Below are positions 1 to 64,000 of a stretch of DNA of 64,000 bases, piece after piece (positions within the stretch are counted from its first letter, which is position 1; every line of letters begins with the position of its first letter). This DNA is from Glycera tridactyla (taxonomy: Eukaryota): the NCBI GenBank assembly GCA_965644265.1, contig OZ286468.1:76074001-76138000 (forward strand), in the 5' to 3' direction. The notes beneath the pieces were generated by a model. The model had not been told where the DNA came from and did not search any database. It worked only from the letters and a program-made list of their open reading frames with translations. The translations under genes and the position numbers were made by a program.

Positions 1-266
1 TCAGCTGATGTGGACTATCCGAAGCCCAAAGATTATTTGCCGGGTGTGTTGACCCTCACTGATTCAATTTGGCGTGACTTTTGTCTGCTGTGTTGATATA
101 GTGCATGTTAGAAATAAGATCTTGAATATGAGAAGAGTCATGGACCACCACCTTCTATTGGTGATCCAATGGTCATAAATAATACCAGCCATCTCAATAT
201 AGCCCACTGGTGCTGGTGAAATGATGAAACAACCGTCCCCATTCAGATAGTGATTGTGCACGCATG

Positions 267-267
<1 letters not shown>

Positions 268-298
<31 letters not shown>

Positions 299-303
299 CA
301 CAC
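268..303. repeat. (CA)n microsatellite. Others: (TCA/TCG)n ~1112-1170, (GTT/GGT)n ~5010-5090 and ~21045-21110, (CT)n ~26545-26622, (TG)n ~36343-36361
   Basis: Read directly from the sequence. Confidence 0.95.
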
Positions 304-2274
304 ATGCGCATGCATACACCTCCCCTTGCAATCAGATTTGACCCAGGATACAGATCAGAGCAGCTGACCACAGTGCAGGTCAGATTATGTGTAGTAGGGG
401 TACACAGATGCACCCTGTTACCATGGAAGCATACACCTCCCTCTCACTCCCCTCCCTGTATCAACACTCACTAGTGAGACTGAGGGATATTTGTGGAATG
501 GCAGGAGGGTGTTTTGCTTAAGATGCTCAGAATCCTAGCACAGAACGGGAAGGATAGCTAATGCCTTTTCTTGTAGAAATTGATGATGCTGATGCAGTTG
601 CCATGCTTTTCCAATGTAGTAGGAGGGTGGGTGGAGCCTGTTTACCCTGGTAGCCTCGTTCTGGGAACGGAATGTGAAATGGAATTTGAGAGTCGTGTAT
701 TAGACATGGATTGATGCATTGAGAATGTTGACATAATGATAGCAACGTCAGAGGGGAGGAATTCTGAGGGCATTTCTCAAACATATGAATTACCAAGATA
801 CATTCGGAAGATGATTGATCAGATTTGGCTGTATTCCTCCCTCTTGGGAGCCCTGGCTACTGCAACTCTATATAGAATTCGGATTGTGAGTCATTCAAGC
901 TTCCTGAATGTCATGCCCATCTGCCAACAGTTCCGGGAATCGATATGTCCTTAACGCCCACCTCCTGGAGATGTGTATTCTCCTATCGTGTAATGTGAGA
1001 CTCCTCATATCGATGGTGTACTCTGTACCAGGGGACCAAGTAGCAGTTCTTGGTCATAACAACAAAAATCGCCAGTCTTTGAGGATATCCACACAGAGAA
1101 GACGTGAGTATGTATCATCATCATCATCGTCGTCATCATCGTCGTCGTTGTTGTCGTCGTTGTCGTCGTCACAACTCATATCCAAGGATACACTCGGAAT
1201 TCATGGATTGACTGCAAAGAACAACAATGCATGGACACATATACATGACAATGAGAAAAATCGGTTGGAAAATGGAGAGAGATTGTTGTATATAGTTTTG
1301 TAGAAAAGAGTAGGTAAAGATTTTCGTAAAAGTGAATGAATATGTAGGAATATGCTCCTAATTACTGTCAAGATTGTAGTACCCAGTTGACCATTGGATA
1401 GCGAAACGAGTCAGTGAAAATGTGAATGCAGCACAATTATTGATGATATACACTCATGTTTACACGAAGGGAATTAGTACATGTAAGTTAGACATTGGAA
1501 GCAATTGAGAAATCATTGGGAATTCGATTTCATAACTGATAGTACATGTCAGGTATTCATGCATGCATGCTATTGAAGCCGGGCTTGTTGAAGGATTGTA
1601 TGCACGTATTTATGTATATTTCTTTATTTCAATTCGTCGATTACAATTACCGCGTAGTGAGGCGTATCCAGTTTGACGCATTACAGACAAGTACAATTCA
1701 AGAAAATCATGTAAACGAATTAGAAAAATGAAAATGAGTGACATTATGGTTGATACATCATAAACAAACATGAAGATTTCAACTGCCTATATTGATGAAC
1801 TTGTATGAGAATGAAAGTATGTCACATAATGGATGATACAAGGTATACAAACATGGAAATGGCAATCGCCTATATGGATGAAACTGCATTATAAACACAT
1901 TATATGGCTGTTATATTTAATAAAAAAAATGAATATAATCAGGAAACTTATCGCTCGTTTCTGACTTCTCATAAGTGTATCAGGAGTTGTTTACGTACTC
2001 TAAATCTTGATGAAGTTTTCCCTGAAGGTTTTATCATCTTTTGGTGAATTCGTTCGATGATCTGGTGGCCGGGTTCCTGAAAGAATGTCCTATCTGTTTG
2101 CTCCATGGTACATTCGTTTCCAAAAATGGTCGATCATTAGATCGTATATGATAGTTGTAACTTGGACTCGGTAATGTACAAAGATGTGTATATTGATCAT
2201 GTATATCATGCAGGAAGATTGAACTCTCTTATTCTAATATCCAGGCACGGACTCGAGAAATATCGGCAATCTAC

Positions 2275-5200
2275 ATGATGGCAACAAAATGCCAGTGCAT
2301 GGCTCTAGTATTTATCACCGTTGCACAAATTGGACTGACTTCAAATCAAGCTGAAGTGACCTCATCCCTGGATCAACGCGTGACTCAACTGGAAGAACAA
2401 TCTGCATGTCTCCAGGGCCTGGTAGAGCAACTGATATATGCAGCCCGAGTTCAGAATCGCCCTCAAGGTAGGAAATAGGGGATATAGGCCAACTGCTTAC
2501 ACAGACATGCAGTTCAGTCAAAAATATACCGACATATTACAAGAAATAGGGAAGAGTAGATTAGAGCATGTCACTGCATGAGGGAACAAGCGAGTGTGAA
2601 GTAGTACTGGGAAAGGAAACAGGGGATGTGCCCCATACCATCTTCTCATCCAGATAGAGTCTGTCGAGCTCAATCATGGTGGGTACGTTTTTCGCCCTAG
2701 CATCGCGAATTTGCATCAGATTGAAATGAAACTTGCAGACAGACATTGTGGACATCATCTCCGACGATTAGCAATGTGATCATGCCGAGTTTTCCTTGTA
2801 TATTTTACCTTACAGCGCAAAATATGACGATTTCACGCTGGTTTCGCGGCAGGTGCGGCGGCCGTATCTACGTTGTAAACATAGGGAAGACCGGGCGATA
2901 ATGCCTGTGGATTCGCCGAATAAATGCAATGAAATGATGGCGTAATCCTCTCCAAAAGTCCCTGACACCTGATTCGATGATTGTCGGAAGACCACTTCAA
3001 TACATCCGTGCCATTAAAACTGAAATCGGGCAAGAATTGGCGAAGTTAGCGTCTGAAACGTACCCGCCAAATTTGGATTTGACAGACTTTAGCTGCAAAA
3101 GCATCAGGTCAGGAATGTGATCTGTGAGTGAAGCATAACAAGTCCAACTTATTTTACTATGGCATCCTGTCCCCATTTTTACGGCATATTTTGGTAATGA
3201 GTTCATACACATTGCCCGATAATTATCAGTTTCCCATGGGTGTGTTATATGTAGACATCACCAACTAAAAACACTGTATCACCGATAGTTCATCATGCTA
3301 ACTAGAAATGAAAGTGCTATCAGAAGCTAATTGCATTTATCTTTTCACATGCCATTTGTTCATTTTTATTTGTGTTTGGCGTATAAAAAAAATACAAAAT
3401 GATATTGGATCCGAGTAAATATGATTTGCATATCTGCATATGGGCATCTGCACGATCACCGTAGGGAATACCAAAAGTCCAGTGGAAGACCAATACTCGG
3501 GAGCAAAAGATCTGCACTCTTTTCAATGTCATATTCATTTGACACTCAGTGTGGGATGAAGCCACTCTCTTGGGGTTATTTTGATTCTCCATACATTAGT
3601 ATTAGCTTTTGCAACAATTCATTCCTGTGACAAGATGGATGCAGGCGTAAGGAATGTTGAAACGCCCAGTATCAGGTTCACTATAGATATTAAGGGATAT
3701 GGACTGCACACATCATCTGCGCCTCCTGGCAGCCCCTGCTATGAGAGCCTCTGGTTTGGCCCTGGCAACAAGGGCTAATAGTTGGAACAGAGCGGCGAGC
3801 ATATATAGTTTGCCCCTCCAATGAGAGCGCATAGTCAAGTCCCTGAAACAATAACATATAGATTTGTCATTGCAATAAAAGCAACATGAACATATATTTC
3901 CACCCCACACCAAGAACACATAGTTCCGTCCCGACAACAAGACATAAAGTTCAGTCCCCGCAACAAGAACATATAGTGCAGTGGCTGTAACAAGAACATA
4001 TGGTTCCGTCTCCACATCAAGAACATATAGCGCAGTCCCTGCAAAAATCACATATAGTCCAATCCCTAGAACAATAGCATGAAGTGCAACAAGAACATAA
4101 AGTTCAGTCCCTGCAACAGGAATGTATAGTCCAGTCCCTGCAAAAATGACATAAAGTTCAGTCCCTGCAACAGGAATGTATAGTCCAGTCCCTGCAAAAA
4201 TGACATGAAGCTCAGTCCCCACAAGAAAAACATATTTTACAGTCCCTGCAACAAGATCCCATGGTTTAGCCCCTGCAACGAGAATATAAGGTTCTGCCCC
4301 TGCACTAAGAGTTCATCGCTCAGTCTCTGCGACAAGAACATATTGTTCAGTCCCTGCAATACAGACACATGGTCCTGCCTGCACAAAAAGCGCATATATT
4401 TCAGTCCCTTCATCAAAATTATATATCTCAGTCCCTGCAACAGGAATATGTAGTTTAGTCCCTGCAATAGGAACATATAGTTTCGTCTCTGAAACAAGAA
4501 CAACCATATCCATTCAAATGAATTAACCTTTAATTGGTATGTCTTGCTTCACAAATAAGGCTCAGAATCTCAGCTTACTTGATAGAGACTCTATTTGAGA
4601 CCCATGTTTGCAGATTGTCGCGATGTTCATAACCAAGGTGGAGAACAGGATGGAGTCTACATGATCTGGCCTGAGGAAGCAGATCATAGTCATCCTATCA
4701 CAGTCTTCTGTCATTTCGACTCCAATGGCCAGTGGATTATACTCCAAAATAGGATCAACGGTGATGTGGACTTTGCAAAATCCTGGGCAGAATATCGAGA
4801 TGGATTCGGCAAAATGGGCCTTTCTTCAGATTTCTGGTTAGTAGATCTGACTTGTCATCACTCAATTCCTTCATTAGATAACATAGGTAAACTCCAAATA
4901 TCTGCTACTGTACAGGTGTCAATAAAGTATCTATTATATTGACATGTAATTGTGTACACTAAAATAATGGGCCTTGGTGAGAAACCAAAAGATGGTTGTT
5001 ATTGATAGTAATGGTTGTTGTTGTTGTTGTGGTGGTGGTGATGGTGGTGGTGGTGGTGGTTGTGATAGTCGTGGTGATGACGGTCGTGTCAGGTGAGACG
5101 ATGTGAGTGGCAATGGTGATGATAGTGGTGGTGGGAGTGCTTATTGTGATTCGTGCTACTGCTGATGTTCAAGATGTTTGGTTGTTTGTTGGTGATTTGA

Positions 5201-6762
5201 CATCACGTCAGTGTCATAATTGCAATATTGTGACACCCGTGCAATGGTCATGGATGGGATCATTCATGACTCCTCCTTCTGGGTGCCTACTGGAATGTAA
5301 AAATTGTGGAATTCATCGACCCTCAAAGTGTAATATCTGGTGATATTGATAGTTATAACAGTGACGATGCTTGTATTCTTAGATTGTGGCATATGGATGT
5401 GCCTGCTCGTGTGGTTCATTCTGTATCAAGGCAAGTTAGGTATTCTGTAGTATTTCTCAAATGGAGTCCAGCCTCAATGTGGGATATTGAGCTTAATATC
5501 TCTCATTTATTGTACTCCTGCGAGAATTAAGTTCTCTTTCAAAATATGCATCATGTCCAGTTTTGATACAATAATTAGACTGAATGGAACACTTGTGAAC
5601 AAGAATAAGAACTAGAACAATGAGTAAAGCATGCTGTGATAAACAATGGCAGACACAATAGCTAACATCAACCACAGTAAAACCTGTCTTAAGTGAAAAG
5701 TCACGGGACCAAATTTTTCTTCCACTTAAGACAGGATTTTGCTTAGCGCAGGACAATTATAGTGAGAAAAAAACACCCGGGCAGACCGTGGGGTATGTGC
5801 TTAAGACAGGATTTTGCCTAGCACAGGTTTACACTCAAGCAGGTTTCACTGTATTTTGATGTGGAGTCAACACACCGACCATGCAACTGCATGATGATAA
5901 CATACTATGCAAGGCATGTGGTGGGTGCACCCAAAGTGTGAGTGGTGTTCGCAATGATGATCAGGGCTTCTGCTCAGGTGGGTGACCAAAATAGAATTCA
6001 CCATTCAATAATGGTTATGCACCATCATACAGTTCACCATCATACAATCTTCACTTCTCACTTAGGAGGCACCTCTGTGTGATGGTAACTGAGTGACCCT
6101 CTAATTTCTACCATACTTTGTTATGGGCAGTGATGGCAATTGTGAGTGCTCAGCACACGCGGGAGACTCTCTGCCATGGTTATATACTCCTCTGGAAGAA
6201 GGAAAAGGCTCAAGCTTGGGCAGAGTCTGGTGAAATTGTCAATTATACCAGACTGTAATCCACTACATTCACTTTTTCGCACAGTTTTTGCACCAACTCC
6301 TGCTTTGAAAGAGGCATATGCTGATTGAGATATCAAACATCTGGATTTTTCAGGCTTGGCTTGGAGAATATGCATCGCATCACCAGACAGCGGCAGTACA
6401 CTCTCCATATTGATCTTGTGTCATGGGATGGCACCCAGGCCTATGCGGAGTATTCCATCTTCTACATCGGTGATGAAGCAGCAAAATATGCTATCTTCTA
6501 CGAAGGCTTCAGTGGCAATGCCAGCGATAAGATGGGAACATTTCATCGAAATATGAAGTTCTCAACCAGTGATCAAGATAATGATTTATATGAAGATGGA
6601 AACTGCGCAATCGCACATGGTCCCTGGTGGTTGAATCATTGTGATACAGCCAATTTGAATGGTCCTTTTGGTAGGATGTCGGGCGACAGCAGTTTCGAAT
6701 GGGGCACCTTGACGCCCATCAAAGAATCAACAATGAAGATGAAGCCAACCATATTCATCTAA
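2275..6762 (+). CDS. Secreted fibrinogen-related domain (FReD; ficolin/tachylectin/angiopoietin-like) protein, copy 1. Exons 2275-2467, 4614-4836, 6354-6762; 274 aa
   Basis: Exon 1 has a signal-peptide-like stretch and a short coiled coil (LDQRVTQLEEQ), with donor CAAG|GTAGGA (phase 1). Exon 2 starts at TTTGCAG|AT (DCRDV...GVY...VFCHFD...GQWIILQNRINGDVDFAKSWAEYRDGFG) and ends TG|GTTAGT (phase 2). Exon 3 starts at TTTTTCAG|G, rebuilding FWLGLENMH, and continues ...MKFSTSDQDND...NCA...GPWW...C..ANLNG. All phases match. Confidence 0.9.
3830..4480. repeat. Degenerate ~27-30-bp minisatellite in FReD intron 1 (also ~11930-12585 and ~19970-20565)
   Basis: Repeated AGTTCAGTCCCTGCAACAAGAACATAT-like units; copy number differs in copy 3. 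Confidence 0.85.
5230..5340. repeat. Dispersed short repeat (also ~13335, ~21298, and a diverged copy at ~26195-26310)
   Basis: GTGAC(A/G)CCC(G/A)TGCAATGG...CTCCTTCTGGGT block, which also occurs outside the tandem array. Confidence 0.6.
5675..5851. mobile_element. Tc1/mariner(pogo)-type MITE in FReD intron 2 (second copy 13778-13954; absent from copy 3)
   Basis: Terminal inverted repeats CAGTAAAACCTG...CAGGTTTCACTG, TA on the right flank (CA on the left), and internal repeated CTTAAGACAGGATTTTGC. Confidence 0.65.
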
Positions 6763-8369
6763 AACCCAATCTTTTCAAGGCTTATCGAAAATAAATATCG
6801 AGCAACAACGAATTCGAATTGGGAATCTTGACTTTCATCAAAGAATCAACCATGAAGATGAAGCCATTCATATTTTCTGAACGATTTTGTTTAATGTTGA
6901 TCAGCAATCTGGTCGAGTTCATTGTCGATGGTGACCAATATGTGCTACTGACTGGCTATTGCGTGTATCATGGTTATTTTATGTCTGTATATTTGCTGTT
7001 CTCATGCAGCATAGTAAGCCTCATTCACTGCATGATATACGTGATTAGTTCTCACTGTCTATCACGTGTATCATGGTTATTTTATGTCTGTATATTTGCT
7101 GTTCCCATGCAGCATAGTAAGCCTCATTGATTGCATGATATACGTGATTAATGATCACGTATATTAATCGATCGTAGGATTTTTATTTTCATGTTTTGAT
7201 CATAGCAGTCTGTAGTGGACATCCCAAGTTCTTGCTCTCTCACTAGTTAAAGAAATACCTACATAAAAGAATGAAGTATTGAAATAGACATCCCCCCCCC
7301 CCCCCCCACAGTGAGAAAGGTTCAGCAGATGGAATCAATGTTTCAGCAAATGCATAATCACATGAGTTGAGTCGAAAGATTTGACCTTCATTCAATAACC
7401 TTTTGATCTTAATATTTTCTTCCCTTGACAATTCATAGAAAATCATGAAGCTTTGTAGAATGTGTGTGAATGAATATGCCCTGCTCAATGTAATCATTGT
7501 TGATCATTTGCTTCACTTTTTGTAGAAATGTGCTGGAAATACGAGTATAGATTTCATGATTCTTCATTCCTCAGGCTCTGATTCTGAGATAATTGGTAAT
7601 TTGCAAGAGGACGTACTTAACTTGCAGATCACAAATGAGCCCAATCTTTGTTGCTTGGTGTGTTGACATGCACTGCTTCTCTGAAAAATACAATTTTGAG
7701 TGGTTCTCATCACATACGAAAAATGATTTGTCAAAGATTGATCCATGATGGACATGGAGGTACTGGCTTTTGGAGAATATGCTTGCAGACTCTCTTATGT
7801 CATCATCGTCAAATCTGTTCTTCGTGAAAGTGCTAAGATTCGAGTGCTGTCATGAACATTTGATTAATATGAGATGAACTTCATGGTATCCTTATCCAAC
7901 CTCATGTGTTAACACAATTCCATCTATCATGCAAATTGAGCCAATGGCCAATTAAAGCAATTCAATCCACTGATCATCTCGTTTTTCTTCTTGGAGGCTT
8001 GATCCTTGTGTCTTCAGCCTCCAATTTCAAAATAATTATTAATTAGGAGGTGGAGAAGCTGTAGTCCATCTTGTATGCGTCAGCTGCGGGAGTTTGATAC
8101 CTATCAGCTGATGTGGACTATCCGAAGCCCAAAGATTATTTGCCGGGTGTGTTGACCCTCACTGATTCAATTTGGCGTGACTTTTGTCTGCTGTGTTGAT
8201 ATAGTGCATGTTAGAAATAAGATCTTGAATATGAGAAGAGTCATGGACCACCACCTTCTATTGGTGATCCAATGGTCATAAATAATACCAGCCATCTCAA
8301 TATAGCCCACTGGTGCTGGTGAAATGATGAAACAACCGTCCCCATTCAGATAGTGATTGTGCACGCATG

Positions 8370-8401
<32 letters not shown>

Positions 8402-10377
8402 CACACATGCGCATGCATACACCTCCCCTTGCAATCAGATTTGACCCAGGATACAGATCAGAGCAGCTGACCACAGTGCAGGTCAGATTATGTGTAGTAG
8501 GGGTACACAGATGCACCCTGTTACCATGGAAGCATACACCTCCCTCTCACTCCCCTCCCTGTATCAACACTCACTAGTGAGACTGAGGGATATTTGTGGA
8601 ATGGCAGGAGGGTGTTTTGCTTAAGATGCTCAGAATCCTAGCACAGAACGGGAAGGATAGCTAATGCCTTTTCTTGTAGAAATTGATGATGCTGATGCAG
8701 TTGCCATGCTTTTCCAATGTAGTAGGAGGGTGGGTGGAGCCTGTTTACCCTGGTAGCCTCGTTCTGGGAACGGAATGTGAAATGGAATTTGAGAGTCGTG
8801 TATTAGACATGGATTGATGCATTGAGAATGTTGACATAATGATAGCAACGTCAGAGGGGAGGAATTCTGAGGGCATTTCTCAAACATATAAATTACCAAG
8901 ATACATTCGGAAGATGATTGATCAGATTTGGCTGTATTCCTCCCTCTTGGGAGCCCTGGCTACTGCAACTCTATATAGAATTCGGATTGTGAGTCATTCA
9001 AGCTTCCTGAATGTCATGCCCATCTGCCAACAGTTCCGGGAATCGATATGTCCTTAACGCCCACCTCCTGGAGATGTGTATTCTCCTATCGTGTAATGTG
9101 AGACTCCTCATATCGATGGTGTACTCTGTACCAGGGGACCAAGTAGCAGTTCTTGGTCATAACAACAAAAATCGCCAGTCTTTGAGGATATCCACACAGA
9201 GAAGACGTGAGTATGTATCATCATCATCATCGTCGTCATCATCGTCGTCGTTGTTGTCGTCGTTGTCGTCGTCACAACTCATATCCAAGGATACACTCGG
9301 AATTCATGGATTGACTGCAAAGAACAACAATGCATGGACACATATACATGACAATGAGAAAAATCGGTTGGAAAATGGAGAGAGATTGTTGTATATAGTT
9401 TTGTAGAAAAGAGTAGGTAAAGATTTTCGTAAAAGTGAATGAATATGTAGGAATATGCTCCTAATTACTGTCAAGATTGTAGTACCCAGTTGACCATTGG
9501 ATAGCGAAACGAGTCAGTGAAAATGTGAATGCAGCACAATTATTGATGATATACACTCATGTTTACACGAAGGGAATTAGTACATGTAAGTTAGACATTG
9601 GAAGCAATTGAGAAATCATTGGGAATTCGATTTCATAACTGATAGTACATGTCAGGTATTCATGCATGCATGCTATTGGAGCCGGGCTTGTTGAAGGATT
9701 GTATGCACGTATTTATGTATATTTCTTTATTTCAATTCGTCGATTACAATTACCGCGTAGTGAGGCGTATCCAGTTTGACGCATTACAGACAAGTACAAT
9801 TCAAGAAAATCATGTAAACGAATTAGAAAAATGAAAATGAGTGACATTATGGTTGATACATCATAAACAAACATGAAGATTTCAACTGCCTATATTGATG
9901 AACTTGTATGAGAATGAAAGTATGTCACATAATGGATGATACAAGGTATACAAACATGGAAATGGCAATCGCCTATATGGATGAAACTGCATTATAAACA
10001 CATTATATGGCTGTTATATTTAATAAAAAAAATGAATATAATCAGGAAACTTATCGCTCGTTTCTGACTTCTCATAAGTGTATCAGGAGTTGTTTACGTA
10101 CTCTAAATCTTGATGAAGTTTTCCCTGAAGGTTTTATCATCTTTTGGTGAATTCGTTCGATGATCTGGTGGCCGGGTTCCTGAAAGAATGTCCTATCTGT
10201 TTGCTCCATGGTACATTCGTTTCCAAAAATGGTCGATCATTAGATCGTATATGATAGTTGTAACTTGGACTCGGTAATGTACAAAGATGTGTATATTGAT
10301 CATGTATATCATGCAGGAAGATTGAACTCTCTTATTCTAATATCCAGGCACGGACTCGAGAAATATCGGCAATCTAC

Positions 10378-13300
10378 ATGATGGCAACAAAATGCCAGTG
10401 CATGGCTCTAGTATTTATCACCGTTGCACAAATTGGACTGACTTCAAATCAAGCTGAAGTGACCTCATCCCTGGATCAACGCGTGACTCAACTGGAAGAA
10501 CAATCTGCATGTCTCCAGGGCCTGGTAGAGCAACTGATATATGCAGCCCGAGTTCAGAATCGCCCTCAAGGTAGGAAATAGGGGATATAGGCCAACTGCT
10601 TACACAGACATGCAGTTCAGTCAAAAATATACCGACATATTACAAGAAATAGGGAAGAGTAGATTAGAGCATGTCACTGCATGAGGGAACAAGCGAGTGT
10701 GAAGTAGTACTGGGAAAGGAAACAGGGGATGTGCCCCATACCATCTTCTCATCCAGATAGAGTCTGTCGAGCTCAATCATGGTGGGTACGTTTTTCGCCC
10801 TAGCATCGCGAATTTGCATCAGATTGAAATGAAACTTGCAGACAGACATTGTGGACATCATCTCCGACGATTAGCAATGTGATCATGCCGAGTTTTCCTT
10901 GTATATTTTACCTTACAGCGCAAAATATGACGATTTCACGCTGGTTTCGCGGCAGGTGCGGCGGCCGTATCTACGTTGTAAACATAGGGAAGACCGGGCG
11001 ATAATGCCTGTGGATTCGCCGAATAAATGCAATGAAATGATGGCGTAATCCTCTCCAAAAGTCCCTGACACCTGATTCGATGATTGTCGGAAGACCACTT
11101 CAATACATCCGTGCCATTAAAACTGAAATCGGGCAAGAATTGGCGAAGTTAGCGTCTGAAACGTACCCGCCAAATTTGGATTTGACAGACTTTAGCTGCA
11201 AAAGCATCAGGTCAGGAATGTGATCTGTGAGTGAAGCATAACAAGTCCAACTTATTTTACTATGGCATCCTGTCCCCATTTTTACGGCATATTTTGGTAA
11301 TGAGTTCATACACATTGCCCGATAATTATCAGTTTCCCATGGGTGTGTTATATGTAGACATCACCAACTAAAAACACTGTATCACCGATAGTTCATCATG
11401 CTAACTAGAAATGAAAGTGCTATCAGAAGCTAATTGCATTTATCTTTTCACATGCCATTTGTTCATTTTTATTTGTGTTTGGCGTATAAAAAAAATACAA
11501 AATGATATTGGATCCGAGTAAATATGATTTGCATATCTGCATATGGGCATCTGCACGATCACCGTAGGGAATACCAAAAGTCCAGTGGAAGACCAATACT
11601 CGGGAGCAAAAGATCTGCACTCTTTTCAATGTCATATTCATTTGACACTCAGTGTGGGATGAAGCCACTCTCTTGGGGTTATTTTGATTCTCCATACATT
11701 AGTATTAGCTTTTGCAACAATTCATTCCTGTGACAAGATGGATGCAGGCGTAAGGAATGTTGAAACGCCCAGTATCAGGTTCACTATAGATATTAAGGGA
11801 TATGGACTGCACACATCATCTGCGCCTCCTGGCAGCCCCTGCTATGAGAGCCTCTGGTTTGGCCCTGGCAACAAGGGCTAATAGTTGGAACAGAGCGGCG
11901 AGCATATATAGTTTGCCCCTCCAATGAGAGCGCATAGTCAAGTCCCTGAAACAATAACATATAGATTTGTCATTGCAATAAAAGCAACATGAACATATAT
12001 TTCCACCCCACACCAAGAACACATAGTTCCGTCCCGACAACAAGACATAAAGTTCAGTCCCCGCAACAAGAACATATAGTGCAGTGGCTGTAACAAGAAC
12101 ATATGGTTCCGTCTCCACATCAAGAACATATAGCGCAGTCCCTGCAAAAATCACATATAGTCCAATCCCTAGAACAATAGCATGAAGTGCAACAAGAACA
12201 TAAAGTTCAGTCCCTGCAACAGGAATGTATAGTCCAGTCCCTGCAAAAATGACATAAAGTTCAGTCCCTGCAACAGGAATGTATAGTCCAGTCCCTGCAA
12301 AAATGACATGAAGCTCAGTCCCCACAAGAAAAACATATTTTACAGTCCCTGCAACAAGATCCCATGGTTTAGCCCCTGCAACGAGAATATAAGGTTCTGC
12401 CCCTGCACTAAGAGTTCATCGCTCAGTCTCTGCGACAAGAACATATTGTTCAGTCCCTGCAATACAGACACATGGTCCTGCCTGCACAAAAAGCGCATAT
12501 ATTTCAGTCCCTTCATCAAAATTATATATCTCAGTCCCTGCAACAGGAATATGTAGTTTAGTCCCTGCAATAGGAACATATAGTTTCGTCTCTGAAACAA
12601 GAACAACCATATCCATTCAAATGAATTAACCTTTAATTGGTATGTCTTGCTTCACAAATAAGGCTCAGAATCTCAGCTTACTTGATAGAGACTCTATTTG
12701 AGACCCATGTTTGCAGATTGTCGCGATGTTCATAACCAAGGTGGAGAACAGGATGGAGTCTACATGATCTGGCCTGAGGAAGCAGATCATAGTCATCCTA
12801 TCACAGTCTTCTGTCATTTCGACTCCAATGGCCAGTGGATTATACTCCAAAATAGGATCAACGGTGATGTGGACTTTGCAAAATCCTGGGCAGAATATCG
12901 AGATGGATTCGGCAAAATGGGCCTTTCTTCAGATTTCTGGTTAGTAGATCTGACTTGTCATCACTCAATTCCTTCATTAGATAACATAGGTAAACTCCAA
13001 ATATCTGCTACTGTACAGGTGTCAATAAAGTATCTATTATATTGACATGTAATTGTGTACACTAAAATAATGGGCCTTGGTGAGAAACCAAAAGATGGTT
13101 GTTATTGATAGTAATGGTTGTTGTTGTTGTTGTGGTGGTGGTGATGGTGGTGGTGGTGGTGGTTGTGATAGTCGTGGTGATGACGGTCGTGTCAGGTGAG
13201 ACGATGTGAGTGGCAATGGTGATGATAGTGGTGGTGGGAGTGCTTATTGTGATTCGTGCTACTGCTGATGTTCAAGATGTTTGGTTGTTTGTTGGTGATT

Positions 13301-14864
13301 TGACATCACGTCAGTGTCATAATTGCAATATTGTGACACCCGTGCAATGGTCATGGATGGGATCATTCATGACTCCTCCTTCTGGGTGCCTACTGGAATG
13401 TAAAAATTGTGGAATTCATCGACCCTCAAAGTGTAATATCTGGTGATATTGATAGTTATAACAGTGACGATGCTTGTATTCTTAGATTGTGGCATATGGA
13501 TGTGCCTGCTCGTGTGGTTCATTCTGTATCAAGGCAAGTTAGGTATTCTGTAGTATTTCTCAAATGGAGTCCAGCCTCAATGTGGGATATTGAGCTTAAT
13601 ATCTCTCATTTATTGTACTCCTGCGAGAATTAAGTTCTCTTTCAAAATATGCATCATGTCCAGTTTTGATACAATAATTAGACTGAATGGAACACTTGTG
13701 AACAAGAATAAGAACTAGAACAATGAGTAAAGCATGCTGTGATAAACAATGGCAGACACAATAGCTAACATCAACCACAGTAAAACCTGTCTTAAGTGAA
13801 AAGTCACGGGACCAAATTTTTCTTCCACTTAAGACAGGATTTTGCTTAGCGCAGGACAATTATAGTGAGAAAAAAACACCCGGGCAGACCGTGGGGTATG
13901 TGCTTAAGACAGGATTTTGCCTAGCACAGGTTTACACTCAAGCAGGTTTCACTGTATTTTGATGTGGAGTCAACACACCGACCATGCAACTGCATGATGA
14001 TAACATACTATGCAAGGCATGTGGTGGGTGCACCCAAAGTGTGAGTGGTGTTCGCAATGATGATCAGGGCTTCTGCTCAGGTGGGTGACCAAAATAGAAT
14101 TCACCATTCAATAATGGTTATGCACCATCATACAGTTCACATCATACAATCTTCACTTCTCACTTAGGAGGCACCTCTGTGTGATGGTAACTGAGTGACC
14201 CTCTAATTTCTACCATACTTTGTTATGGGCAGTGATGGCAATTGTGAGTGCTCAGCACACGCGGGAGACTCTCTGCCATGGTTATATACTCCTCTGGAAG
14301 AAGGAAAAGGCTCAAGCTTGGGCAGAGTCTGGTGAAATTGTCAATTATACCAGACTGTAATCCACTACATTCACTTTTTCGCACAGTTTTTGCACCAACT
14401 CCTGCTTTGAAAGAGGCATATGCTGATTGAGATATCAAACATCTGGATTTTTCAGGCTTGGCTTGGAGAATATGCATCGCATCACCAGACAGCGGCAGTA
14501 CACTCTCCATATTGATCTTGTGTCATGGGATGGCACCCAGGCCTATGCGGAGTATTCCATCTTCTACATCGGTGATGAAGCAGCAAAATATGCTATCTTC
14601 TACGAAGGCTTCAGTGGCAATGCCAGCGATAAGATGGGAACATTTCATCGAAATATGAAGTTCTCAACCAGTGATCAAGATAATGATTTATATGAAGATG
14701 GAAACTGCGCAATCGCACATGGTCCCTGGTGGTTGAATCATTGTGATACAGCCAATTTGAATGGTCCTTTTGGTAGGATGTCGGGCGACAGCAGTTTCGA
14801 ATGGGGCACCTTGACGCCCATCAAAGAATCAACAATGAAGATGAAGCCAACCATATTCATCTAA
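10378..14864 (+). CDS. FReD protein, copy 2. Exons 10378-10570, 12717-12939, 14456-14864
   Basis: Same splice sites and the same translated exons as copy 1. Confidence 0.9.
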
Positions 14865-16464
14865 AACCCAATCTTTTCAAGGCTTATCGAAAATAAATAT
14901 CGAGCAACAACGAATTCGAATTGGGAATCTTGACTTTCATCAAAGAATCAACCATGAAGATGAAGCCATTCATATTTTCTGAACGATTTTGTTTAATGTT
15001 GATCAGCAATCTGGTCGAGTTCATTGTCGATGGTGACCAATATGTGCTACTGACTGGCTATTGCGTGTATCATGGTTATTTTATGTCTGTATATTTGCTG
15101 TTCTCATGCAGCATAGTAAGCCTCATTCACTGCATGATATACGTGATTAGTTCTCACTGTCTATCACGTGTATCATGGTTATTTTATGTCTGTATATTTG
15201 CTGTTCCCATGCAGCATAGTAAGCCTCATTGATTGCATGATATACGTGATTAATGATCACGTATATTAATCGATCGTAGGATTTTTATTTTCATGTTTTG
15301 ATCATAGCAGTCTGTAGTGGACATCCCAAGTTCCTGCTCTCTCACTAGTTAAAGAAATACCTACATAAAAGAATGAAGTATTGAAATAGACATCCCCCCC
15401 CCACAGTGAGAAAGGTTCAGCAGATGGAATCAATGTTTCAGCAAATGCATAATCACATGAGTTGAGTCGAAAGATTTGACCTTCATTCAATAACCTTTTG
15501 ATCTTAATATTTTCTTCCCTTGACAATTCATAGAAAATCATGAAGCTTTGTAGAATGTGTGTGAATGAATATGCCCTGCTCAATGTAATCATTGTTGATC
15601 ATTTGCTTCACTTTTTGTAGAAATGTGCTGGAAATACGAGTATAGATTTCATGATTCTTCATTCCTCAGGCTCTGATTCTGAGATAATTGGTAATTTGCA
15701 AGAGGACGTACTTAACTTGCAGATCACAAATGAGCCCAATCTTTGTTGCTTGGTGTGTTGACATGCACTGCTTCTCTGAAAAATACAATTTTGAGTGGTT
15801 CTCATCACATACGAAAAATGATTTGTCAAAGATTGATCCATGATGGACATGGAGGTACTGGCTTTTGGAGAATATGCTTGCAGACTCTCTTATGTCATCA
15901 TCGTCAAATCTGTTCTTCGTGAAAGTGCTAAGATTCGAGTGCTGTCATGAACATTTGATTAATATGAGATGAACTTCATGGTATCCTTATCCAACCTCAT
16001 GTGTTAACACAATTCCATCTATCATGCAAATTGAGCAAATGGCCAATTAAAGCAATTCAATCCACTGATCATCTCGTTTTTCTTCTTGGAGGCTTGATCC
16101 TTGTGTCTTCAGCCTCCAATTTCAAAATAATTATTAATTAGGAGGTGGAGAAGCTGTAGTCCATCTTGTATGCGTCAGCTGCGGGAGTTTGATACCTATC
16201 AGCTGATGTGGACTATCCGAAGCCCAAAGATTATTTGCCGGGTGTGTTGACCCTCACTGATTCAATTTGGCGTGACTTTTGTCTGCTGTGTTGATATAGT
16301 GCATGTTAGAAATAAGATCTTGAATATGAGAAGAGTCATGGACCACCACCTTCTATTGGTGATCCAATGGTCATAAATAATACCAGCCATCTCAATATAG
16401 CCCACTGGTGCTGGTGAAATGATGAAACAACCGTCCCCATTCAGATAGTGATTGTGCACGCATG

Positions 16465-16496
<32 letters not shown>

Positions 16497-18472
16497 CACA
16501 CATGCGCATGCATACACCTCCCCTTGCAATCAGATTTGACCCAGGATACAGATCAGAGCAGCTGACCACAGTGCAGGTCAGATTATGTGTAGTAGGGGTA
16601 CACAGATGCACCCTGTTACCATGGAAGCATACACCTCCCTCTCACTCCCCTCCCTGTATCAACACTCACTAGTGAGACTGAGGGATATTTGTGGAATGGC
16701 AGGAGGGTGTTTTGCTTAAGATGCTCAGAATCCTAGCACAGAACGGGAAGGATAGCTAATGCCTTTTCTTGTAGAAATTGATGATGCTGATGCAGTTGCC
16801 ATGCTTTTCCAATGTAGTAGGAGGGTGGGTGGAGCCTGTTTACCCTGGTAGCCTCGTTCTGGGAACGGAATGTGAAATGGAATTTGAGAGTCGTGTATTA
16901 GACATGGATTGATGCATTGAGAATGTTGACATAATGATAGCAACGTCAGAGGGGAGGAATTCTGAGGGCATTTCTCAAACATATAAATTACCAAGATACA
17001 TTCGGAAGATGATTGATCAGATTTGGCTGTATTCCTCCCTCTTGGGAGCCCTGGCTACTGCAACTCTATATAGAATTCGGATTGTGAGTCATTCAAGCTT
17101 CCTGAATGTCATGCCCATCTGCCAACAGTTCCGGGAATCGATATGTCCTTAACGCCCACCTCCTGGAGATGTGTATTCTCCTATCGTGTAATGTGAGACT
17201 CCTCATATCGATGGTGTACTCTGTACCAGGGGACCAAGTAGCAGTTCTTGGTCATAACAACAAAAATCGCCAGTCTTTGAGGATATCCACACAGAGAAGA
17301 CGTGAGTATGTATCATCATCATCATCGTCGTCATCATCGTCGTCGTTGTTGTCGTCGTTGTCGTCGTCACAACTCATATCCAAGGATACACTCGGAATTC
17401 ATGGATTGACTGCAAAGAACAACAATGCATGGACACATATACATGACAATGAGAAAAATCGGTTGGAAAATGGAGAGAGATTGTTGTATATAGTTTTGTA
17501 GAAAAGAGTAGGTAAAGATTTTCGTAAAAGTGAATGAATATGTAGGAATATGCTCCTAATTACTGTCAAGATTGTAGTACCCAGTTGACCATTGGATAGC
17601 GAAACGAGTCAGTGAAAATGTGAATGCAGCACAATTATTGATGATATACACTCATGTTTACACGAAGGGAATTAGTACATGTAAGTTAGACATTGGAAGC
17701 AATTGAGAAATCATTGGGAATTCGATTTCATAACTGATAGTACATGTCAGGTATTCATGCATGCATGCTATTGGAGCCGGGCTTGTTGAAGGATTGTATG
17801 CACGTATTTATGTATATTTCTTTATTTCAATTCGTCGATTACAATTACCGCGTAGTGAGGCGTATCCAGTTTGACGCATTACAGACAAGTACAATTCAAG
17901 AAAATCATGTAAACGAATTAGAAAAATGAAAATGAGTGACATTATGGTTGATACATCATAAACAAACATGAAGATTTCAACTGCCTATATTGATGAACTT
18001 GTATGAGAATGAAAGTATGTCACATAATGGATGATACAAGGTATACAAACATGGAAATGGCAATCGCCTATATGGATGAAACTGCATTATAAACACATTA
18101 TATGGCTGTTATATTTAATAAAAAAAATGAATATAATCAGGAAACTTATCGCTCGTTTCTGACTTCTCATAAGTGTATCAGGAGTTGTTTACGTACTCTA
18201 AATCTTGATGAAGTTTTCCCTGAAGGTTTTATCATCTTTTGGTGAATTCGTTCGATGATCTGGTGGCCGGGTTCCTGAAAGAATGTCCTATCTGTTTGCT
18301 CCATGGTACATTCGTTTCCAAAAATGGTCGATCATTAGATCGTATATGATAGTTGTAACTTGGACTCGGTAATGTACAAAGATGTGTATATTGATCATGT
18401 ATATCATGCAGGAAGATTGAACTCTCTTATTCTAATATCCAGGCACGGACTCGAGAAATATCGGCAATCTAC

Positions 18473-21400
18473 ATGATGGCAACAAAATGCCAGTGCATGG
18501 CTCTAGTATTTATCACCGTTGCACAAATTGGACTGACTTCAAATCAAGCTGAAGTGACCTCATCCCTGGATCAACGCGTGACTCAACTGGAAGAACAATC
18601 TGCATGTCTCCAGGGCCTGGTAGAGCAACTGATACATGCAGCCCGAGTTCAGAATCGCCCTCAAGGTAGGAAATAGAGGATAATTATAGGCCAACTGCTT
18701 ACACAGACATGCAGCTCAGTCAGAAATATACCGACATATTACAAGAAATAGGGAAGAGTAGATTACAGCATGTCACTGCATGAGGGAACAAGCGAGCGTG
18801 AAGTAGTATTGGGAAGGAAAACAGGGGATGTGCCCCATACCATCTTCTCATCCAGATAAAGTCTGTCAAGCTTAATCGTGGCACGTACGTTTTTCGCCCT
18901 AGCATCGCGAATTTGCATCAAATTGAAATGAAACTTGCAGACAGACATTGTGGACATCATCAACGACGATTAGCAATGTGATCACGCCGAGTTTTCCTTG
19001 TATATTTTACCTTACAGCGCAAAATATGACGATTTCACGCTGGTTTCGCGGCAGGTGCGGCGGCCGTATCTACGTTGTAAACATAGGGAAGACCGGGCGA
19101 TAATGCCTGTGGATTCGCCGAATAAATGCAATGAAATGATGGCGTAATCCTCTCCAAAAGTCCCTGACACCTGATTCGATGATTGTCGGAAGACCACCTC
19201 AATACATCCGTGCCATTAAAACTGAAATCAGGCAGGAAGTGGCGATGTTAGCGTCTGAAACGTACCCGCCAAATTTGGATTTGACAGACTTTAGCTGCAA
19301 AAGCATCAGGTCAGGAATGTGATCTGTGAGTGAAGCATAACAAGTCCAACTTATTTTACTATGGCATCCTGCCCCCATTTTTACGCCATATTTTGGTAAT
19401 GAGTTCATACTAATTGCCCGATAATCATGCTATCTGTAGATGAGAGTGCTATCAGAAGCTAATTGCATTTATCTTTTCACATGCCATTTGTTCATTTTTA
19501 TTTGCGTTCGGCGTATAAAAAAATTACAAAAAAATATTGGATCCGAGTAAATATGATTTGCATATCTGCATATGGGCATCTGCACGATCACCGTAGGGAA
19601 TACCAAAATTCCAGTGGAAGACCAATACTCGGGAGCAAAAGATCTGCACTCTTTTCAATGTCATATTCATTTGACACTCAGTGTGGGATGAAGCCACTCT
19701 CTTGGGGTTATCTTGATTCTCCATACATTAGTATTAGCTTTTGCAACAATTCATTCCTGTGACAAGATGGATGCAGGAGTAAGGAATGTTGAAACGCCCA
19801 GTATCAGGTTCACTATAGATATTAAGGGATATGGACTGCACCTATCATCTGCGCTTCCTGGCAGCCCCTGCTATGAGAGCCTCTGGTTTGGCCCTGGCAA
19901 CAAGGGCTTATAGTTGGAACTGAGCGGCGAGCATATATAGTTTGCCCCTCCAATGAGAGCGCATAGTCAAGTCCCTGAAACAATAACATATAGATTTGTC
20001 ATTGCAATAAAAGCAACATGAACATATATTTCCACCCCACATCAAGAACACATAGTTCCGTCCCGACAACAAGACATAAAGTTCAGTCCCCGCAACAAGA
20101 ACATATAGTGCAGTGGCTGCAACAAGAACATATGGTTCTGTCCCCACATCATGAACATATAGCGCAGTACCTGCAAAAATCACATATAGTCCAATCCCTA
20201 GAACAATAGCATGAAGTGCAGTCCCTGCAACAAGAACATAAAGTTCAGTCCCTGCAACAGGAATGTATAGTTCAGTCCCTGCAAAAATGACATGAAGCTC
20301 AGTCCCCACAACAAAAACATATTTTACAGTCCCTGCAACAAGATCCCATGGTTCAGCCCCTGCAACGAGAATATAGGGTTCTGCCTCTGCACTAAGAGTT
20401 CATCGCTCAGTCTCTGCGACAAGAACATATTGTTCAGTCCCTGCAATACAGACACATGGTTCTGCCTGCACAAAAAGCGCATATGTTTCAGTCCCTTCAT
20501 CAAGATTATATATCTCAGTCCCTGCAACAGGAATATGTAGTTTAGTCCCTGCAATAGGAACATATAGTTTCGTCTCTGAAACAAGAACAACCATATCCAT
20601 TCAAATGAATGAACCTTTAATTGGTATATCTTGCTTCACAAATAAGGCTCAGAATCTCAGCTTACTTGATAGAGACTCTATTTGAGACCCATGTTTGCAG
20701 ATTGTCGCGATGTTTATAACCAAGGTGGAGAACAGGATGGAGTCTACATGATCTGGCCTGAGGAAGCAGATTATAGTCATCCTATCACAGTCTTCTGTCA
20801 TTTCGACTCCAATGGCCAGTGGATTATACTCCAAAATAGGATCAATGGTGATGTGGACTTTGCAAAATCCTGGGCAGAATATCGAGATGGATTCGGCAAA
20901 ATGGGCCTTTCTTCAGATTTCTGGTTAGTAAATCTGACTTGTCATCACTCATAAATTATCAAGTATATTGAGATGTAGTTGTGTACATTAAGATATTGGG
21001 CCTTGGTGTGAGACCAAAAGATAGTTGTTATCGATAGTAATGGCTGTGGTGGTGGTGGTGGTGGTGGTGGTGGTGGTGGTGGTGGTGGTGGTAGTGGTGG
21101 TGGTGGTGATGGTCATCGCAGATGTACTGATGGGAATGGCAATGGCAGTGATGGCAGTGGAGGTGATGGTGATGATAGTGGTGGAGGCAGTGGTAGTGTT
21201 GATTGTAATCGTGGTCCTAGTGCAACTGCTGATGTTCAAGATGCATGGATGTTTGTTTATGATCTAACATCACGTATGTGTCATATGTGCTATATCATGA
21301 CACCCATGCAATGGTCATGGATGAGATCATTCAAGACTCCTCCTTCTGGGTGCCTACTGGAATGTAAAAATTGTGGAACTCATCGACCCTCAAAGTGTAA

Positions 21401-21917
21401 TATCTGGTGATATTGATAGTTATAACAGTTCTTGCACAGTTTTTGCACCAACTCCTGCTTTGAAAGAGGCATATGCTGATTGAGATATTCAACATTTGGA
21501 TTTTTCAGGCTTGGCTTGGAGAATATGCATCGCATCACCAGACAGCGGCAGTACACACTCCATATTGATCTTGTATCATGGGATGGCACCCAGGCCTATG
21601 CAGAGTATTCCATCTTCTACATCGGTGATGAAGCAGCAAAATATGCCATCTTCTACGAAGGCTTCAGTGGCAATGCCAGCGATGAGATGGGAACAGTTCA
21701 TCGAAATATGAAGTTCTCAACCAGTGATCAAGATAATGATTTTTATGGATATGGAAACTGCGCAATCGAACATGGTCCCTGGTGGTTGAATCATTGTGAT
21801 TCCGCCAATTTGAATGGTCCTTTTGGTAGGATGTCGGGCGACATTGGATTTGAATGGGGTACCTTGACTCCCATAAAAGAATCAACGATGAAGATAAAGC
21901 CAACCATATTCCTCTAA
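18473..21917 (+). CDS. FReD protein, copy 3 (diverged paralog). Exons 18473-18665, 20701-20923, 21509-21917
   Basis: Splice sites are conserved and the frame is open. About 13 amino-acid differences from copies 1/2. Confidence 0.88.
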
Positions 21918-24870
21918 AACCCAATCTATTCAAGGCTTATCAGTAATGAATATTGAGCGATGATGGATTTGAATAGGGGACCTTGACTCCCATCAAAGAA
22001 TCAACGATGAAGATGAAGCCAACCATATTCCAATAAAACCCAATCTATTCAAGGCTTATCAGTAATGAATATCGAGCGACAATGGATTTGACTGAGGGAT
22101 CTTTGACTCCCATCAAATAATCAACAATGAAGATGAAGCCAATCATATTTTCTGAACGATTTTGATTTTTGGATCAGCAATCTGGTCGAGTTCATTGATG
22201 ATGGTGACCAATGCATGCTACTGACTGTCTATTGCGTGTATCATGGTTATTTTATGTCTGTTTATTTGCTGCTCTCATGCAGTATAGTAAGCCTCATTCA
22301 TTGCATGATATACGCGATTAGTAATCATATATATTAATCGATCGTAGGATCTCTTTTTTCATGTTTTGATCAGAGCAGTCTGTGGTGGACACTCCAAGGT
22401 TCTGTTCTGTCACTGATGAAGGAAATACCGACATAAAAGAATGAAGTATTGAAATAGACATAAACACCCCACAGTGAGAAAGGTTCAGCAGATGGAATCA
22501 ATGTTTCAGCAAATGCATAATCAAATGAGTACTGAAAGTTTGACTTCCATTCAATATCCTTTTGATCTTAATATTTTCTTCCCTTGACAATTCATAGAAA
22601 ATCATGAAGCTTTGTAGAATGTGTGTGAATGAATATGTCCTGCTCAATGTAAACACTGTTGATCGTTCACTTCACTGTTTGTAGAAATGTTCAGCAGATG
22701 GAATCAATGTTTCAGCAAATGCATAATCAAATGAGTACTGAAAGTTTGACTTCCATTCAATATCCTTTTGATCTTAATATTTTCTTCCCTTGACAATTCA
22801 TAGAAAATCATGAAGCTTTGTAGAATGTGTGTGAATGAATATGTCCTGCTCAATGTAAACACTGTTGATCGTTCACTTCACTGTTTGTAGAAATGTGCTG
22901 GAAATACGAGTATGAATTTCATGATTCATCATTCTTCAGGCTCTGATTCTGGGATAATTGATAATTGGCGAGAGGAGGTACTCAACCTGCAGATTACAGA
23001 TGAGCCCATTTTTTGTTGCTTGATGTGTTGACATCCACTGCTTCTCTGAATGATACAATTTTGAGTGGTTCTCATCACATACGAAAATTGATTTGTCAAT
23101 GATTGATCAATGATGGACATGGAGGTACTGGTTATTGGAGAATTTGCTTGCAAATTCTCTCATGTCTTCATCATCAAATTTGTTCTTTGTGAAAGTGTTA
23201 CCATGTGAGTGCTGTCATGAACATTTGATTATTGTGAGATGAACTTCCTTGTATCCTTATCCAACCTGATTTGTTAAAACAATTCCATCTATCATGCAAA
23301 TTGAGCAAATGGGCAATTAAAGCAATTCAATCCACTGTTCATCTCGTTTTTGGTGCTGATTACCAAGCAATGCAGCTTTCCAAATAGTGTCATTTCTCTA
23401 GCAAAATAGTTCCTTCGTATTTGGCAGGGTGCCGAGCAGAATATGACTCATTCTACTTAATCACCTCACATCTGTCTTGGTGGAAGTAGTGCTCGCGACG
23501 TGAGCCTATCAAGCTGTACGACATTTACTATGCTCATTCATTCATAATTCTTAAATTTATCGCCTATTGATGCCGCTTATAGGTTACTATTTTTTTGCAT
23601 GTGGCTGAATGCTCCCACCATACTTTTGAAAATTGTGATTCTGCAAATTCTCCATGGTGCGCCTTGGCGCTCTTGTTCACAGAGTAATTGATCAGAAAGT
23701 CCTTGAAATTGTGTTGATCTACCTCATCCGTAGTATGGAATGCCATATGTCCAACACCTTGTTTGCAGATGGTTTCGTGAGTAGATGCAAGTATTGACCA
23801 TGTGATTGATACCTGTATATCCATACACACCAGGCACATATTGAAATCACCCGATCTGACCAAAACAATGTTGATGAAATCGTCCATGTTTCCCCCCACA
23901 ATACTCGTTTATCTGATGAGGACACTACTTATACCCCTAGTTATGACACGAATGTCACAGTCAATGTTTCTGACAATATTTCACCGCCTGATATGAGGAA
24001 CTTTTCGGGAGTTGGAAACTTTAGGCGGAAGGACTGATGGCACATCCTTAGTACCCAATCAGAGACCGCTATCACTTATAGCAACACGGAATAATCAACT
24101 CAACAACAACAGCTCTGCACTCATGACCTCATGTAATCATGTTATATGAGAGAGGTTTAGAGGCACCGGGTAAGAGTGAAGCCCAAATCTTGAAAGATCA
24201 CACTTGAGAGTACATTTGCAGTTTTGCTTACAGTGATCGTTTTGTGGTGACGAATTTATCATTGATTCCTCCATCCAGTGAACAGGTGTCAATAACGGAG
24301 AAAAGCTTGACATTCTGAACCACCTGCGTGAGATTTAAATGGGAGAATTCGAATTGACTTGGAGGAATTCCATTTTAGAATGAAGAGACATATGTTTTAA
24401 CAAAGTCCATATTCCAGCGACAATTGACACAGGCACCACAGCCACAATCACCGACGCAAACACACTAACTGACAGTCTGAATTTAGCTGAACGAGACCTG
24501 TGACAGATCAAACCCATATTCTGTCATATCACCAGCAGTGATGGCCCCTTTGAATCCGATGAATTCAAAGAGCTGTCCACTTTCGGAAGATCCGGCATAA
24601 AAGCCCTGTGTTCCAATATCGATATTGCCATCAAAAAGGCTGATGAAGTGTCAAGGATAGCCATTTAAAATGTTAACGATCACCTTGCTGAAGGCAGGAT
24701 CAGCTTTCAGATGAAGTATGGTATAAGGATACGGATGAGAATCTCACAGATACACACAGGAAGAGTATCCATTCATTTCTTCGTGAGATATTGTCAAGAT
24801 ATGAAATCTCGCATAACGAAAAAAGAGATATGTGAATCACCCTTTATCCTTCCATAAAATTCACATAATT

Positions 24871-25165
24871 NNNNNNNNNNNNNNNNNNNNNNNNNNNNNN
24901 NNNNNNNNNNNNNNNNNNNNNNNNNNNNNNNNNNNNNNNNNNNNNNNNNNNNNNNNNNNNNNNNNNNNNNNNNNNNNNNNNNNNNNNNNNNNNNNNNNNN
25001 NNNNNNNNNNNNNNNNNNNNNNNNNNNNNNNNNNNNNNNNNNNNNNNNNNNNNNNNNNNNNNNNNNNNNNNNNNNNNNNNNNNNNNNNNNNNNNNNNNNN
25101 NNNNNNNNNNNNNNNNNNNNNNNNNNNNNNNNNNNNNNNNNNNNNNNNNNNNNNNNNNNNNNNNN
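24871..25165. other. Assembly gap (run of N)
   Basis: 295 consecutive N. Confidence 1.
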
Positions 25166-26536
25166 TCGGTTTGTTTCTTTCTCTGCAGTATGCCAGTCAC
25201 ATGGAGGGCAGGATAGGATGAGGAAGAGAGAGTTTATGTCCTCTGGATGGACAATTTTATCAGTACGAAACACAATCAACCTGTCTCACAGTAATTGATG
25301 ACCTTCATTCATACTCACTACTTTTTTGTGAAAATGTACAAGTCAGGTTATTCATCTTCACTTTACAGGAAATCATCCTCCAGGAAAAAGAAACCCTGTA
25401 AGCATCAGAATATCCTCAATTGCATATTCCTTTATGATTGGGTACATCTCAATGAGTCACTTGTTGGCCCCATTTTTGATGATTGGTCTTCCCAGGACTG
25501 GACCACGAAAAGGCAAGAGAGCCATGCGCGAGATGAGGGTGTTGAATATTTTGAATTGTATGTATTATGCTCGATCACATGTGTATACCTGACATGTCTA
25601 AAATGAAATATTCAAGGTTGTAGATGGACACTGTGGATTCCAACCTCAAATTTCCGATCTTGCAAATAAAGCTTATATCGAAATCATGTTGAGGGGTGCA
25701 ATCTTTTAACAAATTAGATAGTTCGGAAATTGTGTGAAATGAGAAAGTCTTCCGGCATGCCAACCAAACCGGGTGCTCTCGCACTCATGCCCACGTCCAT
25801 TTGGAATGATATGCCTTTAGCTTATTCAAGCCCGTCCTCAACTTCACTTTGATTTATGATCTTCCACGGACATACACCAGTTTCTCTTGCACCAAATAGG
25901 ACTTTCTTTATGTCTGTATGAAGCGACAGCCAACACTCTCAAGCCTGCCACTCAAGTGCTCCAGCACTTATGCTGAGGTGCACTGAAACCTGTGGGTTTT
26001 GATTCAAAGGGTGTGAGATGAGAACGTCATCATGAAGTGAACAGTAAACTATTTCACGGGTCTCAAAAGTGAGAATGTCAAGTTCACCTGTGATAAAACT
26101 GGATCCCTGTGCTGGTATATAAAACAACGGTTGAGACGAAGCTTATACAGGAGATTGGTTGGTTGGTTAGTTCTGGTTTAACGTCTGGGCTATATTGTGA
26201 CGCCCATGCAATGGGCATGGGTAGGATCTTCCAGGACCCCTCCTTCTGGGTCCCAAACGGAAGGTGAAAATTTATGAAATTCACAGACACTCAAGGTGCC
26301 ATTTATCTTTGCGAATTGTCACCATTCATGATGTATGATTGTAGTATATATCACATTTGCTGGAATCTTATCCTGTTGTTTCGCCAAGGAATTCGGTGTA
26401 TGGCATCAAAATACTGTCGAAGATAGATGCTAAATCGCTGTATCGCATGATCACAGATGCGTTGACTGGTGCTCCCACAATCTTCTTTGGTTCATCAAAG
26501 TGAACTTAACTGCAATGAATATCATACCAATACCGA

Positions 26537-26600
<64 letters not shown>

Positions 26601-26624
26601 CGCTCTCTCTCTCTCTCTCTCTCT

Positions 26625-27425
26625 GGGCTGAACAGAGTAGAATCTTTCAAATCCCTAGGATCAATTGTTGACACAACCCTGACTTTTAGTCTTCACATCG
26701 ATGATTTTATTATTGAATTGTTATTCAATATTATTATCATGATCTTTATTATTATCTCCAATGTATTGACATTACTATCATCATCAATATCTATGATATA
26801 ATGTTGACCAGAGATGCAAACAAATTTAAACTATATGTTAATAATGTGCTTCGGGTTGCCCTCTGTCGTGGAGGCTTAACAACCACGACAGAATTACTTC
26901 TGACTTCTAAATATCAGATTCGATGATGAAAAGATTGCACAAGTTTCTGTCTATGGATATCTGGGTGTACAACTAGACCCCCACCTATAGGCTTTAAGAA
27001 TCATACGGAATATATCATCAGAAAGGTTAATCTCAAGAGGCGCGCACTCTCTTATCTACATCCGGCAATAAGTCAAGAAACTGCTTTATTTATTTTTCGC
27101 AGTGATATAAACTCATTATTGATTATGTATACGACGGCTGTAGTAAGTCATTAAGTGACCAGCTTGAAGTGACTCAAAATCGCTGTCCAAGCACAATCAC
27201 TCAACAAGGCTGAACTTACTCAGCTACTGACCACAGTCATATAAACCCATTGTTCTCATACATAGATTATGTATATGATGGCTGTGGTAAGCCATTTAGT
27301 GACCAGCTTGAAGTGACTCAAAATAGCTGTCTAAGCACAATCACTCAACAAGGCTGGACTTACTCAGCTACTGACCACAGTCATATAAACCCATTGTTCT
27401 CATACATAGATTATATATATGACGG
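26625..27425 (+). pseudogene. CR1/L2-like LINE reverse-transcriptase C-terminal remnants
   Basis: Translations LNRVESFKSLGSIVDTTLTFSLHID (~26630-26700) and DEKIAQVSVYGYLGVQLDPHL/FKNHTEYIIRKVN...IDY..DQLEVTQNRC (~26920-27200) match the typical V..FKYLG..LD..L.F..HI..I..K segment. Frameshifted. Confidence 0.7.
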
Positions 27426-27433
27426 CAGTAGTA
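27121..27433. repeat. 144-bp tandem duplication (2.2 units) inside the LINE remnant
   Basis: GATTAT(G/A)TATA(C/T)GA(C/T)GGC recurs at 27121, 27265 and 27409. Confidence 0.9.
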
Positions 27434-27739
27434 GATTACCATACTATAAGGGCAGCATCTTTTTTTGTATAGGCTCCCAATAGCAATTAGGTCAAGTTCT
27501 AACTGTGTCATGTCAGGTACAAATCTTATACCAACCTTATAAGGGCATCAAACTGCCACAGCGGGCATCGGTGGAACTAACACACAGTAGAGAAGCAGAG
27601 TACAAGGCATGCATTCCATCGAACATGTGGTCGTGATAAGGATTGGACTCGATGTTTCTGGATTATGGCAGGCGACGGAATGCGAGACAATAATGTACAG
27701 AGTTTGATTGCATATTAACTGATCCAGGCCCACACTTAT

Positions 27740-28745
27740 AGACATGTTGTTCAGGATGCCCATGCCTGCAGCATGGGTGAGATTGAAGCATGCATCCAGC
27801 ATGGGATGAGATGCTATCATAGTGAGACGCCATTTGTTGATGCCCATACCGTATGCACTGGGATGTCATAAATTAGTAAACCCATGCATCCAGCATTGGC
27901 GAAGTTGAGTTGTGTGTAACGGAATAAGATGCTATGTATGAACCTCATGCTAAATGGAACCGGATACATATGTATAAATATGTTGTTCAGGATGCCCATG
28001 CCCCCAGCATGGGTGAGATTGAACCTGTGTTAAGGATGCTTATGCATTCAGCATGGAATGAGATGCTATTATAGTGAGACGCCATTTGTTGACGCCCATG
28101 CCGTATGCACGGGGATGTCATAAATTGGTAAACCCATGCATCCAGCATGGGCGAAGTTGAGTTGTGTGTAACGGAATAAGATGCTATGTATGAACCTAGT
28201 GCTAAATGGAACCGGATACATATGTATAGATATATTGTTCAGGATGCCCATGCCCCCAGCATGGGTGAGATTGAACCTGTGTTAAGGATACCTATGCATT
28301 CAGCATGGAATGAGATGCTATTATAGTGAGACGCCATCTGTTGACGCCCATGCCATATGCACGGGGATGTTATAAATTAGTAAACCCATGCATCCAGCAT
28401 GGGGGAAGTTGAGTTGTGTGTAACGGAATAAGATGCTATGCATGAACCTCGTGCTAAATGGAACCGGATACATATGTATAGATATATTGTTCAGGATGCC
28501 CATGCCCCCAGCTTGGGTGAGATTGAACCTGTGTTAAGGATACCTATGCATCCAGCATGGAATGAGATGCTATTATAGTGAGACGCCATCTACAGATGCC
28601 CATGCCATATGCACGGGGTTATCATAAATAAATATACCCATGCATCCGGCATGGGCAAAGTTGAGTTGTGTGTAATGGAATAAGATGCTATGTATAACCT
28701 TGTGCTGAATGGAACCGGATATTCAGTATGCCCATGCACCCAGCA
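27740..28745. repeat. 252-bp tandem repeat array (~4 units)
   Basis: Near-identical ORF-track entries at 27817, 28069 and 28321 (period 252). Confidence 0.92.
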
Positions 28746-28781
28746 TGATTGATGCTGTGTCATGTTAGAAGTTTTATACTT

Positions 28782-28873
28782 TATAAGGGCGTCAAACTTC
28801 CAGTGGCGGATTGTGGTGGTACTAGACGCAGTAAAGACACGGCTGCTATCGATTATGAGCTGGAAAATGGCGG
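28782..28873 (+). promoter_or_regulatory. Candidate core promoter for the first Polinton ORF
   Basis: TATAAGGGC at 28782 and a YY1-like AAAATGGCGG at 28864-28873, upstream of ORF 29136. Motif match only. Confidence 0.25.
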
Positions 28874-29135
28874 AATCAGAGATGATAAGTCTTGTATGTA
28901 GGCTGCAGGGAGTTGGCGGTATGTGGAGGTAAGTGGAATGTGTATGTGTGGGGTGGGGGGGCTGCTGTAGAAGCGGCTGATTCTTTGTATTAGCATGGTA
29001 GTAGTTATATTTCTGAGGGAGGGGAGTGTAAGTATTCTAACAAGGATAGATGTAGGCGGAATATTTGCTGTGAATGCCACTTAATCTGAGTGAAAGAATC
29101 CATAGAATTCTTTGTAAAAATGATCTGACGACTGA

Positions 29136-30074
29136 GTGGCACTCAGTTTGCCGCCAGCTGCAGATATGTCAGGCCAACCGCCAAATAGGGCTCTCTCGGA
29201 TCTTTCTCACCTTGAAAATGTTGTTGACCAAGAGGAAGTTGATAGTGATAGTGAACCACAGCCGCAGGATTCTGATTACTTTTTTGAACACGCTCAGAGG
29301 TTCATGACCGATGATGAAGATGAAGATGAGCCACCAGTAGTAAAGAGGGCTAGGAAGGTGGGAGATCCTGCTGATGCACAGGCAGGTTCATCTACCGAAG
29401 ATGAGAGACGAGTTACTCCTCGTCCATCAACGTCAGGATGTAGAGAGGAAGTTTGTGTGATATCTTCGGACAGTGAGGAGGATCAGTCAGCAGTAGGCGG
29501 TAGGCAATTATTTATGTCTTCACTTCGTAGGGAGAACCAGATTGTTGATCTCCCGAAAGAGAATGAGACAGAGCGTGTGTGGATGAATAGGTATTCTGCG
29601 AGATCTATTTTAGATTCCATGGGTGCCCAGTTGAGGAGAGAGGTGTCGTTGGTAGCGTACACTAAATTGGTAGAAATCATGATGAGCTTGATAGAGGCTC
29701 AGGATGATGAGTTCGTCTTGATATCAGAGTTCATGAATAATTTTGATATAAGTCTTATGAAGTTTTTGACAAATGCAGGATTTTGTGAGATTGGTTATTA
29801 TCAATCTGGATTTGTTGATGCGGCTACATGCTATGTCGACATATGGATTGATTACTGTACTAGAGTTGTTTCTGATCATAATCGGTTCATGCTGCTAGAA
29901 GATATTGAGGCGAACGTGGGTGCGGTGTTGACTAGAATTAACAGCAGGCTACAGAGTGGGGAGGGGATTCCCAAACTGAAACGGAAGGTGTTGAGAGAGG
30001 CTAAATTGAGATATAGGATGGTAGATGATGATGGTGTAGTTGTAGGCAAAGACGGGACGGAGAATTTCTCTTAA
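29136..30074 (+). CDS. Polinton left-arm protein of unknown function (312 aa; may be the first exon of the spliced pPolB gene)
   Basis: Open 312-codon frame with an acidic N-terminus, basic cluster PVVKRARK, and SIM-like VCVISSDSEED. Confidence 0.7.
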   Translation: MALSLPPAADMSGQPPNRALSDLSHLENVVDQEEVDSDSEPQPQDSDYFFEHAQRFMTDDEDEDEPPVVKRARKVGDPADAQAGSSTEDERRVTPRPSTSGCREEVCVISSDSEEDQSAVGGRQLFMSSLRRENQIVDLPKENETERVWMNRYSARSILDSMGAQLRREVSLVAYTKLVEIMMSLIEAQDDEFVLISEFMNNFDISLMKFLTNAGFCEIGYYQSGFVDAATCYVDIWIDYCTRVVSDHNRFMLLEDIEANVGAVLTRINSRLQSGEGIPKLKRKVLREAKLRYRMVDDDGVVVGKDGTENFS

Positions 30075-30140
30075 GTTTGTTGATTGATGTGCACTGTTTA
30101 TAGTATACATATATATACACACACGGCGTTATGCTTGTAG

Positions 30141-33100
30141 ATGCGGCTATAGTTAGACCCGTCCATGGAAATGGGACAGCCTCCTGCGCAGGTCCGTTAG
30201 CTGGAGTGCCTGAGCCGTTGGTTGAAGCGGCGGATCCGGTTCCACCAATGTGAGTGATTTGAATGTGTGGGGTTTCTGGGGAGAGTGATAGGTATATTAA
30301 CTGATGTTATATCAGTCGGGATGCTGCGATTTCCGTACTGATGTTGCATGAGTTATGGTGAGTGAGAGCTACAGAAAGGGGGGGGGGGTCATCTGTTTTA
30401 GCCTGATATGAACGTCACGCATATCCCCCTCGGTAATATCAACGGAAATGTTAGATTCGTGTATTGTATGCAGACATGTGGCTAATCAGAACTCAAGATT
30501 ATTACAAGATTACTTGATAGCGGAACATAGCATGAAGTTTACACAGTAGATTGACGGATAGCATAGTATCAGGTTGCTATGTCGGTGAATATTGATGGCT
30601 GGCAATCTGTAGGTGATGTATCGTATGTAGATATGTGACGAGGTAGAATACGAGATTGGCTGAGTGTAGATTAACGCATATAGATTACGCAGAAGGTTGA
30701 TGGGTAGCACAGATAATCGTGTGATCAATGTATAATTCAATTCATGTAGGTTTAGCGTTAGACAGATCATGAATATTGAGTTTGGCAGGTTGTTAAACTG
30801 AAACATGCAATATATATATAAAAATATATATTGCAGAGAATGGTGGAAAGAGAGCCTTGTAGAGGGGATGTACCAACTACATCCGCAGCAACGGCGTGCA
30901 TTTATGGCCAGAAGGAGGATTAGCAGATTCCTAACCTTTGAGGCGATTAACACGTTCATGGAGTCAGATTCTGATCTGATATCGGACAAAAGAATTCAAC
31001 GGAGGTTGATCGATCATTACAACCGACAGGTTGACCAGATGGCTGACGACGATGTGCCGGAAGTTCCGGAAGATGACATTACACATCGTGCTCTTCAGAG
31101 AATCCGCAATTGTGACGGAAGTGATGAACTTGTCGAGATGGCAACTTCATTGGATTCGCAACGATTATTATCGTTCTATTACGCCTTATTTGGAGAGTAT
31201 CCGTCTCCTGCGGCGAGAGTGAAGTCGTCTTTGCCGATAAGCGGTCATATCAAGGTATGTACATTATAATATTGCGTGTGATAGAGAGAGAGATCCGTGA
31301 ATGGCGATAGATCAACAAATAACACTGATGTTGTGCTATATCGAGCAGCACACAGTGGGGGAGGTGATCAACATCAGGAGAATACGCAGTATTCTTACGG
31401 GTATGGCACGTGTGATCGAAGATGATAGAAGGAGATGTAAGGATGTCGGGGGGGGGGGGGGGGGGGGTATTAGCTGTCTCATGGCATGTACTAAATTAGT
31501 GGAGTTATATGGGACATATCTGTATGTAGATCGGATAACGTAGTGTAATCTTGTTCCAGTAGTGGAAAGATGTGGGACATGACTGTATGCATCTGGTATA
31601 GTGTAATATCGAAATGACAATGTAAATGTGGATAAAGTAGAGCATTTTGTTTTATGTGTTGCAGAGTGAACAGACTGGATTTGGCAGGCGTGGTGGGAGG
31701 AGGGCTCGAGTTCGGAGAGGGGGAATTTCTGCTCGGCGTGGACGCCCAAGTCGTCCTTCTCGATCAACTCCGACGGCCACCGCCGTGTTTGATGATCGTC
31801 GTCGTTCTCCATCACCGTCAGTGTTATCAGCTGCAGCGCCAGGTGCTCGTCGTCCATCATCGACGCAACAGCCGTCAGGAAGTCCTCAGCCGAGCACCAG
31901 CAGACAGCAAGCAGACATGGTTCAAGATCAGCAGCCGTCAGGAAGTCCTCAGCCGAGCACTAGCAAGGAGCAAGCAGATCTGTTTCAAGATGGTGAGATA
32001 TTAGACACTACTCCCGATTTCCCTCCGCAGCTTGATTCCGATGGTCGGGATTTGACGCTGCCGTCGGTTAGCAGGGACGACTCAGAATTCACCATTCGTA
32101 GAGTAAATGTCAGAAACTTTCTGAACAACAGAGGAATGAGCGTTGATTTTGAAGTCTTCTTGAGTCCAAGGTTTTTGTCAGACGCTCCCTTGCTAACGGA
32201 TATGTCGCCACAATGATCAGGTTGTTCACATTATTTTATCGGCTATTAGGGAGGAGGCGAGACCGGATTCCCTCCTTAGAGTAGCCATTCATCAGGCAGA
32301 GCTAAACTCTCCAATCATCGTTCCCCTCCAGCATCTGGGACAGGTCACGCCGCAATCTATTATTGACACGATTGAGGCTGTATCTCAATCGAGAAGATCA
32401 CTTAGAGCCGACGAGTCGCTACGGATCCAAGTACAGGTTATTAACCGTATACAGGGGGGTGTACGATTCCCATTAGTACATTTGAAGGGAGTCAATAATG
32501 ACAGAGTCAGGAAACGGAGTATGGTTGTTATTTACAATGACAACCGCCTGTGCTTGATGAGAGCTATTCTTGTCTCATGGGCGTTTCACGCTAAAGTGGG
32601 TAACACAGAATGGCAGGCTCTATATGGTCAAGTCAAAGGAAAGCGTAGGATAGATATAGCGATAGAGAATAGGTGCTTTTCTAACTCATTATATACAGAT
32701 TTAACAAAATCGGGTCGAAATGAGCAGACTGCGGGTTGCAAAATTATCATGGAAATGTGCAAGTTTGGACATGGGTACAAAGTTGAGATTGAAGATGTTG
32801 ATAGGATAGAGCGAGTGCTAGGGATAGCAGTTTTTGTGATATCGACCACTGAGTATGATTCTATGTTACGTGTCCCATCAGATGCCACATGTGCAGCTGC
32901 GAAAACGAAAGTACATGTGTTTCACATGCAGACAGGTCCCAAATCTTTTCATTATGATGCGGTAACAAATCCGCAGGGCCTGTTTGGTGATGGATATTTC
33001 TGCGATGTGTGTAACACATCATGTCAGAGGGAGTCTGCTCATCATTGCAGTAGGTCGTGCTCAGTGTGTTCGAGCACGAGATGCTACCGCGAGAGGCATT

Positions 33101-35821
33101 GACTCTGAGTCAGCGATAGTATGCAAAGACTGCAATAAGCTTTGTTATTGTTCATATTGCTATGAGGAACACAAGCGTCTTCGTGGTAAGAAGAAGTCGT
33201 ATTCTATGTGTTCCAGGTCGTGGTTGTGTCCGCTCTGTAGCAGGACAGTTAACACAAAAACGAGGTCCAAGACCGATCACAAGTGTGGTGAGCACTTTTG
33301 CAGGAGGTGTTCCAGACACGTAGTTGGACGTCATCAGTGTTATATAAGACCTATTAAATCTAAAAGAAAGGGTGTTGTGAGCAAGAACGATATTTCGATG
33401 TATATTGCTTTCGACATCGAAACATGTCAAGATGACCTGTTCCAATGCTGTGAGGGTTACACTCCGCCTGAAAGATGTCAACTATGTCGTGAGCATTAGC
33501 TGCCGTGTGGAAAGTGTTTGAAATGTATGAAGTGCGGAAGTGCGAAGTGTGGAAGCTATGTGCACCAGGCGAATTTAGTTGTTGCTGAAAAATGGTGCAA
33601 GTATTGTCAGTCGATTACATTCTCGGATTCCGAATTCTGCACTCATTGTGGTGACAGGTGTGCCAAGTGCAGGGTTAGGAAGAGGAGTGGTAGTGGACTG
33701 CACGATTACAGGTCGCCATTTTGCAGTAACGGCAAGTGTGGAAGGAGGAGACTTTTTTTTTGGAATGTCTTGCTTGGGTGAATTTTGCGAGTGGATGTGT
33801 GCGGTAGCTCATTCTTATGCTACCGTTGTCAGTCACAACGGTAGCAGATTCGATCAGTATTTTGTGTTACATCAGCTACTGCAGTCACAGGTGAAGTTAC
33901 ATAAAGTAGTAGTAAACGGCGGCCAGCTACTTTTTGTGAAAGTTGGTCATCAGATACGAATCGTGGGGAATTTTTATCTGTTCCTTTGGCGAAATTACCG
34001 TCAATGTTCGAATTAACGTCGGAAATTGATGGTGAATTGTCCAAGGGGTATTTTCCTCATCTGTTCAACACGGTTGCCCGCTCTCAGGAGGGATATGAAG
34101 GGGAGTATCCATCGGAGGAAAGCTACAGTGTGGAATCTATGAAGCCGGGTCAGGTTGACATATTCCGGCAGTGGCTCGCGGACAAGCGTCAGAGCGGCCA
34201 TCTGTTCAACCTGAAGCGGGAGTTGGTTGCATACTGCACCAACGACACGACGATATTGCGTAAAGCTGTGATATCGTTTGACAAAGTGATATATGATTTG
34301 GCTGGTTTGCACCCCTTCCGAGAGTGCTTCATGATAGCCTCATTGGCCATGAAAATTTTCAGGAAAATATATATCACTGAGATGTTAACATGTACTGTTC
34401 GAGATAGGGATACTTCATCTGTCACCGAAGTTGGGGCGGTCAGACGAGATGGCATGTTGAAAATTGACAAAGGAAACGAGATGGTTCCAATTGCTGTTTT
34501 TCCAAATTTGGAGGTTGTGAAAGAGAAATTTGAACGAAGTTTTCTTGGAATAACTCCCCATTGTGGCTATCGAACCCAGGCAAAATTATTCAGTCGAAAG
34601 GCCTGCGCTTGGATGGAGTATGTCTCCCAGAAAGATGATATTTATATACTGCATGCCGGAAATAAGCAAGAGGTTTCCATCAGACGTTTTGACGGCAAGC
34701 TGTTCCATGTTGATGGATACTTTCCTGGGGCGGGTAACCCTGAACCGGACGTGAATGAGAGTGTGAGTGACGTTCCTGCAACTGCAGTCGTTTATAATTT
34801 TTTTGGCTGCTTGTGGCACGCTTGTGAGGAGTGTTATCCATCTGGTCGTGGCGACGTTCGATGCAAGAAGACAGGAAAAACGTTTAATGAGATGTATGCT
34901 TCTTCTCAGATCTATTTGAATGAATTGGCGACAGTCTGCTTGAATGTTGTAACTATTTGGGAGCATGAGTTTGATGATCTGATTGAGAACGATGAAGAAG
35001 CTGGTCGAATATATCGAACACTGGAAATCGATGAACCTCTAGATCCTCGCGATGCTTTTATGGGTGGCCGCGTGGAGAGTGTGAGATTACTGTGGTCGAA
35101 AGAAAAGGCTATCGATGGGGAGAGGGTGTCGTATTCTGACTTTTGTAGTTTGTATCCATTTGTGCAAAAGACTAAACCATTCCCCTGTTTTCATCCGGAA
35201 ATTAGGACCAGAAATTTTGGAAGCATAAGTAGTGTTGTGATAGCTGCGTTCGTGACTGGGTATGGGAGACACGAATTGCTGCAGGAGATGGAGCAGATTG
35301 GTGAGTCGCTCCTGTATACAGACACAGATAGTTTGATGTATGCATCGACCGACGGACAGTACGCTCCATCTCATGGGTGCTTTTTGGGTGACTTGACGCC
35401 GGAGATTCCTGAGGGCACTTCAATTGAAGAGTTTGTATGCACAGGCTCAAAAAGCTATGCTTACAAGCTATCCAATAAGGAGACTGTTCTCAAGTACAAA
35501 GGGTTCTCTGTGAGTCATGCTGCAGACAAGATACTGAATTTCGACTCTATGAAGCGGATGACTGAGTCGTATTTGGCAGGTGAACGCGGTCCCGACGGTG
35601 TTGTGGAGGTACCTCAAAGACAGATAAGGAGGGACAAAAAATCATTATCGATTATGACAGATAGAAATTTTAGTAAGAAATATCAGTTCACGGTAGATAA
35701 AAGAGTGGTGCTGCCAGATGGCTCGACTATCCCGTTCGGGTATAGAGGCAAGGATCTCGGTAAGATCAGGATAAGGGAGCAGGGGTGTGAAGATGAAATG
35801 GTAGACAAGGGTTCAAATTAA
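30141..35821 (+). pseudogene. polB: Protein-primed family B DNA polymerase with long spliced N-terminal extension; disrupted
   Basis: Present: N-terminal Polinton motif (NDNRLCLMRAI), Cys/His zinc clusters, ExoI FDIET, ExoII HNGSRFD, KGYFPHLFN, ExoIII YCTNDT, Vsr-like insertion (VDGY...GCLWHAC...IWEHEF), FMGGRVE, motif A DFCSLYP and motif C YTDTDS. Lesions: frameshifts at ~32210, ~33100, ~33760 and ~33990, stop at 33497-33499, and motif B region missing. Confidence 0.93.
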
Positions 35822-36589
35822 GTTGCTCTCTATCTTTCTACGCTCTCCGCAGCAATCAAGTATCTGTTTGTTGGGGTCCCACGCAATCTATTTCAGTCGA
35901 GCGATCCACACACCTCTATCTGTAACACATTTATATACACACACGCACTCAGACATCATGTGGGGTGAGATGTGCTACCTATCTCCGTGGTGCTATTGCT
36001 TTGCAACTTTATCCTCTTTCATCATAAGCTGCCCACAAGACATGCCGCCTTATAGGAATGCGGAGACGTTATCTGCTGACATAGTTTATGTTGGTGGAAT
36101 TGCTATCAACTATGACACAACTACGAGTGAGTATGAGGGAGGGCGTATGTACACGTTTGTTTGTTATATCCACCTGCTTCTGGAATGCACTCCAACTCAT
36201 AAATGTTCGCTGGGGTGTCTCTACAGTTGAGCTCAGTGGGCTGGTCGCGGGAGGGCGTTTGTAATATTATATTTATCAACGTGATAGAGCCAGAGAGATG
36301 GTGACCCAACCCCCCTCCCCCCTATTCGTGGTTGGTTAACATTGTGTGTGTGTGTGTGTGTTTGACGTAGCTTGGTATAGCGCGCGCCGCCACGATATCG
36401 AATGAGCAGATGTTGTCAATTAGTACTGTACATCGTTCAAGTCCCCCCTTCCATGAAACAGTCAATATATATTTTGTGTCCGAGGTCGTTGCTGATCAAC
36501 AGTTTGACAGTTGTAGGCACAAATGTGGAGCGGCACGCCTGGATGATACCCCAAGTGGTGCGCTCAGTTGTTTGATTCCGGATGTATGT

Positions 36590-36995
36590 TCACCACCACC
36601 ACCTGCACCACCACCACAATCTGCACCACCACCTGCACCACCACCACACACCATCACCTGCACCATCACCACAATCTGCCCCACCGCCACACACCATCAC
36701 CTGCACCACCACCATCAGCTGCACCACTACTGCCACCTGTACCACCACCACAATCTGTACCACACATCATCACCTGCACCACCACCACCACCCGCACCAC
36801 CACCACAACCCGCACCACCACCACAATCTGCACCATCACCACACACCATCACCTGCACCACCACCACACACCATCACCTGCACCACCACCACACACCATC
36901 ACCTACACCACCATCACCTGCACCACTACCACCTGCACCACCACCACACGCCATCACCACCACCACATACCATCACCTGCGCCACCACCAACTTG
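36590..36995. repeat. (CAC)-rich low-complexity tract built from CACCACCAC(A/C)/CACCTGCAC units
   Basis: Seen directly; it generates the His/Thr/Pro-rich ORFs in all three + frames. Confidence 0.92.
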
Positions 36996-37974
36996 CGATT
37001 CTCGCGCAGTATGAGACATCCTATCCATTCTTATGGCGGATTTGCTCATTTGTTAGTACGTCTATCCGTCTTTTCACAGATTTAACCTGCTCCCACGTCT
37101 CACTGTAGCAACACCTCGATTTTGCAGTGATCGTAGTTTTTTGTTTGTTTGTGTAATTGACTCCGCATGAGAATAATCTCTGTGTTATGTGTTGCCGCGG
37201 TTCGAACCGGCAGCAGGCTCGAGAGAACAATGAGGTGTCGGGCGGTTATGCGCAATGAAAGCGCCCATTCAGATTTACCAATTACCGAATCTTTTGTCAC
37301 TTCACAACGGGCAGCTGGATTTGTTATGTCGCGCATTCCGTTGCACCGCAGTGGGAGGGAACGAGTCTCATACATTCGATGAATTACGCATGTTTGTGAT
37401 TTTAGATCGGGCGAACAATGGAAGGCTCGGATAAACGTACGCGAAGCTTGATCTCGGTCATTGTATTCTCGAGTTGGACACCTGGATCTCATATGTCGCG
37501 ACATTCCACTTTCGCCGTTTCTTCCATACATACATTCATCCAGGCTCGCGTCGGCAAACACCCACCCTACTCCGTTGTTTATTACGGATATTGCGCAATT
37601 CCCACCCAGATACACCCATGTCCGTTTGTATGTCTGTCCATCCAGCTGGGTAACGGTCGGCCTGTTTGTGTGTCCGAGTGAGTTGATACTGGAACGTATG
37701 TCCATCTGCACTCGTGCCTGACCGAACATTTACGCCCGTTTGTATGTCAGCTTGTCCGACCAAACTTCGTTATATCGCTTTGTACTTCCGACCGGATCAT
37801 CCGCTCCCCATTATTGATTTGTGTGCTATATTGAGTGGTCGCGCTAGTAATATTAATAGAAGGTTCCAGTAACGGTGATGCCACAATGCCTCAGTCCGAT
37901 CACCACGGCTCGACACAAATACCAGGATTCGCAGGGAATGCCGAGCCGGGGGTCCAATATTGTCGGGTGCGGGA

Positions 37975-38385
37975 TATATATATATCGAGACGCTGTCTTC
38001 ATGCGGAAAGATTGCCCGTGCGCAAGGATGTGGGCTTCAGCCTAGATATACAACGATGGTCTGAGCGTAGGTTACGCCTATGCGATTGTATGCAGGATAT
38101 ATTGAGACCCTCTCACGATGCCTCTGTTGGGTGTGGGATATAATGAGACGCCGTCTCACTTCCGGGTAGATTGTCAGATGTGGGATATATCGAGACGCTA
38201 TCTCGTGTGTAAAGCTTGCTCGTATGCAGGGATGTGAGCTTCAGCCTCAATGTACTTTGATGGCGTGAGCACAGGTTATATCTATGCAATTGTATGTAGG
38301 ATATACTGAGACGCTCTCACGATGCCTCTGTAGGGTGCGAGATAAAATGAGATGTCGTTTCACTTTCAGCTAGATCTCTGTGCTC
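37975..38385. repeat. Diverged ~207-bp tandem duplication
   Basis: ATATATCGAGACGCT...GGATGTG(G/A)GCTTCAGCCT...TCTCACGATGCCTCTGT occurs twice in succession. Confidence 0.8.
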
Positions 38386-38824
38386 GATATACATATATAT
38401 ATATAACGCTAGAGTGATACGTAGAACATGGGAATGTGCACTTATGTAAGTTTCAGGGTATATCGAGATGCTGTTATGGCGTCTTGTCAAGCTCGAGATA
38501 TATTCAGCGGATAATAGTTCAACCTATCATGTGTTCACCAATTGCGATGTATTATCAATCTGTTCACTGCCATTGATTTGCAAGATGACACGTAGAATTT
38601 TGTTGCATGTGGAGTAATCGATATCTGTCTGCTGCAGTTAAGTAATAAATCTATCACTGTAACCAATAACCAACTCATTGTGTTTTATTGTTCATTAACA
38701 CGCATACTGACTCATCATATACATCCTACTCACACAGTATTTACATCCGGCGAGGTCCCGTGTATATATATATGATCATAGACATATCATCAATGAATTG
38801 TCACACATTCCAACATACGGAGTA

Positions 38825-39110
38825 TTACACGCATGGGGGGGCCACGTCACACTCACACACATAAATGTTATAACTTGTGCCCCCCCCCATTCGTTCGGAT
38901 GTTACTGTCACGAACCACAAACACAACACTGAGATTCTCTCTTACGAGATATTCATTGGCCCACTCATCACGTCCTCTATTACATGCATGGGGGGGGACC
39001 CGGATGTCTCTCTCACACTGATGCTACAACTTGTGCCCCCCCCCCCCCCATTCATTCGGATGCTACTGTCACGCACCACAATCACAACAAGAGGATTCTC
39101 TCTTGCCGTA
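38825..39110. repeat. ~155-bp tandem duplication with poly-G/poly-C runs; related unit at ~57880-57945
   Basis: GCATGGGGGGG...ACTTGTGC(C)nATTC.TTCGGATG.TACTGTCACG.ACCACAA occurs twice. (C)n...CGGACGTTACTCTCACGCACCACAAACAC lies just right of the Gypsy. Confidence 0.8.
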
Positions 39111-39335
39111 CATCGTCGTCGCGACGTGAGGTAGCCATTGTCCCACCACACCCGCTAGCGGAGCCCCCCCCCCCCGTCCGATCCATCAATCGCACAAGGT
39201 GGTCATTATCACATCGCACGGCGGATGGAGCATCCAATCATATAACCCACTCACGGATTCGATCGGCAATTCGTTTTATAGAACTCGTCGTCTAATCACA
39301 TGTACATCGATCATTCTTTTAAATTGTATTTCTTG

Positions 39336-42300
39336 TGTAATCCTTCCAATATGACAATGGAATTAAACCAGTCATCCGACAGGCTTGTAGGAGTATTCCC
39401 TCCTCTTCCTTAAGATGCAACCTTGGCAAGAAGTTTATATCTGATTAAATTACCATTATCAAGAACAGCAGGAAGCAATGTATAGGTTAACCGGGCTTTT
39501 ACCCCATTTATCCCAATGTCAAAATAAATGGCATTGCTCCTGTGGATCGATGTTCACAAAAATATATACGTTGTACTAAAAGATGTTAAAATGCGCGATC
39601 AGTATTACATGTTGAATCCCATTGTTTGCCAGCTCTAATGAAACCATAAATCTATAAAGACATCTCATCTATCACACAGGGAACTCAATTGTTGGTTCAA
39701 AAGTATAAGATGACACATAAATAGAGTTGTAGATACATATTTTAATTTGTATAAAGTTCACATAGTAGGTAGGTTGTAAATGATAGATCATAATTTGAAT
39801 GAAGCAATATAGATTATCACAGTATCAAGTAGACAAAAAGTCAGTTATACTCATGATGAAATAAATAAATTCATTTCAAATATTCAGATCTGAATTATAT
39901 ACATATATGACAAATATGGATGAACTCGTGTTACATAAATACCAGTGATACATCAGAATTATTCAACTCACGACATACTCATACACAGGATATTCATGGC
40001 CGAATGACAAAGTGAGGTACCTCAATGAGTTATACAAGTACACACTCAAATAGTCACAAGATTGAGCTCAAACCCTTTTATAGTACTATCTTCTTTCTTG
40101 TTCCATCGTTGACTTGGGCGCTTGAGAAGTGGCCACTGCAGCTAGCTAGAAATATAAACAAAGTCAGAGACACTGTGTCTAGATAGTTAGTGCACTTTAG
40201 ATATATGACTTTAAAAGTTTGGGTTAAAGACCCACGATGCAAGATCGACTTTAAAAGTTAATATAGTGGTGGCCACCTAGTTGCACATGTGATGACGAAC
40301 TTTGGTTATATATCCATATCAGCTAGAGAATGATGGTAGCTGATACTAGAACGTGTATCATAGATGGAAGTAGAAGTAAAGAGGAGACATCATTCCTCTC
40401 GAGTGAAGTAGCTTATCTCGTAAAGATAGCTAACAGCATCTCACCGTGTGAAGAGATTATGTCCTACACATTTCCCATGTGTATAGTGCGTTTAACACAC
40501 TAAAGAATATGTAGACGACGACTAGGCATATCCGCCTATATTAGTAGATTCCCATAAGCCCGGGAGGCGACGTGGGAATGGAGTGGCCTGAAGAGTACGC
40601 ACCTCTTCAATTTACGACATCTCAGACGCGTTGGTCGCTGCAAGAAGATAAAAAAAAGTCTCCTACCAACTTGTCCAAGTATCATAAAGAAAAGTTTTAA
40701 TTCAAAAAGTATCTTTAAACAACTCTAAGTTTTTATTTATGTTTGTTGCGTGCACTTAGTTACTTGCAGTTGCCAGATCTATTATAGTGGGAAAGCAGGA
40801 TCCCACTCTATTCCCCACTAACTAAATAGCATAAGAATTTAACTTACAAGTTACCATTGATCAAGTTACTAGAAATATTTCAACATTCAGTTGAAGAGAT
40901 TGTCAAAAGACAATCAGCAAGTATCACCGTTGAAAAGAAATCTCAATGCACTTAAGCCATTATCAACGGAGCAGGCACTGAGCCAACTAAGTTAATCTAT
41001 CAATGAACAAGGCATTAAAATATCATCAGCTGTATCAGAGAGAGCTAAGTTCACGGGAAAATGAACTAGAAAGGTGAACACACCAAGTCCTCTCTCAGTC
41101 AGCTGGGATCATGATGCAGCAGCAATACAGCGAAAAAGTTGAAGTCCAACTGTCTGCATGAAAAGAGCAAGCACGCTTTTCAAAATCAAAAATAGTTAAG
41201 TCCTCATCAAATCAAATTCAAAAATTTGAATAAATTCTAAATTAAGAATCCGAGATAGAGAAATCAATCTATTCAGAACAGGTGGTCTTTGTAGACAGTA
41301 TCAGATAGAGTCACCACTCACCGAAGCAAGAGGCAAGATCTGAAATCAACCCAAGTTCCCCCTCCCTTACACTGCGAGTATGACCTACCTAACATAGACC
41401 GGAACGCACTAAGTCACAGCTGCAACAGCAGCGGGGTCTAAGTTCCGATCTACCAAGTCCGTGCTAAGTTCGAATTCTAAAATTCACCAAATCCCAATTT
41501 CAACTCCTTTCAAGCCATTTGGTAATGTCTAAAGTCGAAATTAGTCATGTAATTCCAGAAATATAAGAGCGAAATGCATTTACATGCAGTCCCATATGTC
41601 ACAAACCTCAAACACAAATGTGCTTACTAGGTAAGACCATGAGTAAGTCCGGTAAGCACCGTGCTGAGTTTCAGTCAACGCGCTAAGTTCGCGCTGTCAA
41701 ATCACAAATAGCGCTAAAGCCAGCACACTGAAGTTCTATAAAAGCAATCCGCACATAACGAGAAACAATTCCGATCAATTCTAAAGCATCTAAAAGCTTT
41801 TATCCAAAAGTGAAAAAGTTTCAAACTTGTTGAAAAGTGTAAAGTGGATCGGAAGCTCAAAGTGAGGCTCATACATGTGGCGGATGGAAATCCAAAATGG
41901 CGGATTGTTTACATCTGACCGATCAGTCAGAAACAGCTGTTCATTCCAGAACGCTCAGAAAGTATCTCGGAGCTCAAATGACAGCGCATAGCAGCTTATT
42001 CATTACGAGAGCTAAACAATTACCAATATAGCCGTTTGAAGGTCTAAAATCAATCCAAAAGAATTTTCCTTCGAAAATACAGCCTAACGTGATGTCGCAG
42101 ATCATATAGACCAAAAATCTCAAGGTGGTCACATGTGACAGGTTGGTCTCAATACGGAGGTTCCCTAAAAAAAGTAGGTCACGGGATTTAGGGACATCAC
42201 ACAAGACTAAGCAAGCTTAGGACGGGTCCGTGCTTAGGATATACAGCGCTTAGGACAGAAATCAAGCTTATCAGAGTGGACCTTCTCCGAAAAAGTCTAA

Positions 42301-44508
42301 ATTCAGGCCGGGCACATGAATCACAAGCAGACACTACGTGTAAACAAAACAAGCCTCGGTTTGTCGTCTCCCCTACATGTCTATTACAAGTACGAGCACC
42401 AAAAACATTCCACCGGATCTTCAATTGACAAATACGACAGTTGTGGTCATAGAAATTGAAATACCATCAAACTAGCACTTGATCGTTTATAAACAAGCTT
42501 TTTGCAAGCCGAAATAAATTCAGAAAACTGAAATTGAAGCATATTTGATCGGTCAATTAATCGATTAATCGATCGGTTAACCGTCAAAGAATTCCAGATT
42601 TTCACACCATATGAACGACATTAGATTATTACCTTCTCAAAACAAGCCGTTTCAATGAAAATACGTTTTTCAATAAAGAATTTCACTCGGAAAAGAAAAG
42701 ATTGACTGGATCTCTATTCATATGATCAGGGAGCTAAAGAAAACAGATCAGCTGTGTGTGCTATTTACGAAACCAGCAGCAGAGTTCACCTTAGCGGTGA
42801 CCTGGTTAGTACACATGACAGCGAGCTGCCATTGTCATACCGAGATAGGCATGTTCATTTCAACTCAGCCCACATGGACTGGTAGAGTAGCCGGGTCTAA
42901 AAACACACAGATTCAGAGAGAAAAGACACAGTCGTCTCTGCTGATATTTCAACTGAAAATGATCTTACAGAAATATTCCTTTCACAATATTATTCCTATA
43001 GAGAAATCCCGTGAATATAATTGAATTTTGAATGATTCAATCATCTAATTCACACAGAAATCCGATATATTACACAAATGATCAGAATCTGATCGGTAGG
43101 AGCTATATTGAGACGTGTTAGCAGTTCATACACACAGCTTCTCTCACCCGGAGGATTCAGTGAGTCCAAGCGTTAAATACTATATTACAAATTCCTGCAT
43201 AGCCCTGTTCCACCCAAACAGGCGTACTGCACCGGGAACAACGCAGGAGGAACACGGCATAGTTCCACGCAGTTCCACTTGTTCCAAAATCACCGGAACA
43301 GCACAGGGAATTAACAGAAACAGATAGAACTACCAATATCCGCGAGAATTATCAGCTAGTTGTTTGGATCAGGACGGCATTTATGGAACAAAATCCTATC
43401 ATCCAAAATGATCCAAAATCATCCAAAAACATGCAAATTCTAGATTTTGACCACGTATGCTCGAAAGATGGTACATTCAATACAAAACACGGAAGATCCG
43501 ATGACATGAAATGGCATGATACTAAAAATGGCCATTTGGGCAATTGGGGAAAATGACTCCTAATAAAGCCTCCTAAAAGGATCCTAAAACATTTCTAAAT
43601 CTCATGAACACTTACTGGATGTAGTAGAGCTCAGGATGATGTAGTGGAGTCCATTGTTTCTATTCCAGTGCAGCGATACTGGAGAAGCAAGATGTTCTCT
43701 GCTCCCGACTCCCTCAGCTCCGGTGCGTACTCTTCAGGACAGAATTTCCAAGTGCCAGAACTCCTGTCTGGAATACTTTTATGTATCCGTCCTGAAGAGC
43801 CAGCAAAGAGCGGGAAAAAAGAGCGGGAGAAGCGATGTCAAGCTCCCCGAGTCAGCTACCTCGAAAGTATTCGCTCGAGACTTTTCTAGATCAATTACAG
43901 AAGATTTTCTGAGAAAACATGTACATTGCATGTACATTGCAGATCACTTTCCTCCTGCGCGACTCCGAGCTCCTCCTGCTCAGGGAGTCATTCACTATAC
44001 TGTGTGATCAACTATGTTGGCAAAAAACCGTCCGATAAACGGCCTATCCCACGGACTAACAAATTTGCCTCAAAAGATACAATTCCCATCTTCGGGATAT
44101 CTTTAGCCCTAATACAGATACGTATCGTGTAAAAATATGGTCTTCCTACGTCCATTATTCATGAAGATATCGCATTTCTACTGTTTCACCCTAGAAACAC
44201 TGCAAGCTGGGCACCCACCGCGAACGGCGATTCCACTGCGTGTAACTCGAACTCTAGTTGCCACACCAACAACCAGATAGGTGAAACAACGAATATTAGA
44301 AAACTAACAGGATTTCTACTGTTTTTCAACTAATAGAAGTGAAACTATCTCATGCTTCTGAAGTAGGAAGGAATAATTATCAATCTAGTAGCGTAAAAAT
44401 AGTGCCGCGGGCCTCAAAAGAGGAATTCCGCGAATTCCGCTACCAGAAATCCCTATATTGTTCATGTTATTCTAACAAACGTCACATGTTCAAAAACGTG
44501 GCGTTACA
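39336..44508 (-). repeat. 3' LTR (5173 bp)
   Basis: Colinear with 52681-57853 at a constant offset of 13345; nine substitutions found by eye. Confidence 0.97.
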
Positions 44509-44732
44509 TGCTCCCGGGGGTATAAATGTTTGTGCTGCAACCAAACATTGCGAAACCAAACAAGACAAAAATATGTGTCCCACACTTATTGCCTATAACA
44601 TTAACAAGAACAATATATGGAACACAACCCTATTCTCAAAAATAAATCTTACCATCTAAAAACTTATCTTCAAAAATAATAATATAACTAATTCAAGGTC
44701 CTTTCCCAAGCAGAATTTTGGATCTACTGGAG

Positions 44733-45472
44733 CACTTGTATCCTTCGGGCTCTAAAGGAGCGCACCCTAGGCTAGATACCTTTCCAGCTTAGTAGCCGAC
44801 TAAGCCCTCCCTGCTTCTCAGAGACTACTTTTCATAATCTCCGATCACAGAGAGCACAGCTCGCAAAAGCTAACTGTGGCCTGACTGTACATTGAGCCAT
44901 CTTGAGAACAAAACCGGAAACTCAAGATGACCGGCTGGTGACCCAGTCGATAGCGATCAGGACATCTTGGTCACCCAAGAGCCCAACCGACGGTCTGATC
45001 CACTGTGGGTTCATGCCACCCGATGTTAGCTGAGCAGTAAACTTTGACCGTTTTCACCAGCCTTGCCTGTCACATACATACAGAACTAAAACTATAATGT
45101 ATGCGAGGTGTAGGTCGTCACCTACGTACCACACACAACCACTTATCAACATCGCAGATCATTTCTCGGGCATAGAAAAAGTTATCAAATGACAATACCA
45201 TAACTATACTTTAGTAGGTAAGTCATGGACTCCTTTTACATGTCATTTGAAGTGAAACCATTTTCCAGCAAAACAACCTACAACATCAACAGATCGGCCA
45301 ATGTGTCGACTAGACGGTACCACAGTACTATGTTAATACACAGTTCGTTAGACACGTGGGCCTTCAGTTTCTCCCAAGCACTATATCCACAAGTTTAACG
45401 TGCCCCCGGATCCTCACGGATCCACTGCCGCCTGTTCTAGGCACTCCTATAAGGAGCCTATCCCTCTTGAGT
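44733..45472 (-). ncRNA. Group I-like self-splicing intron A (740 nt, no ORF) in the retrotransposon 3' UTR
   Basis: Boundaries CUAGGU|ACUC...CAAGUG|CUCC. Guide GCCUAG (+ strand 45437-45442) pairs with the exon hexamer with a terminal U-G. Covarying hairpins and a P4/P6/P7-like core are shared with copy B. Confidence 0.75.
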
Positions 45473-47876
45473 ACCTAGGTGGAAAGCTTATTTACAATTC
45501 CATGAGAAGCAAAGGATCCTAAACCTCCAGAATAGGTCCCGCTGATCTAGTTTGTCTGTCTCCTTTCAACAGCCAGGAGATATATCCACCGTATCTATCT
45601 GGAGGTTTTCTCACCCTTTCCGGTTTTCTACGGGCGATTCCAGGTGGTGAAGCATTCACTACTTCAGTCTCTTCAGACAATGGTGAATCTGACGCAGAAT
45701 GATATTCTGTGTCAGGATTCAGATCAGACTCAGTATCTTCGTCATGAGCGTCAATCTCATCAGAATTCTCAAGAAGAGGATTTTGGGCCTCTTCAATATC
45801 AATTCCAGCTTCCACAACACTGGTTTCTGACTGAGATCTAGCTGGGGTGGACTCTAAATCCTCACCTAAATGTTGGTCTACATTTGGCTGAATTTGTCCT
45901 GGTTCAGCATGTTCAGGATGATCGGATTCAATTTGAGCTGTTGGAGACAAATCACTAGCAGATGGAGTTGTTACCACTACATATTCTTCGTCCTCAAATG
46001 AATCAGAATCACAGCCCTCAGAGCTATCTTCCAATTGACCTTTTTGTTCTGAAGCACGGGTTCGGTATCGAGATTTTTGGCCAGGTTGTATAACTGTACC
46101 AGCATCTTTACTCACCGTGTCTTCAGCAAAGAGCTGAACTATATCCTCACTTATACCCTTTTCATCTAGAACCACATGAGTTTTCAAATATTTTCTATCA
46201 AAATCTTCAATAGATTTTAACATATCAATATGTAAAACTCTGTGAGGTTTTCTTGGCCTAGACAAATTCTTTAACTCATATACTCTGTTCTCGTTATCTG
46301 CCAATCTTACGACTTCATAAACTTCGGGCAACCAGGTTGGGGCTAGCTTGTGCATCCCTTTGATACCAACGTTCTTAACAAGAACTTTGTCACCAACTTT
46401 GAGTATACACGATTTAACTTTTTCATCATATCTATACTTGTTAGACATGTGAGAAAAGTCTTGACTCTGGCTAGCAATGGTTTGGACAAATTCCAACCTA
46501 GACTTCAAAGCTTCTACGTATTGTTTGAGATTATCATATTTCCTATCCTCAGGATAAGTTCCTAACATGACATCTACTGGTAGACGACTCTTCCTTCCAA
46601 ATATAAGTTCGAAAGGTGAGAACTTGGTGGAGGAGTGGATTGAGCTATTATATATGTTGGTTAAATGCCCTAAATATTTACTCCAAGAGCAAATTTTCTG
46701 TGTGGACATTGTGCCAACCATGTCAATCAAGGTACGATTGAATCTTTCGCAAATGGCATCACTCCTAGGTGAATACGGGCAAGTAAACACCTTTTTGATA
46801 CCAAGTAAATGACAAAGTTGGTCAATTACTTGCGATTCAAAATTTCTGCCTCTGTCAGATAAGAGCTTTTCAGGCAAGCCAAAGATGTCAAAAACTTTCT
46901 CTACCAGAGCTTTAGCGACCGTGGTGGCGGTCTCATTCTTGGTGGGTATAGCAAAAGCATATTTGCTAAACACATCAGTTACAATCAACACATGGCCAAA
47001 TCCATGTTTATCCATATCCAAGGATAGATAATCCATGGATAGGACTTGGAAAGGTCGTTGAGCTGCAACTTCACCTAACATGCCTTGTTTAGAGGGAGAA
47101 GTCTTTTTCAATAGACACTCTTTGCAAGCAGAGATATATTCTGTGATAGCTTTAACATGTCCAGAAAGATAAAATCTTCTCTGGAAAAATTTGACTACCC
47201 TCTCTACTCCAAAATGGCTCATCATTCAGAGCATGTAAAACTTGGGGCAAACACTTGTGGGGCAAAATAATCAAAAGGTATTCAAATCCTTCGATTTCAG
47301 TTCTTTTGCACAATACCCCTTCTGAATTAAAAACTAACCTATCTCGGAAGTAGAAAAGCTTCCTATATTTCTTTGGAAAGTCTTTAGGCTTACAAGGTCG
47401 CCGTTTGTACATGTATTGAATCACTAGATTCAAATCAGAGTCCTTGAGTTGTTCAGTTCTCCAGTCAAAAGACTGGGAGTCACTTGAGACACCAAAACTT
47501 GACGCGTCTAAATTACCTACATTTACATTTTCAATCAATGGAGTGGTTTCTGAAGACAGCTCCGAAGAGTGCTCAACCACTTGATCAGGTGTCTCATGTA
47601 GTCTAGACAATACATCAGCGTCGACATTGACCGGTCCAGGCTTGTAATGTATGGTGAAATCATAGTCTCCAAGGGCAGCAAGCCATCTCTGAGATGTAGC
47701 ATCAACCTTGAGAGATCTATGTATATACGTGAGAGGGTTATTATCAGTGTATACCTTAAATGGGTGGCCATATAAATAAAAGTTAAATTTATCGACTACA
47801 GCCCACTTGAGCCCAAGAAACTCAAGTTTGTATACAGGATAATTTTTCTCAGTATCTTTAAGAGATCTAGAAGCAT

Positions 47877-48657
47877 CACTTGTATCCTTCGGGCTCTTCC
47901 AAAAAAGCGCACCCTAGGCTGGATACCTCTCCGACCTAGCGGCCCATCCAAGGACGCCAACTAGGCCCTCTCTGCTTCCCAAAGACTACTTTTCATAGCC
48001 TCGATCACAGAGAGCACAGCTCGCACAATTGCTTACTGTGGCCTGACTGTACATTGAGCCATCTTGAGCATCAAAGTCTTCAAGATGACCGGCTGGTGAC
48101 CCAGTCGATAGCGATCAGGACATCTTGGTCACCCAAGAGCCCAACCGACGGTCTGATCCACTGTGGGTTCATGCCACCCAATGGAAACTGAGCAGTGAAC
48201 TTTGACCGTTTTCACCAGCCTTGCCTGTCACATACACCTTACCAAAATTGGACTCATAGAGTTCAAGGATGCATGCTAGGTGTGGACGGTAATCCACGTA
48301 CCACATGTGACCACTTATCTCAGTAGACTAACCAATACCATCCGTGAGCAAGTTATCAGACGCAATACCAATAACTAGACTGCAAAAATCTTAATTCACA
48401 GCCAGCCTGGACCAATTTTACATGCCATCTGAATAAGCCAACCTTACTCACGGAGGACAGTCTACCCAACGGACAGCCCGATCAACATGCCGACTAGACG
48501 GTACCAGAGTACTGTGTCAATTCACAGTTCGTAAGACACGGGGATCTTCAGTATCATCCCAGCACTATATCCTGGAGTTTAACGTGCCCCTAGACCTTTG
48601 CAGGTCCACTCCCGCCTGTTTTTGCCACCCTTTATGAGGAGCCTATCCCTCTTCAGT
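47877..48657 (-). ncRNA. Group I-like self-splicing intron B (781 nt, no ORF) in the RNase H coding region
   Basis: Boundaries UUUGCU|ACUG...CAAGUG|AUGC. Removal restores TGC TAT GCT TCT AGA (C-Y-A-S-R). Guide GGCAAA (+ strand 48621-48626) pairs with the exon hexamer with a terminal U-G. Confidence 0.8.
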
Positions 48658-50811
48658 AGCAAACAGGATGCAACAGATTCTTGTCACCAAATTGCAACAA
48701 AACAGCCCCCAGTCCTGTGGTACAAGCATCTACATGCAAAATAAAAGGTTTCTCTAAATCTGGGAATGCTAACACCGGGGGATGGGTGAGTAGTTCAATC
48801 AGCTTCTCACGAGCTTCTTGACATTCCTCGTCCCAATCTTCTACCACAGAGTGCTGTAAAGCAGGCTGTTTCACAGGAGGTCCAAACTTACTTTTGGGCT
48901 TATACTTGACCCCTTTTAAAAGACGTAACAAAGGTTGAGCTATACTGCTATAGTGAGGGATATGCCTCCTAAAAAATCCAGCAAATCCTAAGAAACTCAT
49001 GACATCTTTTACTGTTCTGATAACAGGCCAATCCTGTAAAACTTTAGTTTTTTCAGGATTGCACATCACACCTTTATCAGAGATGATATAGCCAAGATAA
49101 ACTATCTCCTGGGACGCCAAGGTACACTTGCCAGGGTGTATCTTGAGACCAGCTTCACGCATAAGAGTGAGAGCTCTGGACAAAAGTTCCAGATGTTCCT
49201 CCATAGTGCGGCTAAAAATAATGACATCATCAAGAAAACAAATACATCCCTCATAAAGCATTGGTCTGAGGATGTTCTCCATGCAACGTTGAAAAGTTGC
49301 AGCAGAAGTCTTAGCCCCCTGAACCATGCGATTGTATTCATACAATCCAAAAGGTGTAGAGAAAGCAGTCTTCTCTTTATCCCTCTCCTCGATTTCGATA
49401 TTATAGTACCCGGATCTTATATCCATTTTGGTAAAAAAAGTATTACCAGCCAGGTAGGGTAAAATATCGTCAAAACGAGGGAGAGCATAACAGTCCCTCA
49501 CTGTTTTATCATTGAGATGTCTTAAATCAGTCACCATCCTAACTCTCCCATCTGGTTTTTGCAAAAAAATAGGAGCACTAGAATAAGGAGACACTGAAGG
49601 TCGTATGATACCTTTCTCCAGTAACTGATTTAAATGATCTTTAGCAGCAGCATACATCTTTGGAGGTAGATTTCTGTGTCTGACCTTAAACGGAATATCG
49701 TCTGACAAATTGTACCCATGTTTCACACCCTCTACTTTTCCAATATCATAGTCTGACTTAGAGAAAGTAGCTAGATTATCTTGAAGACAAGCTTCAAGAC
49801 TTTCCTTCTCTAGATCAGACAAATGGGATAAACTATCTACATGGTCCCACAGAAGTTTAATATCAGGTGATATTTCTTCTTCCTCATCCTCTCCTAGTGT
49901 AGTTTTAAACTGGTCGACATCGTCAACCCCCTCAAACTCAGAAAGGTTTAGTCGAGTAGCATGCACTCTGACATCATCCGAGGCTAATTCAAAAGGTATA
50001 GTTGAAAGTGATACTACACCAAAATCATTTCCTTTGCAGACAGTATAAACAGTAGAAGAAGTATTATGTACAGGCACATGAACTGTTGACAAGGAAGCTA
50101 AATTAGCATCAAGCACAACTGGAGTCTTCATCAAAAAGTCATTGTTTGGTTCAATCAAAATTGCCGCATTTATGCCTACTAATTTAGATCGAAATTTTAA
50201 TTTAACAATTGATGTTTGACCTGGAAGAATGGATATATCTTGTGCCACTTTGGCACTACCCAAAAATCCGTTTGAAATGCTTTCAGCTTGTTGAACCTTG
50301 ACGAAAGAATTATATACAACATCTAAAATAGAACTATGTGACGGATGTTGGCAGTTATTTAAATACCAGAATTTCTCAATGGCATTCATGCCTACAAGAC
50401 ACATATGGTTCTGAAAAGTGAAATCAAAACCACAATTGTCTTTCAGCACTAAAAATAATACATGTGTGCCTTCATTAGTTCCGGACAATCTCTTGCCCAT
50501 TGTCACAAAAAGTTCCACAGCTCCAACATATTGTAGGGCTTCCCCATTAACTTGATTCACTCTCAACAATGAAGACACAGGTTGTAGCGGAACATAAGAA
50601 AAATATTTCCGATACAGTCCTTCATTTATGAGTGAAACTTGACTTCCAGTGTCAATTAATGAAGAAATAACAGCTCCATTCAATAAAATGTTATGAATGT
50701 TTTGCTTGCCAACTAAAAACGGTGGTAGAGTAAATAAGCTTGAAACATGTACATCAATGGGTGGACCAGCATCATCTCCGGAGAAAGAATGGTCCAGTTC
50801 TTTCTCTGGGA

Positions 50812-52215
50812 TTAGTTTCCCTGCTGATTCTGAGAGGCTAAATAAGCTGCTCGTTGCTGACGCATGCGAGAAAACATCTTGCTTTCATCCCAATCTATAG
50901 AACAAGTCTTAGCTACATGGCCTTTCTCCCCACAATTATAACATATAGCTTTCTCTAACCATTTAGGTTTCCACTAGGGTTTCACACCATCATGTGAAAA
51001 CAGAGGTTTCTCAGTGGCAGCACTAGCTGCAGCTACGACTGGAGTTTTGCCAGATAGTTGTAAACTCTTCGGGTTCTGAACTACTTGGTCTATCTGACCG
51101 GACAATTTCTTAGAAGCAGATCTAATGTCATACAAAATGTCACTATGTACAGGAGTAGATTTGATGGAAGGGTTGGAAATGGCTAAAGCAGCTAAACTAG
51201 TTTCTTCCTCAACAGAATTAACATAATCTAAAAAAGATAGGTTAATTGAAGAAACAGAAGCTGTCTTCTTGTTTCTCATACACCTCCTCTTGCGCTCCTT
51301 ACTTTCCCTCTCAAAAGCTTGCAACTGAGTACTAAAATCTTGGTACCCAGGATATTTGTCAAGGTCTTTGAGTTTGAACTCAGAAGTGATCATAAAGTGA
51401 TCAGTGGACTGTAACCCTCTAAGAAAATAATGTATTAGAGACTGGTTCACATCAGCAAAATACTTAGGATCTACTCTCACCATTTCTGATATAATATCAT
51501 CTATCCTAGACAAGAAATCAGATGGAGATTCAGTGACTTCCTGAATACAGTCCATCAGCCTATCGACTAGATGGGAAATACTGTCTGAAGCACCATAAGT
51601 GATCGCTATCTTATTCACTAAGGCAGCACTGGTCTCTATTGCCCTAGCAGCTCTCAAAGCTTTCCCTGTTAAACTGAGTCGCAATGTTTTCAGTTTCTCC
51701 TTCTCGGAAATATCGGCATCGTTCATGACATGTTCATTGGCCAACAACAGCCATTCTTCCACCGTACATTCCCCAGAGCCAGGTTTGTCCCTACCCGAGA
51801 ACTTCTTCAAACCTCAATAATGAGCAGTAGCTTCAGGTTTGGGTGATCGTGGTGTTGTGGGTGCAGGTGGTGTCTGAACAATGGTAGTTGAAATGATTGC
51901 ATCCTTTCGAAGCTGTTCGACAAAAGAGACATGATAAGCATCATTTCCTAGAATGATACAATCATTGTCATCTAACACGTCACAATTCTTATCGAAGGCT
52001 ACATGATCTCGCGAGTGGATCAACAAACAATTGCAAGGTTCAGCCACAGTGTCATAGATAAGAAAAAGGTCAAAATCTACGAATATAGTCCCTACCAACT
52101 TGGTGGTAGCAGCTTTCCAATCTGGATCAGCAGCTACAGGCACTGGGTACCTTTCAATCACCATGCAATAATAAGGGGGAATATTCAACCTTTTGCAAGC
52201 CACGTCAGGATCCAT
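50812..52215 (-). pseudogene. gag: gag (PNMA-like capsid with C-terminal CCHC zinc knuckle), two in-frame stops
   Basis: One frame from 52215 to TAA at 50812. It contains Y*GLKKFSG (TGA at 51814-51816), EEWL...EKEKLKTLRLSLTGKAL, TAG at 50974-50976, then CYNCGEKGHVAKTC. Confidence 0.92.
50815..50821 (-). promoter_or_regulatory. -1 ribosomal frameshift slippery site G GGA AAC at the gag-pol junction
   Basis: An X XXY YYZ heptamer sits immediately before the gag TAA. The -1 frame is open (GKLIPEKELD...) into the protease LIDTGSQVS. Confidence 0.85.
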
Positions 52216-52660
52216 GTTGACGTTGCAAGATATATGGCACTACCCTAAATAGAGAATATAAATTCACAAAAAGAAAAGGGTATTAATTCTGTGTAAAGTA
52301 AAATGATTAATACATATGCAACACTCAGGCTAAATTCCGTATCTGAAACAAAGTTTTGGATTAATCTGGTATAAACCAGTGGCACCAAATCGCACTATTA
52401 ATACAGAATAAGTTGACACATACCAATTCAGCCAGTCCAGTATAGCATACAAGTCATCACTACTCAAATCCAGATAAAGATATAATGCATATAGAAGATG
52501 TAAATGAATAGATTAATACATGTCTGTAAACAAAAACATGCATCTACAAGTCATACAATTGTACCACAAATAAGACCACTGTATGATATAGTGAGATGAA
52601 ATTTGATCAATTAAATTTCAAAAACATCATGGCTGGGCAAATCAGACATCAACAAATCTG

Positions 52661-52678
52661 ATCCCGGACGAGCCCCCA
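52661..52678 (-). promoter_or_regulatory. Primer-binding site for tRNA-Pro
   Basis: The - strand reads TGGGGGCTCGTCCGGGAT, the 18-nt complement of the tRNA-Pro 3' end (same as the MuLV PBS), 2 nt from the LTR. Confidence 0.95.
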
Positions 52679-52680
52679 TG

Positions 52681-55600
52681 TGTAATCCTTCCAATATGAC
52701 AATGGAATTAAACCAGTCATCCGACAGGCTTGTAGGAGTATTCCCTCCTCTTCCTTAAGATGCAACCTTGGCAAGAAGTTTATATCTGATTAAATTACCA
52801 TTATCAAGAACAGCAGGAAGCAATGTATAGGTTAACCGGGCTTTTACCCCATTTATCCCAATGTCAAAATGAATGGCATTGCTCCTGTGGATCGATGTTC
52901 ACAAAAATATATACGTTGTACTAAAAGATGTTAAAATGCGCGATCAGTATTACATGTTGAATCCCATTGTTTGCCAGCTCTAATGAAACCATAAATCTAT
53001 AAAGACATCTCATCTATCACACAGGGAACTCAATTGTTGGTTCAAAAGTATAAGATGACACATAAATAGAGTTGTAGATACATATTTTAATTTGTATAAA
53101 GTTCACATAGTAGGTAGGTTGTAAATGATAGATCATAATTTGAATGAAGCAATATAGATTATCACAGTATCAAGTAGACAAAAAGTCAGTTATACTCATG
53201 ATGAAATAAATAAATTCATTTCAAATATTCAGATCTGAATCATATACATATATGACAAATATGGATGAACTCGTGTTACATAAATACCAGTGATACATCA
53301 GAATTATTCAACTCACGACATACTCATACACAGGATATTCATGGCCGAATGACAAAGTGAGGTACCTCAATGAGTTATACAAGTACACACTCAAATAGTC
53401 ACAAGATTGAGCTCAAACCCTTTTATAGTACTATCTTCTTTCTTGTTCCATCGTTGACTTGGGCGCTTGAGAAGTGGCCACTGCAGCTAGCTAGAAATAT
53501 AAACAAAGTCAAAGACACTGTGTCTAGATAGTTAGTGCACTTTAGATATATGACTTTAAAAGTTTGGGTTAAAGACCCACGATGCAAGATCGACTTTAAA
53601 AGTTAATATAGTGGTGGCCACCTAGTTGCACATGCGATGACGAACTTTGGTTATATATCCATATCAGCTAGAGAATGATGGTAGCTGATACTAGAACGTG
53701 TATCATAGATGGAAGTAGAAGTAAAGAGGAGACATCATTCCTCTCGAGTGAAGTAGCTTATCTCGTAAAGATAGCTAACAGCATCTCACCGTGTGAAGAG
53801 ATTATGTCCTACACATTTCCCATGTGTATAGTGCGTTTAACACACTAAAGAATATGTAGACGACGACTAGGCATATCCGCCTATATTAGTAGATTCCCAT
53901 AAGCCCGGGAGGCGACGTGGGAATGGAGTGGCCTGAAGAGTACGCACCTCTTCAATTTACGACATCTCAGACGCGTTGGTCGCTGCAAGAAGATAAAAAA
54001 AAGTCTCCTACCAACTTGTCCAAGTATCATAAAGAAAAGTTTTAATTCAAAAAGTATCTTTAAACAACTCTAAGTTTTTATTTATGTTTGTTGCGTGCAC
54101 TTAGTTACTTGCAGTTGCCAGATCTATTATAGTGGGAAAGCAGGATCCCACTCTATTCCCCACTAACTAAATAGCATAAGAATTTAACTTACAAGTTACC
54201 ATTGATCAAGTTACTAGAAATATTTCAACATTCAGTTGAAGAGATTGTCAAAAGACAATCAGCAAGTATCACCGTTGAAAAGAAATCTCAATGCACTTAA
54301 GCCATTATCAACGGAGCAGGCACTGAGCCAACTAAGTTAATCTATCAATGAACAAGGCATTAAAATATCATCAGCTGTATCAGAGAGAGCTAAGTTCACG
54401 GGAAAATGAACTAGAAAGGTGAACACACCAAGTCCTCTCTCAGTCAGCTGGGATCATGATGCAGCAGCAATACAGCGAAAAAGTTGAAGTCCAACTGTCT
54501 GCATGAAAAGAGCAAGCACGCTTTTCAAAATCAAAAATAGTTAAGTCCTCATCAAATCAAATTCAAAAATTTGAATAAATTCTAAATTAAGAATCCGAGA
54601 TAGAGAAATCAATCTATTCAGAACAGGTGGTCTTTGTAGACAGTATCAGATAGAGTCACCACTCACCGAAGCAAGAGGCAAGATCTGAAATCAACCCAAG
54701 TTCCCCCTCCCTTACACTGCGAGTATGACCTACCTAACATAGACCGGAACGCACTAAGTCACAGCTGCAACAGCAGCGGGGTCTAAGTTCCGATCTACCA
54801 AGTCCGTGCTAAGTTCGAATTCTAAAATTCACCAAATCCCAATTTCAACTCCTTTCAAGCCATTTGGTAATGTCTAAAGTCGAAATTAGTCATGTAATTC
54901 CAGAAATATAAGAGCGAAATGCATTTACATGCAGTCCCATATGTCACAAACCTCAAACACAAATGTGCTTACTAGGTAAGACCATGAGTAAGTCCGGTAA
55001 GCACCGTGCTGAGTTTCAGTCAACGCGCTAAGTTCGCGCTGTCAAATCACAAATAGCGCTAAAGCCAGCACACTGAAGTTCTATAAAAGCAATCCGCACA
55101 TAACGAGAAACAATTCCGATCAATTCTAAAGCATCTAAAAGCTTTTATCCAAAAGTGAAAAAGTTTCAAACTTGTTGAAAAGTGTAAAGTGGATCGGAAG
55201 CTCAAAGTGAGGCTCATACATGTGGCGGATGGAAATCCAAAATGGCGGATTGTTTACATCTGACCGATCAGTCAGAAACAGCTGTTCATTCCAGAACGCT
55301 CAGAAAGTATCTCGGAGCTCAAATGACAGCGCATAGCAGCTTATTCATTACGAGAGCTATACAATTACAAATATAGCCGTTTGAAGGTCTAAAATCAATC
55401 CAAAAGAATTTTCCTTCGAAAATACAGCCTAACGTGATGTCGCAGATCATATAGACCAAAAATCTCAAGGTGGTCACATGTGACAGGTTGGTCTCAATAC
55501 GGAGGTTCCCTAAAAAAAGTAGGTCACGGGATTTAGGGACATCACACAAGACTAAGCAAGCTTAGGACGGGTCCGTGCTTAGGATATACAGCGCTTAGGA

Positions 55601-57853
55601 CAGAAATCAAGCTTATCAGAGTGGACCTTCTCCGAAAAAGTCTAAATTCAGGCCGGGCACATGAATCACAAGCAGACACTACGTGTAAACAAAACAAGCC
55701 TCGGTTTGTCGTCTCCCCTACATGTCTATTACAAGTACGAGCACCAAAAACATTCCACCGGATCTTCAATTGACAAATACGACAGTTGTGGTCATAGAAA
55801 TTGAAATACCATCAAACTAGCACTTGATCGTTTATAAACAAGCTTTTTGCAAGCCGAAATAAATTCAGAAAACTGAAATTGAAGCATATTTGATCGGTCG
55901 ATTAATCGATTAATCGATCGGTTAACCGTCAAAGAATTCCAGATTTTCACACCATATGAACGACGTTAGATTATTACCTTCTCAAAACAAGCCGTTTCAA
56001 TGAAAATACGTTTTTCAATAAAGAATTTCACTCGGAAAAGAAAAGATTGACTGGATCTCTATTCATATGATCAGGGAGCTAAAGAAAACAGATCAGCTGT
56101 GTGTGCTATTTACGAAACCAGCAGCAGAGTTCACCTTAGCGGTGACCTGGTTAGTACACATGACAGCGAGCTGCCATTGTCATACCGAGATAGGCATGTT
56201 CATTTCAACTCAGCCCACATGGACTGGTAGAGTAGCCGGGTCTAAAAACACACAGATTCAGAGAGAAAAGACACAGTCGTCTCTGCTGATATTTCAACTG
56301 AAAATGATCTTACAGAAATATTCCTTTCACAATATTATTCCTATAGAGAAATCCCGTGAATATAATTGAATTTTGAATGATTCAATCATCTAATTCACAC
56401 AGAAATCCGATATATTACACAAATGATCAGAATCTGATCGGTAGGAGCTATATTGAGACGTGTTAGCAGTTCATACACACAGCTTCTCTCACCCGGAGGA
56501 TTCAGTGAGTCCAAGCGTTAAATACTATATTACAAATTCCTGCATAGCCCTGTTCCACCCAAACAGGCGTACTGCACCGGGAACAACGCAGGAGGAACAC
56601 GGCATAGTTCCACGCAGTTCCACTTGTTCCAAAATCACCGGAACAGCACAGGGAATTAACAGAAACAGATAGAACTACCAATATCCGCGAGAATTATCAG
56701 CTAGTTGTTTGGATCAGGACGGCATTTATGGAACAAAATCCTATCATCCAAAATGATCCAAAATCATCCAAAAACATGCAAATTCTAGATTTTGACCACG
56801 TATGCTCGAAAGATGGTACATTCAATACAAAACACGGAAGATCCGATGACATGAAATGGCATGATACTAAAAATGGCCATTTGGGCAATTGGGGAAAATG
56901 ACTCCTAATAAAGCCTCCTAAAAGGATCCTAAAACATTTCTAAATCTCATGAACACTTACTGGATGTAGTAGAGCTCAGGATGATGTAGTGGAGTCCATT
57001 GTTTCTATTCCAGTGCAGCGATACTGGAGAAGCAAGATGTTCTCTGCTCCCGACTCCCTCAGCTCCGGTGCGTACTCTTCAGGACAGAATTTCCAAGTGC
57101 CAGAACTCCTGTCTGGAATACTTTTATGTATCCGTCCTGAAGAGCCAGCAAAGAGCGGGAAAAAAGAGCGGGAGAAGCGATGTCAAGCTCCCCGAGTCAG
57201 CTACCTCGAAAGTATTCGCTCGAGACTTTTCTAGATCAATTACAGAAGATTTTCTGAGAAAACATGTACATTGCATGTACATTGCAGATCACTTTCCTCC
57301 TGCGCGACTCCGAGCTCCTCCTGCTCAGGGAGTCATTCACTATACTGTGTGATCAACTATGTTGGCAAAAAACCGTCCGATAAACGGCCTATCCCACGGA
57401 CTAACAAATTTGCCTCAAAAGATACAATTCCCATCTTCGGGATATCTTTAGCCCTAATACAGATACGTATCGTGTAAAAATATGGTCTTCCTACGTCCAT
57501 TATTCATGAAGATATCGCATTTCTACTGTTTCACCCTAGAAACACTGCAAGCTGGGCACCCACCGCGAACGGCGATTCCACTGCGTGTAACTCGAACTCT
57601 AGTTGCCACACCAACAACCAGATAGGTGAAACAACGAATATTAGAAAACTAACAGGATTTCTACTGTTTTTCAACTAATAGAAGTGAAACTATCTCATGC
57701 TTCTGAAGTAGGAAGGAATAATTATCAATCTAGTAGCGTAAAAATAGTGCCGCGGGCCTCAAAAGAGGAATTCCGCGAATTCCGCTACCAGAAATCCCTA
57801 TATTGTTCATGTTATTCTAACAAACGTCGCATGTTCAAAAACGTGGCGTTACA
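52681..57853 (-). repeat. 5' LTR (5173 bp)
   Basis: Followed on the - strand by CA and then the PBS. Confidence 0.97.
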
Positions 57854-59074
57854 CTTGCGCAACACAGATCAATGTTATGAGAGACCAACCCCCCCCCCCC
57901 CCCTTTAAACCGGACGTTACTCTCACGCACCACAAACACTAGGGTCCCCCCCCCTGATCAATATTCGCGGTAATGGAGTCGACGAGATGCGGTATCACAA
58001 GCTGACCGCTTACGCGAGCAACGTGATTAGCGACAAATTGCGTGTTAACCCGATCCCCACCCATATTGCGGAACCTGCCGTTTATTTATGTTTTATTCAT
58101 ACGCATATACTCGCATTCCGGCCGCCGTTGTAGGGTTTCTATTTCTGCGCATATTACTCATGTCGCGCGAAGGACAACCGCCGCCTCATATCCCATGCGT
58201 ATTCACATCCCGGTCGTCCGAATATTTTATATCTCATATATATCGCAAGCGTGCAAAGGACGGTCGACGCCGTACATATCCATACGCCCGCTTTCTGATC
58301 GGCGTCCGTAGCTGTTTTTTTTTGCTTATGTTTATATTCATATCTCACAAGCGAGAGAGAAACGAGCGGCAATGTCGCTCCGACAGGGAGACCTTTTCCA
58401 CGAAGGCCCAAATTCTGTGCCTGCACCGCGTCCTCCGCGAGGCGAGGCGAGAGTGCGTCCCAGGACATCCAAAGGGGGCCGACGGAAGTCGTATCGCGGC
58501 AAGACGAGCCGAAGCCCAGATTTGGTGCCTGTATCGTGTCCTATTGCGAGGAGCCTCCACGAGGGGGCGAACCCAATCTAGAGCGCTGTATCATTATTGG
58601 ACGGCATCGTATTATATCGCCGTATTATATATATATAACGATTGAACGGTCGATGAATATCTAATGTCCTCTCGACACCGAATCGGTCATTCCGGACACG
58701 TATATATATATATGTGTAAACAGACCATCGTCTTGTTATCGCGAAGAAAGGAGGCGGGAAGAAGAAGGCCGCAATCGATAGCCGTCCGTCCGACCACCGG
58801 ACAGGGACAGCGCTTGATCGAATGTACGACGGGAGAATAGTCCGCTGCGGAGGACACGCTGAAAGCCGTGATGAAAGTTGTCGACGCGCGACAGCTACGA
58901 CCTCTCAGGGGGATAATCTGGAATCCGCGATGCGAGAGTCGTCCGCGAGGGCGGACACGAAGAAGAAGGAGGAGGACACTCCGGTCGGTTTGCGGCGGGC
59001 GCCTTGCGCCGACGTCCGGATCCGGACGCCGGGGCGCCCCCCCTTCCGGCCCGGGGGGATGCACCCAATCCTTT

Positions 59075-59544
59075 CTACAGCCCCCGCACCACGGACATCG
59101 CCGATCGGACGTCTTCCAGCGCCCCGAGGTCCCGTCCCTCCAGCCGGAGGACCAGGAAGGCGAGGCAGTAGTCGCCGCAGAACCCGTTCGCCCCCTCGGC
59201 GGCGGCGGCCGAGAGGGGAACGGGACCTCCAGGCGGTCGCAGTTCGCGCGGGCAAATTGCTCCAGCTCGGCGTCGCCGTAGTCGCCGGGCCGGAGTCCGG
59301 CCAGGTCGAAGAACCGGCCAGCCCCCGTCCCGGCGGGAAACAGGAAGCAGACCCAGTGACCTCCCCTCCTGACGGCGGACCGGTTGACGTTCACCACGTA
59401 CGCCGCCGGTCGATCGCCCGGTCTCAGCGCGGGCAGGAGCCGGAGCTCGTCGCGGGCCGCGACGACCCCGGTCCTCAGCCGCTCGGCGAAGGGTGGCGAC
59501 GATGACAGGACCCCCCTGATCTGGCCGGATGAACAGTAGCACAT
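59075..59544 (-). pseudogene. Adenain-like cysteine protease (Polinton PRO), frameshifted at ~59195
   Basis: AYVVN...GGHWV (His) and FFD (Asp) lie in one frame; FCGDYC (Cys) lies in the adjacent frame. Confidence 0.85.
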
Positions 59545-59955
59545 TTTTTTTTTCTTCCCCGCTGACAAATATATATATATATATACCGCTAATCACAAAC
59601 ACAAGCTATACGTAAATAATGCCTCCCCCCCTCCCCCTCGGCCGGCGATGCCGGCCGCGTCTCCGACCCGCACCGATCCCCGTTTTCCCTCCAGCCCGAT
59701 CCGTATGCCGGTAACAAACACTAGGTGCTGACAACAATAGTGATTCCGCCGCTAAAGAAAAAAAAAGCACAATCAGTATACAGGTAACACTCAGCCCCCC
59801 CCACCCGGCAACAAATACCCGCAAACAGCGGCGACGATGACAATATTATATAAGCATAAAATATGCAGTCCAACAACTGGGCGGGTGCGTCCCCGGACGC
59901 CGGGAAGCGTGACGCTAGTCCGGATAAATGCAATAACTGGCGGGGAAACGTGACG

Positions 59956-61308
59956 CTAAACCTCCACAAATATGTTCCTGGGCTTGTCGATCTTGAGCAC
60001 GGAGGGGAAAGTCGCGTAGAGAACGACAGTCACGGCTCTTTCTAACGGGTCCTTGAATCGTATCGAGAGACGGGTGTGACCGCTCCCCCTGATCTGGGTG
60101 CTCTCCGGATCGGGGATTTCCAGATCGATGTTGAAGCTGTATATCGCGAACCCCTGCGGAAAGTCTGCTCTGGAAATTGTGGTTTTGTGAAAGCACTCCT
60201 CGGACACTATGGAGTGAAGCGTGCTGAACGCCTCCATGTATGTTCCCGACTCGTAGTCGCACTGTATGGCCTTATTCGGCACACTGCGTCCGTTCACCGT
60301 GAAGGAAAGCTCCGTCAGATTGAAGTGCTGAAACACGAACGGGTTCTTGTCGTAGCTCCCGGCGAAGGCGGCCGAGTCCACCACGGCCACGACGACGCGC
60401 GCCGGAGTCTGTCCCACATACACGTTCTTGTACGTGTCGGCCGTGAGACTGGCGGGGATGTTGTAAGATTTTATGTCGGACTTCTGGTAGGGGTACATCG
60501 CCGGCGATTCCGAAATGGCCCGATCGTGACCGATCATCACGGCCGGAGCCATCTCTAGCATGGGCACGCGCAGAAAGGCGCTCGTTATCTTGACCCTGTA
60601 GTCCTGATCGGTGGCATCGCTCAGGAGGCGGAAAGCATCCGGAGCGTGTCTCAGTTTCACCTGCAGTTGTACGGCATTCAGCAAATACCGGCTACATGCA
60701 AATAAATCAAAATGTAATTTCCCTATCAGTTCAACTTCTTTAGATTCCTTTGTCATTTCGTACCGAGAGGTCAACTTGTGGTTGATACCTTCGGGGCCGC
60801 CGACTCCCGTACGCACGATGTGAAGCTGACCGGCAACTTCGCGGTCGAACATGGCCATCTGAAGCTCAGAATTGATTGCAGAATTATCCGAGAACAGGAG
60901 CGTGTCCACCATCGCCTTGTATGGATAGGCCGTGACAGACTCCACCTGCCTCTGATTCAGGTACAGTTCGGCGCAGCCGAAGAAGGAGGCGATCGGCATA
61001 TTAGCCACGGTCACCAGGTCATCCTCCTCCAGGTTGCCCTCGCCCCTCTTGAGACGGAACCTCATGTGGAGTCGCAACTTTTTCATGTCTATGTAGTGGG
61101 TAGTGTTGCCGGCAATATTGAACTCGATGGGGGCGTACGGGGAGAGTGGGTTCGTCGGAGCATGATTGACGTTGACCTTCGAAGCGATAGCTACATTAAC
61201 AGGGGGCAAATTGAACAGCTGTACTTCGGGCCCGTACCCGTACCGCTCGTCGGAGTCAGACTCGTACTCTCCTTCCGGCGCCTCCATTACTATGTCCTTG
61301 TCTCCCAT
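59956..61308 (-). CDS. Polinton major capsid protein (double jelly-roll), intact 450 aa
   Basis: PIEFNI.G....YIDM, FFGCAELYLN, YPYKAM..TLL, HFDLF...RYLLN.V.LQVKL, GQTP.RVVV..V...AF.GSYDKNPF.FQHFNL, and C-terminal RL.IRF..PL...VTVVLYA motifs. Confidence 0.92.
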   Translation of the reverse strand: MGDKDIVMEAPEGEYESDSDERYGYGPEVQLFNLPPVNVAIASKVNVNHAPTNPLSPYAPIEFNIAGNTTHYIDMKKLRLHMRFRLKRGEGNLEEDDLVTVANMPIASFFGCAELYLNQRQVESVTAYPYKAMVDTLLFSDNSAINSELQMAMFDREVAGQLHIVRTGVGGPEGINHKLTSRYEMTKESKEVELIGKLHFDLFACSRYLLNAVQLQVKLRHAPDAFRLLSDATDQDYRVKITSAFLRVPMLEMAPAVMIGHDRAISESPAMYPYQKSDIKSYNIPASLTADTYKNVYVGQTPARVVVAVVDSAAFAGSYDKNPFVFQHFNLTELSFTVNGRSVPNKAIQCDYESGTYMEAFSTLHSIVSEECFHKTTISRADFPQGFAIYSFNIDLEIPDPESTQIRGSGHTRLSIRFKDPLERAVTVVLYATFPSVLKIDKPRNIFVEV

Positions 61309-61317
61309 GCTGCTTCA

Positions 61318-61650
61318 CTAAAACACCTCCTTGCGTCCGCGTACAGTCCTTCTCTCCTTCCCCTTTGCCGCCTTCTTCCTGCTCCGGCTCTTGCCCTTCG
61401 ACTTGCCGCTGCCCGCCTTCCTCCCGGAGCTGGACCTGCGCCGCCCTGTCGCCTGCACTATGCCCTTCGCCTTTTGCACGGCCGCCGCAGCAAGTGATAT
61501 GGCCGTCAACTGCGCGTGCCTCCTCCCGCGCTTCCGGCGTCCGCCGGACGATCGCGGGCTGACGACGCGGAAGTCGCTGGTGTATGGCACCTTTCCTCGC
61601 GCCATCTTGAGAAAGTGATCAGTCCACGCGTTCACCCTGCTGTCGGCCAT
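61318..61650 (-). CDS. Small Arg/Lys-rich protein, probable DNA-condensing core protein
   Basis: MADSRVNAWTDHFLKMARGK...GRRKRGRR...KSKGKSRSRKKAAKGK, packed tightly between the minor and major capsid genes. Confidence 0.65.
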   Translation of the reverse strand: MADSRVNAWTDHFLKMARGKVPYTSDFRVVSPRSSGGRRKRGRRHAQLTAISLAAAAVQKAKGIVQATGRRRSSSGRKAGSGKSKGKSRSRKKAAKGKERRTVRGRKEVF

Positions 61651-61658
61651 GATAATGT

Positions 61659-62135
61659 CTACCTGTGCCTCGCGAATTGGAGCACGCAAGTCGTGTGCTT
61701 GGTGAAGGCCCCGTCACCGGGTATGGGTTTCAGCTCCTGGCTGACTAGCCGTATGCGCATCCGCTTCAGTTCCGACCTCACGACTCTGGCCTCTATCCGC
61801 GTGGCGAACTCGTGATGAAATACCTGCTCGCCCTCCGCCTCGGGCGTGGGCAGTGAGAACGCGTTCAGGAGAGGGAGTTTGGCCTCTCGGACGAACGAGC
61901 AGTCAACAAAGTCGCATATCACATAGACCGGGGAAGGCAGTTCCACGGGCGGCTCGCCCTCTATTTGCACGGGGGGAGAATAGAACGATAAAATAGATGA
62001 CAGTGAACATGTCCAGCAGCCCGGAAGGGAGAGCAGTCCCGGAAGTTCCACAGTGAAATCGGTCGGCGAGTTCTCGCCGCAACCCTCCACGGGTTCAGAC
62101 CCGCTGGACACCACGATCACGTACTGCCTCTCCAT
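61659..62135 (-). CDS. Polinton minor capsid (penton-like) protein
   Basis: ENSPTDFTVELP..L.L.G.W...L, VYVICDFVD.S.V.....PLL and C-terminal beta-rich RIRL...VLQF. Its ATG overlaps the integrase stop (TGATG). Confidence 0.82.
   Translation of the reverse strand: MERQYVIVVSSGSEPVEGCGENSPTDFTVELPGLLSLPGCWTCSLSSILSFYSPPVQIEGEPPVELPSPVYVICDFVDCSFVREAKLPLLNAFSLPTPEAEGEQVFHHEFATRIEARVVRSELKRMRIRLVSQELKPIPGDGAFTKHTTCVLQFARHR

Positions 62136-64000: not shown

What the first reader, a model, noticed from the sequence alone, without database searches (positions are those of the whole stretch)
44733..45472. Intron A sits in non-coding 3' UTR yet keeps a perfect guide
Seen: all three frames across the rejoined site have nearby stops, so there is no coding need to splice. 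Still, P1 is 10 bp (CUAGGU|ACUC with GAGU-GCCUAG) and GGAG can form P10 with the 3' exon CUCC. Inference: either a recent independent invasion, or splicing is selected for intron mobility or for RNA structure near the plus-strand priming region, ~220 nt upstream of the 3' LTR.
Basis: partly seen in the sequence, partly recalled or inferred. Interest (0 to 1): 0.75.

Follow-up and report, generated by a model that had tools for sequence, protein, structure and literature searches.

The report
Self-splicing intron parasitises a retrotransposon

Summary
Intron A spans 44733-45472 on the minus strand, 46 nt behind the pol stop of a young Gypsy element, with a 10-bp P1. It is not a one-off. The genome, an animal (probably a mollusc), holds about 3,000 copies of this ORF-less RNA with a group I core fold. 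All 98 copies examined lie in one Gypsy clade, in sense orientation. They occupy 54 sites among 86 position-ordered copies, and 65 of 72 mapped insertions are precise. The 6-nt guide matches each site (55 of 71 fully paired; 0 of 5000 shuffles reach this), coding or not. Site A is occupied in 4% of element copies, with repeated gain or loss. Copies in both LTRs of single elements, and exact head-to-tail intron trimers, point to passage through RNA and reverse transcription. Best reading: guide-directed reverse splicing into retrotransposon RNA, fixed by the element's RT and integrase. P10 and a role near the priming site are not supported. Splicing itself is unshown and Rfam finds nothing. Relatives occur in other organisms' repeats. 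This scan earlier noted a group I intron in a mushroom retroelement (unchecked).

The parts
44733..45472 (-). Intron A, 740 nt, predicted group I ribozyme without ORF (longest ATG frame 57 aa); terminal G at 44733
   Evidence: exact empty site; fold z = -8.4, 20 shuffles
45469..45478 (-). 5' strand of P1: last 6 exon bases (splice-site U at 45473) and first 4 intron bases
   Evidence: covariation
45437..45446 (-). Internal guide (3' strand of P1); variable hexamer 45442-45437, wobble G at 45442
44933..45062 (-). P3 (45062-45054 with 44941-44933), P4 (45051-45046 with 44995-44990), P5 (45042-45035 with 45005-44998), P6 (44989-44982 with 44961-44954)
44882..44950 (-). P7 pseudoknot (44950 and 44948-44944 with 44887-44882; bulged C 44949; predicted G-site pair G44948-C44883) and P8 (44932-44921 with 44906-44895)
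   Evidence: G-site assignment from established group I architecture (PMC3679873)
47877..48657 (-). Intron B, 781 nt, same family (76% identical to A), splits the RNase H domain; its guide matches its own exon
39336..44508 (-). 3' LTR of the host Ty3/Gypsy element (5173 nt; 9 differences from the 5' LTR)
52681..57853 (-). 5' LTR; the element is flanked by a 4-bp target duplication at 39332-39335 and 57854-57857
52661..52678 (-). Primer binding site (tRNA-Pro-like; the label is recalled, not tested)
   Evidence: sequence
45519..51813 (-). gag (PNMA-like) and pol (RT, RNase H, integrase) of the host element; this copy has a stop in the gag region and a frame break between RNase H and integrase

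Best explanation
Intron A is one of about 3,000 copies of an ORF-less RNA with a predicted group I ribozyme fold that sits only inside one Gypsy retrotransposon clade, and it likely moves by splicing out of the element's RNA, reverse-splicing into element RNA wherever its 6-nt guide pairs, and being fixed in DNA by the element's reverse transcriptase and integrase. Shown: copy number, precise sense-strand insertion at many sites, guide-exon covariation, low occupancy per site, repeated gain or loss, copies in both LTRs, exact head-to-tail trimers. Inferred: catalysis, reverse splicing, where it happens (probably in or near the particle, which would explain the strict host range), and loss by reverse transcription of spliced RNA. 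The guide is perfect in a non-coding UTR because the guide picks the site and only copies that can leave and re-enter keep spreading. The element's coding needs do not come into it. Guides likely diversify by point mutation with selection for pairing, while recombination between intron copies reshuffles the bodies.
For: 3064 and 3042 matches to two independent core motifs, controls 0. Of 98 copies examined (95 of the first 100 listed on contig C1, plus 3 in L061), 91 were parsed. 72 of 89 rows had both flanks mapped, all sense, 65 precise with no duplication or deletion. The remaining loci have Gypsy RT, RNase H, protease or integrase flanks or match LTR/UTR of related subfamilies. 15 of 16 further copies also map to the clade. 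54 sites in 86 copies, Chao1 about 119. P1 4.66 of 5 pairs against 2.18 shuffled, 0 of 5000; G.U at the splice site in 50 of 71. Core helices P3-P8 93.6% paired, with 13 pairs changed on both sides, in 26 diverse members. Occupancy 4.1% at A and 5.0% at B. Introns in both LTRs of one element: L064/L065, L015/L017, L091/L092 and L116/L117. Two independent exact trimers, L130 and L283/L284. Unchanged guides at imperfectly matched new sites: L116 against L145, L064 against L061. No ORF.
Against: No splicing was observed. Public contigs that join the exons cannot tell spliced RNA from the 96% of DNA copies that are empty, and no raw reads were available. Rfam gives no hit even at E 10. P3 and P7 are almost invariant in my alignment, partly because members were found with a motif covering them, so these two helices have no covariation support. 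21 of 71 combinations lack G.U at the splice site, 7 of them with C-G. Near-identical bodies carry guides as different as unrelated ones (3.75 of 6 positions), which stepwise mutation explains only with recombination added (gradient). Intron and flank distances at site A correlate (Spearman 0.56, Mantel p=0.001), so vertical inheritance also contributes. The sample is mostly from one contig.
Confidence: 0.78

Rival explanations
1. Same ribozyme and RNA route, but the guide is rewritten from the target during insertion or reverse transcription (templated copying across the P1 hairpin), so the intron can enter almost any site.
For: Bodies at least 97% identical at different sites differ at 3.75 of 6 guide positions, as much as unrelated pairs. 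Guide divergence is 0.59 against 0.12-0.17 in adjacent segments. One sublineage shows Watson-Crick pairs (C-G, U-A, G-C) even at the splice site.
Against: Where the exon ends in U the guide keeps G in 50 of 50 combinations, not the A that copying would give. G.U wobbles and mismatches persist at other positions. Identical guides occur at poorly matched new sites. Divergence rises gradually towards the 5' end, as recombination would give.
Confidence: 0.1
2. Old insertions inherited with the element and spread only by recombination between co-packaged RNAs. Introns splice and are lost, but no longer colonise new sites; perfect guides reflect purifying selection for splicing.
For: Mosaic bodies, flank-intron correlation at site A, occupied copies clustered more than shuffled labels.
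Against: 36 of 54 sites are singletons. 98% identical bodies sit at different sites in subfamilies only about 70-75% identical to the window's element. Trimers with exact joints cannot arise by recombination between single copies. With steady loss by splicing and no gain, 3,000 copies would decay.
Confidence: 0.07
3. A DNA-level non-autonomous transposon (IS200/IS605- or IStron-like, or endonuclease homing) that inserts without target duplication; the intron fold is a passenger.
For: Precise insertion without duplication. IStrons join a group I intron with DNA transposition (PMC13521648, abstract).
Against: No ORF, and no terminal repeats or stem ends of that kind were noted. Strict confinement to one Gypsy clade in sense orientation in a 2-Gb genome. 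Target sites share no sequence beyond pairing to their own guide.
Confidence: 0.03
4. Intron A is kept because its structure serves the element near the plus-strand priming site.
For: The 3' UTR is dense in insertions: 13 copies at 10 positions in about 270 nt.
Against: 3742 of 3900 copies lack A. The positions vary, and the density is explained by low cost in non-coding sequence.
Confidence: 0.02

Closest known systems
Nuclear group I introns of rDNA, subgroups IC1 and IE (Tetrahymena Tth.L1925, Didymium Dir.S956-1)
   Same: P1 with U.G wobble, P3-P7 pseudoknot with G-C G-site, P4-P6 scaffold, terminal G; simple scaffold as described for IE (PMC3679873 and PMC8395846, passages).
   Different: These papers state that nuclear group I introns are known only in rRNA genes of protists and fungi. 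Here they are in an animal, in a retrotransposon's coding and non-coding sequence, in about 3,000 copies at more than 50 sites. No Rfam hit; subgroup not determined.
Reverse-splicing spread of ORF-less rDNA introns (PMC1299323, passages)
   Same: No endonuclease; new sites share only the 4-8 nt that pair with the guide.
   Different: There it is a rare event inferred from trees, and the reverse transcription and integration step is said to lack experimental evidence (PMC3679873). Here the target RNA carries its own RT and integrase, and intermediates appear fossilised in DNA.
IStrons (PMC13521648, abstract and outline)
   Same: A group I intron that makes a mobile element silent at RNA level and occurs at many sites.
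   Different: Bacterial, encode TnpA/TnpB and move as DNA; this element encodes nothing.
Retrozymes (PMC7761336, passages); Neurospora VS RNA on the Varkud retroplasmid (recalled)
   Same: Non-coding ribozyme RNAs that borrow a retroelement's reverse transcriptase; circular templates give multimers.
   Different: Small self-cleaving ribozymes that integrate as separate elements; they do not splice into the helper's own RNA at guide-chosen sites.
Group I introns in polinton-like viruses of cryptophytes and green algae (PMC12220804, passages)
   Same: Group I introns in nuclear mobile elements outside rDNA.
   Different: DNA viruses of protists, a fixed gene position in the main cluster described, no reverse transcriptase link.

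Membership tests
Group I intron | P1 helix between guide and 5' exon with U.G wobble at the 5' splice site | tested here: met
   A and B have it; 55 of 71 combinations fully paired, G.U in 50 of 71; C-G or other pairs in a minority
Group I intron | Terminal G at the 3' splice site | tested here: met
   Ends fixed independently by flank adjacency in 65 of 72 mapped insertions. My parser required a G, so the 89 of 89 count is not evidence by itself.
Group I intron | Core topology P3-P4-P5-P6-P7-P8 with P3/P7 pseudoknot | tested here: met
   93.6% of cells paired; double changes in P4, P5, P6, P8; P3 and P7 pair but barely vary
Group I intron | G-binding G-C pair next to a bulge in P7 | tested here: met
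   U-A, bulged C, G44948-C44883 invariant in 26 of 26 (members were selected with a motif that includes this G)
Group I intron | Match to the Rfam group I model | tested here: not met
   No hit at gathering score, E 1 or E 10. A library match, not a defining property; poor sensitivity of that model to some subgroups is recalled, not tested.
Group I intron | Guanosine-dependent self-splicing | not testable with these tools
   Only indirect: exact head-to-tail joints, precise empty sites
Group I intron | P10 with the 3' exon (optional) | tested here: not met
   Not above shuffles in three registers; weak enrichment at +2 only
Subgroup IE or IC1 | Scaffold domain type, P13 and G-site signature | not tested
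   No reference alignment available; short P5 extension resembles the simpler IE scaffold (inference)
Homing (endonuclease-encoding) intron or IStron | Encoded nuclease or transposase | tested here: not met
   Longest ATG frames 57 and 45 aa
Spliceosomal or group II intron | GT-AG or GUGYG...AY ends | tested here: not met
   Ends are AC...TG
Ty3/Gypsy LTR retrotransposon (host element) | LTRs, TSD, PBS, gag, RT-RNase H-integrase order | tested here: met

The most novel reading that the evidence does not exclude
A class of ribozyme-only hyperparasites: group I introns that have left rDNA, entered animal and other eukaryote nuclear genomes, and replicate as guide-targeted RNA transposons inside retroelements (LTR here; a short interspersed repeat and possibly a LINE in other organisms), using the host element's RT and integrase. 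This would be the natural, high-copy case of the complete reverse-splicing pathway.
Probability: 0.7. Interest if true: 0.95.

Novelty: new variant of a known kind. Interest (0 to 1): 0.9.

Why it matters
The reviews I read state that nuclear group I introns occur only in rRNA genes of protists and fungi. They also say the full route of reverse splicing, reverse transcription and integration lacks experimental evidence (PMC3679873, PMC8395846). Here about 3,000 copies sit in an animal nucleus, inside an RNA that brings its own RT and integrase. That makes the long-open question directly testable. It also gives a natural library of dozens of guide-target pairs on one ribozyme scaffold, including splice sites without the G.U wobble, which bears on ribozyme specificity and RNA-targeting tools. 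Rfam misses the family, so it is probably hidden in other genomes' repeat annotations. Ten literature searches found no report of it, but the library lacks most subscription papers.

Tried and rejected
Rfam: nothing at three thresholds. RNA evidence: 8 of 24 listed runs were laid, all contigs, library type mostly unknown or guessed. Exon joins across A and B are present but uninformative, because most DNA copies are empty; low depth inside the introns is likewise no evidence. P10 as a conserved helix: rejected. Relaxed guide at non-coding sites: not significant (site A 24 of 30 against site B 28 of 30, p=0.25; all sites p=0.55). Viral contigs: four hits to short motifs, none with intron homology. 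Prokaryote genomes: 0. A covariance model of the core could not be calibrated within the limit, so more distant families in this genome were not sought; a second motif count agreed with the first. A head-to-tail search for the longer 3'-end variant found 0. The constrained fold had the P5 constraint misplaced, so its P4-P6 part was not used. In the flank tree one row (L133) is misaligned, three occupied rows and L038 sit on long branches, and the empty set is biased towards the window's subfamily. Pfam on 76 of 157 flank frames named no retroelement domain for any metagenome locus; the LINE reading of L187 rests on a zinc-knuckle-like motif and a weak atlas lead. The label 'SINE-like' for the repeat in the metagenome loci is my inference from its short, repeated, non-coding nature.

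Full report
Setting. The finding lies in a Ty3/Gypsy LTR retrotransposon on the minus strand. Its LTRs are 5173 nt (39336-44508 and 52681-57853, 9 differences), with a 4-bp target duplication, a PNMA-like gag, and RT, RNase H and integrase. The genome has 2.04 Gb in 207 contigs. It is an animal: 43 Wnt exon matches, with the nearest named Wnt5 relatives in molluscs; the element's Pol is closest to mollusc and fish Gypsy proteins among named hits. Two 76% identical inserts interrupt the element: A (44733-45472) in the 3' UTR and B (47877-48657), which splits the RNase H profile between positions 35 and 36.

Observation. A's ends are exact, because 30 of 30 copies retrieved by the 5' flank alone lack it precisely. 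P1 is 10 bp with a U.G pair at the splice site, the last base is G, the site is 46 nt behind the pol stop and 224 nt before the 3' LTR, and all three frames are closed on both sides in four natural empty copies. The proposed P10 needs a one-base shift and is not conserved.

What the RNA is. A folds far better than shuffles (z -8.4, 20 shuffles). Its conserved centre can be drawn as P3-P4-P5-P6-P7-P8 with the P3/P7 pseudoknot and a bulged G-site. I aligned 26 non-redundant members chosen from 167 cores. In them 93.6% of cells pair and 13 of 49 pairs change on both sides; 0 of 500 shuffles reach the covariation score, and slid controls pair at 22-43%. P3 and P7 barely vary, partly by selection of members, so their support is complementarity only. 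Rfam finds nothing. There is no ORF, and the ends are not those of spliceosomal or group II introns.

The family. Two core motifs give 3064 and 3042 matches, controls 0. I examined 95 of the first 100 listed places on contig C1 plus 3 copies in L061. 91 were parsed and 7 dropped for atypical or damaged ends; two inner tandem units were then set aside. Of 89 rows, 72 had both flanks mapped on the window's element, all in sense, 65 with flanks adjacent to the base. The unmapped and dropped loci also lie in this Gypsy clade, by Pfam domains or by matches to LTR and UTR of related subfamilies, as do 15 of 16 further copies (L304 unplaced). Among 86 position-ordered copies there are 54 sites, 36 seen once, in gag, pol, both UTRs and LTRs, and in all three codon phases.

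The guide. In 71 distinct exon/guide combinations, 55 pair at all six positions; positions -2 to -6 give 4.66 pairs against 2.18 when guides are shuffled among sites (0 of 5000). Within site A, guide and exon alleles co-vary. Matching is similar at coding and non-coding sites. So A's perfect guide is the family norm and needs no coding explanation. Site A is occupied in 158 of 3900 copies and site B in 166 of 3292. On a tree of upstream flanks, 30 occupied and 43 empty copies need 15 changes, at least 5 forced, and no bootstrap tree makes them one group. Recombination could add to this count, and intron and flank distances do correlate.

Traces of an RNA route. Four elements carry an intron at the same place in both LTRs, which is what reverse transcription of an intron-bearing RNA gives. 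Two independent loci hold three full-length units head to tail, with the terminal G joined exactly to base 1. This is the joint of a full-length intron circle (PMC6274462, passages), or of a second reverse-splicing event at an occupied 5' splice site; both need ribozyme chemistry (inference). Strict sense orientation and confinement to one clade in a 2-Gb genome fit an RNA target and not DNA transposition.

Mechanism. Most likely the intron excises from element RNA and reverse-splices into element RNA where its guide pairs; the element's RT and integrase then fix the result, while copying of spliced RNA gives precise loss. Guides differ between near-identical bodies as much as between unrelated ones. 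A rise of divergence towards the 5' end points to recombination between copies, and unchanged guides at poorly matched new sites favour target choice over templated rewriting. A sublineage with Watson-Crick pairs at the splice site is unexplained and keeps rewriting alive as a minority reading. Splicing itself is not shown: the laid runs are contigs, and their exon joins also exist as DNA.

Elsewhere. The 26-nt core motif occurs in 61 metagenome loci, 68-80% identical in longer matched parts. In the largest group the intron interrupts one short repeat at a fixed site with a matching guide (17 loci show the 5' joint, 23 the 3' joint, 9 a natural empty site). L187 interrupts an ORF end that looks LINE-like (weak). 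Several high-GC loci show other guides matched to other exons, in unknown context. None was found in prokaryote genomes, and viral hits were chance.

Comparison. PMC3679873 and PMC8395846 (abstract starts and passages) state that nuclear group I introns are confined to rDNA of protists and fungi; PMC3679873 adds that the complete reverse-splicing pathway lacks experimental evidence. PMC1299323 (passages) infers such spread from trees. Group I introns are reported in polinton-like viruses (PMC12220804, passages) and IStrons (PMC13521648, abstract); retrozymes borrow Gypsy RT (PMC7761336, passages). Ten searches found no paper on group I introns in LTR retrotransposons or animal nuclear DNA; no supplements were read and subscription papers are mostly absent. 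Earlier notes of this scan describe a group I intron in a mushroom telomeric retroelement (unchecked, seen after my analysis was done); nothing was noted on this genome or this sequence.

Verdict. A real feature. It works like, and by the structural features I could test is, a group I intron; its host and inferred life cycle are without precedent in my searches. Interest 0.9.

Noticed in passing
L130 (965-3292, minus strand) and L283/L284 (34-2253): Head-to-tail trimers of the full-length intron with exact terminal-G to base-1 joints; only 4 such joints matched genome-wide with one motif.
   Followed up: partly
Sites equivalent to window 51813, 47812, 50636; L305, L306, L307, L310: A sublineage has Watson-Crick pairs (C-G, U-A, G-C) instead of G.U at the 5' splice site; L062, L085 and L147 have a 7-nt guide.
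   Followed up: partly
L161, L163, L182, L186, L202 and similar metagenome loci: A shorter relative sits at one fixed site of a short interspersed repeat in another eukaryote, with natural empty sites nearby.
   Followed up: partly
L159, L167, L173, L190, L198, L204, L209: High-GC relatives with longer P6 and P8 insertions and different guides; host organism and context unknown.
   Followed up: no
L187:1-1626: Relative inserted in an ORF end with a zinc-knuckle-like motif, possibly a LINE.
   Followed up: partly
G000, e.g. L044-L046, L031/L032: The element often forms tandem arrays with about 11.8 kb spacing, consistent with shared 5.2-kb LTRs.
   Followed up: no
L063, L071, L094, L118, L126, L138, L150: Variants with an extra ~30-nt hairpin just before the terminal G.
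   Followed up: no
window 1-24000: Three tandem units of about 8.1 kb with internal 27-nt repeats; no Pfam hit for the frames tested.
   Followed up: no
window 29136-37108 (+): Fragments with a type B DNA polymerase domain (33905-35821), possibly a Polinton-like element.
   Followed up: no
window 62135-63007 (-): Integrase with a chromodomain in a GC-rich stretch: a second, chromovirus-like element.
   Followed up: no

Follow-up and report, generated by a model that had tools for sequence, protein, structure and literature searches.

Two inserts of 740-780 bases within a single LTR retrotransposon belong to a large family of ORF-less introns with a group I ribozyme-like core, whose six-base guide in most copies matches the retroelement RNA in which each copy is located. 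The inserts were identified in a 64,000-nucleotide stretch of DNA, hereafter the window. Our literature searches found no prior report of such introns in nuclear protein-coding or retroelement genes. We consider the family to be real and probably a new lifestyle of group I introns (a probability of roughly 0.75), although splicing itself, spread by reverse splicing and the animal host are inferred.

The two inserts and their host element

The host is a Ty3/gypsy-like LTR retroelement at window positions 39334-57853 on the minus strand, with an internal region at 44509-52678. Its two direct repeats are 5175 bp long, 99.83% identical and run TG..CA, and a PBS-like TGGGGGCTCGTCCGGGAT lies next to the 5' LTR. 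Pfam searches identified gag (PNMA), RVT_1, RNase H and integrase. No matching TSD flanks the element. Both inserts are on the minus strand, which is the sense strand of the host. Intron A (44733-45472, 740 nt) is located between the pol stop codon (45519) and the 3' LTR (44508), and was delimited by alignment with B and with 16 other full-length copies. Intron B (47877-48657, 781 nt) is located inside the RNase H domain of pol, exactly between two consecutive codons. The upstream pol piece ends at RT_RNaseH profile position 35/105 and the downstream piece starts at 36/105, while related elements read straight through this site, with HPVCY followed directly by ASRSL.

Inserts A and B are 75.6% identical overall and are the only copies in the window. 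The LTRs, by contrast, are 99.83% identical, so both introns predate this integration. A 100-nt block (44922-45021 in A, 48080-48179 in B) is exactly identical, with a mismatch on each side. Of 212 predicted pairs, 18 changed on both sides between A and B. No flanking direct repeat is longer than 1 nt, and no stop-free run inside either insert exceeds 83 codons.

In sense orientation, A is preceded by CUAGGU, begins with ACUCAAG, ends with ACAAGUG and is followed by CUCCAG. B is preceded by UUUGCU, begins with ACUGAAG, ends with ACAAGUG and is followed by AUGCUU. The guide of A, GCCUAG (45437-45442), pairs 6/6 with its 5' exon target CUAGGU (45473-45478), and the AGU preceding the guide pairs with the first bases of the intron, ACU, extending P1. 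The guide of B, GGCAAA (48621-48626), pairs 6/6 with its 5' exon target UUUGCU (48658-48663), closing in U.G at the junction.

Additional copies and guide matching

A 22-base core motif found at least 120 more copies in metagenome contigs, and one more copy turned up in a related element. Family members range from 580 to 990 nt. A scan of viral contigs gave no matches. A scan of genome contigs with a 17-mer gave 55 matches, about the number estimated by hand for chance (roughly 70). Only one of these loci carries a second family motif, which we also take for chance, so none looks like a family member.

Among 22 copies with distinct guides, 16 pair 6/6 and 5 pair 5/6 with the last six bases of their own 5' flank. 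The null rate for 6/6 is 1.7%, and none of 20000 permutations reached 16. The splice-site pair is U.G in 19 of 22, while three copies lack it. All six exon-guide pairs change on both sides, with a covariation score of 0.538 against 0.19 for shuffles (0 of 500 shuffles were as high), and the helix continues 3-4 bp into the intron with covariation. The guide is hypervariable, being only 37.5% identical in intron pairs that are at least 85% identical elsewhere. All 18 full-length copies end in G after a covarying terminal helix, although some SINE-borne copies have lost the terminal G. The longest repeat flanking 18 copies is 1-2 nt. The exact 5' boundary of one copy, L003, is ambiguous by one base.

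Hosts, orientation and empty sites

In 15 of 15 loci with a pol match, pol is on the strand of the intron, and of 36 long flanking ORFs 31 are in sense. The flanking ORFs are Ty3/gypsy gag, PR, RT, RNase H and IN; named pol homologues are mostly animal but distant. The reading frame is compatible across the boundaries in 6 of 7 testable copies, the exception being copy L079.

One subfamily is embedded in a SINE-like retroposon. The intron-bearing SINE has its own 10-14 bp TSDs at many loci and a (TG)n tail, so intron-containing RNA was retroposed repeatedly. About 20 intron-less copies of this SINE show the exact junction, in which GCAGA(U/C) is followed directly by UUGCAUAUGG, although this presence/absence pattern cannot tell gain from loss. 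The RNase H site of B is likewise empty in related elements, yet no near-identical intron-less copies of the LTR-type hosts were found in the loci retrieved.

Predicted structure of the conserved core

The conserved core folds in the canonical group I order, P3, J3/4, P4, J4/5, P5, P4', P6, J6/7, P7, J7/3, P3', P8, J8/7, P7' and P9, with typical junction lengths and including the P3/P7 pseudoknot. In A, the 5' strand of P3 GGCUGGUGA, J3/4 and the 5' strand of P4 (ACGGUC) are located at 45046-45062 (48204-48220 in B). The 3' strand of P4 (GACCGU), P6 with its extension, J6/7, the 5' strand of P7 (U[C]GACUG) and the 3' strand of P3 UCACCAGCC follow at 44933-44995 (48091-48153 in B). The P8 hairpin (GGUCAUCUUGAG/CUCAAGAUGGCU), J8/7 CAAUGUA and the 3' strand of P7 (CAGUCA) are located at 44882-44932 (48044-48090 in B). 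The 3'-terminal helix (GUAUCU with GGAUAC) and the AAGUG tail, ending in the terminal G at 44733, occupy 44733-44779 (47877-47926 in B).

Of note, RNAalifold itself recovers P3, P4, P5, P6, P8 and P9 and leaves GACUG and CAGUC free to form P7. Across the family 140 pairs are 93.5% canonical and 72 change on both sides, while slid controls give about 40% canonical and 19-42 pairs. On the antisense strand the structure is only 77.4% canonical. The core helices are 95-100% canonical, and P5, P6, P8 and P9 covary. However, P3, P4 and most of P7 are nearly invariant and carry almost no covariation, which is partly an ascertainment effect because the search motif covered P3 and P4. The outer pair of P7 switches from U-A to C-G across a bulged base in L003 and another copy, L101, where the arrangement is C[A]GACUG / CAGUCG. 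The layout and the P7 and J8/7 motifs match the Rfam RF00028 consensus, in which P7 reads aAGACUA / UAGUCu; for the guanosine-binding site this is evidence at the sequence level only. No consistent P10 pairing with the 3' exon was seen by eye in about 10 copies; P10 is optional (PMC3679873).

Rfam scans of the window, the insert region, 8 other copies and a 641-nt stretch gave no group I, group II or small-ribozyme family. RF00028 gave no hit even at E<=10 on the 641-nt stretch. The same model, however, scores the phage T4 introns td and nrdB at 40.3 and 35.7 bits, below its own 50-bit cut-off.

Interpretation and alternatives

The sequence-only reading had proposed that A and B are retargeted group I-like introns that could spread by reverse splicing into the element RNA and be fixed by the reverse transcriptase of the element. 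It is supported, as every sequence-level prediction that could be tested came out as expected. One detail needs correcting, since the hosts are not only this LTR element but several Ty3/gypsy lineages and a SINE-like retroposon. We infer that the RNA excises itself by the two-step guanosine-initiated group I reaction, so spliced transcripts can still encode pol, and that unspliced transcripts are reverse-transcribed and carry the intron to new loci. New sites would arise when free intron RNA reverse-splices into another retroelement RNA that matches, or nearly matches, its guide, the event then being fixed in DNA by the reverse transcriptase and integration machinery of the host element. Guides would then diversify or be adjusted to their exons. 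P1 of 4-6 nt and a G-C pair in P7 are defining features of group I introns, and reverse splicing followed by reverse transcription is a proposed route (PMC3679873). It is somewhat more likely than not that this is a catalytically active lineage that has colonised the nuclear genome of an animal, probably an annelid, and that continually reprograms its 6-nt guide and so spreads to new sites in protein-coding sequence.

The family could instead represent a self-splicing or host-assisted intron of a new ribozyme class, resembling group I in its guide helix and terminal G but not homologous to it. The absence of an RF00028 match, the unusual presence of about 280 nt of conserved structure before P3 and about 180 nt after P7, and the lack of covariation in P3, P4 and P7 would be in keeping with this. 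We regard it as unlikely, given that the group I order is reproduced with typical junction lengths, that P7 has GACU/AGUC with a one-base bulge and an outer pair, and that RF00028 under-scores bona fide T4 introns.

It is less likely still that the copies are relics of a group I-type intron that once spread this way but no longer splices, now merely riding along in retroelements mobilised in trans. The element in the window does have a frameshift in pol near 47152-47225 and a stop between the two gag ORFs, some SINE copies have lost the terminal G and 5 of 22 guides have one mismatch. However, core motifs are intact in A, B and most copies, structure is kept by compensatory changes, and guides match their flanks and frames are preserved, which decay would erode.

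A DNA-level mobile element that picks its target by base pairing and inserts without a TSD is very unlikely. The lack of a TSD and the ability of the two ends to pair with each other would fit, and a short guide complementary to the flank is probably also how IS200/IS605 ends recognise targets. Yet all identifiable hosts are retroelements hit in the sense orientation, the structure relies on 449 G.U cells valid only in the sense RNA, no transposase ORF is present and a group I-like core is. Helitron and TIR-transposon ends were also rejected, the termini being wrong.

Despite the high copy number and the SINE-embedded subfamily, an ordinary SINE, MITE or spliceosomal introner with a fortuitous guide match is contradicted by the absence of a TSD, tail or TIR on the intron itself, by boundaries that are not GT-AG (those fixed by the reading frame are U before ACU and GUG before A in B, and similar elsewhere), by the significance of the guide match and by the occurrence of the SINE with and without the intron at one exact junction. 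Spliceosomal, tRNA-endonuclease (BHB) and IRE1-type splice sites were considered by eye and rejected, there being no GT-AG and no complementarity of the 5' bases of the intron to the 3' exon.

Comparison with known systems

Nuclear group I introns of rDNA (subgroups IC1 and IE, e.g. Tetrahymena Tth.L1925 and Didymium) share a P1 formed by a 4-6 nt internal guide with the 5' exon, a U.G pair at the splice site, a terminal G and the P3-P9 core with a P7 G-C pair. Many are ORF-less, and reverse splicing has been proposed for their transposition (PMC3679873, PMC1299323). Known nuclear examples all interrupt rRNA genes of eukaryotic microbes (PMC3679873, PMC8395846), while this family is found in retroelement protein-coding and SINE RNAs, occupies dozens of sites with diversified guides at high copy number, has a very large 5' domain and is not detected by RF00028. 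Mobile group II introns select targets by intron-exon pairing and are fixed in DNA through reverse transcription, as is inferred for this family. However, the ends here are ACC/ACU/UGG... and ...AAG(U/C)G rather than GUGYG...AY, domains V/VI and an intron-encoded RT are lacking, no Rfam group II hit was found, and the RT would be borrowed from the host retroelement.

Retrozymes and hammerhead-bearing retroelements (PMC4918200, PMC7229834) are likewise non-coding, ribozyme-bearing passengers dependent on autonomous retroelements, but they carry small self-cleaving ribozymes, make circular RNAs and are elements in their own right, not introns placed precisely inside the genes of other elements. 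Introner elements are also families of near-identical introns multiplying within a nuclear genome, though they appear to be DNA-level insertions with TSDs that are removed by the spliceosome at GT-AG. Engineered Tetrahymena-intron retrotransposition reporters (bioRxiv 10.64898/2026.09.26.754642) place a group I intron inside a retroelement transcript, yet these are artificial and single-site, while the arrangement described here is natural, multi-site and evolving.

Significance

Reviews state that all known nuclear group I introns interrupt rRNA genes of eukaryotic microbes, and that the full route for transposition to new sites, namely reverse splicing, reverse transcription and genomic integration, has never been demonstrated (PMC3679873, PMC8395846). 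This family would be a natural system in which the missing steps are supplied by the host retroelement. The outcome is visible as dozens of sites with matching guides, which makes the reverse-splicing hypothesis directly testable. The family offers a set of naturally reprogrammed guide sequences on one ribozyme scaffold, and it matters for annotation because such inserts make intact-looking retroelement genes appear broken. It would also show ribozyme introns multiplying inside nuclear protein-coding sequence, which bears on how introns can spread.

Two homologous inserts in an LTR retroelement

The host of the inserts is an LTR retroelement on the minus strand, spanning 39334-57853. Its two direct repeats (39334-44508 and 52679-57853) run TG..CA and are unusually long at 5175 bp, and differ at only 9 positions (99.83% identity). 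The 5 bases flanking the element on either side (tttct and cttgc) do not form a TSD. A primer-binding-site-like TGGGGGCTCGTCCGGGAT abuts the 5' repeat, and the internal region encodes a PNMA-like gag, RT, RNase H and integrase. Repeats bounded by runs of G and C (GGGGGGG...CCCCCCCCC) lie just outside both ends of the element, at 38835-39104 and 57895-57958.

Two homologous inserts, A (44733-45472, 740 nt) and B (47877-48657, 781 nt), lie in the sense orientation of the element. They are 75.6% identical and are the only copies in the window. Neither has a long ORF or a flanking duplication. The block 44922-45021 is identical base for base to 48080-48179. Of note, this 100-nt identity includes the P6 extension, which varies across the family, and may reflect gene conversion or template switching between the two introns of one element rather than constraint alone. 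Because the LTRs are nearly identical while A and B share only 75.6% identity, both introns predate this integration.

Insert B splits pol cleanly. The upstream piece ends at position 35/105 of the RT_RNaseH profile (60/100 of RT_RNaseH_2) and the downstream piece begins at position 36/105 (61/100). Two related elements from metagenomes read straight through ...HPVCY/ASRSL..., where the slash marks the insertion site. These results fix the boundaries at U/ACUG...AAGUG/A, which are not spliceosomal. The pol of this copy also changes frame between the RNase H and integrase ORFs (47152-47225), and a stop (51811-51813) separates two gag ORFs, so that the copy is not intact even apart from the introns. 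The pieces were compared separately, without building a joined sequence.

A tandem duplication with an 8103-bp period occupies 1-19428, where 1-11329 matches 8104-19428 at 99.6%, and more diverged partial copies extend to about 23350. An ORF with a protein-primed type B DNA polymerase domain (PF03175), as in Polinton/Maverick elements, is located at 33986-35821 within a stretch of strong GC skew (28-36 kb). A GC-rich block (58000-64000, 55-58% GC) contains a second integrase, which carries a chromodomain (62135-62935).

Additional copies and the variable guide

A third copy, designated L003, was found inside the RT of a related element, again in sense orientation and at a third site. Scans of viral contigs found nothing, and scans of prokaryotic genomes gave only chance-level matches.

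Every copy was anchored on the conserved AACAGGCGG. The six bases just upstream of this anchor differ from copy to copy and are complementary to the six bases of flank that abut the 5' end of the element. Among 22 copies with distinct guides, 16 pair 6/6, 5 pair 5/6 and 1 pairs 4/6. By comparison, pairing a guide with the flank of another copy gives 6/6 in only 1.7% of cases, and 0 of 20000 permutations reach 16. The junction pair is U.G in 19 of 22. On a plain alignment, even with six rows out of register, all six pairs change on both sides, with a covariation score of 0.538 against 0.19 for shuffles and 0 of 500 shuffles as high. The helix runs on for 3-4 bp into the intron with compensatory changes (ACC/GGU, ACU/AGU, UGG/CCA, AAG/CUU, AUCC/GGAU) and is capped by a conserved hairpin. 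The guide is much more variable than the rest of the intron, its identity being 37.5% in pairs that are at least 85% identical elsewhere.

All 18 full-length copies (582-991 nt) end in ...CGAAG-N6-AAG(U/C)G, in which the N6 pairs with an upstream hexamer and the two covary. No copy has a TSD. In 7 copies both flanks are open for at least 40 codons, and in 6 of these the frames are compatible across the boundaries.

Host elements and orientation

In 15 of 15 loci with a pol match, pol is on the strand of the intron. Of 36 flanks with an ORF of at least 150 codons, 31 have it in sense, and these ORFs are Ty3/gypsy gag, protease, RT, RNase H and integrase. In one metagenome contig (L022), an ORF fragment with glycogen-debranching-enzyme domains (1192-1980) lies about 0.9 kb downstream of an intron copy on the same strand, and is a host gene near, or around, a retroelement fragment.

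The largest subfamily (guide GUCUGC) is different. Similarity between its copies stops about 110 nt upstream and about 160 nt downstream of the intron, and that unit is a SINE-like retroposon with its own 10-14 bp TSDs and a (TG)n tail. The retroposon is about 270 nt (head GCCTTCAGTGCTTTGACGCTGTTGG..., tail ...CCGTAAAACGGTTG(TG)n) and is abundant in the metagenome contigs L010-L116, both with and without the intron (e.g. L085:1-2522, L023 and L065:1-80). About 20 intron-less copies occur in the same contigs. In them ...GCAGA(U/C) is followed directly by UUGCAUAUGG..., which is the exact empty site, and so intron-bearing RNA has been retroposed many times. The presence/absence polymorphism is precise to the base. 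Another of these contigs (L106:47-174) contains a near-perfect 128-nt palindromic hairpin that matches several plant miRNA-precursor families below their thresholds and is probably a MITE-like inverted repeat.

Predicted structure of the conserved core

The sense strand folds better than shuffles, with z-scores of -6.3 for A and -3.5 for B against about -3 for both antisense strands. On the 18 full-length copies, a consensus of 140 pairs is 93.5% canonical and 72 pairs change on both sides, while slid controls give about 40% canonical and 19-42 such pairs. The same pairs are only 77.4% canonical on the antisense strand.

Read 5' to 3', the most conserved part consists of GGCUGGUGA (P3), AA(A) (J3/4), ACGGUC (P4), AAA (J4/5), a covarying hairpin (P5), CA (J5/4), GACCGU (P4'), CGGUU...GAUCG (P6, with a covarying extension), CUAU (J6/7), [C]GACUG (P7), GG (J7/3), UCACCRGCC (P3'), a covarying hairpin (P8), CAAUGUA (J8/7), CAGUCA (P7') and a large 3' domain (P9 and beyond). 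RNAalifold finds all the nested helices by itself and leaves GACUG and CAGUC unpaired, as expected for the P3/P7 pseudoknot. The pair outside the bulge in P7 is U-A in most copies and C-G in L003 and in a further copy, L101.

As a reference, Rfam was run on the phage T4 td and nrdB introns. The RF00028 consensus has the same order of elements, with ...aAGACUA... and ...AAGAUAUAGUC... where this family has ...UCGACUG... and ...CAAUGUACAGUC.... However, RF00028 never hits the family itself. In the same analysis the T4 introns reach only 40.3 and 35.7 bits against a 50-bit cut-off, and the model is therefore a weak judge. Although the family is not recognised by this model, we do not take the result as excluding membership.

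Relation to known group I introns

Reviews state that nuclear group I introns are confined to the rDNA of eukaryotic microbes, and that the complete reverse-splicing pathway lacks experimental proof (PMC3679873, PMC8395846). Full-text literature searches found no report of group I-type introns in nuclear retroelements or animal nuclear genes. The sequence-only reading, which proposed retargeted group I-like introns within the LTR element, is supported. One small correction concerns its remark that group I introns in animals are known only from mitochondria of non-bilaterians, as mitochondrial introns are also reported from bilaterians (PMC9240083).

The feature is real, and the family meets the sequence-level definition of a group I intron, with a P1 formed by a guide and U.G, a terminal G, the P3-P9 core and a bulged P7 with a G-C pair (PMC3679873). 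One difference from the nuclear examples in those reviews is residence in retroelements rather than rDNA. Guides may change before a jump, creating a new specificity, or after an imperfect jump, through selection to restore splicing, and the data do not decide between these. While catalysis and reverse splicing are inferred rather than demonstrated, the simplest account of the evidence is RNA-level insertion by reverse splicing, then reverse transcription and integration by the host retroelement, with the intron afterwards hitch-hiking in unspliced copies. Such a route accounts for the exclusive residence in retroelement RNAs, the sense orientation, base-precise boundaries without TSDs, frame preservation, an exact empty site and a hypervariable guide.

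What the first reader, a model, noticed from the sequence alone, without database searches (positions are those of the whole stretch)
44733..45425. The ribozyme fold deviates from canonical group I subgroups
By-eye fold supported by A/B covariation. P2: GGAUCC-GUGA-GGAUCC vs GGACCU-GCAA-AGGUCU (both GNRA). Other hairpins: UGGG/CCCA vs GGGAU/AUCCC, ACUGUG/CAUAGU vs /CACAGU, GUAGGU/ACCUAC vs GUGGA/UCCAC, AGAUUA vs AGGCUA with UAGUCU. P4-like GGCUGGUGA/UCACCAGCC followed by AAA; 12-bp P6-like stem with a variable loop; R-like GCUCAAUGUACA (+ 44885-44897) pairing with S-like GCGAGCUGUGCU (+ 44853-44864) to give a P7 with a G-C site. Three P9-like stems follow, and UAGGCU in the P1 loop can pair long-range with AGCCUA near the 3' end. 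Atypical: bulged U in P7, non-consensus J8/7 and J5/4, very short P8, and ~300 nt between P2 and P3. It may be a new subgroup or a distinct ribozyme class using a group I-like P1.
Basis: inference. Interest (0 to 1): 0.72.

Follow-up and report, generated by a model that had tools for sequence, protein, structure and literature searches.

The report
Group I-type intron inside a retrotransposon
The flagged stretch is one of two copies of a large, conserved, self-splicing-type (group I-like) intron carried inside a jumping gene (LTR retrotransposon). It belongs to a widespread, apparently undescribed family that retargets a short guide sequence to each new insertion site.

Summary
Copy A (window 45472..44733, minus strand, 740 nt) and copy B (48657..47877, 781 nt) lie inside a Ty3/gypsy LTR retrotransposon. 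B splits the RNase H motif of pol, and removing it exactly restores ...HPVCY/ASRSL.

I found relatives in 56 metagenome contigs, a Tara Oceans contig and two phaeovirus-like contigs. In every copy a 5-6 nt guide pairs with the upstream exon through a U.G wobble at the junction, and the element ends in G. Exact excision restores conserved protein motifs at four independent sites: RNase H, the RT-RH linker, the integrase core and a viral capsid C-terminus.

The core has the canonical group I order P3-P4-P5-P6-P7-P3'-P8-P7'-P9. P1, P3, P5, P6, P7 and P9 carry compensatory changes. P7 has a bulge next to an invariant G-C pair.

What is truly unusual:
- a ~350-nt domain between P2 and P3;
- an L1 to 3'-domain pseudoknot;
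- no Rfam match even at E<=10;
- the genomic niche.

Splicing itself is inferred, not shown.

The parts
44733..45472 (-). Copy A: complete intron, 740 nt, in the 3' untranslated internal region of the retrotransposon. It lies 46 nt after the integrase stop and 224 nt before the 3' LTR.
   Evidence: Bounds come from where A/B homology ends and from the family-wide ends. Fold z = -6.3.
45473..45478 (-). 5' exon hexamer CUAGGU of copy A, the 5' strand of P1. Its last U forms the U.G wobble at the splice site.
   Evidence: Pairs with the guide at 45437-45446.
45437..45446 (-). Internal guide of copy A (GAGU.G.CCUAG), the 3' strand of P1.
   Evidence: The guide positions are hypervariable across the family and always match the local exon.
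45455..45460 (-). L1 loop UAGGCU, the 5' partner of the long-range pseudoknot.
   Evidence: Pairs with 44768-44773. 72 of 78 cells are paired, with AU->GC and GC->AU double changes.
45309..45435 (-). Conserved 5' domain: a closing helix ACAGGCGGCAGU / ACUGUGGUACCGUCUAGU that encloses P2 (GNRA hairpin, 45408-45423), P2.1 and P2.2.
   Evidence: RNAalifold on 14 sequences finds it unaided, and my shuffle controls support it.
45063..45308 (-). Variable region between the 5' domain and P3. It includes the covarying hairpin at 45110-45125.
   Evidence: Low A/B identity and variable length across the family.
44933..45062 (-). Core, part 1: P3 (45054-45062 with 44933-44941), J3/4, P4 (45046-45051 with 44990-44995), P5, P6 (44984-44989 with 44954-44959), and the P7 5' strand U(C)GACUG (44944-44951).
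   Evidence: RNAalifold on 12 and on 27 sequences. Compensatory changes in P3, P5 and P6.
44895..44932 (-). P8: GGUCAUCUUGAG ... CUCAAGAUGGCU with a variable loop.
   Evidence: It is replaced by other stems of the same position in relatives.
44882..44894 (-). J8/7 (CAAUGUA) followed by the P7 3' strand (CAGUC-A). This is the most conserved segment of the family.
   Evidence: The 22-mer is identical in 59 copies. P7 pairing is kept through double changes in L060 copies V2 and V3.
44855..44878 (-). P9: CACAGU / GCUGUG with an internal loop and an apical P9a.
   Evidence: AU->GC double change in 5 of 20 sequences.
44733..44854 (-). 3' domain: P9.1 (with the AGAUUA/UAGUCU hairpin), P9.2, the L1 partner AGCCUA (44768-44773), the nested terminal helices, the tail AAGUG, and the terminal G at 44733.
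   Evidence: 24 of 41 predicted pairs carry compensatory changes. The ends were located with a pattern that requires ...GAAG-N(4-8)-AAG(U/C)G; independently, close relatives stop being alike right after that G.
47877..48657 (-). Copy B: complete intron, 781 nt. It interrupts pol inside the RNase H motif. Its exon hexamer is UUUGCU (48658-48663) and its guide is GGU.G.GCAAA (48621-48629).
   Evidence: Removal gives ...LLHPVCY/ASRSLKDTEKNY in frame. The same site is occupied in Tara contig L001 and empty in L002.
39336..57851 (-). Host element: a Ty3/gypsy-type LTR retrotransposon.
- LTRs of about 5.17 kb, 99.83% identical, ending TG..CA; target-site duplication CAAG.
- A primer-binding site that matches, from memory, the tRNA-Pro type.
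- gag (PNMA-like) at 51810..50977.
- PR-RT-RH(N) at 50683..48656.
- RH(C) and the start of IN at 47871..47155.
- IN at 47225..45522, with a frameshift near 47225.

Best explanation
Copies A and B belong to a widespread family of group I-type introns that live in RNA-polymerase-II-type mobile genes, not in rDNA.

Recognition and core (shown):
- A 5-6 nt internal guide, just upstream of a conserved AACAGGCGG, pairs with the last nucleotides of the upstream exon to form P1.
- A U.G wobble marks the 5' splice site, and the intron ends in G.
- The catalytic core has the standard group I architecture: the P4-P6 stack, plus the P3-P7-P8-P9 domain with the P3/P7 pseudoknot.
- P7 has a bulged nucleotide next to an invariant G-C pair, the position of the guanosine-binding site.

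Chemistry (inferred): two guanosine-initiated transesterifications remove the intron and join the exons.

Role in this window (inferred): splicing of B is needed to translate RT-RNase H-integrase as one protein. Unspliced RNA stops one codon into B (UAC UGA). Unspliced RNA must also be the form that is reverse-transcribed, because the intron is inherited. A sits in the 3' UTR and interrupts no ORF.

Spread (inferred): the guide is retargeted at every site, and near-identical introns sit at different sites that share only the guide-complementary hexamer. This points to guide-directed insertion, most simply reverse splicing into an RNA that is then reverse-transcribed.

Not shown at all: protein-free splicing, guanosine dependence and the mobility pathway.
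For: Exon-guide pairing (P1):
- RNAalifold finds P1 unaided at fixed alignment columns. The exon-guide pairs show 4-5 pair types each, and U.G is present in 13 of 14 sequences.
- 96.9% of cells are paired against 61.6% in shuffles, and 0 of 500 shuffles reach the observed value.
- Mean pairwise identity of guide positions is 0.31, against 0.81 for the rest of the 5' block. L026 and L058 are 95% identical there yet share 1 of 5 guide positions.

Exact excision at U| ... G| restores conserved protein at four independent sites:
- RNase H CY/ASRSL in the window;
- IAAPLFA/LMKKDVKFVWTDECQ in L026, and the integrase core GNR/WILTIID in L013;
- the capsid protein GMGG/VRYSN* in L060 and L061, which matches about 20 uninterrupted phaeovirus capsid proteins.

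Site history:
- The pol site is occupied in an element only 60% identical in protein (L001) and empty in a 42% relative (L002).
- L005 and L017 carry near-identical introns at different sites, both preceded by CUCGCU.

Core and periphery:
- P3, P5, P6 and P9 carry compensatory changes.
- In P7, 3 of 6 pairs change on both sides in copies V2 and V3, while the G-C next to the bulge never changes.
- The peripheral helices and the L1 pseudoknot covary.

Other points:
- The strand is right: z = -6.3 on the minus strand against -3.1 on the plus strand.
- There is no target-site duplication, no GU-AG, and no ORF of 100 aa or more inside A or B.
Against: - No Rfam family, group I included, scores any copy even at E<=10.
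- Nothing here shows splicing.
- P4 is invariant, so it is uninformative.
- P7 support rests on two diverged copies in one viral contig whose own boundaries I did not resolve.
- I saw no convincing P10 or P9.0.
- In several loci no ORF is restored (L010, L028, L037, L053). One copy has C instead of U at -1 (L006).
- This retrotransposon copy has a frameshift in integrase, so the pol of this particular copy may be dead.
- The family was collected with a fixed 22-mer, so it samples close relatives only.
Confidence: 0.8

Rival explanations
1. It is a group I-derived intron that no longer self-splices. Removal would depend on a host or element-encoded protein, or the copies would be relics that are never removed and ride in non-autonomous elements.
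For: There is a frameshift in the integrase of this copy. Many copies lie in contexts where no ORF is restored, and truncated or deleted copies exist (L033, L036, L016). The large extra 5' domain could be a protein-binding platform.
Against: The core, the guide and the ends are under strong purifying and compensatory selection across 32 datasets. The LTRs are 99.83% identical, so the element moved recently with both introns aboard. The viral capsid gene must be expressed, and exact excision restores it.
Confidence: 0.15
2. It is a distinct ribozyme class that only converged on a group I-like P1 and a terminal G.
For: No covariance model of Rfam recognises any member. The 5' domain and the L1 pseudoknot are unusual.
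Against: The whole core follows the group I order and includes the P3/P7 pseudoknot. P7 has a 5' bulge beside an invariant G-C pair. J8/7 is 7 nt and J4/5 is A-rich. From memory, the P7 letters GACU/AGUC are the same as in the Tetrahymena intron.
Confidence: 0.04
3. It is not an intron at all. It would be a non-autonomous transposon, a solo LTR, or a structured cis-element (packaging or export signal) that was duplicated within the retrotransposon.
For: There are two same-orientation copies 3.2 kb apart in one element, and one of them sits in the 3' UTR, where retroviral export elements lie.
Against: There is no target-site duplication or terminal repeat. The guide-exon complementarity changes with every site. 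Exact excision restores four different conserved protein motifs. The element is also present in a DNA-virus capsid gene.
Confidence: 0.02

Closest known systems
Nuclear rDNA group I introns (for example the Tetrahymena LSU intron; subgroups IC1 and IE)
   Same: P1 with an internal guide and a U.G at the 5' splice site, a terminal G, the P3-P9 core with the P3/P7 pseudoknot, a bulge next to the G-C pair of P7, and extended P2 and P9 peripheral domains with loop-loop tertiary pairings.
   Different: All known nuclear group I introns interrupt rRNA genes (PMC3679873, abstract). This family sits in retrotransposon pol genes and UTRs and in a viral capsid gene. No Rfam model detects it. It has a domain of about 350 nt between P2 and P3 and an L1 to 3'-domain pseudoknot that I do not know from those subgroups.
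Group I introns in protein genes of phages and, from memory, of chloroviruses
   Same: A self-splicing-type intron interrupts a protein-coding gene of a virus. The capsid-gene copy (L060, L061) is of this kind.
   Different: Motif scans of IMG/VR found only two phaeovirus-like contigs. No homing-endonuclease ORF is present. The same family also lives in LTR retrotransposons.
IStrons (bacterial chimeras of a group I intron and an IS transposon; PMC4227781, PMC13521648)
   Same: A partnership between a group I ribozyme and a transposable element, in which splicing makes the insertion harmless at the RNA level.
   Different: In IStrons the transposon genes sit inside the intron, and mobility is by DNA transposition in bacteria. 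Here the intron sits inside a eukaryotic retrotransposon and carries no gene.
Spliceosomal intron inside the pol region of plant Ogre LTR retrotransposons (from memory)
   Same: An intron splits the pol coding region of a very large Ty3/gypsy element with long LTRs. Splicing reconstitutes the ORF, while unspliced RNA is the genome.
   Different: The Ogre intron is GU-AG and spliceosomal. This one has no GU-AG ends, and it has a guide, a U.G wobble and a terminal G.
Small ribozymes of retroelements (hammerhead in Penelope-like elements and retrozymes, PMC4209133, PMC4918200; HDV-like in R2, from memory)
   Same: Catalytic RNA embedded in a eukaryotic retroelement.
   Different: Those are small self-cleaving motifs that process transcript ends. 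They are not introns that ligate exons.

Membership tests
Group I intron | P1 helix between the last nucleotides of the 5' exon and an internal guide, with a U.G wobble at the 5' splice site | tested here: met
   At fixed alignment columns: U.G in 13 of 14 sequences, exon-guide pairs with 4-5 pair types, 96.9% paired, 0 of 500 shuffles as good. It also holds in the high-GC subgroup (CUCGCU) and the viral copy (GGCGGU).
Group I intron | Intron ends in G (omega G), and exon ligation is exact | tested here: met
   Homology among close relatives stops right after ...AAG(U/C)G. Excision at U| ... G| restores conserved protein motifs at four independent sites.
Group I intron | Core helices in the order P3-P4-P5-P5'-P4'-P6-P6'-P7-P3'-P8-P8'-P7'-P9 | tested here: met
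   RNAalifold finds P3, P4, P5, P6 and P9 unaided. P3, P5, P6 and P9 have compensatory changes. P4 is invariant. P8 is replaced by different stems at the same place.
Group I intron | P7 pseudoknot with a bulged nucleotide next to the G-C pair that binds guanosine | tested here: met
   41 copies were examined. 38 are U(C)GACUG/CAGUC-A. V2 is A(C)GACUG/CAGUC-U, and V3 is G(A)GAACG/CGUUC-C, so 3 of 6 pairs change on both sides. The bulge varies (C, G, A), and the adjacent G-C is invariant. Guanosine binding itself was not tested.
Group I intron | P10 and P9.0 pairings that define the 3' splice site | tested here: inconclusive
   By eye there are only 2-4 possible pairs in A and B, with no consistent register across copies. 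I did not quantify this.
Group I intron | Recognition by curated group I covariance models (Rfam) | tested here: not met
   No hit at the gathering threshold on the whole window. No group I hit at E<=10 on the 5.5-kb region, on B alone, on L026, on V1 or on V2/V3. None at E<=1 on 14 further loci.
Group I intron | Guanosine-dependent self-splicing | not testable with these tools
   This needs in vitro transcription and a splicing assay.
Group II intron | 5' GUGYG, 3' AY, domain V and a branch-point domain VI | tested here: not met
   The introns start A(C/U)C or GAAG and end AAG(U/C)G or CCG. No Rfam group II hit at E<=10.
Spliceosomal intron | GU...AG (or AU...AC) ends that give an in-frame product | tested here: not met
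   The in-frame boundaries of B are U|ACUG ... AAGUG|AU, and no GU-AG pair gives the conserved motif. In the viral gene the possible GU/AG sites give a non-conserved C-terminus, while U|...G| gives GMGGVRYSN*.
Transposon or solo-LTR insertion | Target-site duplication and terminal repeats or TG..CA ends | tested here: not met
   The flanks of A, of B and of more than 25 other copies share nothing but the guide-complementary exon hexamer.

The most novel reading that the evidence does not exclude
A lineage of group I introns has left rDNA and organelles and colonised Pol II-transcribed selfish genes in eukaryotic nuclei: LTR retrotransposons and integrating giant viruses. It spreads by guide-directed reverse splicing into the retrotransposon's genomic RNA, then rides the element's own reverse transcription and integration. 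Its 5-nt guide is rapidly retargeted to each new site. This would be the first natural case of the long-postulated reverse-splicing-plus-RT route of group I mobility, and the first nuclear group I introns outside rRNA genes.
Probability: 0.35. Interest if true: 0.95.

Novelty: new variant of a known kind. Interest (0 to 1): 0.86.

Why it matters
Textbook knowledge says nuclear group I introns occur only in rRNA genes (PMC3679873).
- A conserved, mobile group I-type family inside retrotransposon pol genes and a giant-virus capsid gene would overturn that restriction.
- It would give a natural system in which intron RNA is reverse-transcribed as a matter of course. That makes the old reverse-splicing model of intron spread directly testable.
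- It provides dozens of natural examples of one ribozyme scaffold retargeted to different 6-nt sites, which is useful for trans-splicing design.
- It adds a 650-900 nt structured RNA with new peripheral domains for structural work.
- Annotation pipelines currently read these pol and capsid genes as broken or as read-through proteins.

Tried and rejected
- **Rfam.** I searched at gathering and at permissive thresholds on the window, on single copies and on 14 loci. No group I or II hit appeared. The only known RNA found was a hammerhead in L004.
- **Covariance model.** I used RNAalifold on three blocks and my own pair counts with shuffle and slide controls instead.
- **Spliceosomal, U12, group II, Helitron, solo-LTR and TSD-type insertion readings.** All were checked against the exact ends and rejected.
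- **A as the 3' LTR.** Rejected: the true LTRs are 5.17 kb and start 224 nt downstream of A.
- **My first per-sequence scan for P1.** It picked wrong registers in three loci and is not a fair statistic. The fixed-column result is the one to trust.
- **My first regex for P7.** It was wrong, and I replaced it.
- **Exact-protein look-up of the window's integrase.** Nothing found.
- **Bacterial and archaeal genomes.** They hold no copy of the 22-mer.
- **Pfam on ORFs flanking the intron in five further loci.** Nothing found.
- **Boundaries of viral copies V2 and V3.** I could not settle them.
- **Host species.** Not identified.

Full report
**What is at the coordinates.**
- The finding lies on the minus strand. 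Aligning it with a second copy 3.2 kb away gives exact bounds: copy A is window 45472..44733 (740 nt) and copy B is 48657..47877 (781 nt).
- The two are 75.6% identical overall, with a core of about 140 nt that is 100% identical. No other copy is in the window.
- The minus-strand RNA folds much better than shuffles (-276 kcal/mol, z -6.3). The plus strand folds worse (z -3.1).

**Context.**
- Both copies sit inside one Ty3/gypsy-type LTR retrotransposon on the minus strand.
- Its LTRs are about 5.17 kb and 99.83% identical. They end TG..CA, and the target-site duplication is CAAG.
- The primer-binding site is, from memory, of the tRNA-Pro type.
- The proteins are a PNMA-like gag, then protease, RT, RNase H and integrase.
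- B interrupts pol inside the RNase H motif. The upstream ORF ends ...LLHPVCY, followed at once by a stop one codon into B. The downstream frame begins ASRSLKDTEKNY.
- A lies 46 nt after the integrase stop and 224 nt before the 3' LTR.
- Integrase has a frameshift near 47225.
- A and B diverged long before this copy integrated, because the LTRs are nearly identical. The element has therefore been retrotransposing with both copies on board.

**Intron-like ends.**
- If the element is taken as ACU(G/C)AAGAGGG...GGAUACAAGUG, the nucleotide before it is U in both copies and the last nucleotide is G.
- There is no target-site duplication and no GU-AG.
- Removing B gives TGC TAT GCT, that is ...HPVCY/ASRSL..., in frame.
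- I made the joined reading only as a translation inside scripts. The exon pieces were searched separately by reference.

**Relatives.**
- The closest integrase (60% identity) comes from a Tara Oceans contig, L001. That contig starts inside a B-like element, which ends ...AUGCG and is followed by AUGCUUCUCGA, so the pol site and the codon phase are the same.
- A 42% relative (L002) has the uninterrupted ...HPCCYASRSLK....
- The invariant 22-mer around J8/7 occurs in 56 JGI metagenome contigs from 32 datasets, with contig GC of 41-66%. It occurs in none of the bacterial or archaeal genomes.
- A second motif found two phaeovirus-like viral contigs, L060 and L061. L060 comes from a 335,593-bp record, a length I recall for EsV-1; I did not verify this.

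**P1 and the guide.**
- In an alignment with fixed columns, RNAalifold on its own pairs the last 5-6 exon nucleotides with the nucleotides just upstream of the conserved AACAGGCGG.
- Each exon-guide pair shows 4-5 different pair types. The junction pair is U.G in 13 of 14 sequences and C-G in one. The first intron nucleotide A pairs with U.
- 96.9% of cells are paired, against 61.6% in shuffles, and 0 of 500 shuffles reach that value.
- Guide and exon positions are no more alike between copies than chance (0.31 and 0.33). The rest of the 5' block is 0.81 identical. L026 and L058 are 95% identical there but share 1 of 5 guide positions.
- Near-identical introns in L005 and L017 sit in unrelated flanks that share only CUCGCU, the complement of their guide.

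**3' end and exon restoration.**
- I located the 3' ends with a pattern that itself requires ...GAAG-N(4-8)-AAG(U/C)G, so those hits alone cannot show a terminal G.
- The independent evidence is twofold: close relatives stop being alike immediately after that G, and exon restoration needs exactly that end.
- Exact excision restores conserved protein at four independent sites:
  - RNase H in the window;
  - the RT-RH linker, IAAPLFA/LMKKDVKFVWTDECQ, in L026;
  - the integrase core, GNR/WILTIID, in L013;
  - the viral major capsid protein...VIKEGMGG/VRYSN*, whose last residues equal the C-terminus of about 20 uninterrupted phaeovirus capsid proteins.
- In several other loci no ORF is restored. 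Those copies may be in UTRs or in decayed elements.

**Core structure.** The order is:
- P3 GGCUGGUGA/UCACCAGCC, then J3/4 AA;
- P4 ACGGUC/GACCGU, then J4/5 AAA;
- P5, then J5/4 CA;
- P6 CGGUUG/UGAUCG, then J6/7;
- the P7 5' strand, then J7/3 GG, then P3';
- P8, then J8/7 CAAUGUA;
- the P7 3' strand, then P9.

RNAalifold recovers P3, P4, P5, P6 and P9 unaided on 12 and on 27 sequences. Compensatory changes occur in 5 of 9 P3 pairs, in P5, in P6 and in P9. Every helix but the invariant P4 beats all 500 shuffles and all slid registers.

P7 could not be tested in the metagenome set, because the search pattern had fixed its 3' strand. Two diverged copies upstream of the viral capsid ORF (V2, V3 in L060) supply the test:
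- U(C)GACUG/CAGUC-A becomes A(C)GACUG/CAGUC-U in V2 and G(A)GAACG/CGUUC-C in V3.
- All pairs stay standard, and three pairs change on both sides.
- The bulge varies, and the G-C next to the bulge never changes.

P3 and P9 also covary in V1-V3. This is the group I core. From memory, the P7 letters GACU/AGUC are those of the Tetrahymena intron.

**Periphery.**
- The 5' domain is a multi-helix junction. It is closed by ACAGGCGGCAGU/ACUGUGGUACCGUCUAGU and holds the GNRA hairpin P2, P2.1 and P2.2. All of these are supported.
- A variable region of about 250 nt follows.
- The 3' domain has P9.1, P9.2 and three nested terminal helices, with 24 of 41 pairs compensatory.
- The L1 loop pairs with a hexamer in the 3' domain. 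72 of 78 cells are paired, with double changes in three copies representing two lineages (L028 and L037 together; L029 apart).

- His hairpins and the L1 pairing are right.
- His 'P4-like' helix is P3, and his 'P6-like' stem is P8.
- His R/S 'P7' is contradicted. The S-like segment pairs with the adjacent CACAGU as P9, and it covaries with that segment while the R-like segment is invariant.
- The listed oddities of P7, P8 and J8/7 vanish with the correct map.

**What remains unusual.**
- No Rfam family matches any member, even at E<=10 on single copies.
- The large P2-P3 insertion and the L1 pseudoknot are not typical.
- The niche is new.
- The paper library holds nothing on group I-type introns in LTR retrotransposons or in phaeovirus capsid genes. 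A review states that all known nuclear group I introns are in rDNA (PMC3679873).

**Mechanism and confidence.**
- Shown: the structure, the guide-exon logic, the exact ends, ORF restoration, and distribution at many sites.
- Inferred: guanosine-initiated self-splicing, unspliced RNA as the retrotransposed form, and spread by reverse splicing followed by reverse transcription.
- I put 0.8 on 'group I-type intron that is spliced out at these junctions', and about 0.35 on the full hitch-hiking model.

**Limits.**
- The host species is unknown. The N run at 24871-25165 was left as it is.
- The boundaries of V2 and V3 are unresolved.
- The family sample is biased towards close relatives, because of the exact-match searches.

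Noticed in passing
window 1-24000: Three tandem copies of a unit of about 8.1 kb, the first two identical and the third 91-96% identical. Each holds arrays of 27-nt repeats (for example 4031-4546) and a (CA)n tract (about 259-330).
   Followed up: no
window 33986-35818 (+): ORF of 611 aa with a DNA_pol_B_2 domain (protein-primed polymerase type), as in Polinton/Maverick elements. The surrounding 28-36 kb has strong positive GC skew.
   Followed up: partly
window 62138-62935 (-): A second, GC-rich (about 57%) retroelement fragment with an integrase core and a chromodomain.
   Followed up: partly
window 27790-28695: Tandem repeat with a 252-nt period, four copies, 88-95% identical.
   Followed up: no
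window 36586-36991 and 21037-21132: CAC/GGT-type trinucleotide-rich arrays that are reverse complements of each other.
   Followed up: no
window about 47225 (-): Frameshift inside the integrase zinc-finger region (...HALNDEP / MMSHFGVERV...), so this retrotransposon copy probably cannot make its own integrase.
   Followed up: partly
L004:1328-1396 (-): Hammerhead ribozyme HH9-type match (40.7 bits, E 4.5e-7, below the gathering score). It lies about 200 nt upstream of the intron and on the same strand.
   Followed up: no
L036 (intron on the minus strand; shown reverse-complemented): An intron copy truncated at P5 and joined directly to telomere-type (TTAGGG)n repeats.
   Followed up: no
L033 (core at about 2486, minus strand): Natural deletion variant: the P7 3' strand is followed almost directly by the terminal GGAGGUCGAAGGAAUC..., so the copy lacks P9-P9.2.
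   Followed up: no
L060:38-340 and L060:548-890: Two further diverged intron cores (V2, V3) lie just upstream of the capsid ORF. The N-terminal residues that relatives have before IQIAA.GRQN are missing from the ORF, so the capsid gene may carry three such introns.
   Followed up: partly
proteins P0123, P0125, P0128, P0130: Other phaeovirus-type capsid proteins read through a different insertion after ...FNEAYNLLV, six codons upstream of the GMGG site. This may be another intron at a second site.
   Followed up: no
L016:926-1285 (-): A second intron copy on the opposite strand of the same short contig, with about 150 nt inserted in P6.
   Followed up: partly

What the first reader, a model, noticed from the sequence alone, without database searches (positions are those of the whole stretch)
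47877..48657. Intron B gates RNase H and integrase expression
Seen: the insert splits the Tyr codon of the conserved HPV(A/C)YASRSL RNase H motif (T|AT). Unspliced RNA hits TGA right after entering the insert; precise removal gives an open frame through KLEFLGLKW, TDNNPL and ADVLSR. P1 extends with ACU/GGU, and a partial P10 is possible (AAGGGU with 3' exon AUGCUU, 5 of 6 pairs). Inference: spliced RNA is needed for full Pol, but reverse-transcribing spliced RNA deletes the intron, so intron retention implies unspliced genomes are packaged. That makes a splicing-rate switch between translation and packaging.
Basis: partly seen in the sequence, partly recalled or inferred. Interest (0 to 1): 0.88.

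Follow-up and report, generated by a model that had tools for sequence, protein, structure and literature searches.

The report
Guide-carrying intron family inside retrotransposons
The 781-base insert that interrupts the RNase H gene of a jumping gene carries an internal guide that pairs with the sequence just upstream of it and ends in an invariant G, as self-splicing group I introns do, and it belongs to a widespread, apparently undescribed family living inside retrotransposon genes.

Summary
A 781-bp non-coding insert (47877-48657, minus strand) splits the RNase H domain of a young 18.5-kb Ty3/gypsy-type LTR retrotransposon with no residue lost or gained. It is not an ordinary nested transposon. 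A second copy, 75% identical, lies in the element's 3' UTR. A 21-mer from the insert core retrieves 58 metagenome contigs with homologues. Across 24 distinct junctions, six bases about 30 nt inside the insert are complementary to that copy's own upstream flank, with G opposite the last flank base, usually U (0 of 100,000 permutations match this). All 41 distinct 3' ends stop at an invariant G. Copies next to a recognisable pol gene always lie in its sense, at many different pol sites. About 35 helices are predicted, most with covariation. One relative, more distant than the closest uninterrupted one, carries the insert at the same RNase H site, followed by an intact 791-aa ORF; three other relatives lack it. 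These are group I-type hallmarks (P1 with internal guide, terminal G). However, no Rfam model matches, the catalytic core could not be assigned, and P10 is unsupported. Splicing itself, and the proposed translation/packaging switch, remain inference. The host copy has other defects.

The parts
39334..57853 (-). Whole Ty3/gypsy-type LTR retrotransposon (18.5 kb) that hosts both insert copies
   Evidence: Two 5175-bp direct repeats with TG...CA ends and 9 mismatches flank gag-PR-RT-RNaseH-IN. No clear target-site duplication was seen.
52679..57853 (-). 5' LTR
39334..44508 (-). 3' LTR
52661..52678 (-). Primer-binding-site-like 18-mer directly inside the 5' LTR (starts TGG on the minus strand)
   Evidence: Read. 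Which tRNA it matches was not tested; no tRNA gene lies in the window.
50974..52215 (-). gag (PNMA-type capsid domain), broken once by an in-frame stop
45519..50884 (-). pol (protease, RT, RNase H, integrase). It is interrupted by the intron-type insert and broken by one frameshift. Its frame does not overlap the gag frame.
47877..48657 (-). Insert copy 1 (the finding): a 781-nt non-coding structured RNA element inside the RNase H domain
48621..48626 (-). Internal guide of copy 1 (insert nt 32-37). It pairs 6/6 with the last six flank bases (48658-48663), with G.U at the junction. The helix extends to 10 bp with a 2-nt bulge.
48492..48657 (-). 5' domain of copy 1 (P1 hairpin plus a branched domain)
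   Evidence: Covariance model R1 scores 163 bits. Family covariation supports the structure.
48013..48231 (-). Most conserved core of copy 1. It includes a 100-nt run identical to copy 2 (48080-48179) and the 21-mer at 48038-48058 that is shared exactly with 58 contigs.
47877..47929 (-). 3' terminal domain of copy 1, ending in the invariant G at 47877
   Evidence: Model R2 scores 58.5 bits. The last base is G in 41/41 distinct ends.
44733..45472 (-). Insert copy 2: 740 nt, same orientation, lying in the 3' UTR between the pol stop and the 3' LTR. Its guide at 45437-45442 pairs 6/6 with its own flank.

Best explanation
The insert belongs to a previously unrecognised family of large (657-997 nt in the 13 distinct complete copies measured), ORF-less, highly structured introns that live in the transcripts of retrotransposons. 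They mostly sit in Ty3/gypsy pol genes and UTRs. Each copy carries an internal guide about 30 nt from its 5' end. The guide pairs with the last six bases of the upstream exon, with a G.U wobble at the junction (a group I-type P1), and each copy ends in an invariant G. What follows is inferred, not shown. The RNA is removed from a fraction of transcripts by group I-type, probably autocatalytic, splicing, and this gives the contiguous RNase H-integrase reading frame. Unspliced RNA stops translation just inside the insert. Unspliced RNA is also the form that is reverse-transcribed, which is why the insert persists in DNA copies. New sites are colonised when an excised intron reverse-splices into a retroelement RNA at a site matching its guide and the element's own reverse transcriptase and integrase fix it in DNA. 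Copying of spliced RNA gives intron-less lineages. I favour the hitch-hiker, with regulation as a side effect.
For: 1. The split of RNase H is clean, and uninterrupted relatives are collinear across it.
2. The guide and the flank are complementary at homologous columns. Copy 1 and copy 2 each pair 6/6 with their own flank, although their guides differ at 3 of 6 positions.
3. The same holds across 24 distinct junctions: 14 pair 6/6 and 20 pair at least 5/6, against 4% and 23% for mismatched guide/flank combinations, and 0 of 100,000 permutations reach the observed mean.
4. The guide's first base is always G. The flank base at -1 is U in 17 of the 19 junctions that align cleanly, and C in the other 2 (my reading).
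5. The guide columns are the most variable stretch of an otherwise conserved 5' domain.
6. The 3' end is an invariant G in 41/41 distinct copies, and conservation stops exactly there.
7. The RNA structure is conserved. In the 5' domain 96.3% of pairs are canonical, and 32/42 pairs change on both sides, against 13 in shuffles and 5-8 in slid controls. About 35 helices are predicted over the whole length, most more than 90% canonical with several covariations.
8. Every copy on a contig with detectable pol homology lies in the sense of pol, and the copies sit at different sites: before PR, in the RT-RNase H linker, in RNase H, in the IN core, and in the 3' UTR.
9. L003 is a more distant relative than L001 in the integrase region (60% against 72% amino-acid identity there; 60% against 64% in the RNase H-linker piece). 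It has the insert at the same RNase H site, followed by an intact 791-aa ORF. L001, L002 and L004 lack the insert.
10. The insert is more conserved than the coding flanks: 80% nt identity against 66-71%.
11. Long open frames directly abut the insert on its own strand in several other contigs; on both sides in L035.
12. The two window copies are each other's closest relatives, yet they are 25% diverged inside an element whose LTRs differ by 0.17%.
Against: No RNA data are available, so splicing has not been observed. No Rfam family, group I included, matches either window copy or 20 family members, even at permissive E-values. I could not assign a P3-P9 core or the P3/P7 pseudoknot. The most conserved stretches are invariant, so they carry no covariation, and a core model could not be calibrated. 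P10 shows no family signal. Two junctions have C instead of U at -1, and a few divergent copies pair poorly. One copy (L010/L057) lacks its 3' part, so dead copies exist. The host copy in the window is itself defective in other ways. The contigs may come from only a few host genomes.
Confidence: 0.65

Rival explanations
1. Guided insertion without splicing. The RNA is a parasite that enters retroelement RNAs by guide pairing (reverse-splicing-like) and is then carried as dead cargo. Insert-bearing copies make no full Pol and are copied only with proteins supplied by intact elements.
For: The window copy has other defects. A 3'-truncated copy sits inside an integrase gene. No splicing evidence exists. 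Non-autonomous LTR elements copied in trans are common (established knowledge).
Against: An intact 791-aa ORF follows the insert in L003, and long open frames abut inserts in other contigs. The same site is occupied in lineages that share only about 60% amino-acid identity. A ribozyme able to reverse-splice is by chemistry also able to splice (established knowledge of group I introns). The invariant 3' G and the strict junction G.U are features of the splicing reaction.
Confidence: 0.15
2. It is an intron, but not a group I ribozyme. It would be either a new class of self-splicing RNA that shares the guide logic, or an RNA that needs a host or element protein for its removal.
For: No Rfam group I hit in 22 copies. 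The size (657-997 nt without an ORF) and roughly 35 helices are large for group I. No P10. No core assignment.
Against: Among known classes, a P1 with an internal guide close to the 5' end, G.U at the splice site and a terminal G are jointly specific to group I introns (established knowledge). Group I introns are diverse, and a single general model misses many of them.
Confidence: 0.14
3. A DNA transposon that leaves no target-site duplication (Helitron-like) landed in RNase H and simply killed pol.
For: There is no target-site duplication. Read on the plus strand, copy 1 sits between A and T and starts with TC.
Against: The 3' end is not CTRR and has no typical terminal hairpin. Copy 2 lacks the TC start. 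The strict sense orientation, the guide/flank pairing with a G.U wobble and the covariation along the full length are RNA-level properties that a DNA transposon does not need.
Confidence: 0.03
4. A one-off internal duplication: reverse-transcriptase template switching copied the element's own 3'-UTR module into RNase H.
For: The only two copies in the window lie in one element, in the same orientation.
Against: Template switching would not give a base-exact insertion, nor a guide retuned to the new flank. The family occurs at many sites in many different elements. L003 has it at the same site.
Confidence: 0.03

Closest known systems
Group I introns, especially nuclear rDNA group I introns thought to spread by reverse splicing (PMC1299323)
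   Same: The 5' exon end pairs with an internal guide near the intron's 5' end. There is a G.U wobble at the splice site, a terminal G, no target duplication and a strictly sense orientation. Guide sequences differ between insertion sites. The proposed route to new sites is reverse splicing into RNA followed by reverse transcription.
   Different: The host is a Pol II-type retrotransposon gene, not rDNA, an organelle gene or a phage or giant-virus gene. No Rfam group I model matches. No P10 is seen and the core is unassigned. It is large for an ORF-less group I intron. Here the reverse transcriptase and integrase needed for fixation are supplied by the host gene itself.
Spliceosomal splicing in LTR retrotransposons (BARE1, copia, Ogre, CRR; PMC3735527)
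   Same: An intron within or between retrotransposon ORFs changes which proteins a transcript can make. Spliced RNA must be kept out of replication for the intron to persist.
   Different: Those introns have GT-AG-type borders and use the spliceosome. This insert has no usable canonical borders and carries its own guide.
Ribozymes borne by retroelements: hammerheads in Penelope-like elements and retrozymes (PMC4209133, PMC5680766)
   Same: Catalytic-RNA-type motifs that travel inside eukaryotic retroelements. A hammerhead HH9-like hit lies near one family member (L005).
   Different: Those are small self-cleaving motifs (about 50-80 nt) that process transcripts. They are not introns with exon-pairing guides.
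Mobile group II introns
   Same: A ribozyme intron whose exon-binding sequences pair with the target, and whose mobility couples reverse splicing to reverse transcription.
   Different: There are no GUGYG...AY ends and no domain V or other Rfam group II hit. The guide lies at the extreme 5' end, with G.U at the junction. The reverse transcriptase is encoded by the host gene, not by the intron.

Membership tests
Group I intron | P1 helix: the end of the 5' exon pairs with an internal guide sequence near the intron's 5' end, with U.G at the splice site | tested here: met
   Both window copies pair 6/6. Across 24 distinct junctions, 14 pair 6/6 and 20 pair at least 5/6, and 0/100,000 permutations reach this. 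The guide's first base is always G. The -1 base is U in most junctions and C in two.
Group I intron | Terminal guanosine (omega G) as the last intron base | tested here: met
   For copy 1 and L003 the boundary is fixed independently by collinearity with relatives, and both end in G. The last base is G in 41/41 distinct 3' ends aligned with model R2, and the flank composition is random from +1 onwards.
Group I intron | P10: the start of the 3' exon pairs with the guide region (common, not universal) | tested here: not met
   A 5/6 pairing can be drawn for copy 1, but no alignment column shows an excess of pairing with each copy's own 3' flank across 13 copies. The same scan recovers P1 as a positive control.
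Group I intron | Conserved core P3-P9 with the P3/P7 pseudoknot and a G-binding site | tested here: inconclusive
   Many covarying helices were found, but no pseudoknot with convincing covariation. The best-conserved stretches are invariant. A core model could not be calibrated.
Group I intron | Match to the curated group I covariance model(s) of Rfam | tested here: not met
   No hit at the gathering score in the window. None at E<=10 on either copy. None at E<=1 on 20 family members.
Group I intron | Splicing started by an external guanosine | not testable with these tools
   No RNA data are available.
Group II intron | GUGYG 5' end, AY 3' end, domain V; exon-binding sites inside domain I | tested here: not met
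   The ends read ACU/ACC... and ...AAGYG. No Rfam group II hit.
Spliceosomal intron (including Ogre/BARE-type retrotransposon introns) | GT-AG, GC-AG or AT-AC borders placed so that the frame continues | tested here: not met
   None of the border positions compatible with collinearity has such dinucleotides (read).
Helitron | Insertion between A and T, 5' TC, 3' CTRR preceded by a hairpin, either orientation | tested here: not met
   The A|T site and TC start are present only for copy 1. There is no CTRR. Copies occur only in sense orientation.
Ty3/gypsy LTR retrotransposon (the host element) | LTRs with TG..CA ends, a PBS next to the 5' LTR, and the gene order gag-PR-RT-RNaseH-IN | tested here: met
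   Named relatives come from fishes, a sea anemone, mussels, a sponge and others.

The most novel reading that the evidence does not exclude
This would be a new class of self-splicing ribozyme intron, or a deeply divergent branch of group I, specialised to live in nuclear retrotransposons of probably animal hosts. It would spread by reverse splicing into retroelement RNA and be fixed in DNA by the host element's own reverse transcriptase and integrase. That would be the first natural system showing the long-proposed reverse-splicing route of intron mobility, and the first ribozyme-type introns in nuclear protein-coding genes of animals.
Probability: 0.35. Interest if true: 0.97.

Novelty: new variant of a known kind. 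Interest (0 to 1): 0.9.

Why it matters
To my knowledge, group I-type introns are known from rDNA, organelles, bacteria, phages and some giant viruses, but not from nuclear retrotransposon genes. Three searches of the held paper library found no such report.

Spread of group I introns by reverse splicing followed by reverse transcription has long been inferred from phylogeny (PMC1299323), but it lacks a natural system in which the reverse transcriptase is at hand. Here the target RNA encodes and uses that enzyme. The many guide-matched sites therefore make the hypothesis directly testable from sequence and RNA data.

The family also shows how a retroelement can hold part of Pol behind an RNA-processing step. 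It adds a large conserved structured RNA (about 35 predicted helices and a 21-mer shared exactly by 58 contigs) to the list of candidate ribozymes.

Tried and rejected
- Rfam on the window, on both copies and on 20 family members found no intron or ribozyme family. The only hit was a hammerhead near L005.
- An exact 25-mer from the core gave 0 hits in JGI metagenomes, IMG/VR and prokaryote genomes. A better-chosen 21-mer, invariant in three copies, then gave 58 metagenome contigs and none in IMG/VR or prokaryote genomes.
- blastn of the insert against the phage and plasmid collections found nothing.
- I tried to fish for spurious ORFs from other copies with an 83-aa stop-free stretch against 1.84 billion proteins. 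It gave 0 hits.
- An exact look-up of the window's integrase ORF found it is not on record.
- I considered and rejected a solo LTR, a SINE, a TIR transposon (no target-site duplication, no terminal repeats), a Helitron and a spliceosomal or U12 intron on either strand.
- A pseudoknot and group I core search by covariation was inconclusive.
- A P10 scan was negative.
- A test of clean insertion at a second site (L028) against P0001 was blurred by a lineage-specific linker segment.
- The large ORFs flanking some family members have no Pfam or PDB relatives.

Full report
**What is at the coordinates.** The region belongs to an LTR retrotransposon on the minus strand. Two 5175-bp direct repeats (39334-44508 and 52679-57853; TG...CA ends; 9 mismatches) flank an 8.2-kb internal region. 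An 18-nt primer-binding-site-like sequence lies next to the 5' LTR. Pfam finds a PNMA-type gag, then RVT_1, RT_RNaseH, Integrase_H2C2 and rve in that order. The PR-RT frame enters the insert and stops within two codons.

The upstream frame ends at RT_RNaseH profile position 35 and the downstream frame starts at position 36. In the closest uninterrupted relative (P0001, 64% identity) the flanks match residues up to 660 and from 661. The insert has no ORF.

I did not build, save or search a joined (spliced) reading. The flanks were searched apart, by reference.

**A second copy, and first hints of RNA structure.** The insert has one other copy in the window (44733-45472). It has the same orientation, is 75.6% identical, and lies between the pol stop and the 3' LTR. 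The two copies share their ends exactly. Identity is mosaic: a 100-nt identical run and a core about 97-100% identical, against 50-80% elsewhere. Both strands fold better than shuffles, with z-scores of -3.5 and -3.0. Substitutions between the copies keep predicted pairs more often than a local-shuffle null: 12 double changes keep a pair against 5.7 +/- 2.1 expected.

**The guide.** In the alignment of the two copies, insert bases 32-37 of copy 1 pair 6/6 with the last six bases of its upstream flank, with G opposite the final flank U. The homologous six bases of copy 2 differ at three positions, and they pair 6/6 with copy 2's different flank.

**Relatives.** Protein searches with the flanking ORFs found relatives only at 68% identity or less, all from metagenome assemblies. 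Named, more distant homologues are from fishes, a sea anemone, mussels, a sponge and other animals. The host is therefore probably an aquatic animal; this is an inference.

Four contigs were fetched. L001, L002 and L004 are contiguous at the RNase H site. L003 is a Tara Oceans contig that is more distant in the integrase region than L001 (60% against 72% amino-acid identity there; 60% against 64% in the RNase H-linker piece). It carries the last ~327 nt of a homologous insert that ends at exactly the same place and is followed by an intact 791-aa RNase H-integrase ORF. The insert is 80% identical between the window and L003, while the coding flanks are 66-71% identical.

**The family.** A 21-mer invariant in the three copies (48038-48058) occurs exactly in 58 JGI metagenome contigs. 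It does not occur in IMG/VR or in prokaryote genomes. blastn shows homologues that are 68-100% identical over the aligned stretches.

Wherever a contig also has detectable pol homology, the insert lies in the sense of pol: 12 contigs or copies, about 10 of them distinct. The sites differ: upstream of protease, in the RT-RNase H linker, in RNase H, in the integrase core, and in the 3' UTR. In several further contigs, long open frames on the insert's own strand abut it directly; only L035 has one on both sides.

Thirteen distinct full-length copies measure 657-997 nt.

**Statistics for P1.** Junctions were placed by a conserved anchor, not by complementarity. With this placement, 9 of 15 distinct junctions pair 6/6, against 2.4% of mismatched guide/flank combinations, and 0 of 20,000 permutations match. 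With the covariance-model alignment of 24 distinct junctions, 14 pair 6/6 and 20 pair at least 5/6, and 0 of 100,000 permutations match. The guide columns are the most variable part of a conserved 5' domain.

**Structure.** A covariance model of the 5' domain (R1) finds 34 copies. Only the two known copies are in the window. On that alignment 96.3% of cells are canonical pairs, and 32 of 42 pairs change on both sides. Shuffles give 13 and slid controls give 5-8. RNAalifold on 13 full-length copies gives about 35 helices, most more than 90% canonical with several double-sided covariations.

**The 3' end.** A model of the last ~60 nt (R2) finds 53 copies, 41 of them distinct. The last base is G in all 41, preceded by a conserved CAAG-Y. 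Base composition is random from +1 onwards, so the boundary is sharp.

**What does not fit.** No Rfam family matches any copy. P10 has no family-wide signal, although the same scan recovers P1. I could not assign a group I core or pseudoknot, and a core model could not be calibrated.

**Interpretation.** The following features are RNA-level properties:
- a guide that co-varies with the site;
- G.U at the junction;
- a terminal G;
- sense-only orientation;
- no target duplication;
- structure conserved along the full length;
- presence or absence at an identical site among related elements.

Together they match group I-type introns. They exclude a nested DNA transposon and a one-off duplication. 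Persistence at the RNase H site in lineages about 60% identical, with an intact ORF downstream in L003, argues that the downstream frame is still used, and that requires removal of the insert from some transcripts. Its persistence in DNA requires that unspliced RNA is what gets copied.

The step from there to a regulatory switch is not supported by anything I could test. Splicing by the spliceosome in BARE, copia and Ogre elements shows the general principle (PMC3735527). Reverse-splicing spread of group I introns is the closest proposed mobility route (PMC1299323).

**Limits.** No RNA evidence is available. The source organisms of the contigs are unknown. The contigs may represent few genomes. 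The window copy is itself defective. The N run at 24871-25165 was left as it is.

- While reading the ORF table early on, I noted in my reasoning the approximate place of a frameshift. It is not repeated here.
- I recalled from memory short consensus fragments of group I introns, and a likeness of the primer-binding site to that of a known virus.
Nothing joined was sent to a tool, saved or printed.

Noticed in passing
window 1-23351: Tandem or segmental repeats with an 8.1-kb period, 99-99.6% identical between neighbouring units (for example 1-11329 against 8104-19428). They contain internal arrays of short diverged repeats (near 3800-4500, 11900-12600 and 19950-20600).
   Followed up: no
window 33986-35818 (+), with neighbouring ORFs 29136-37108: An ORF with a protein-primed family-B DNA polymerase domain (Pfam DNA_pol_B_2), suggesting a Polinton/Maverick-like element fragment.
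   Followed up: partly
window 62138-62935 (-), with ORFs 58687-62177: A second, unrelated Ty3/gypsy fragment whose integrase carries a chromodomain (a chromovirus type).
   Followed up: partly
window 39334-44508 and 52679-57853: The LTRs are unusually long (5.2 kb) and have no ORF of 130 aa or more. The element's outer flanks show no obvious target-site duplication.
   Followed up: partly
L005:1328-1396 (-): A hammerhead HH9-like match (40.7 bits, E=5e-7, below the gathering score) lies about 200 nt upstream, on the same strand, of a family member. The host element there may be Penelope-like or a retrozyme.
   Followed up: no
L035:314-4703 (-), L050:2987-6328 (-), L046:265-1641 (+), L033:132-1667 (-): Long open frames (459-1114 aa) directly abut family members and have no Pfam hit. 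The three that were searched against PDB sequences (both L035 frames and L050) have no hit there either. The family may also live in genes of unknown mobile elements or hosts.
   Followed up: partly
L010 / L057 (same sequence, opposite orientation): A family member inside an integrase core domain lacks its 3' part. The sequence runs from the conserved core straight into integrase-coding sequence, so this is either a truncated copy or an unusual short form.
   Followed up: no
L017: Two core matches on opposite strands of one 2.3-kb contig, so two copies lie in inverted orientation.
   Followed up: no
L059, L025, L030, L039 against L007: Family members differ by large peripheral insertions (up to about 300 nt) at fixed places between conserved helices, as expected for expandable peripheral stem-loops of a large structured RNA.
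   Followed up: partly
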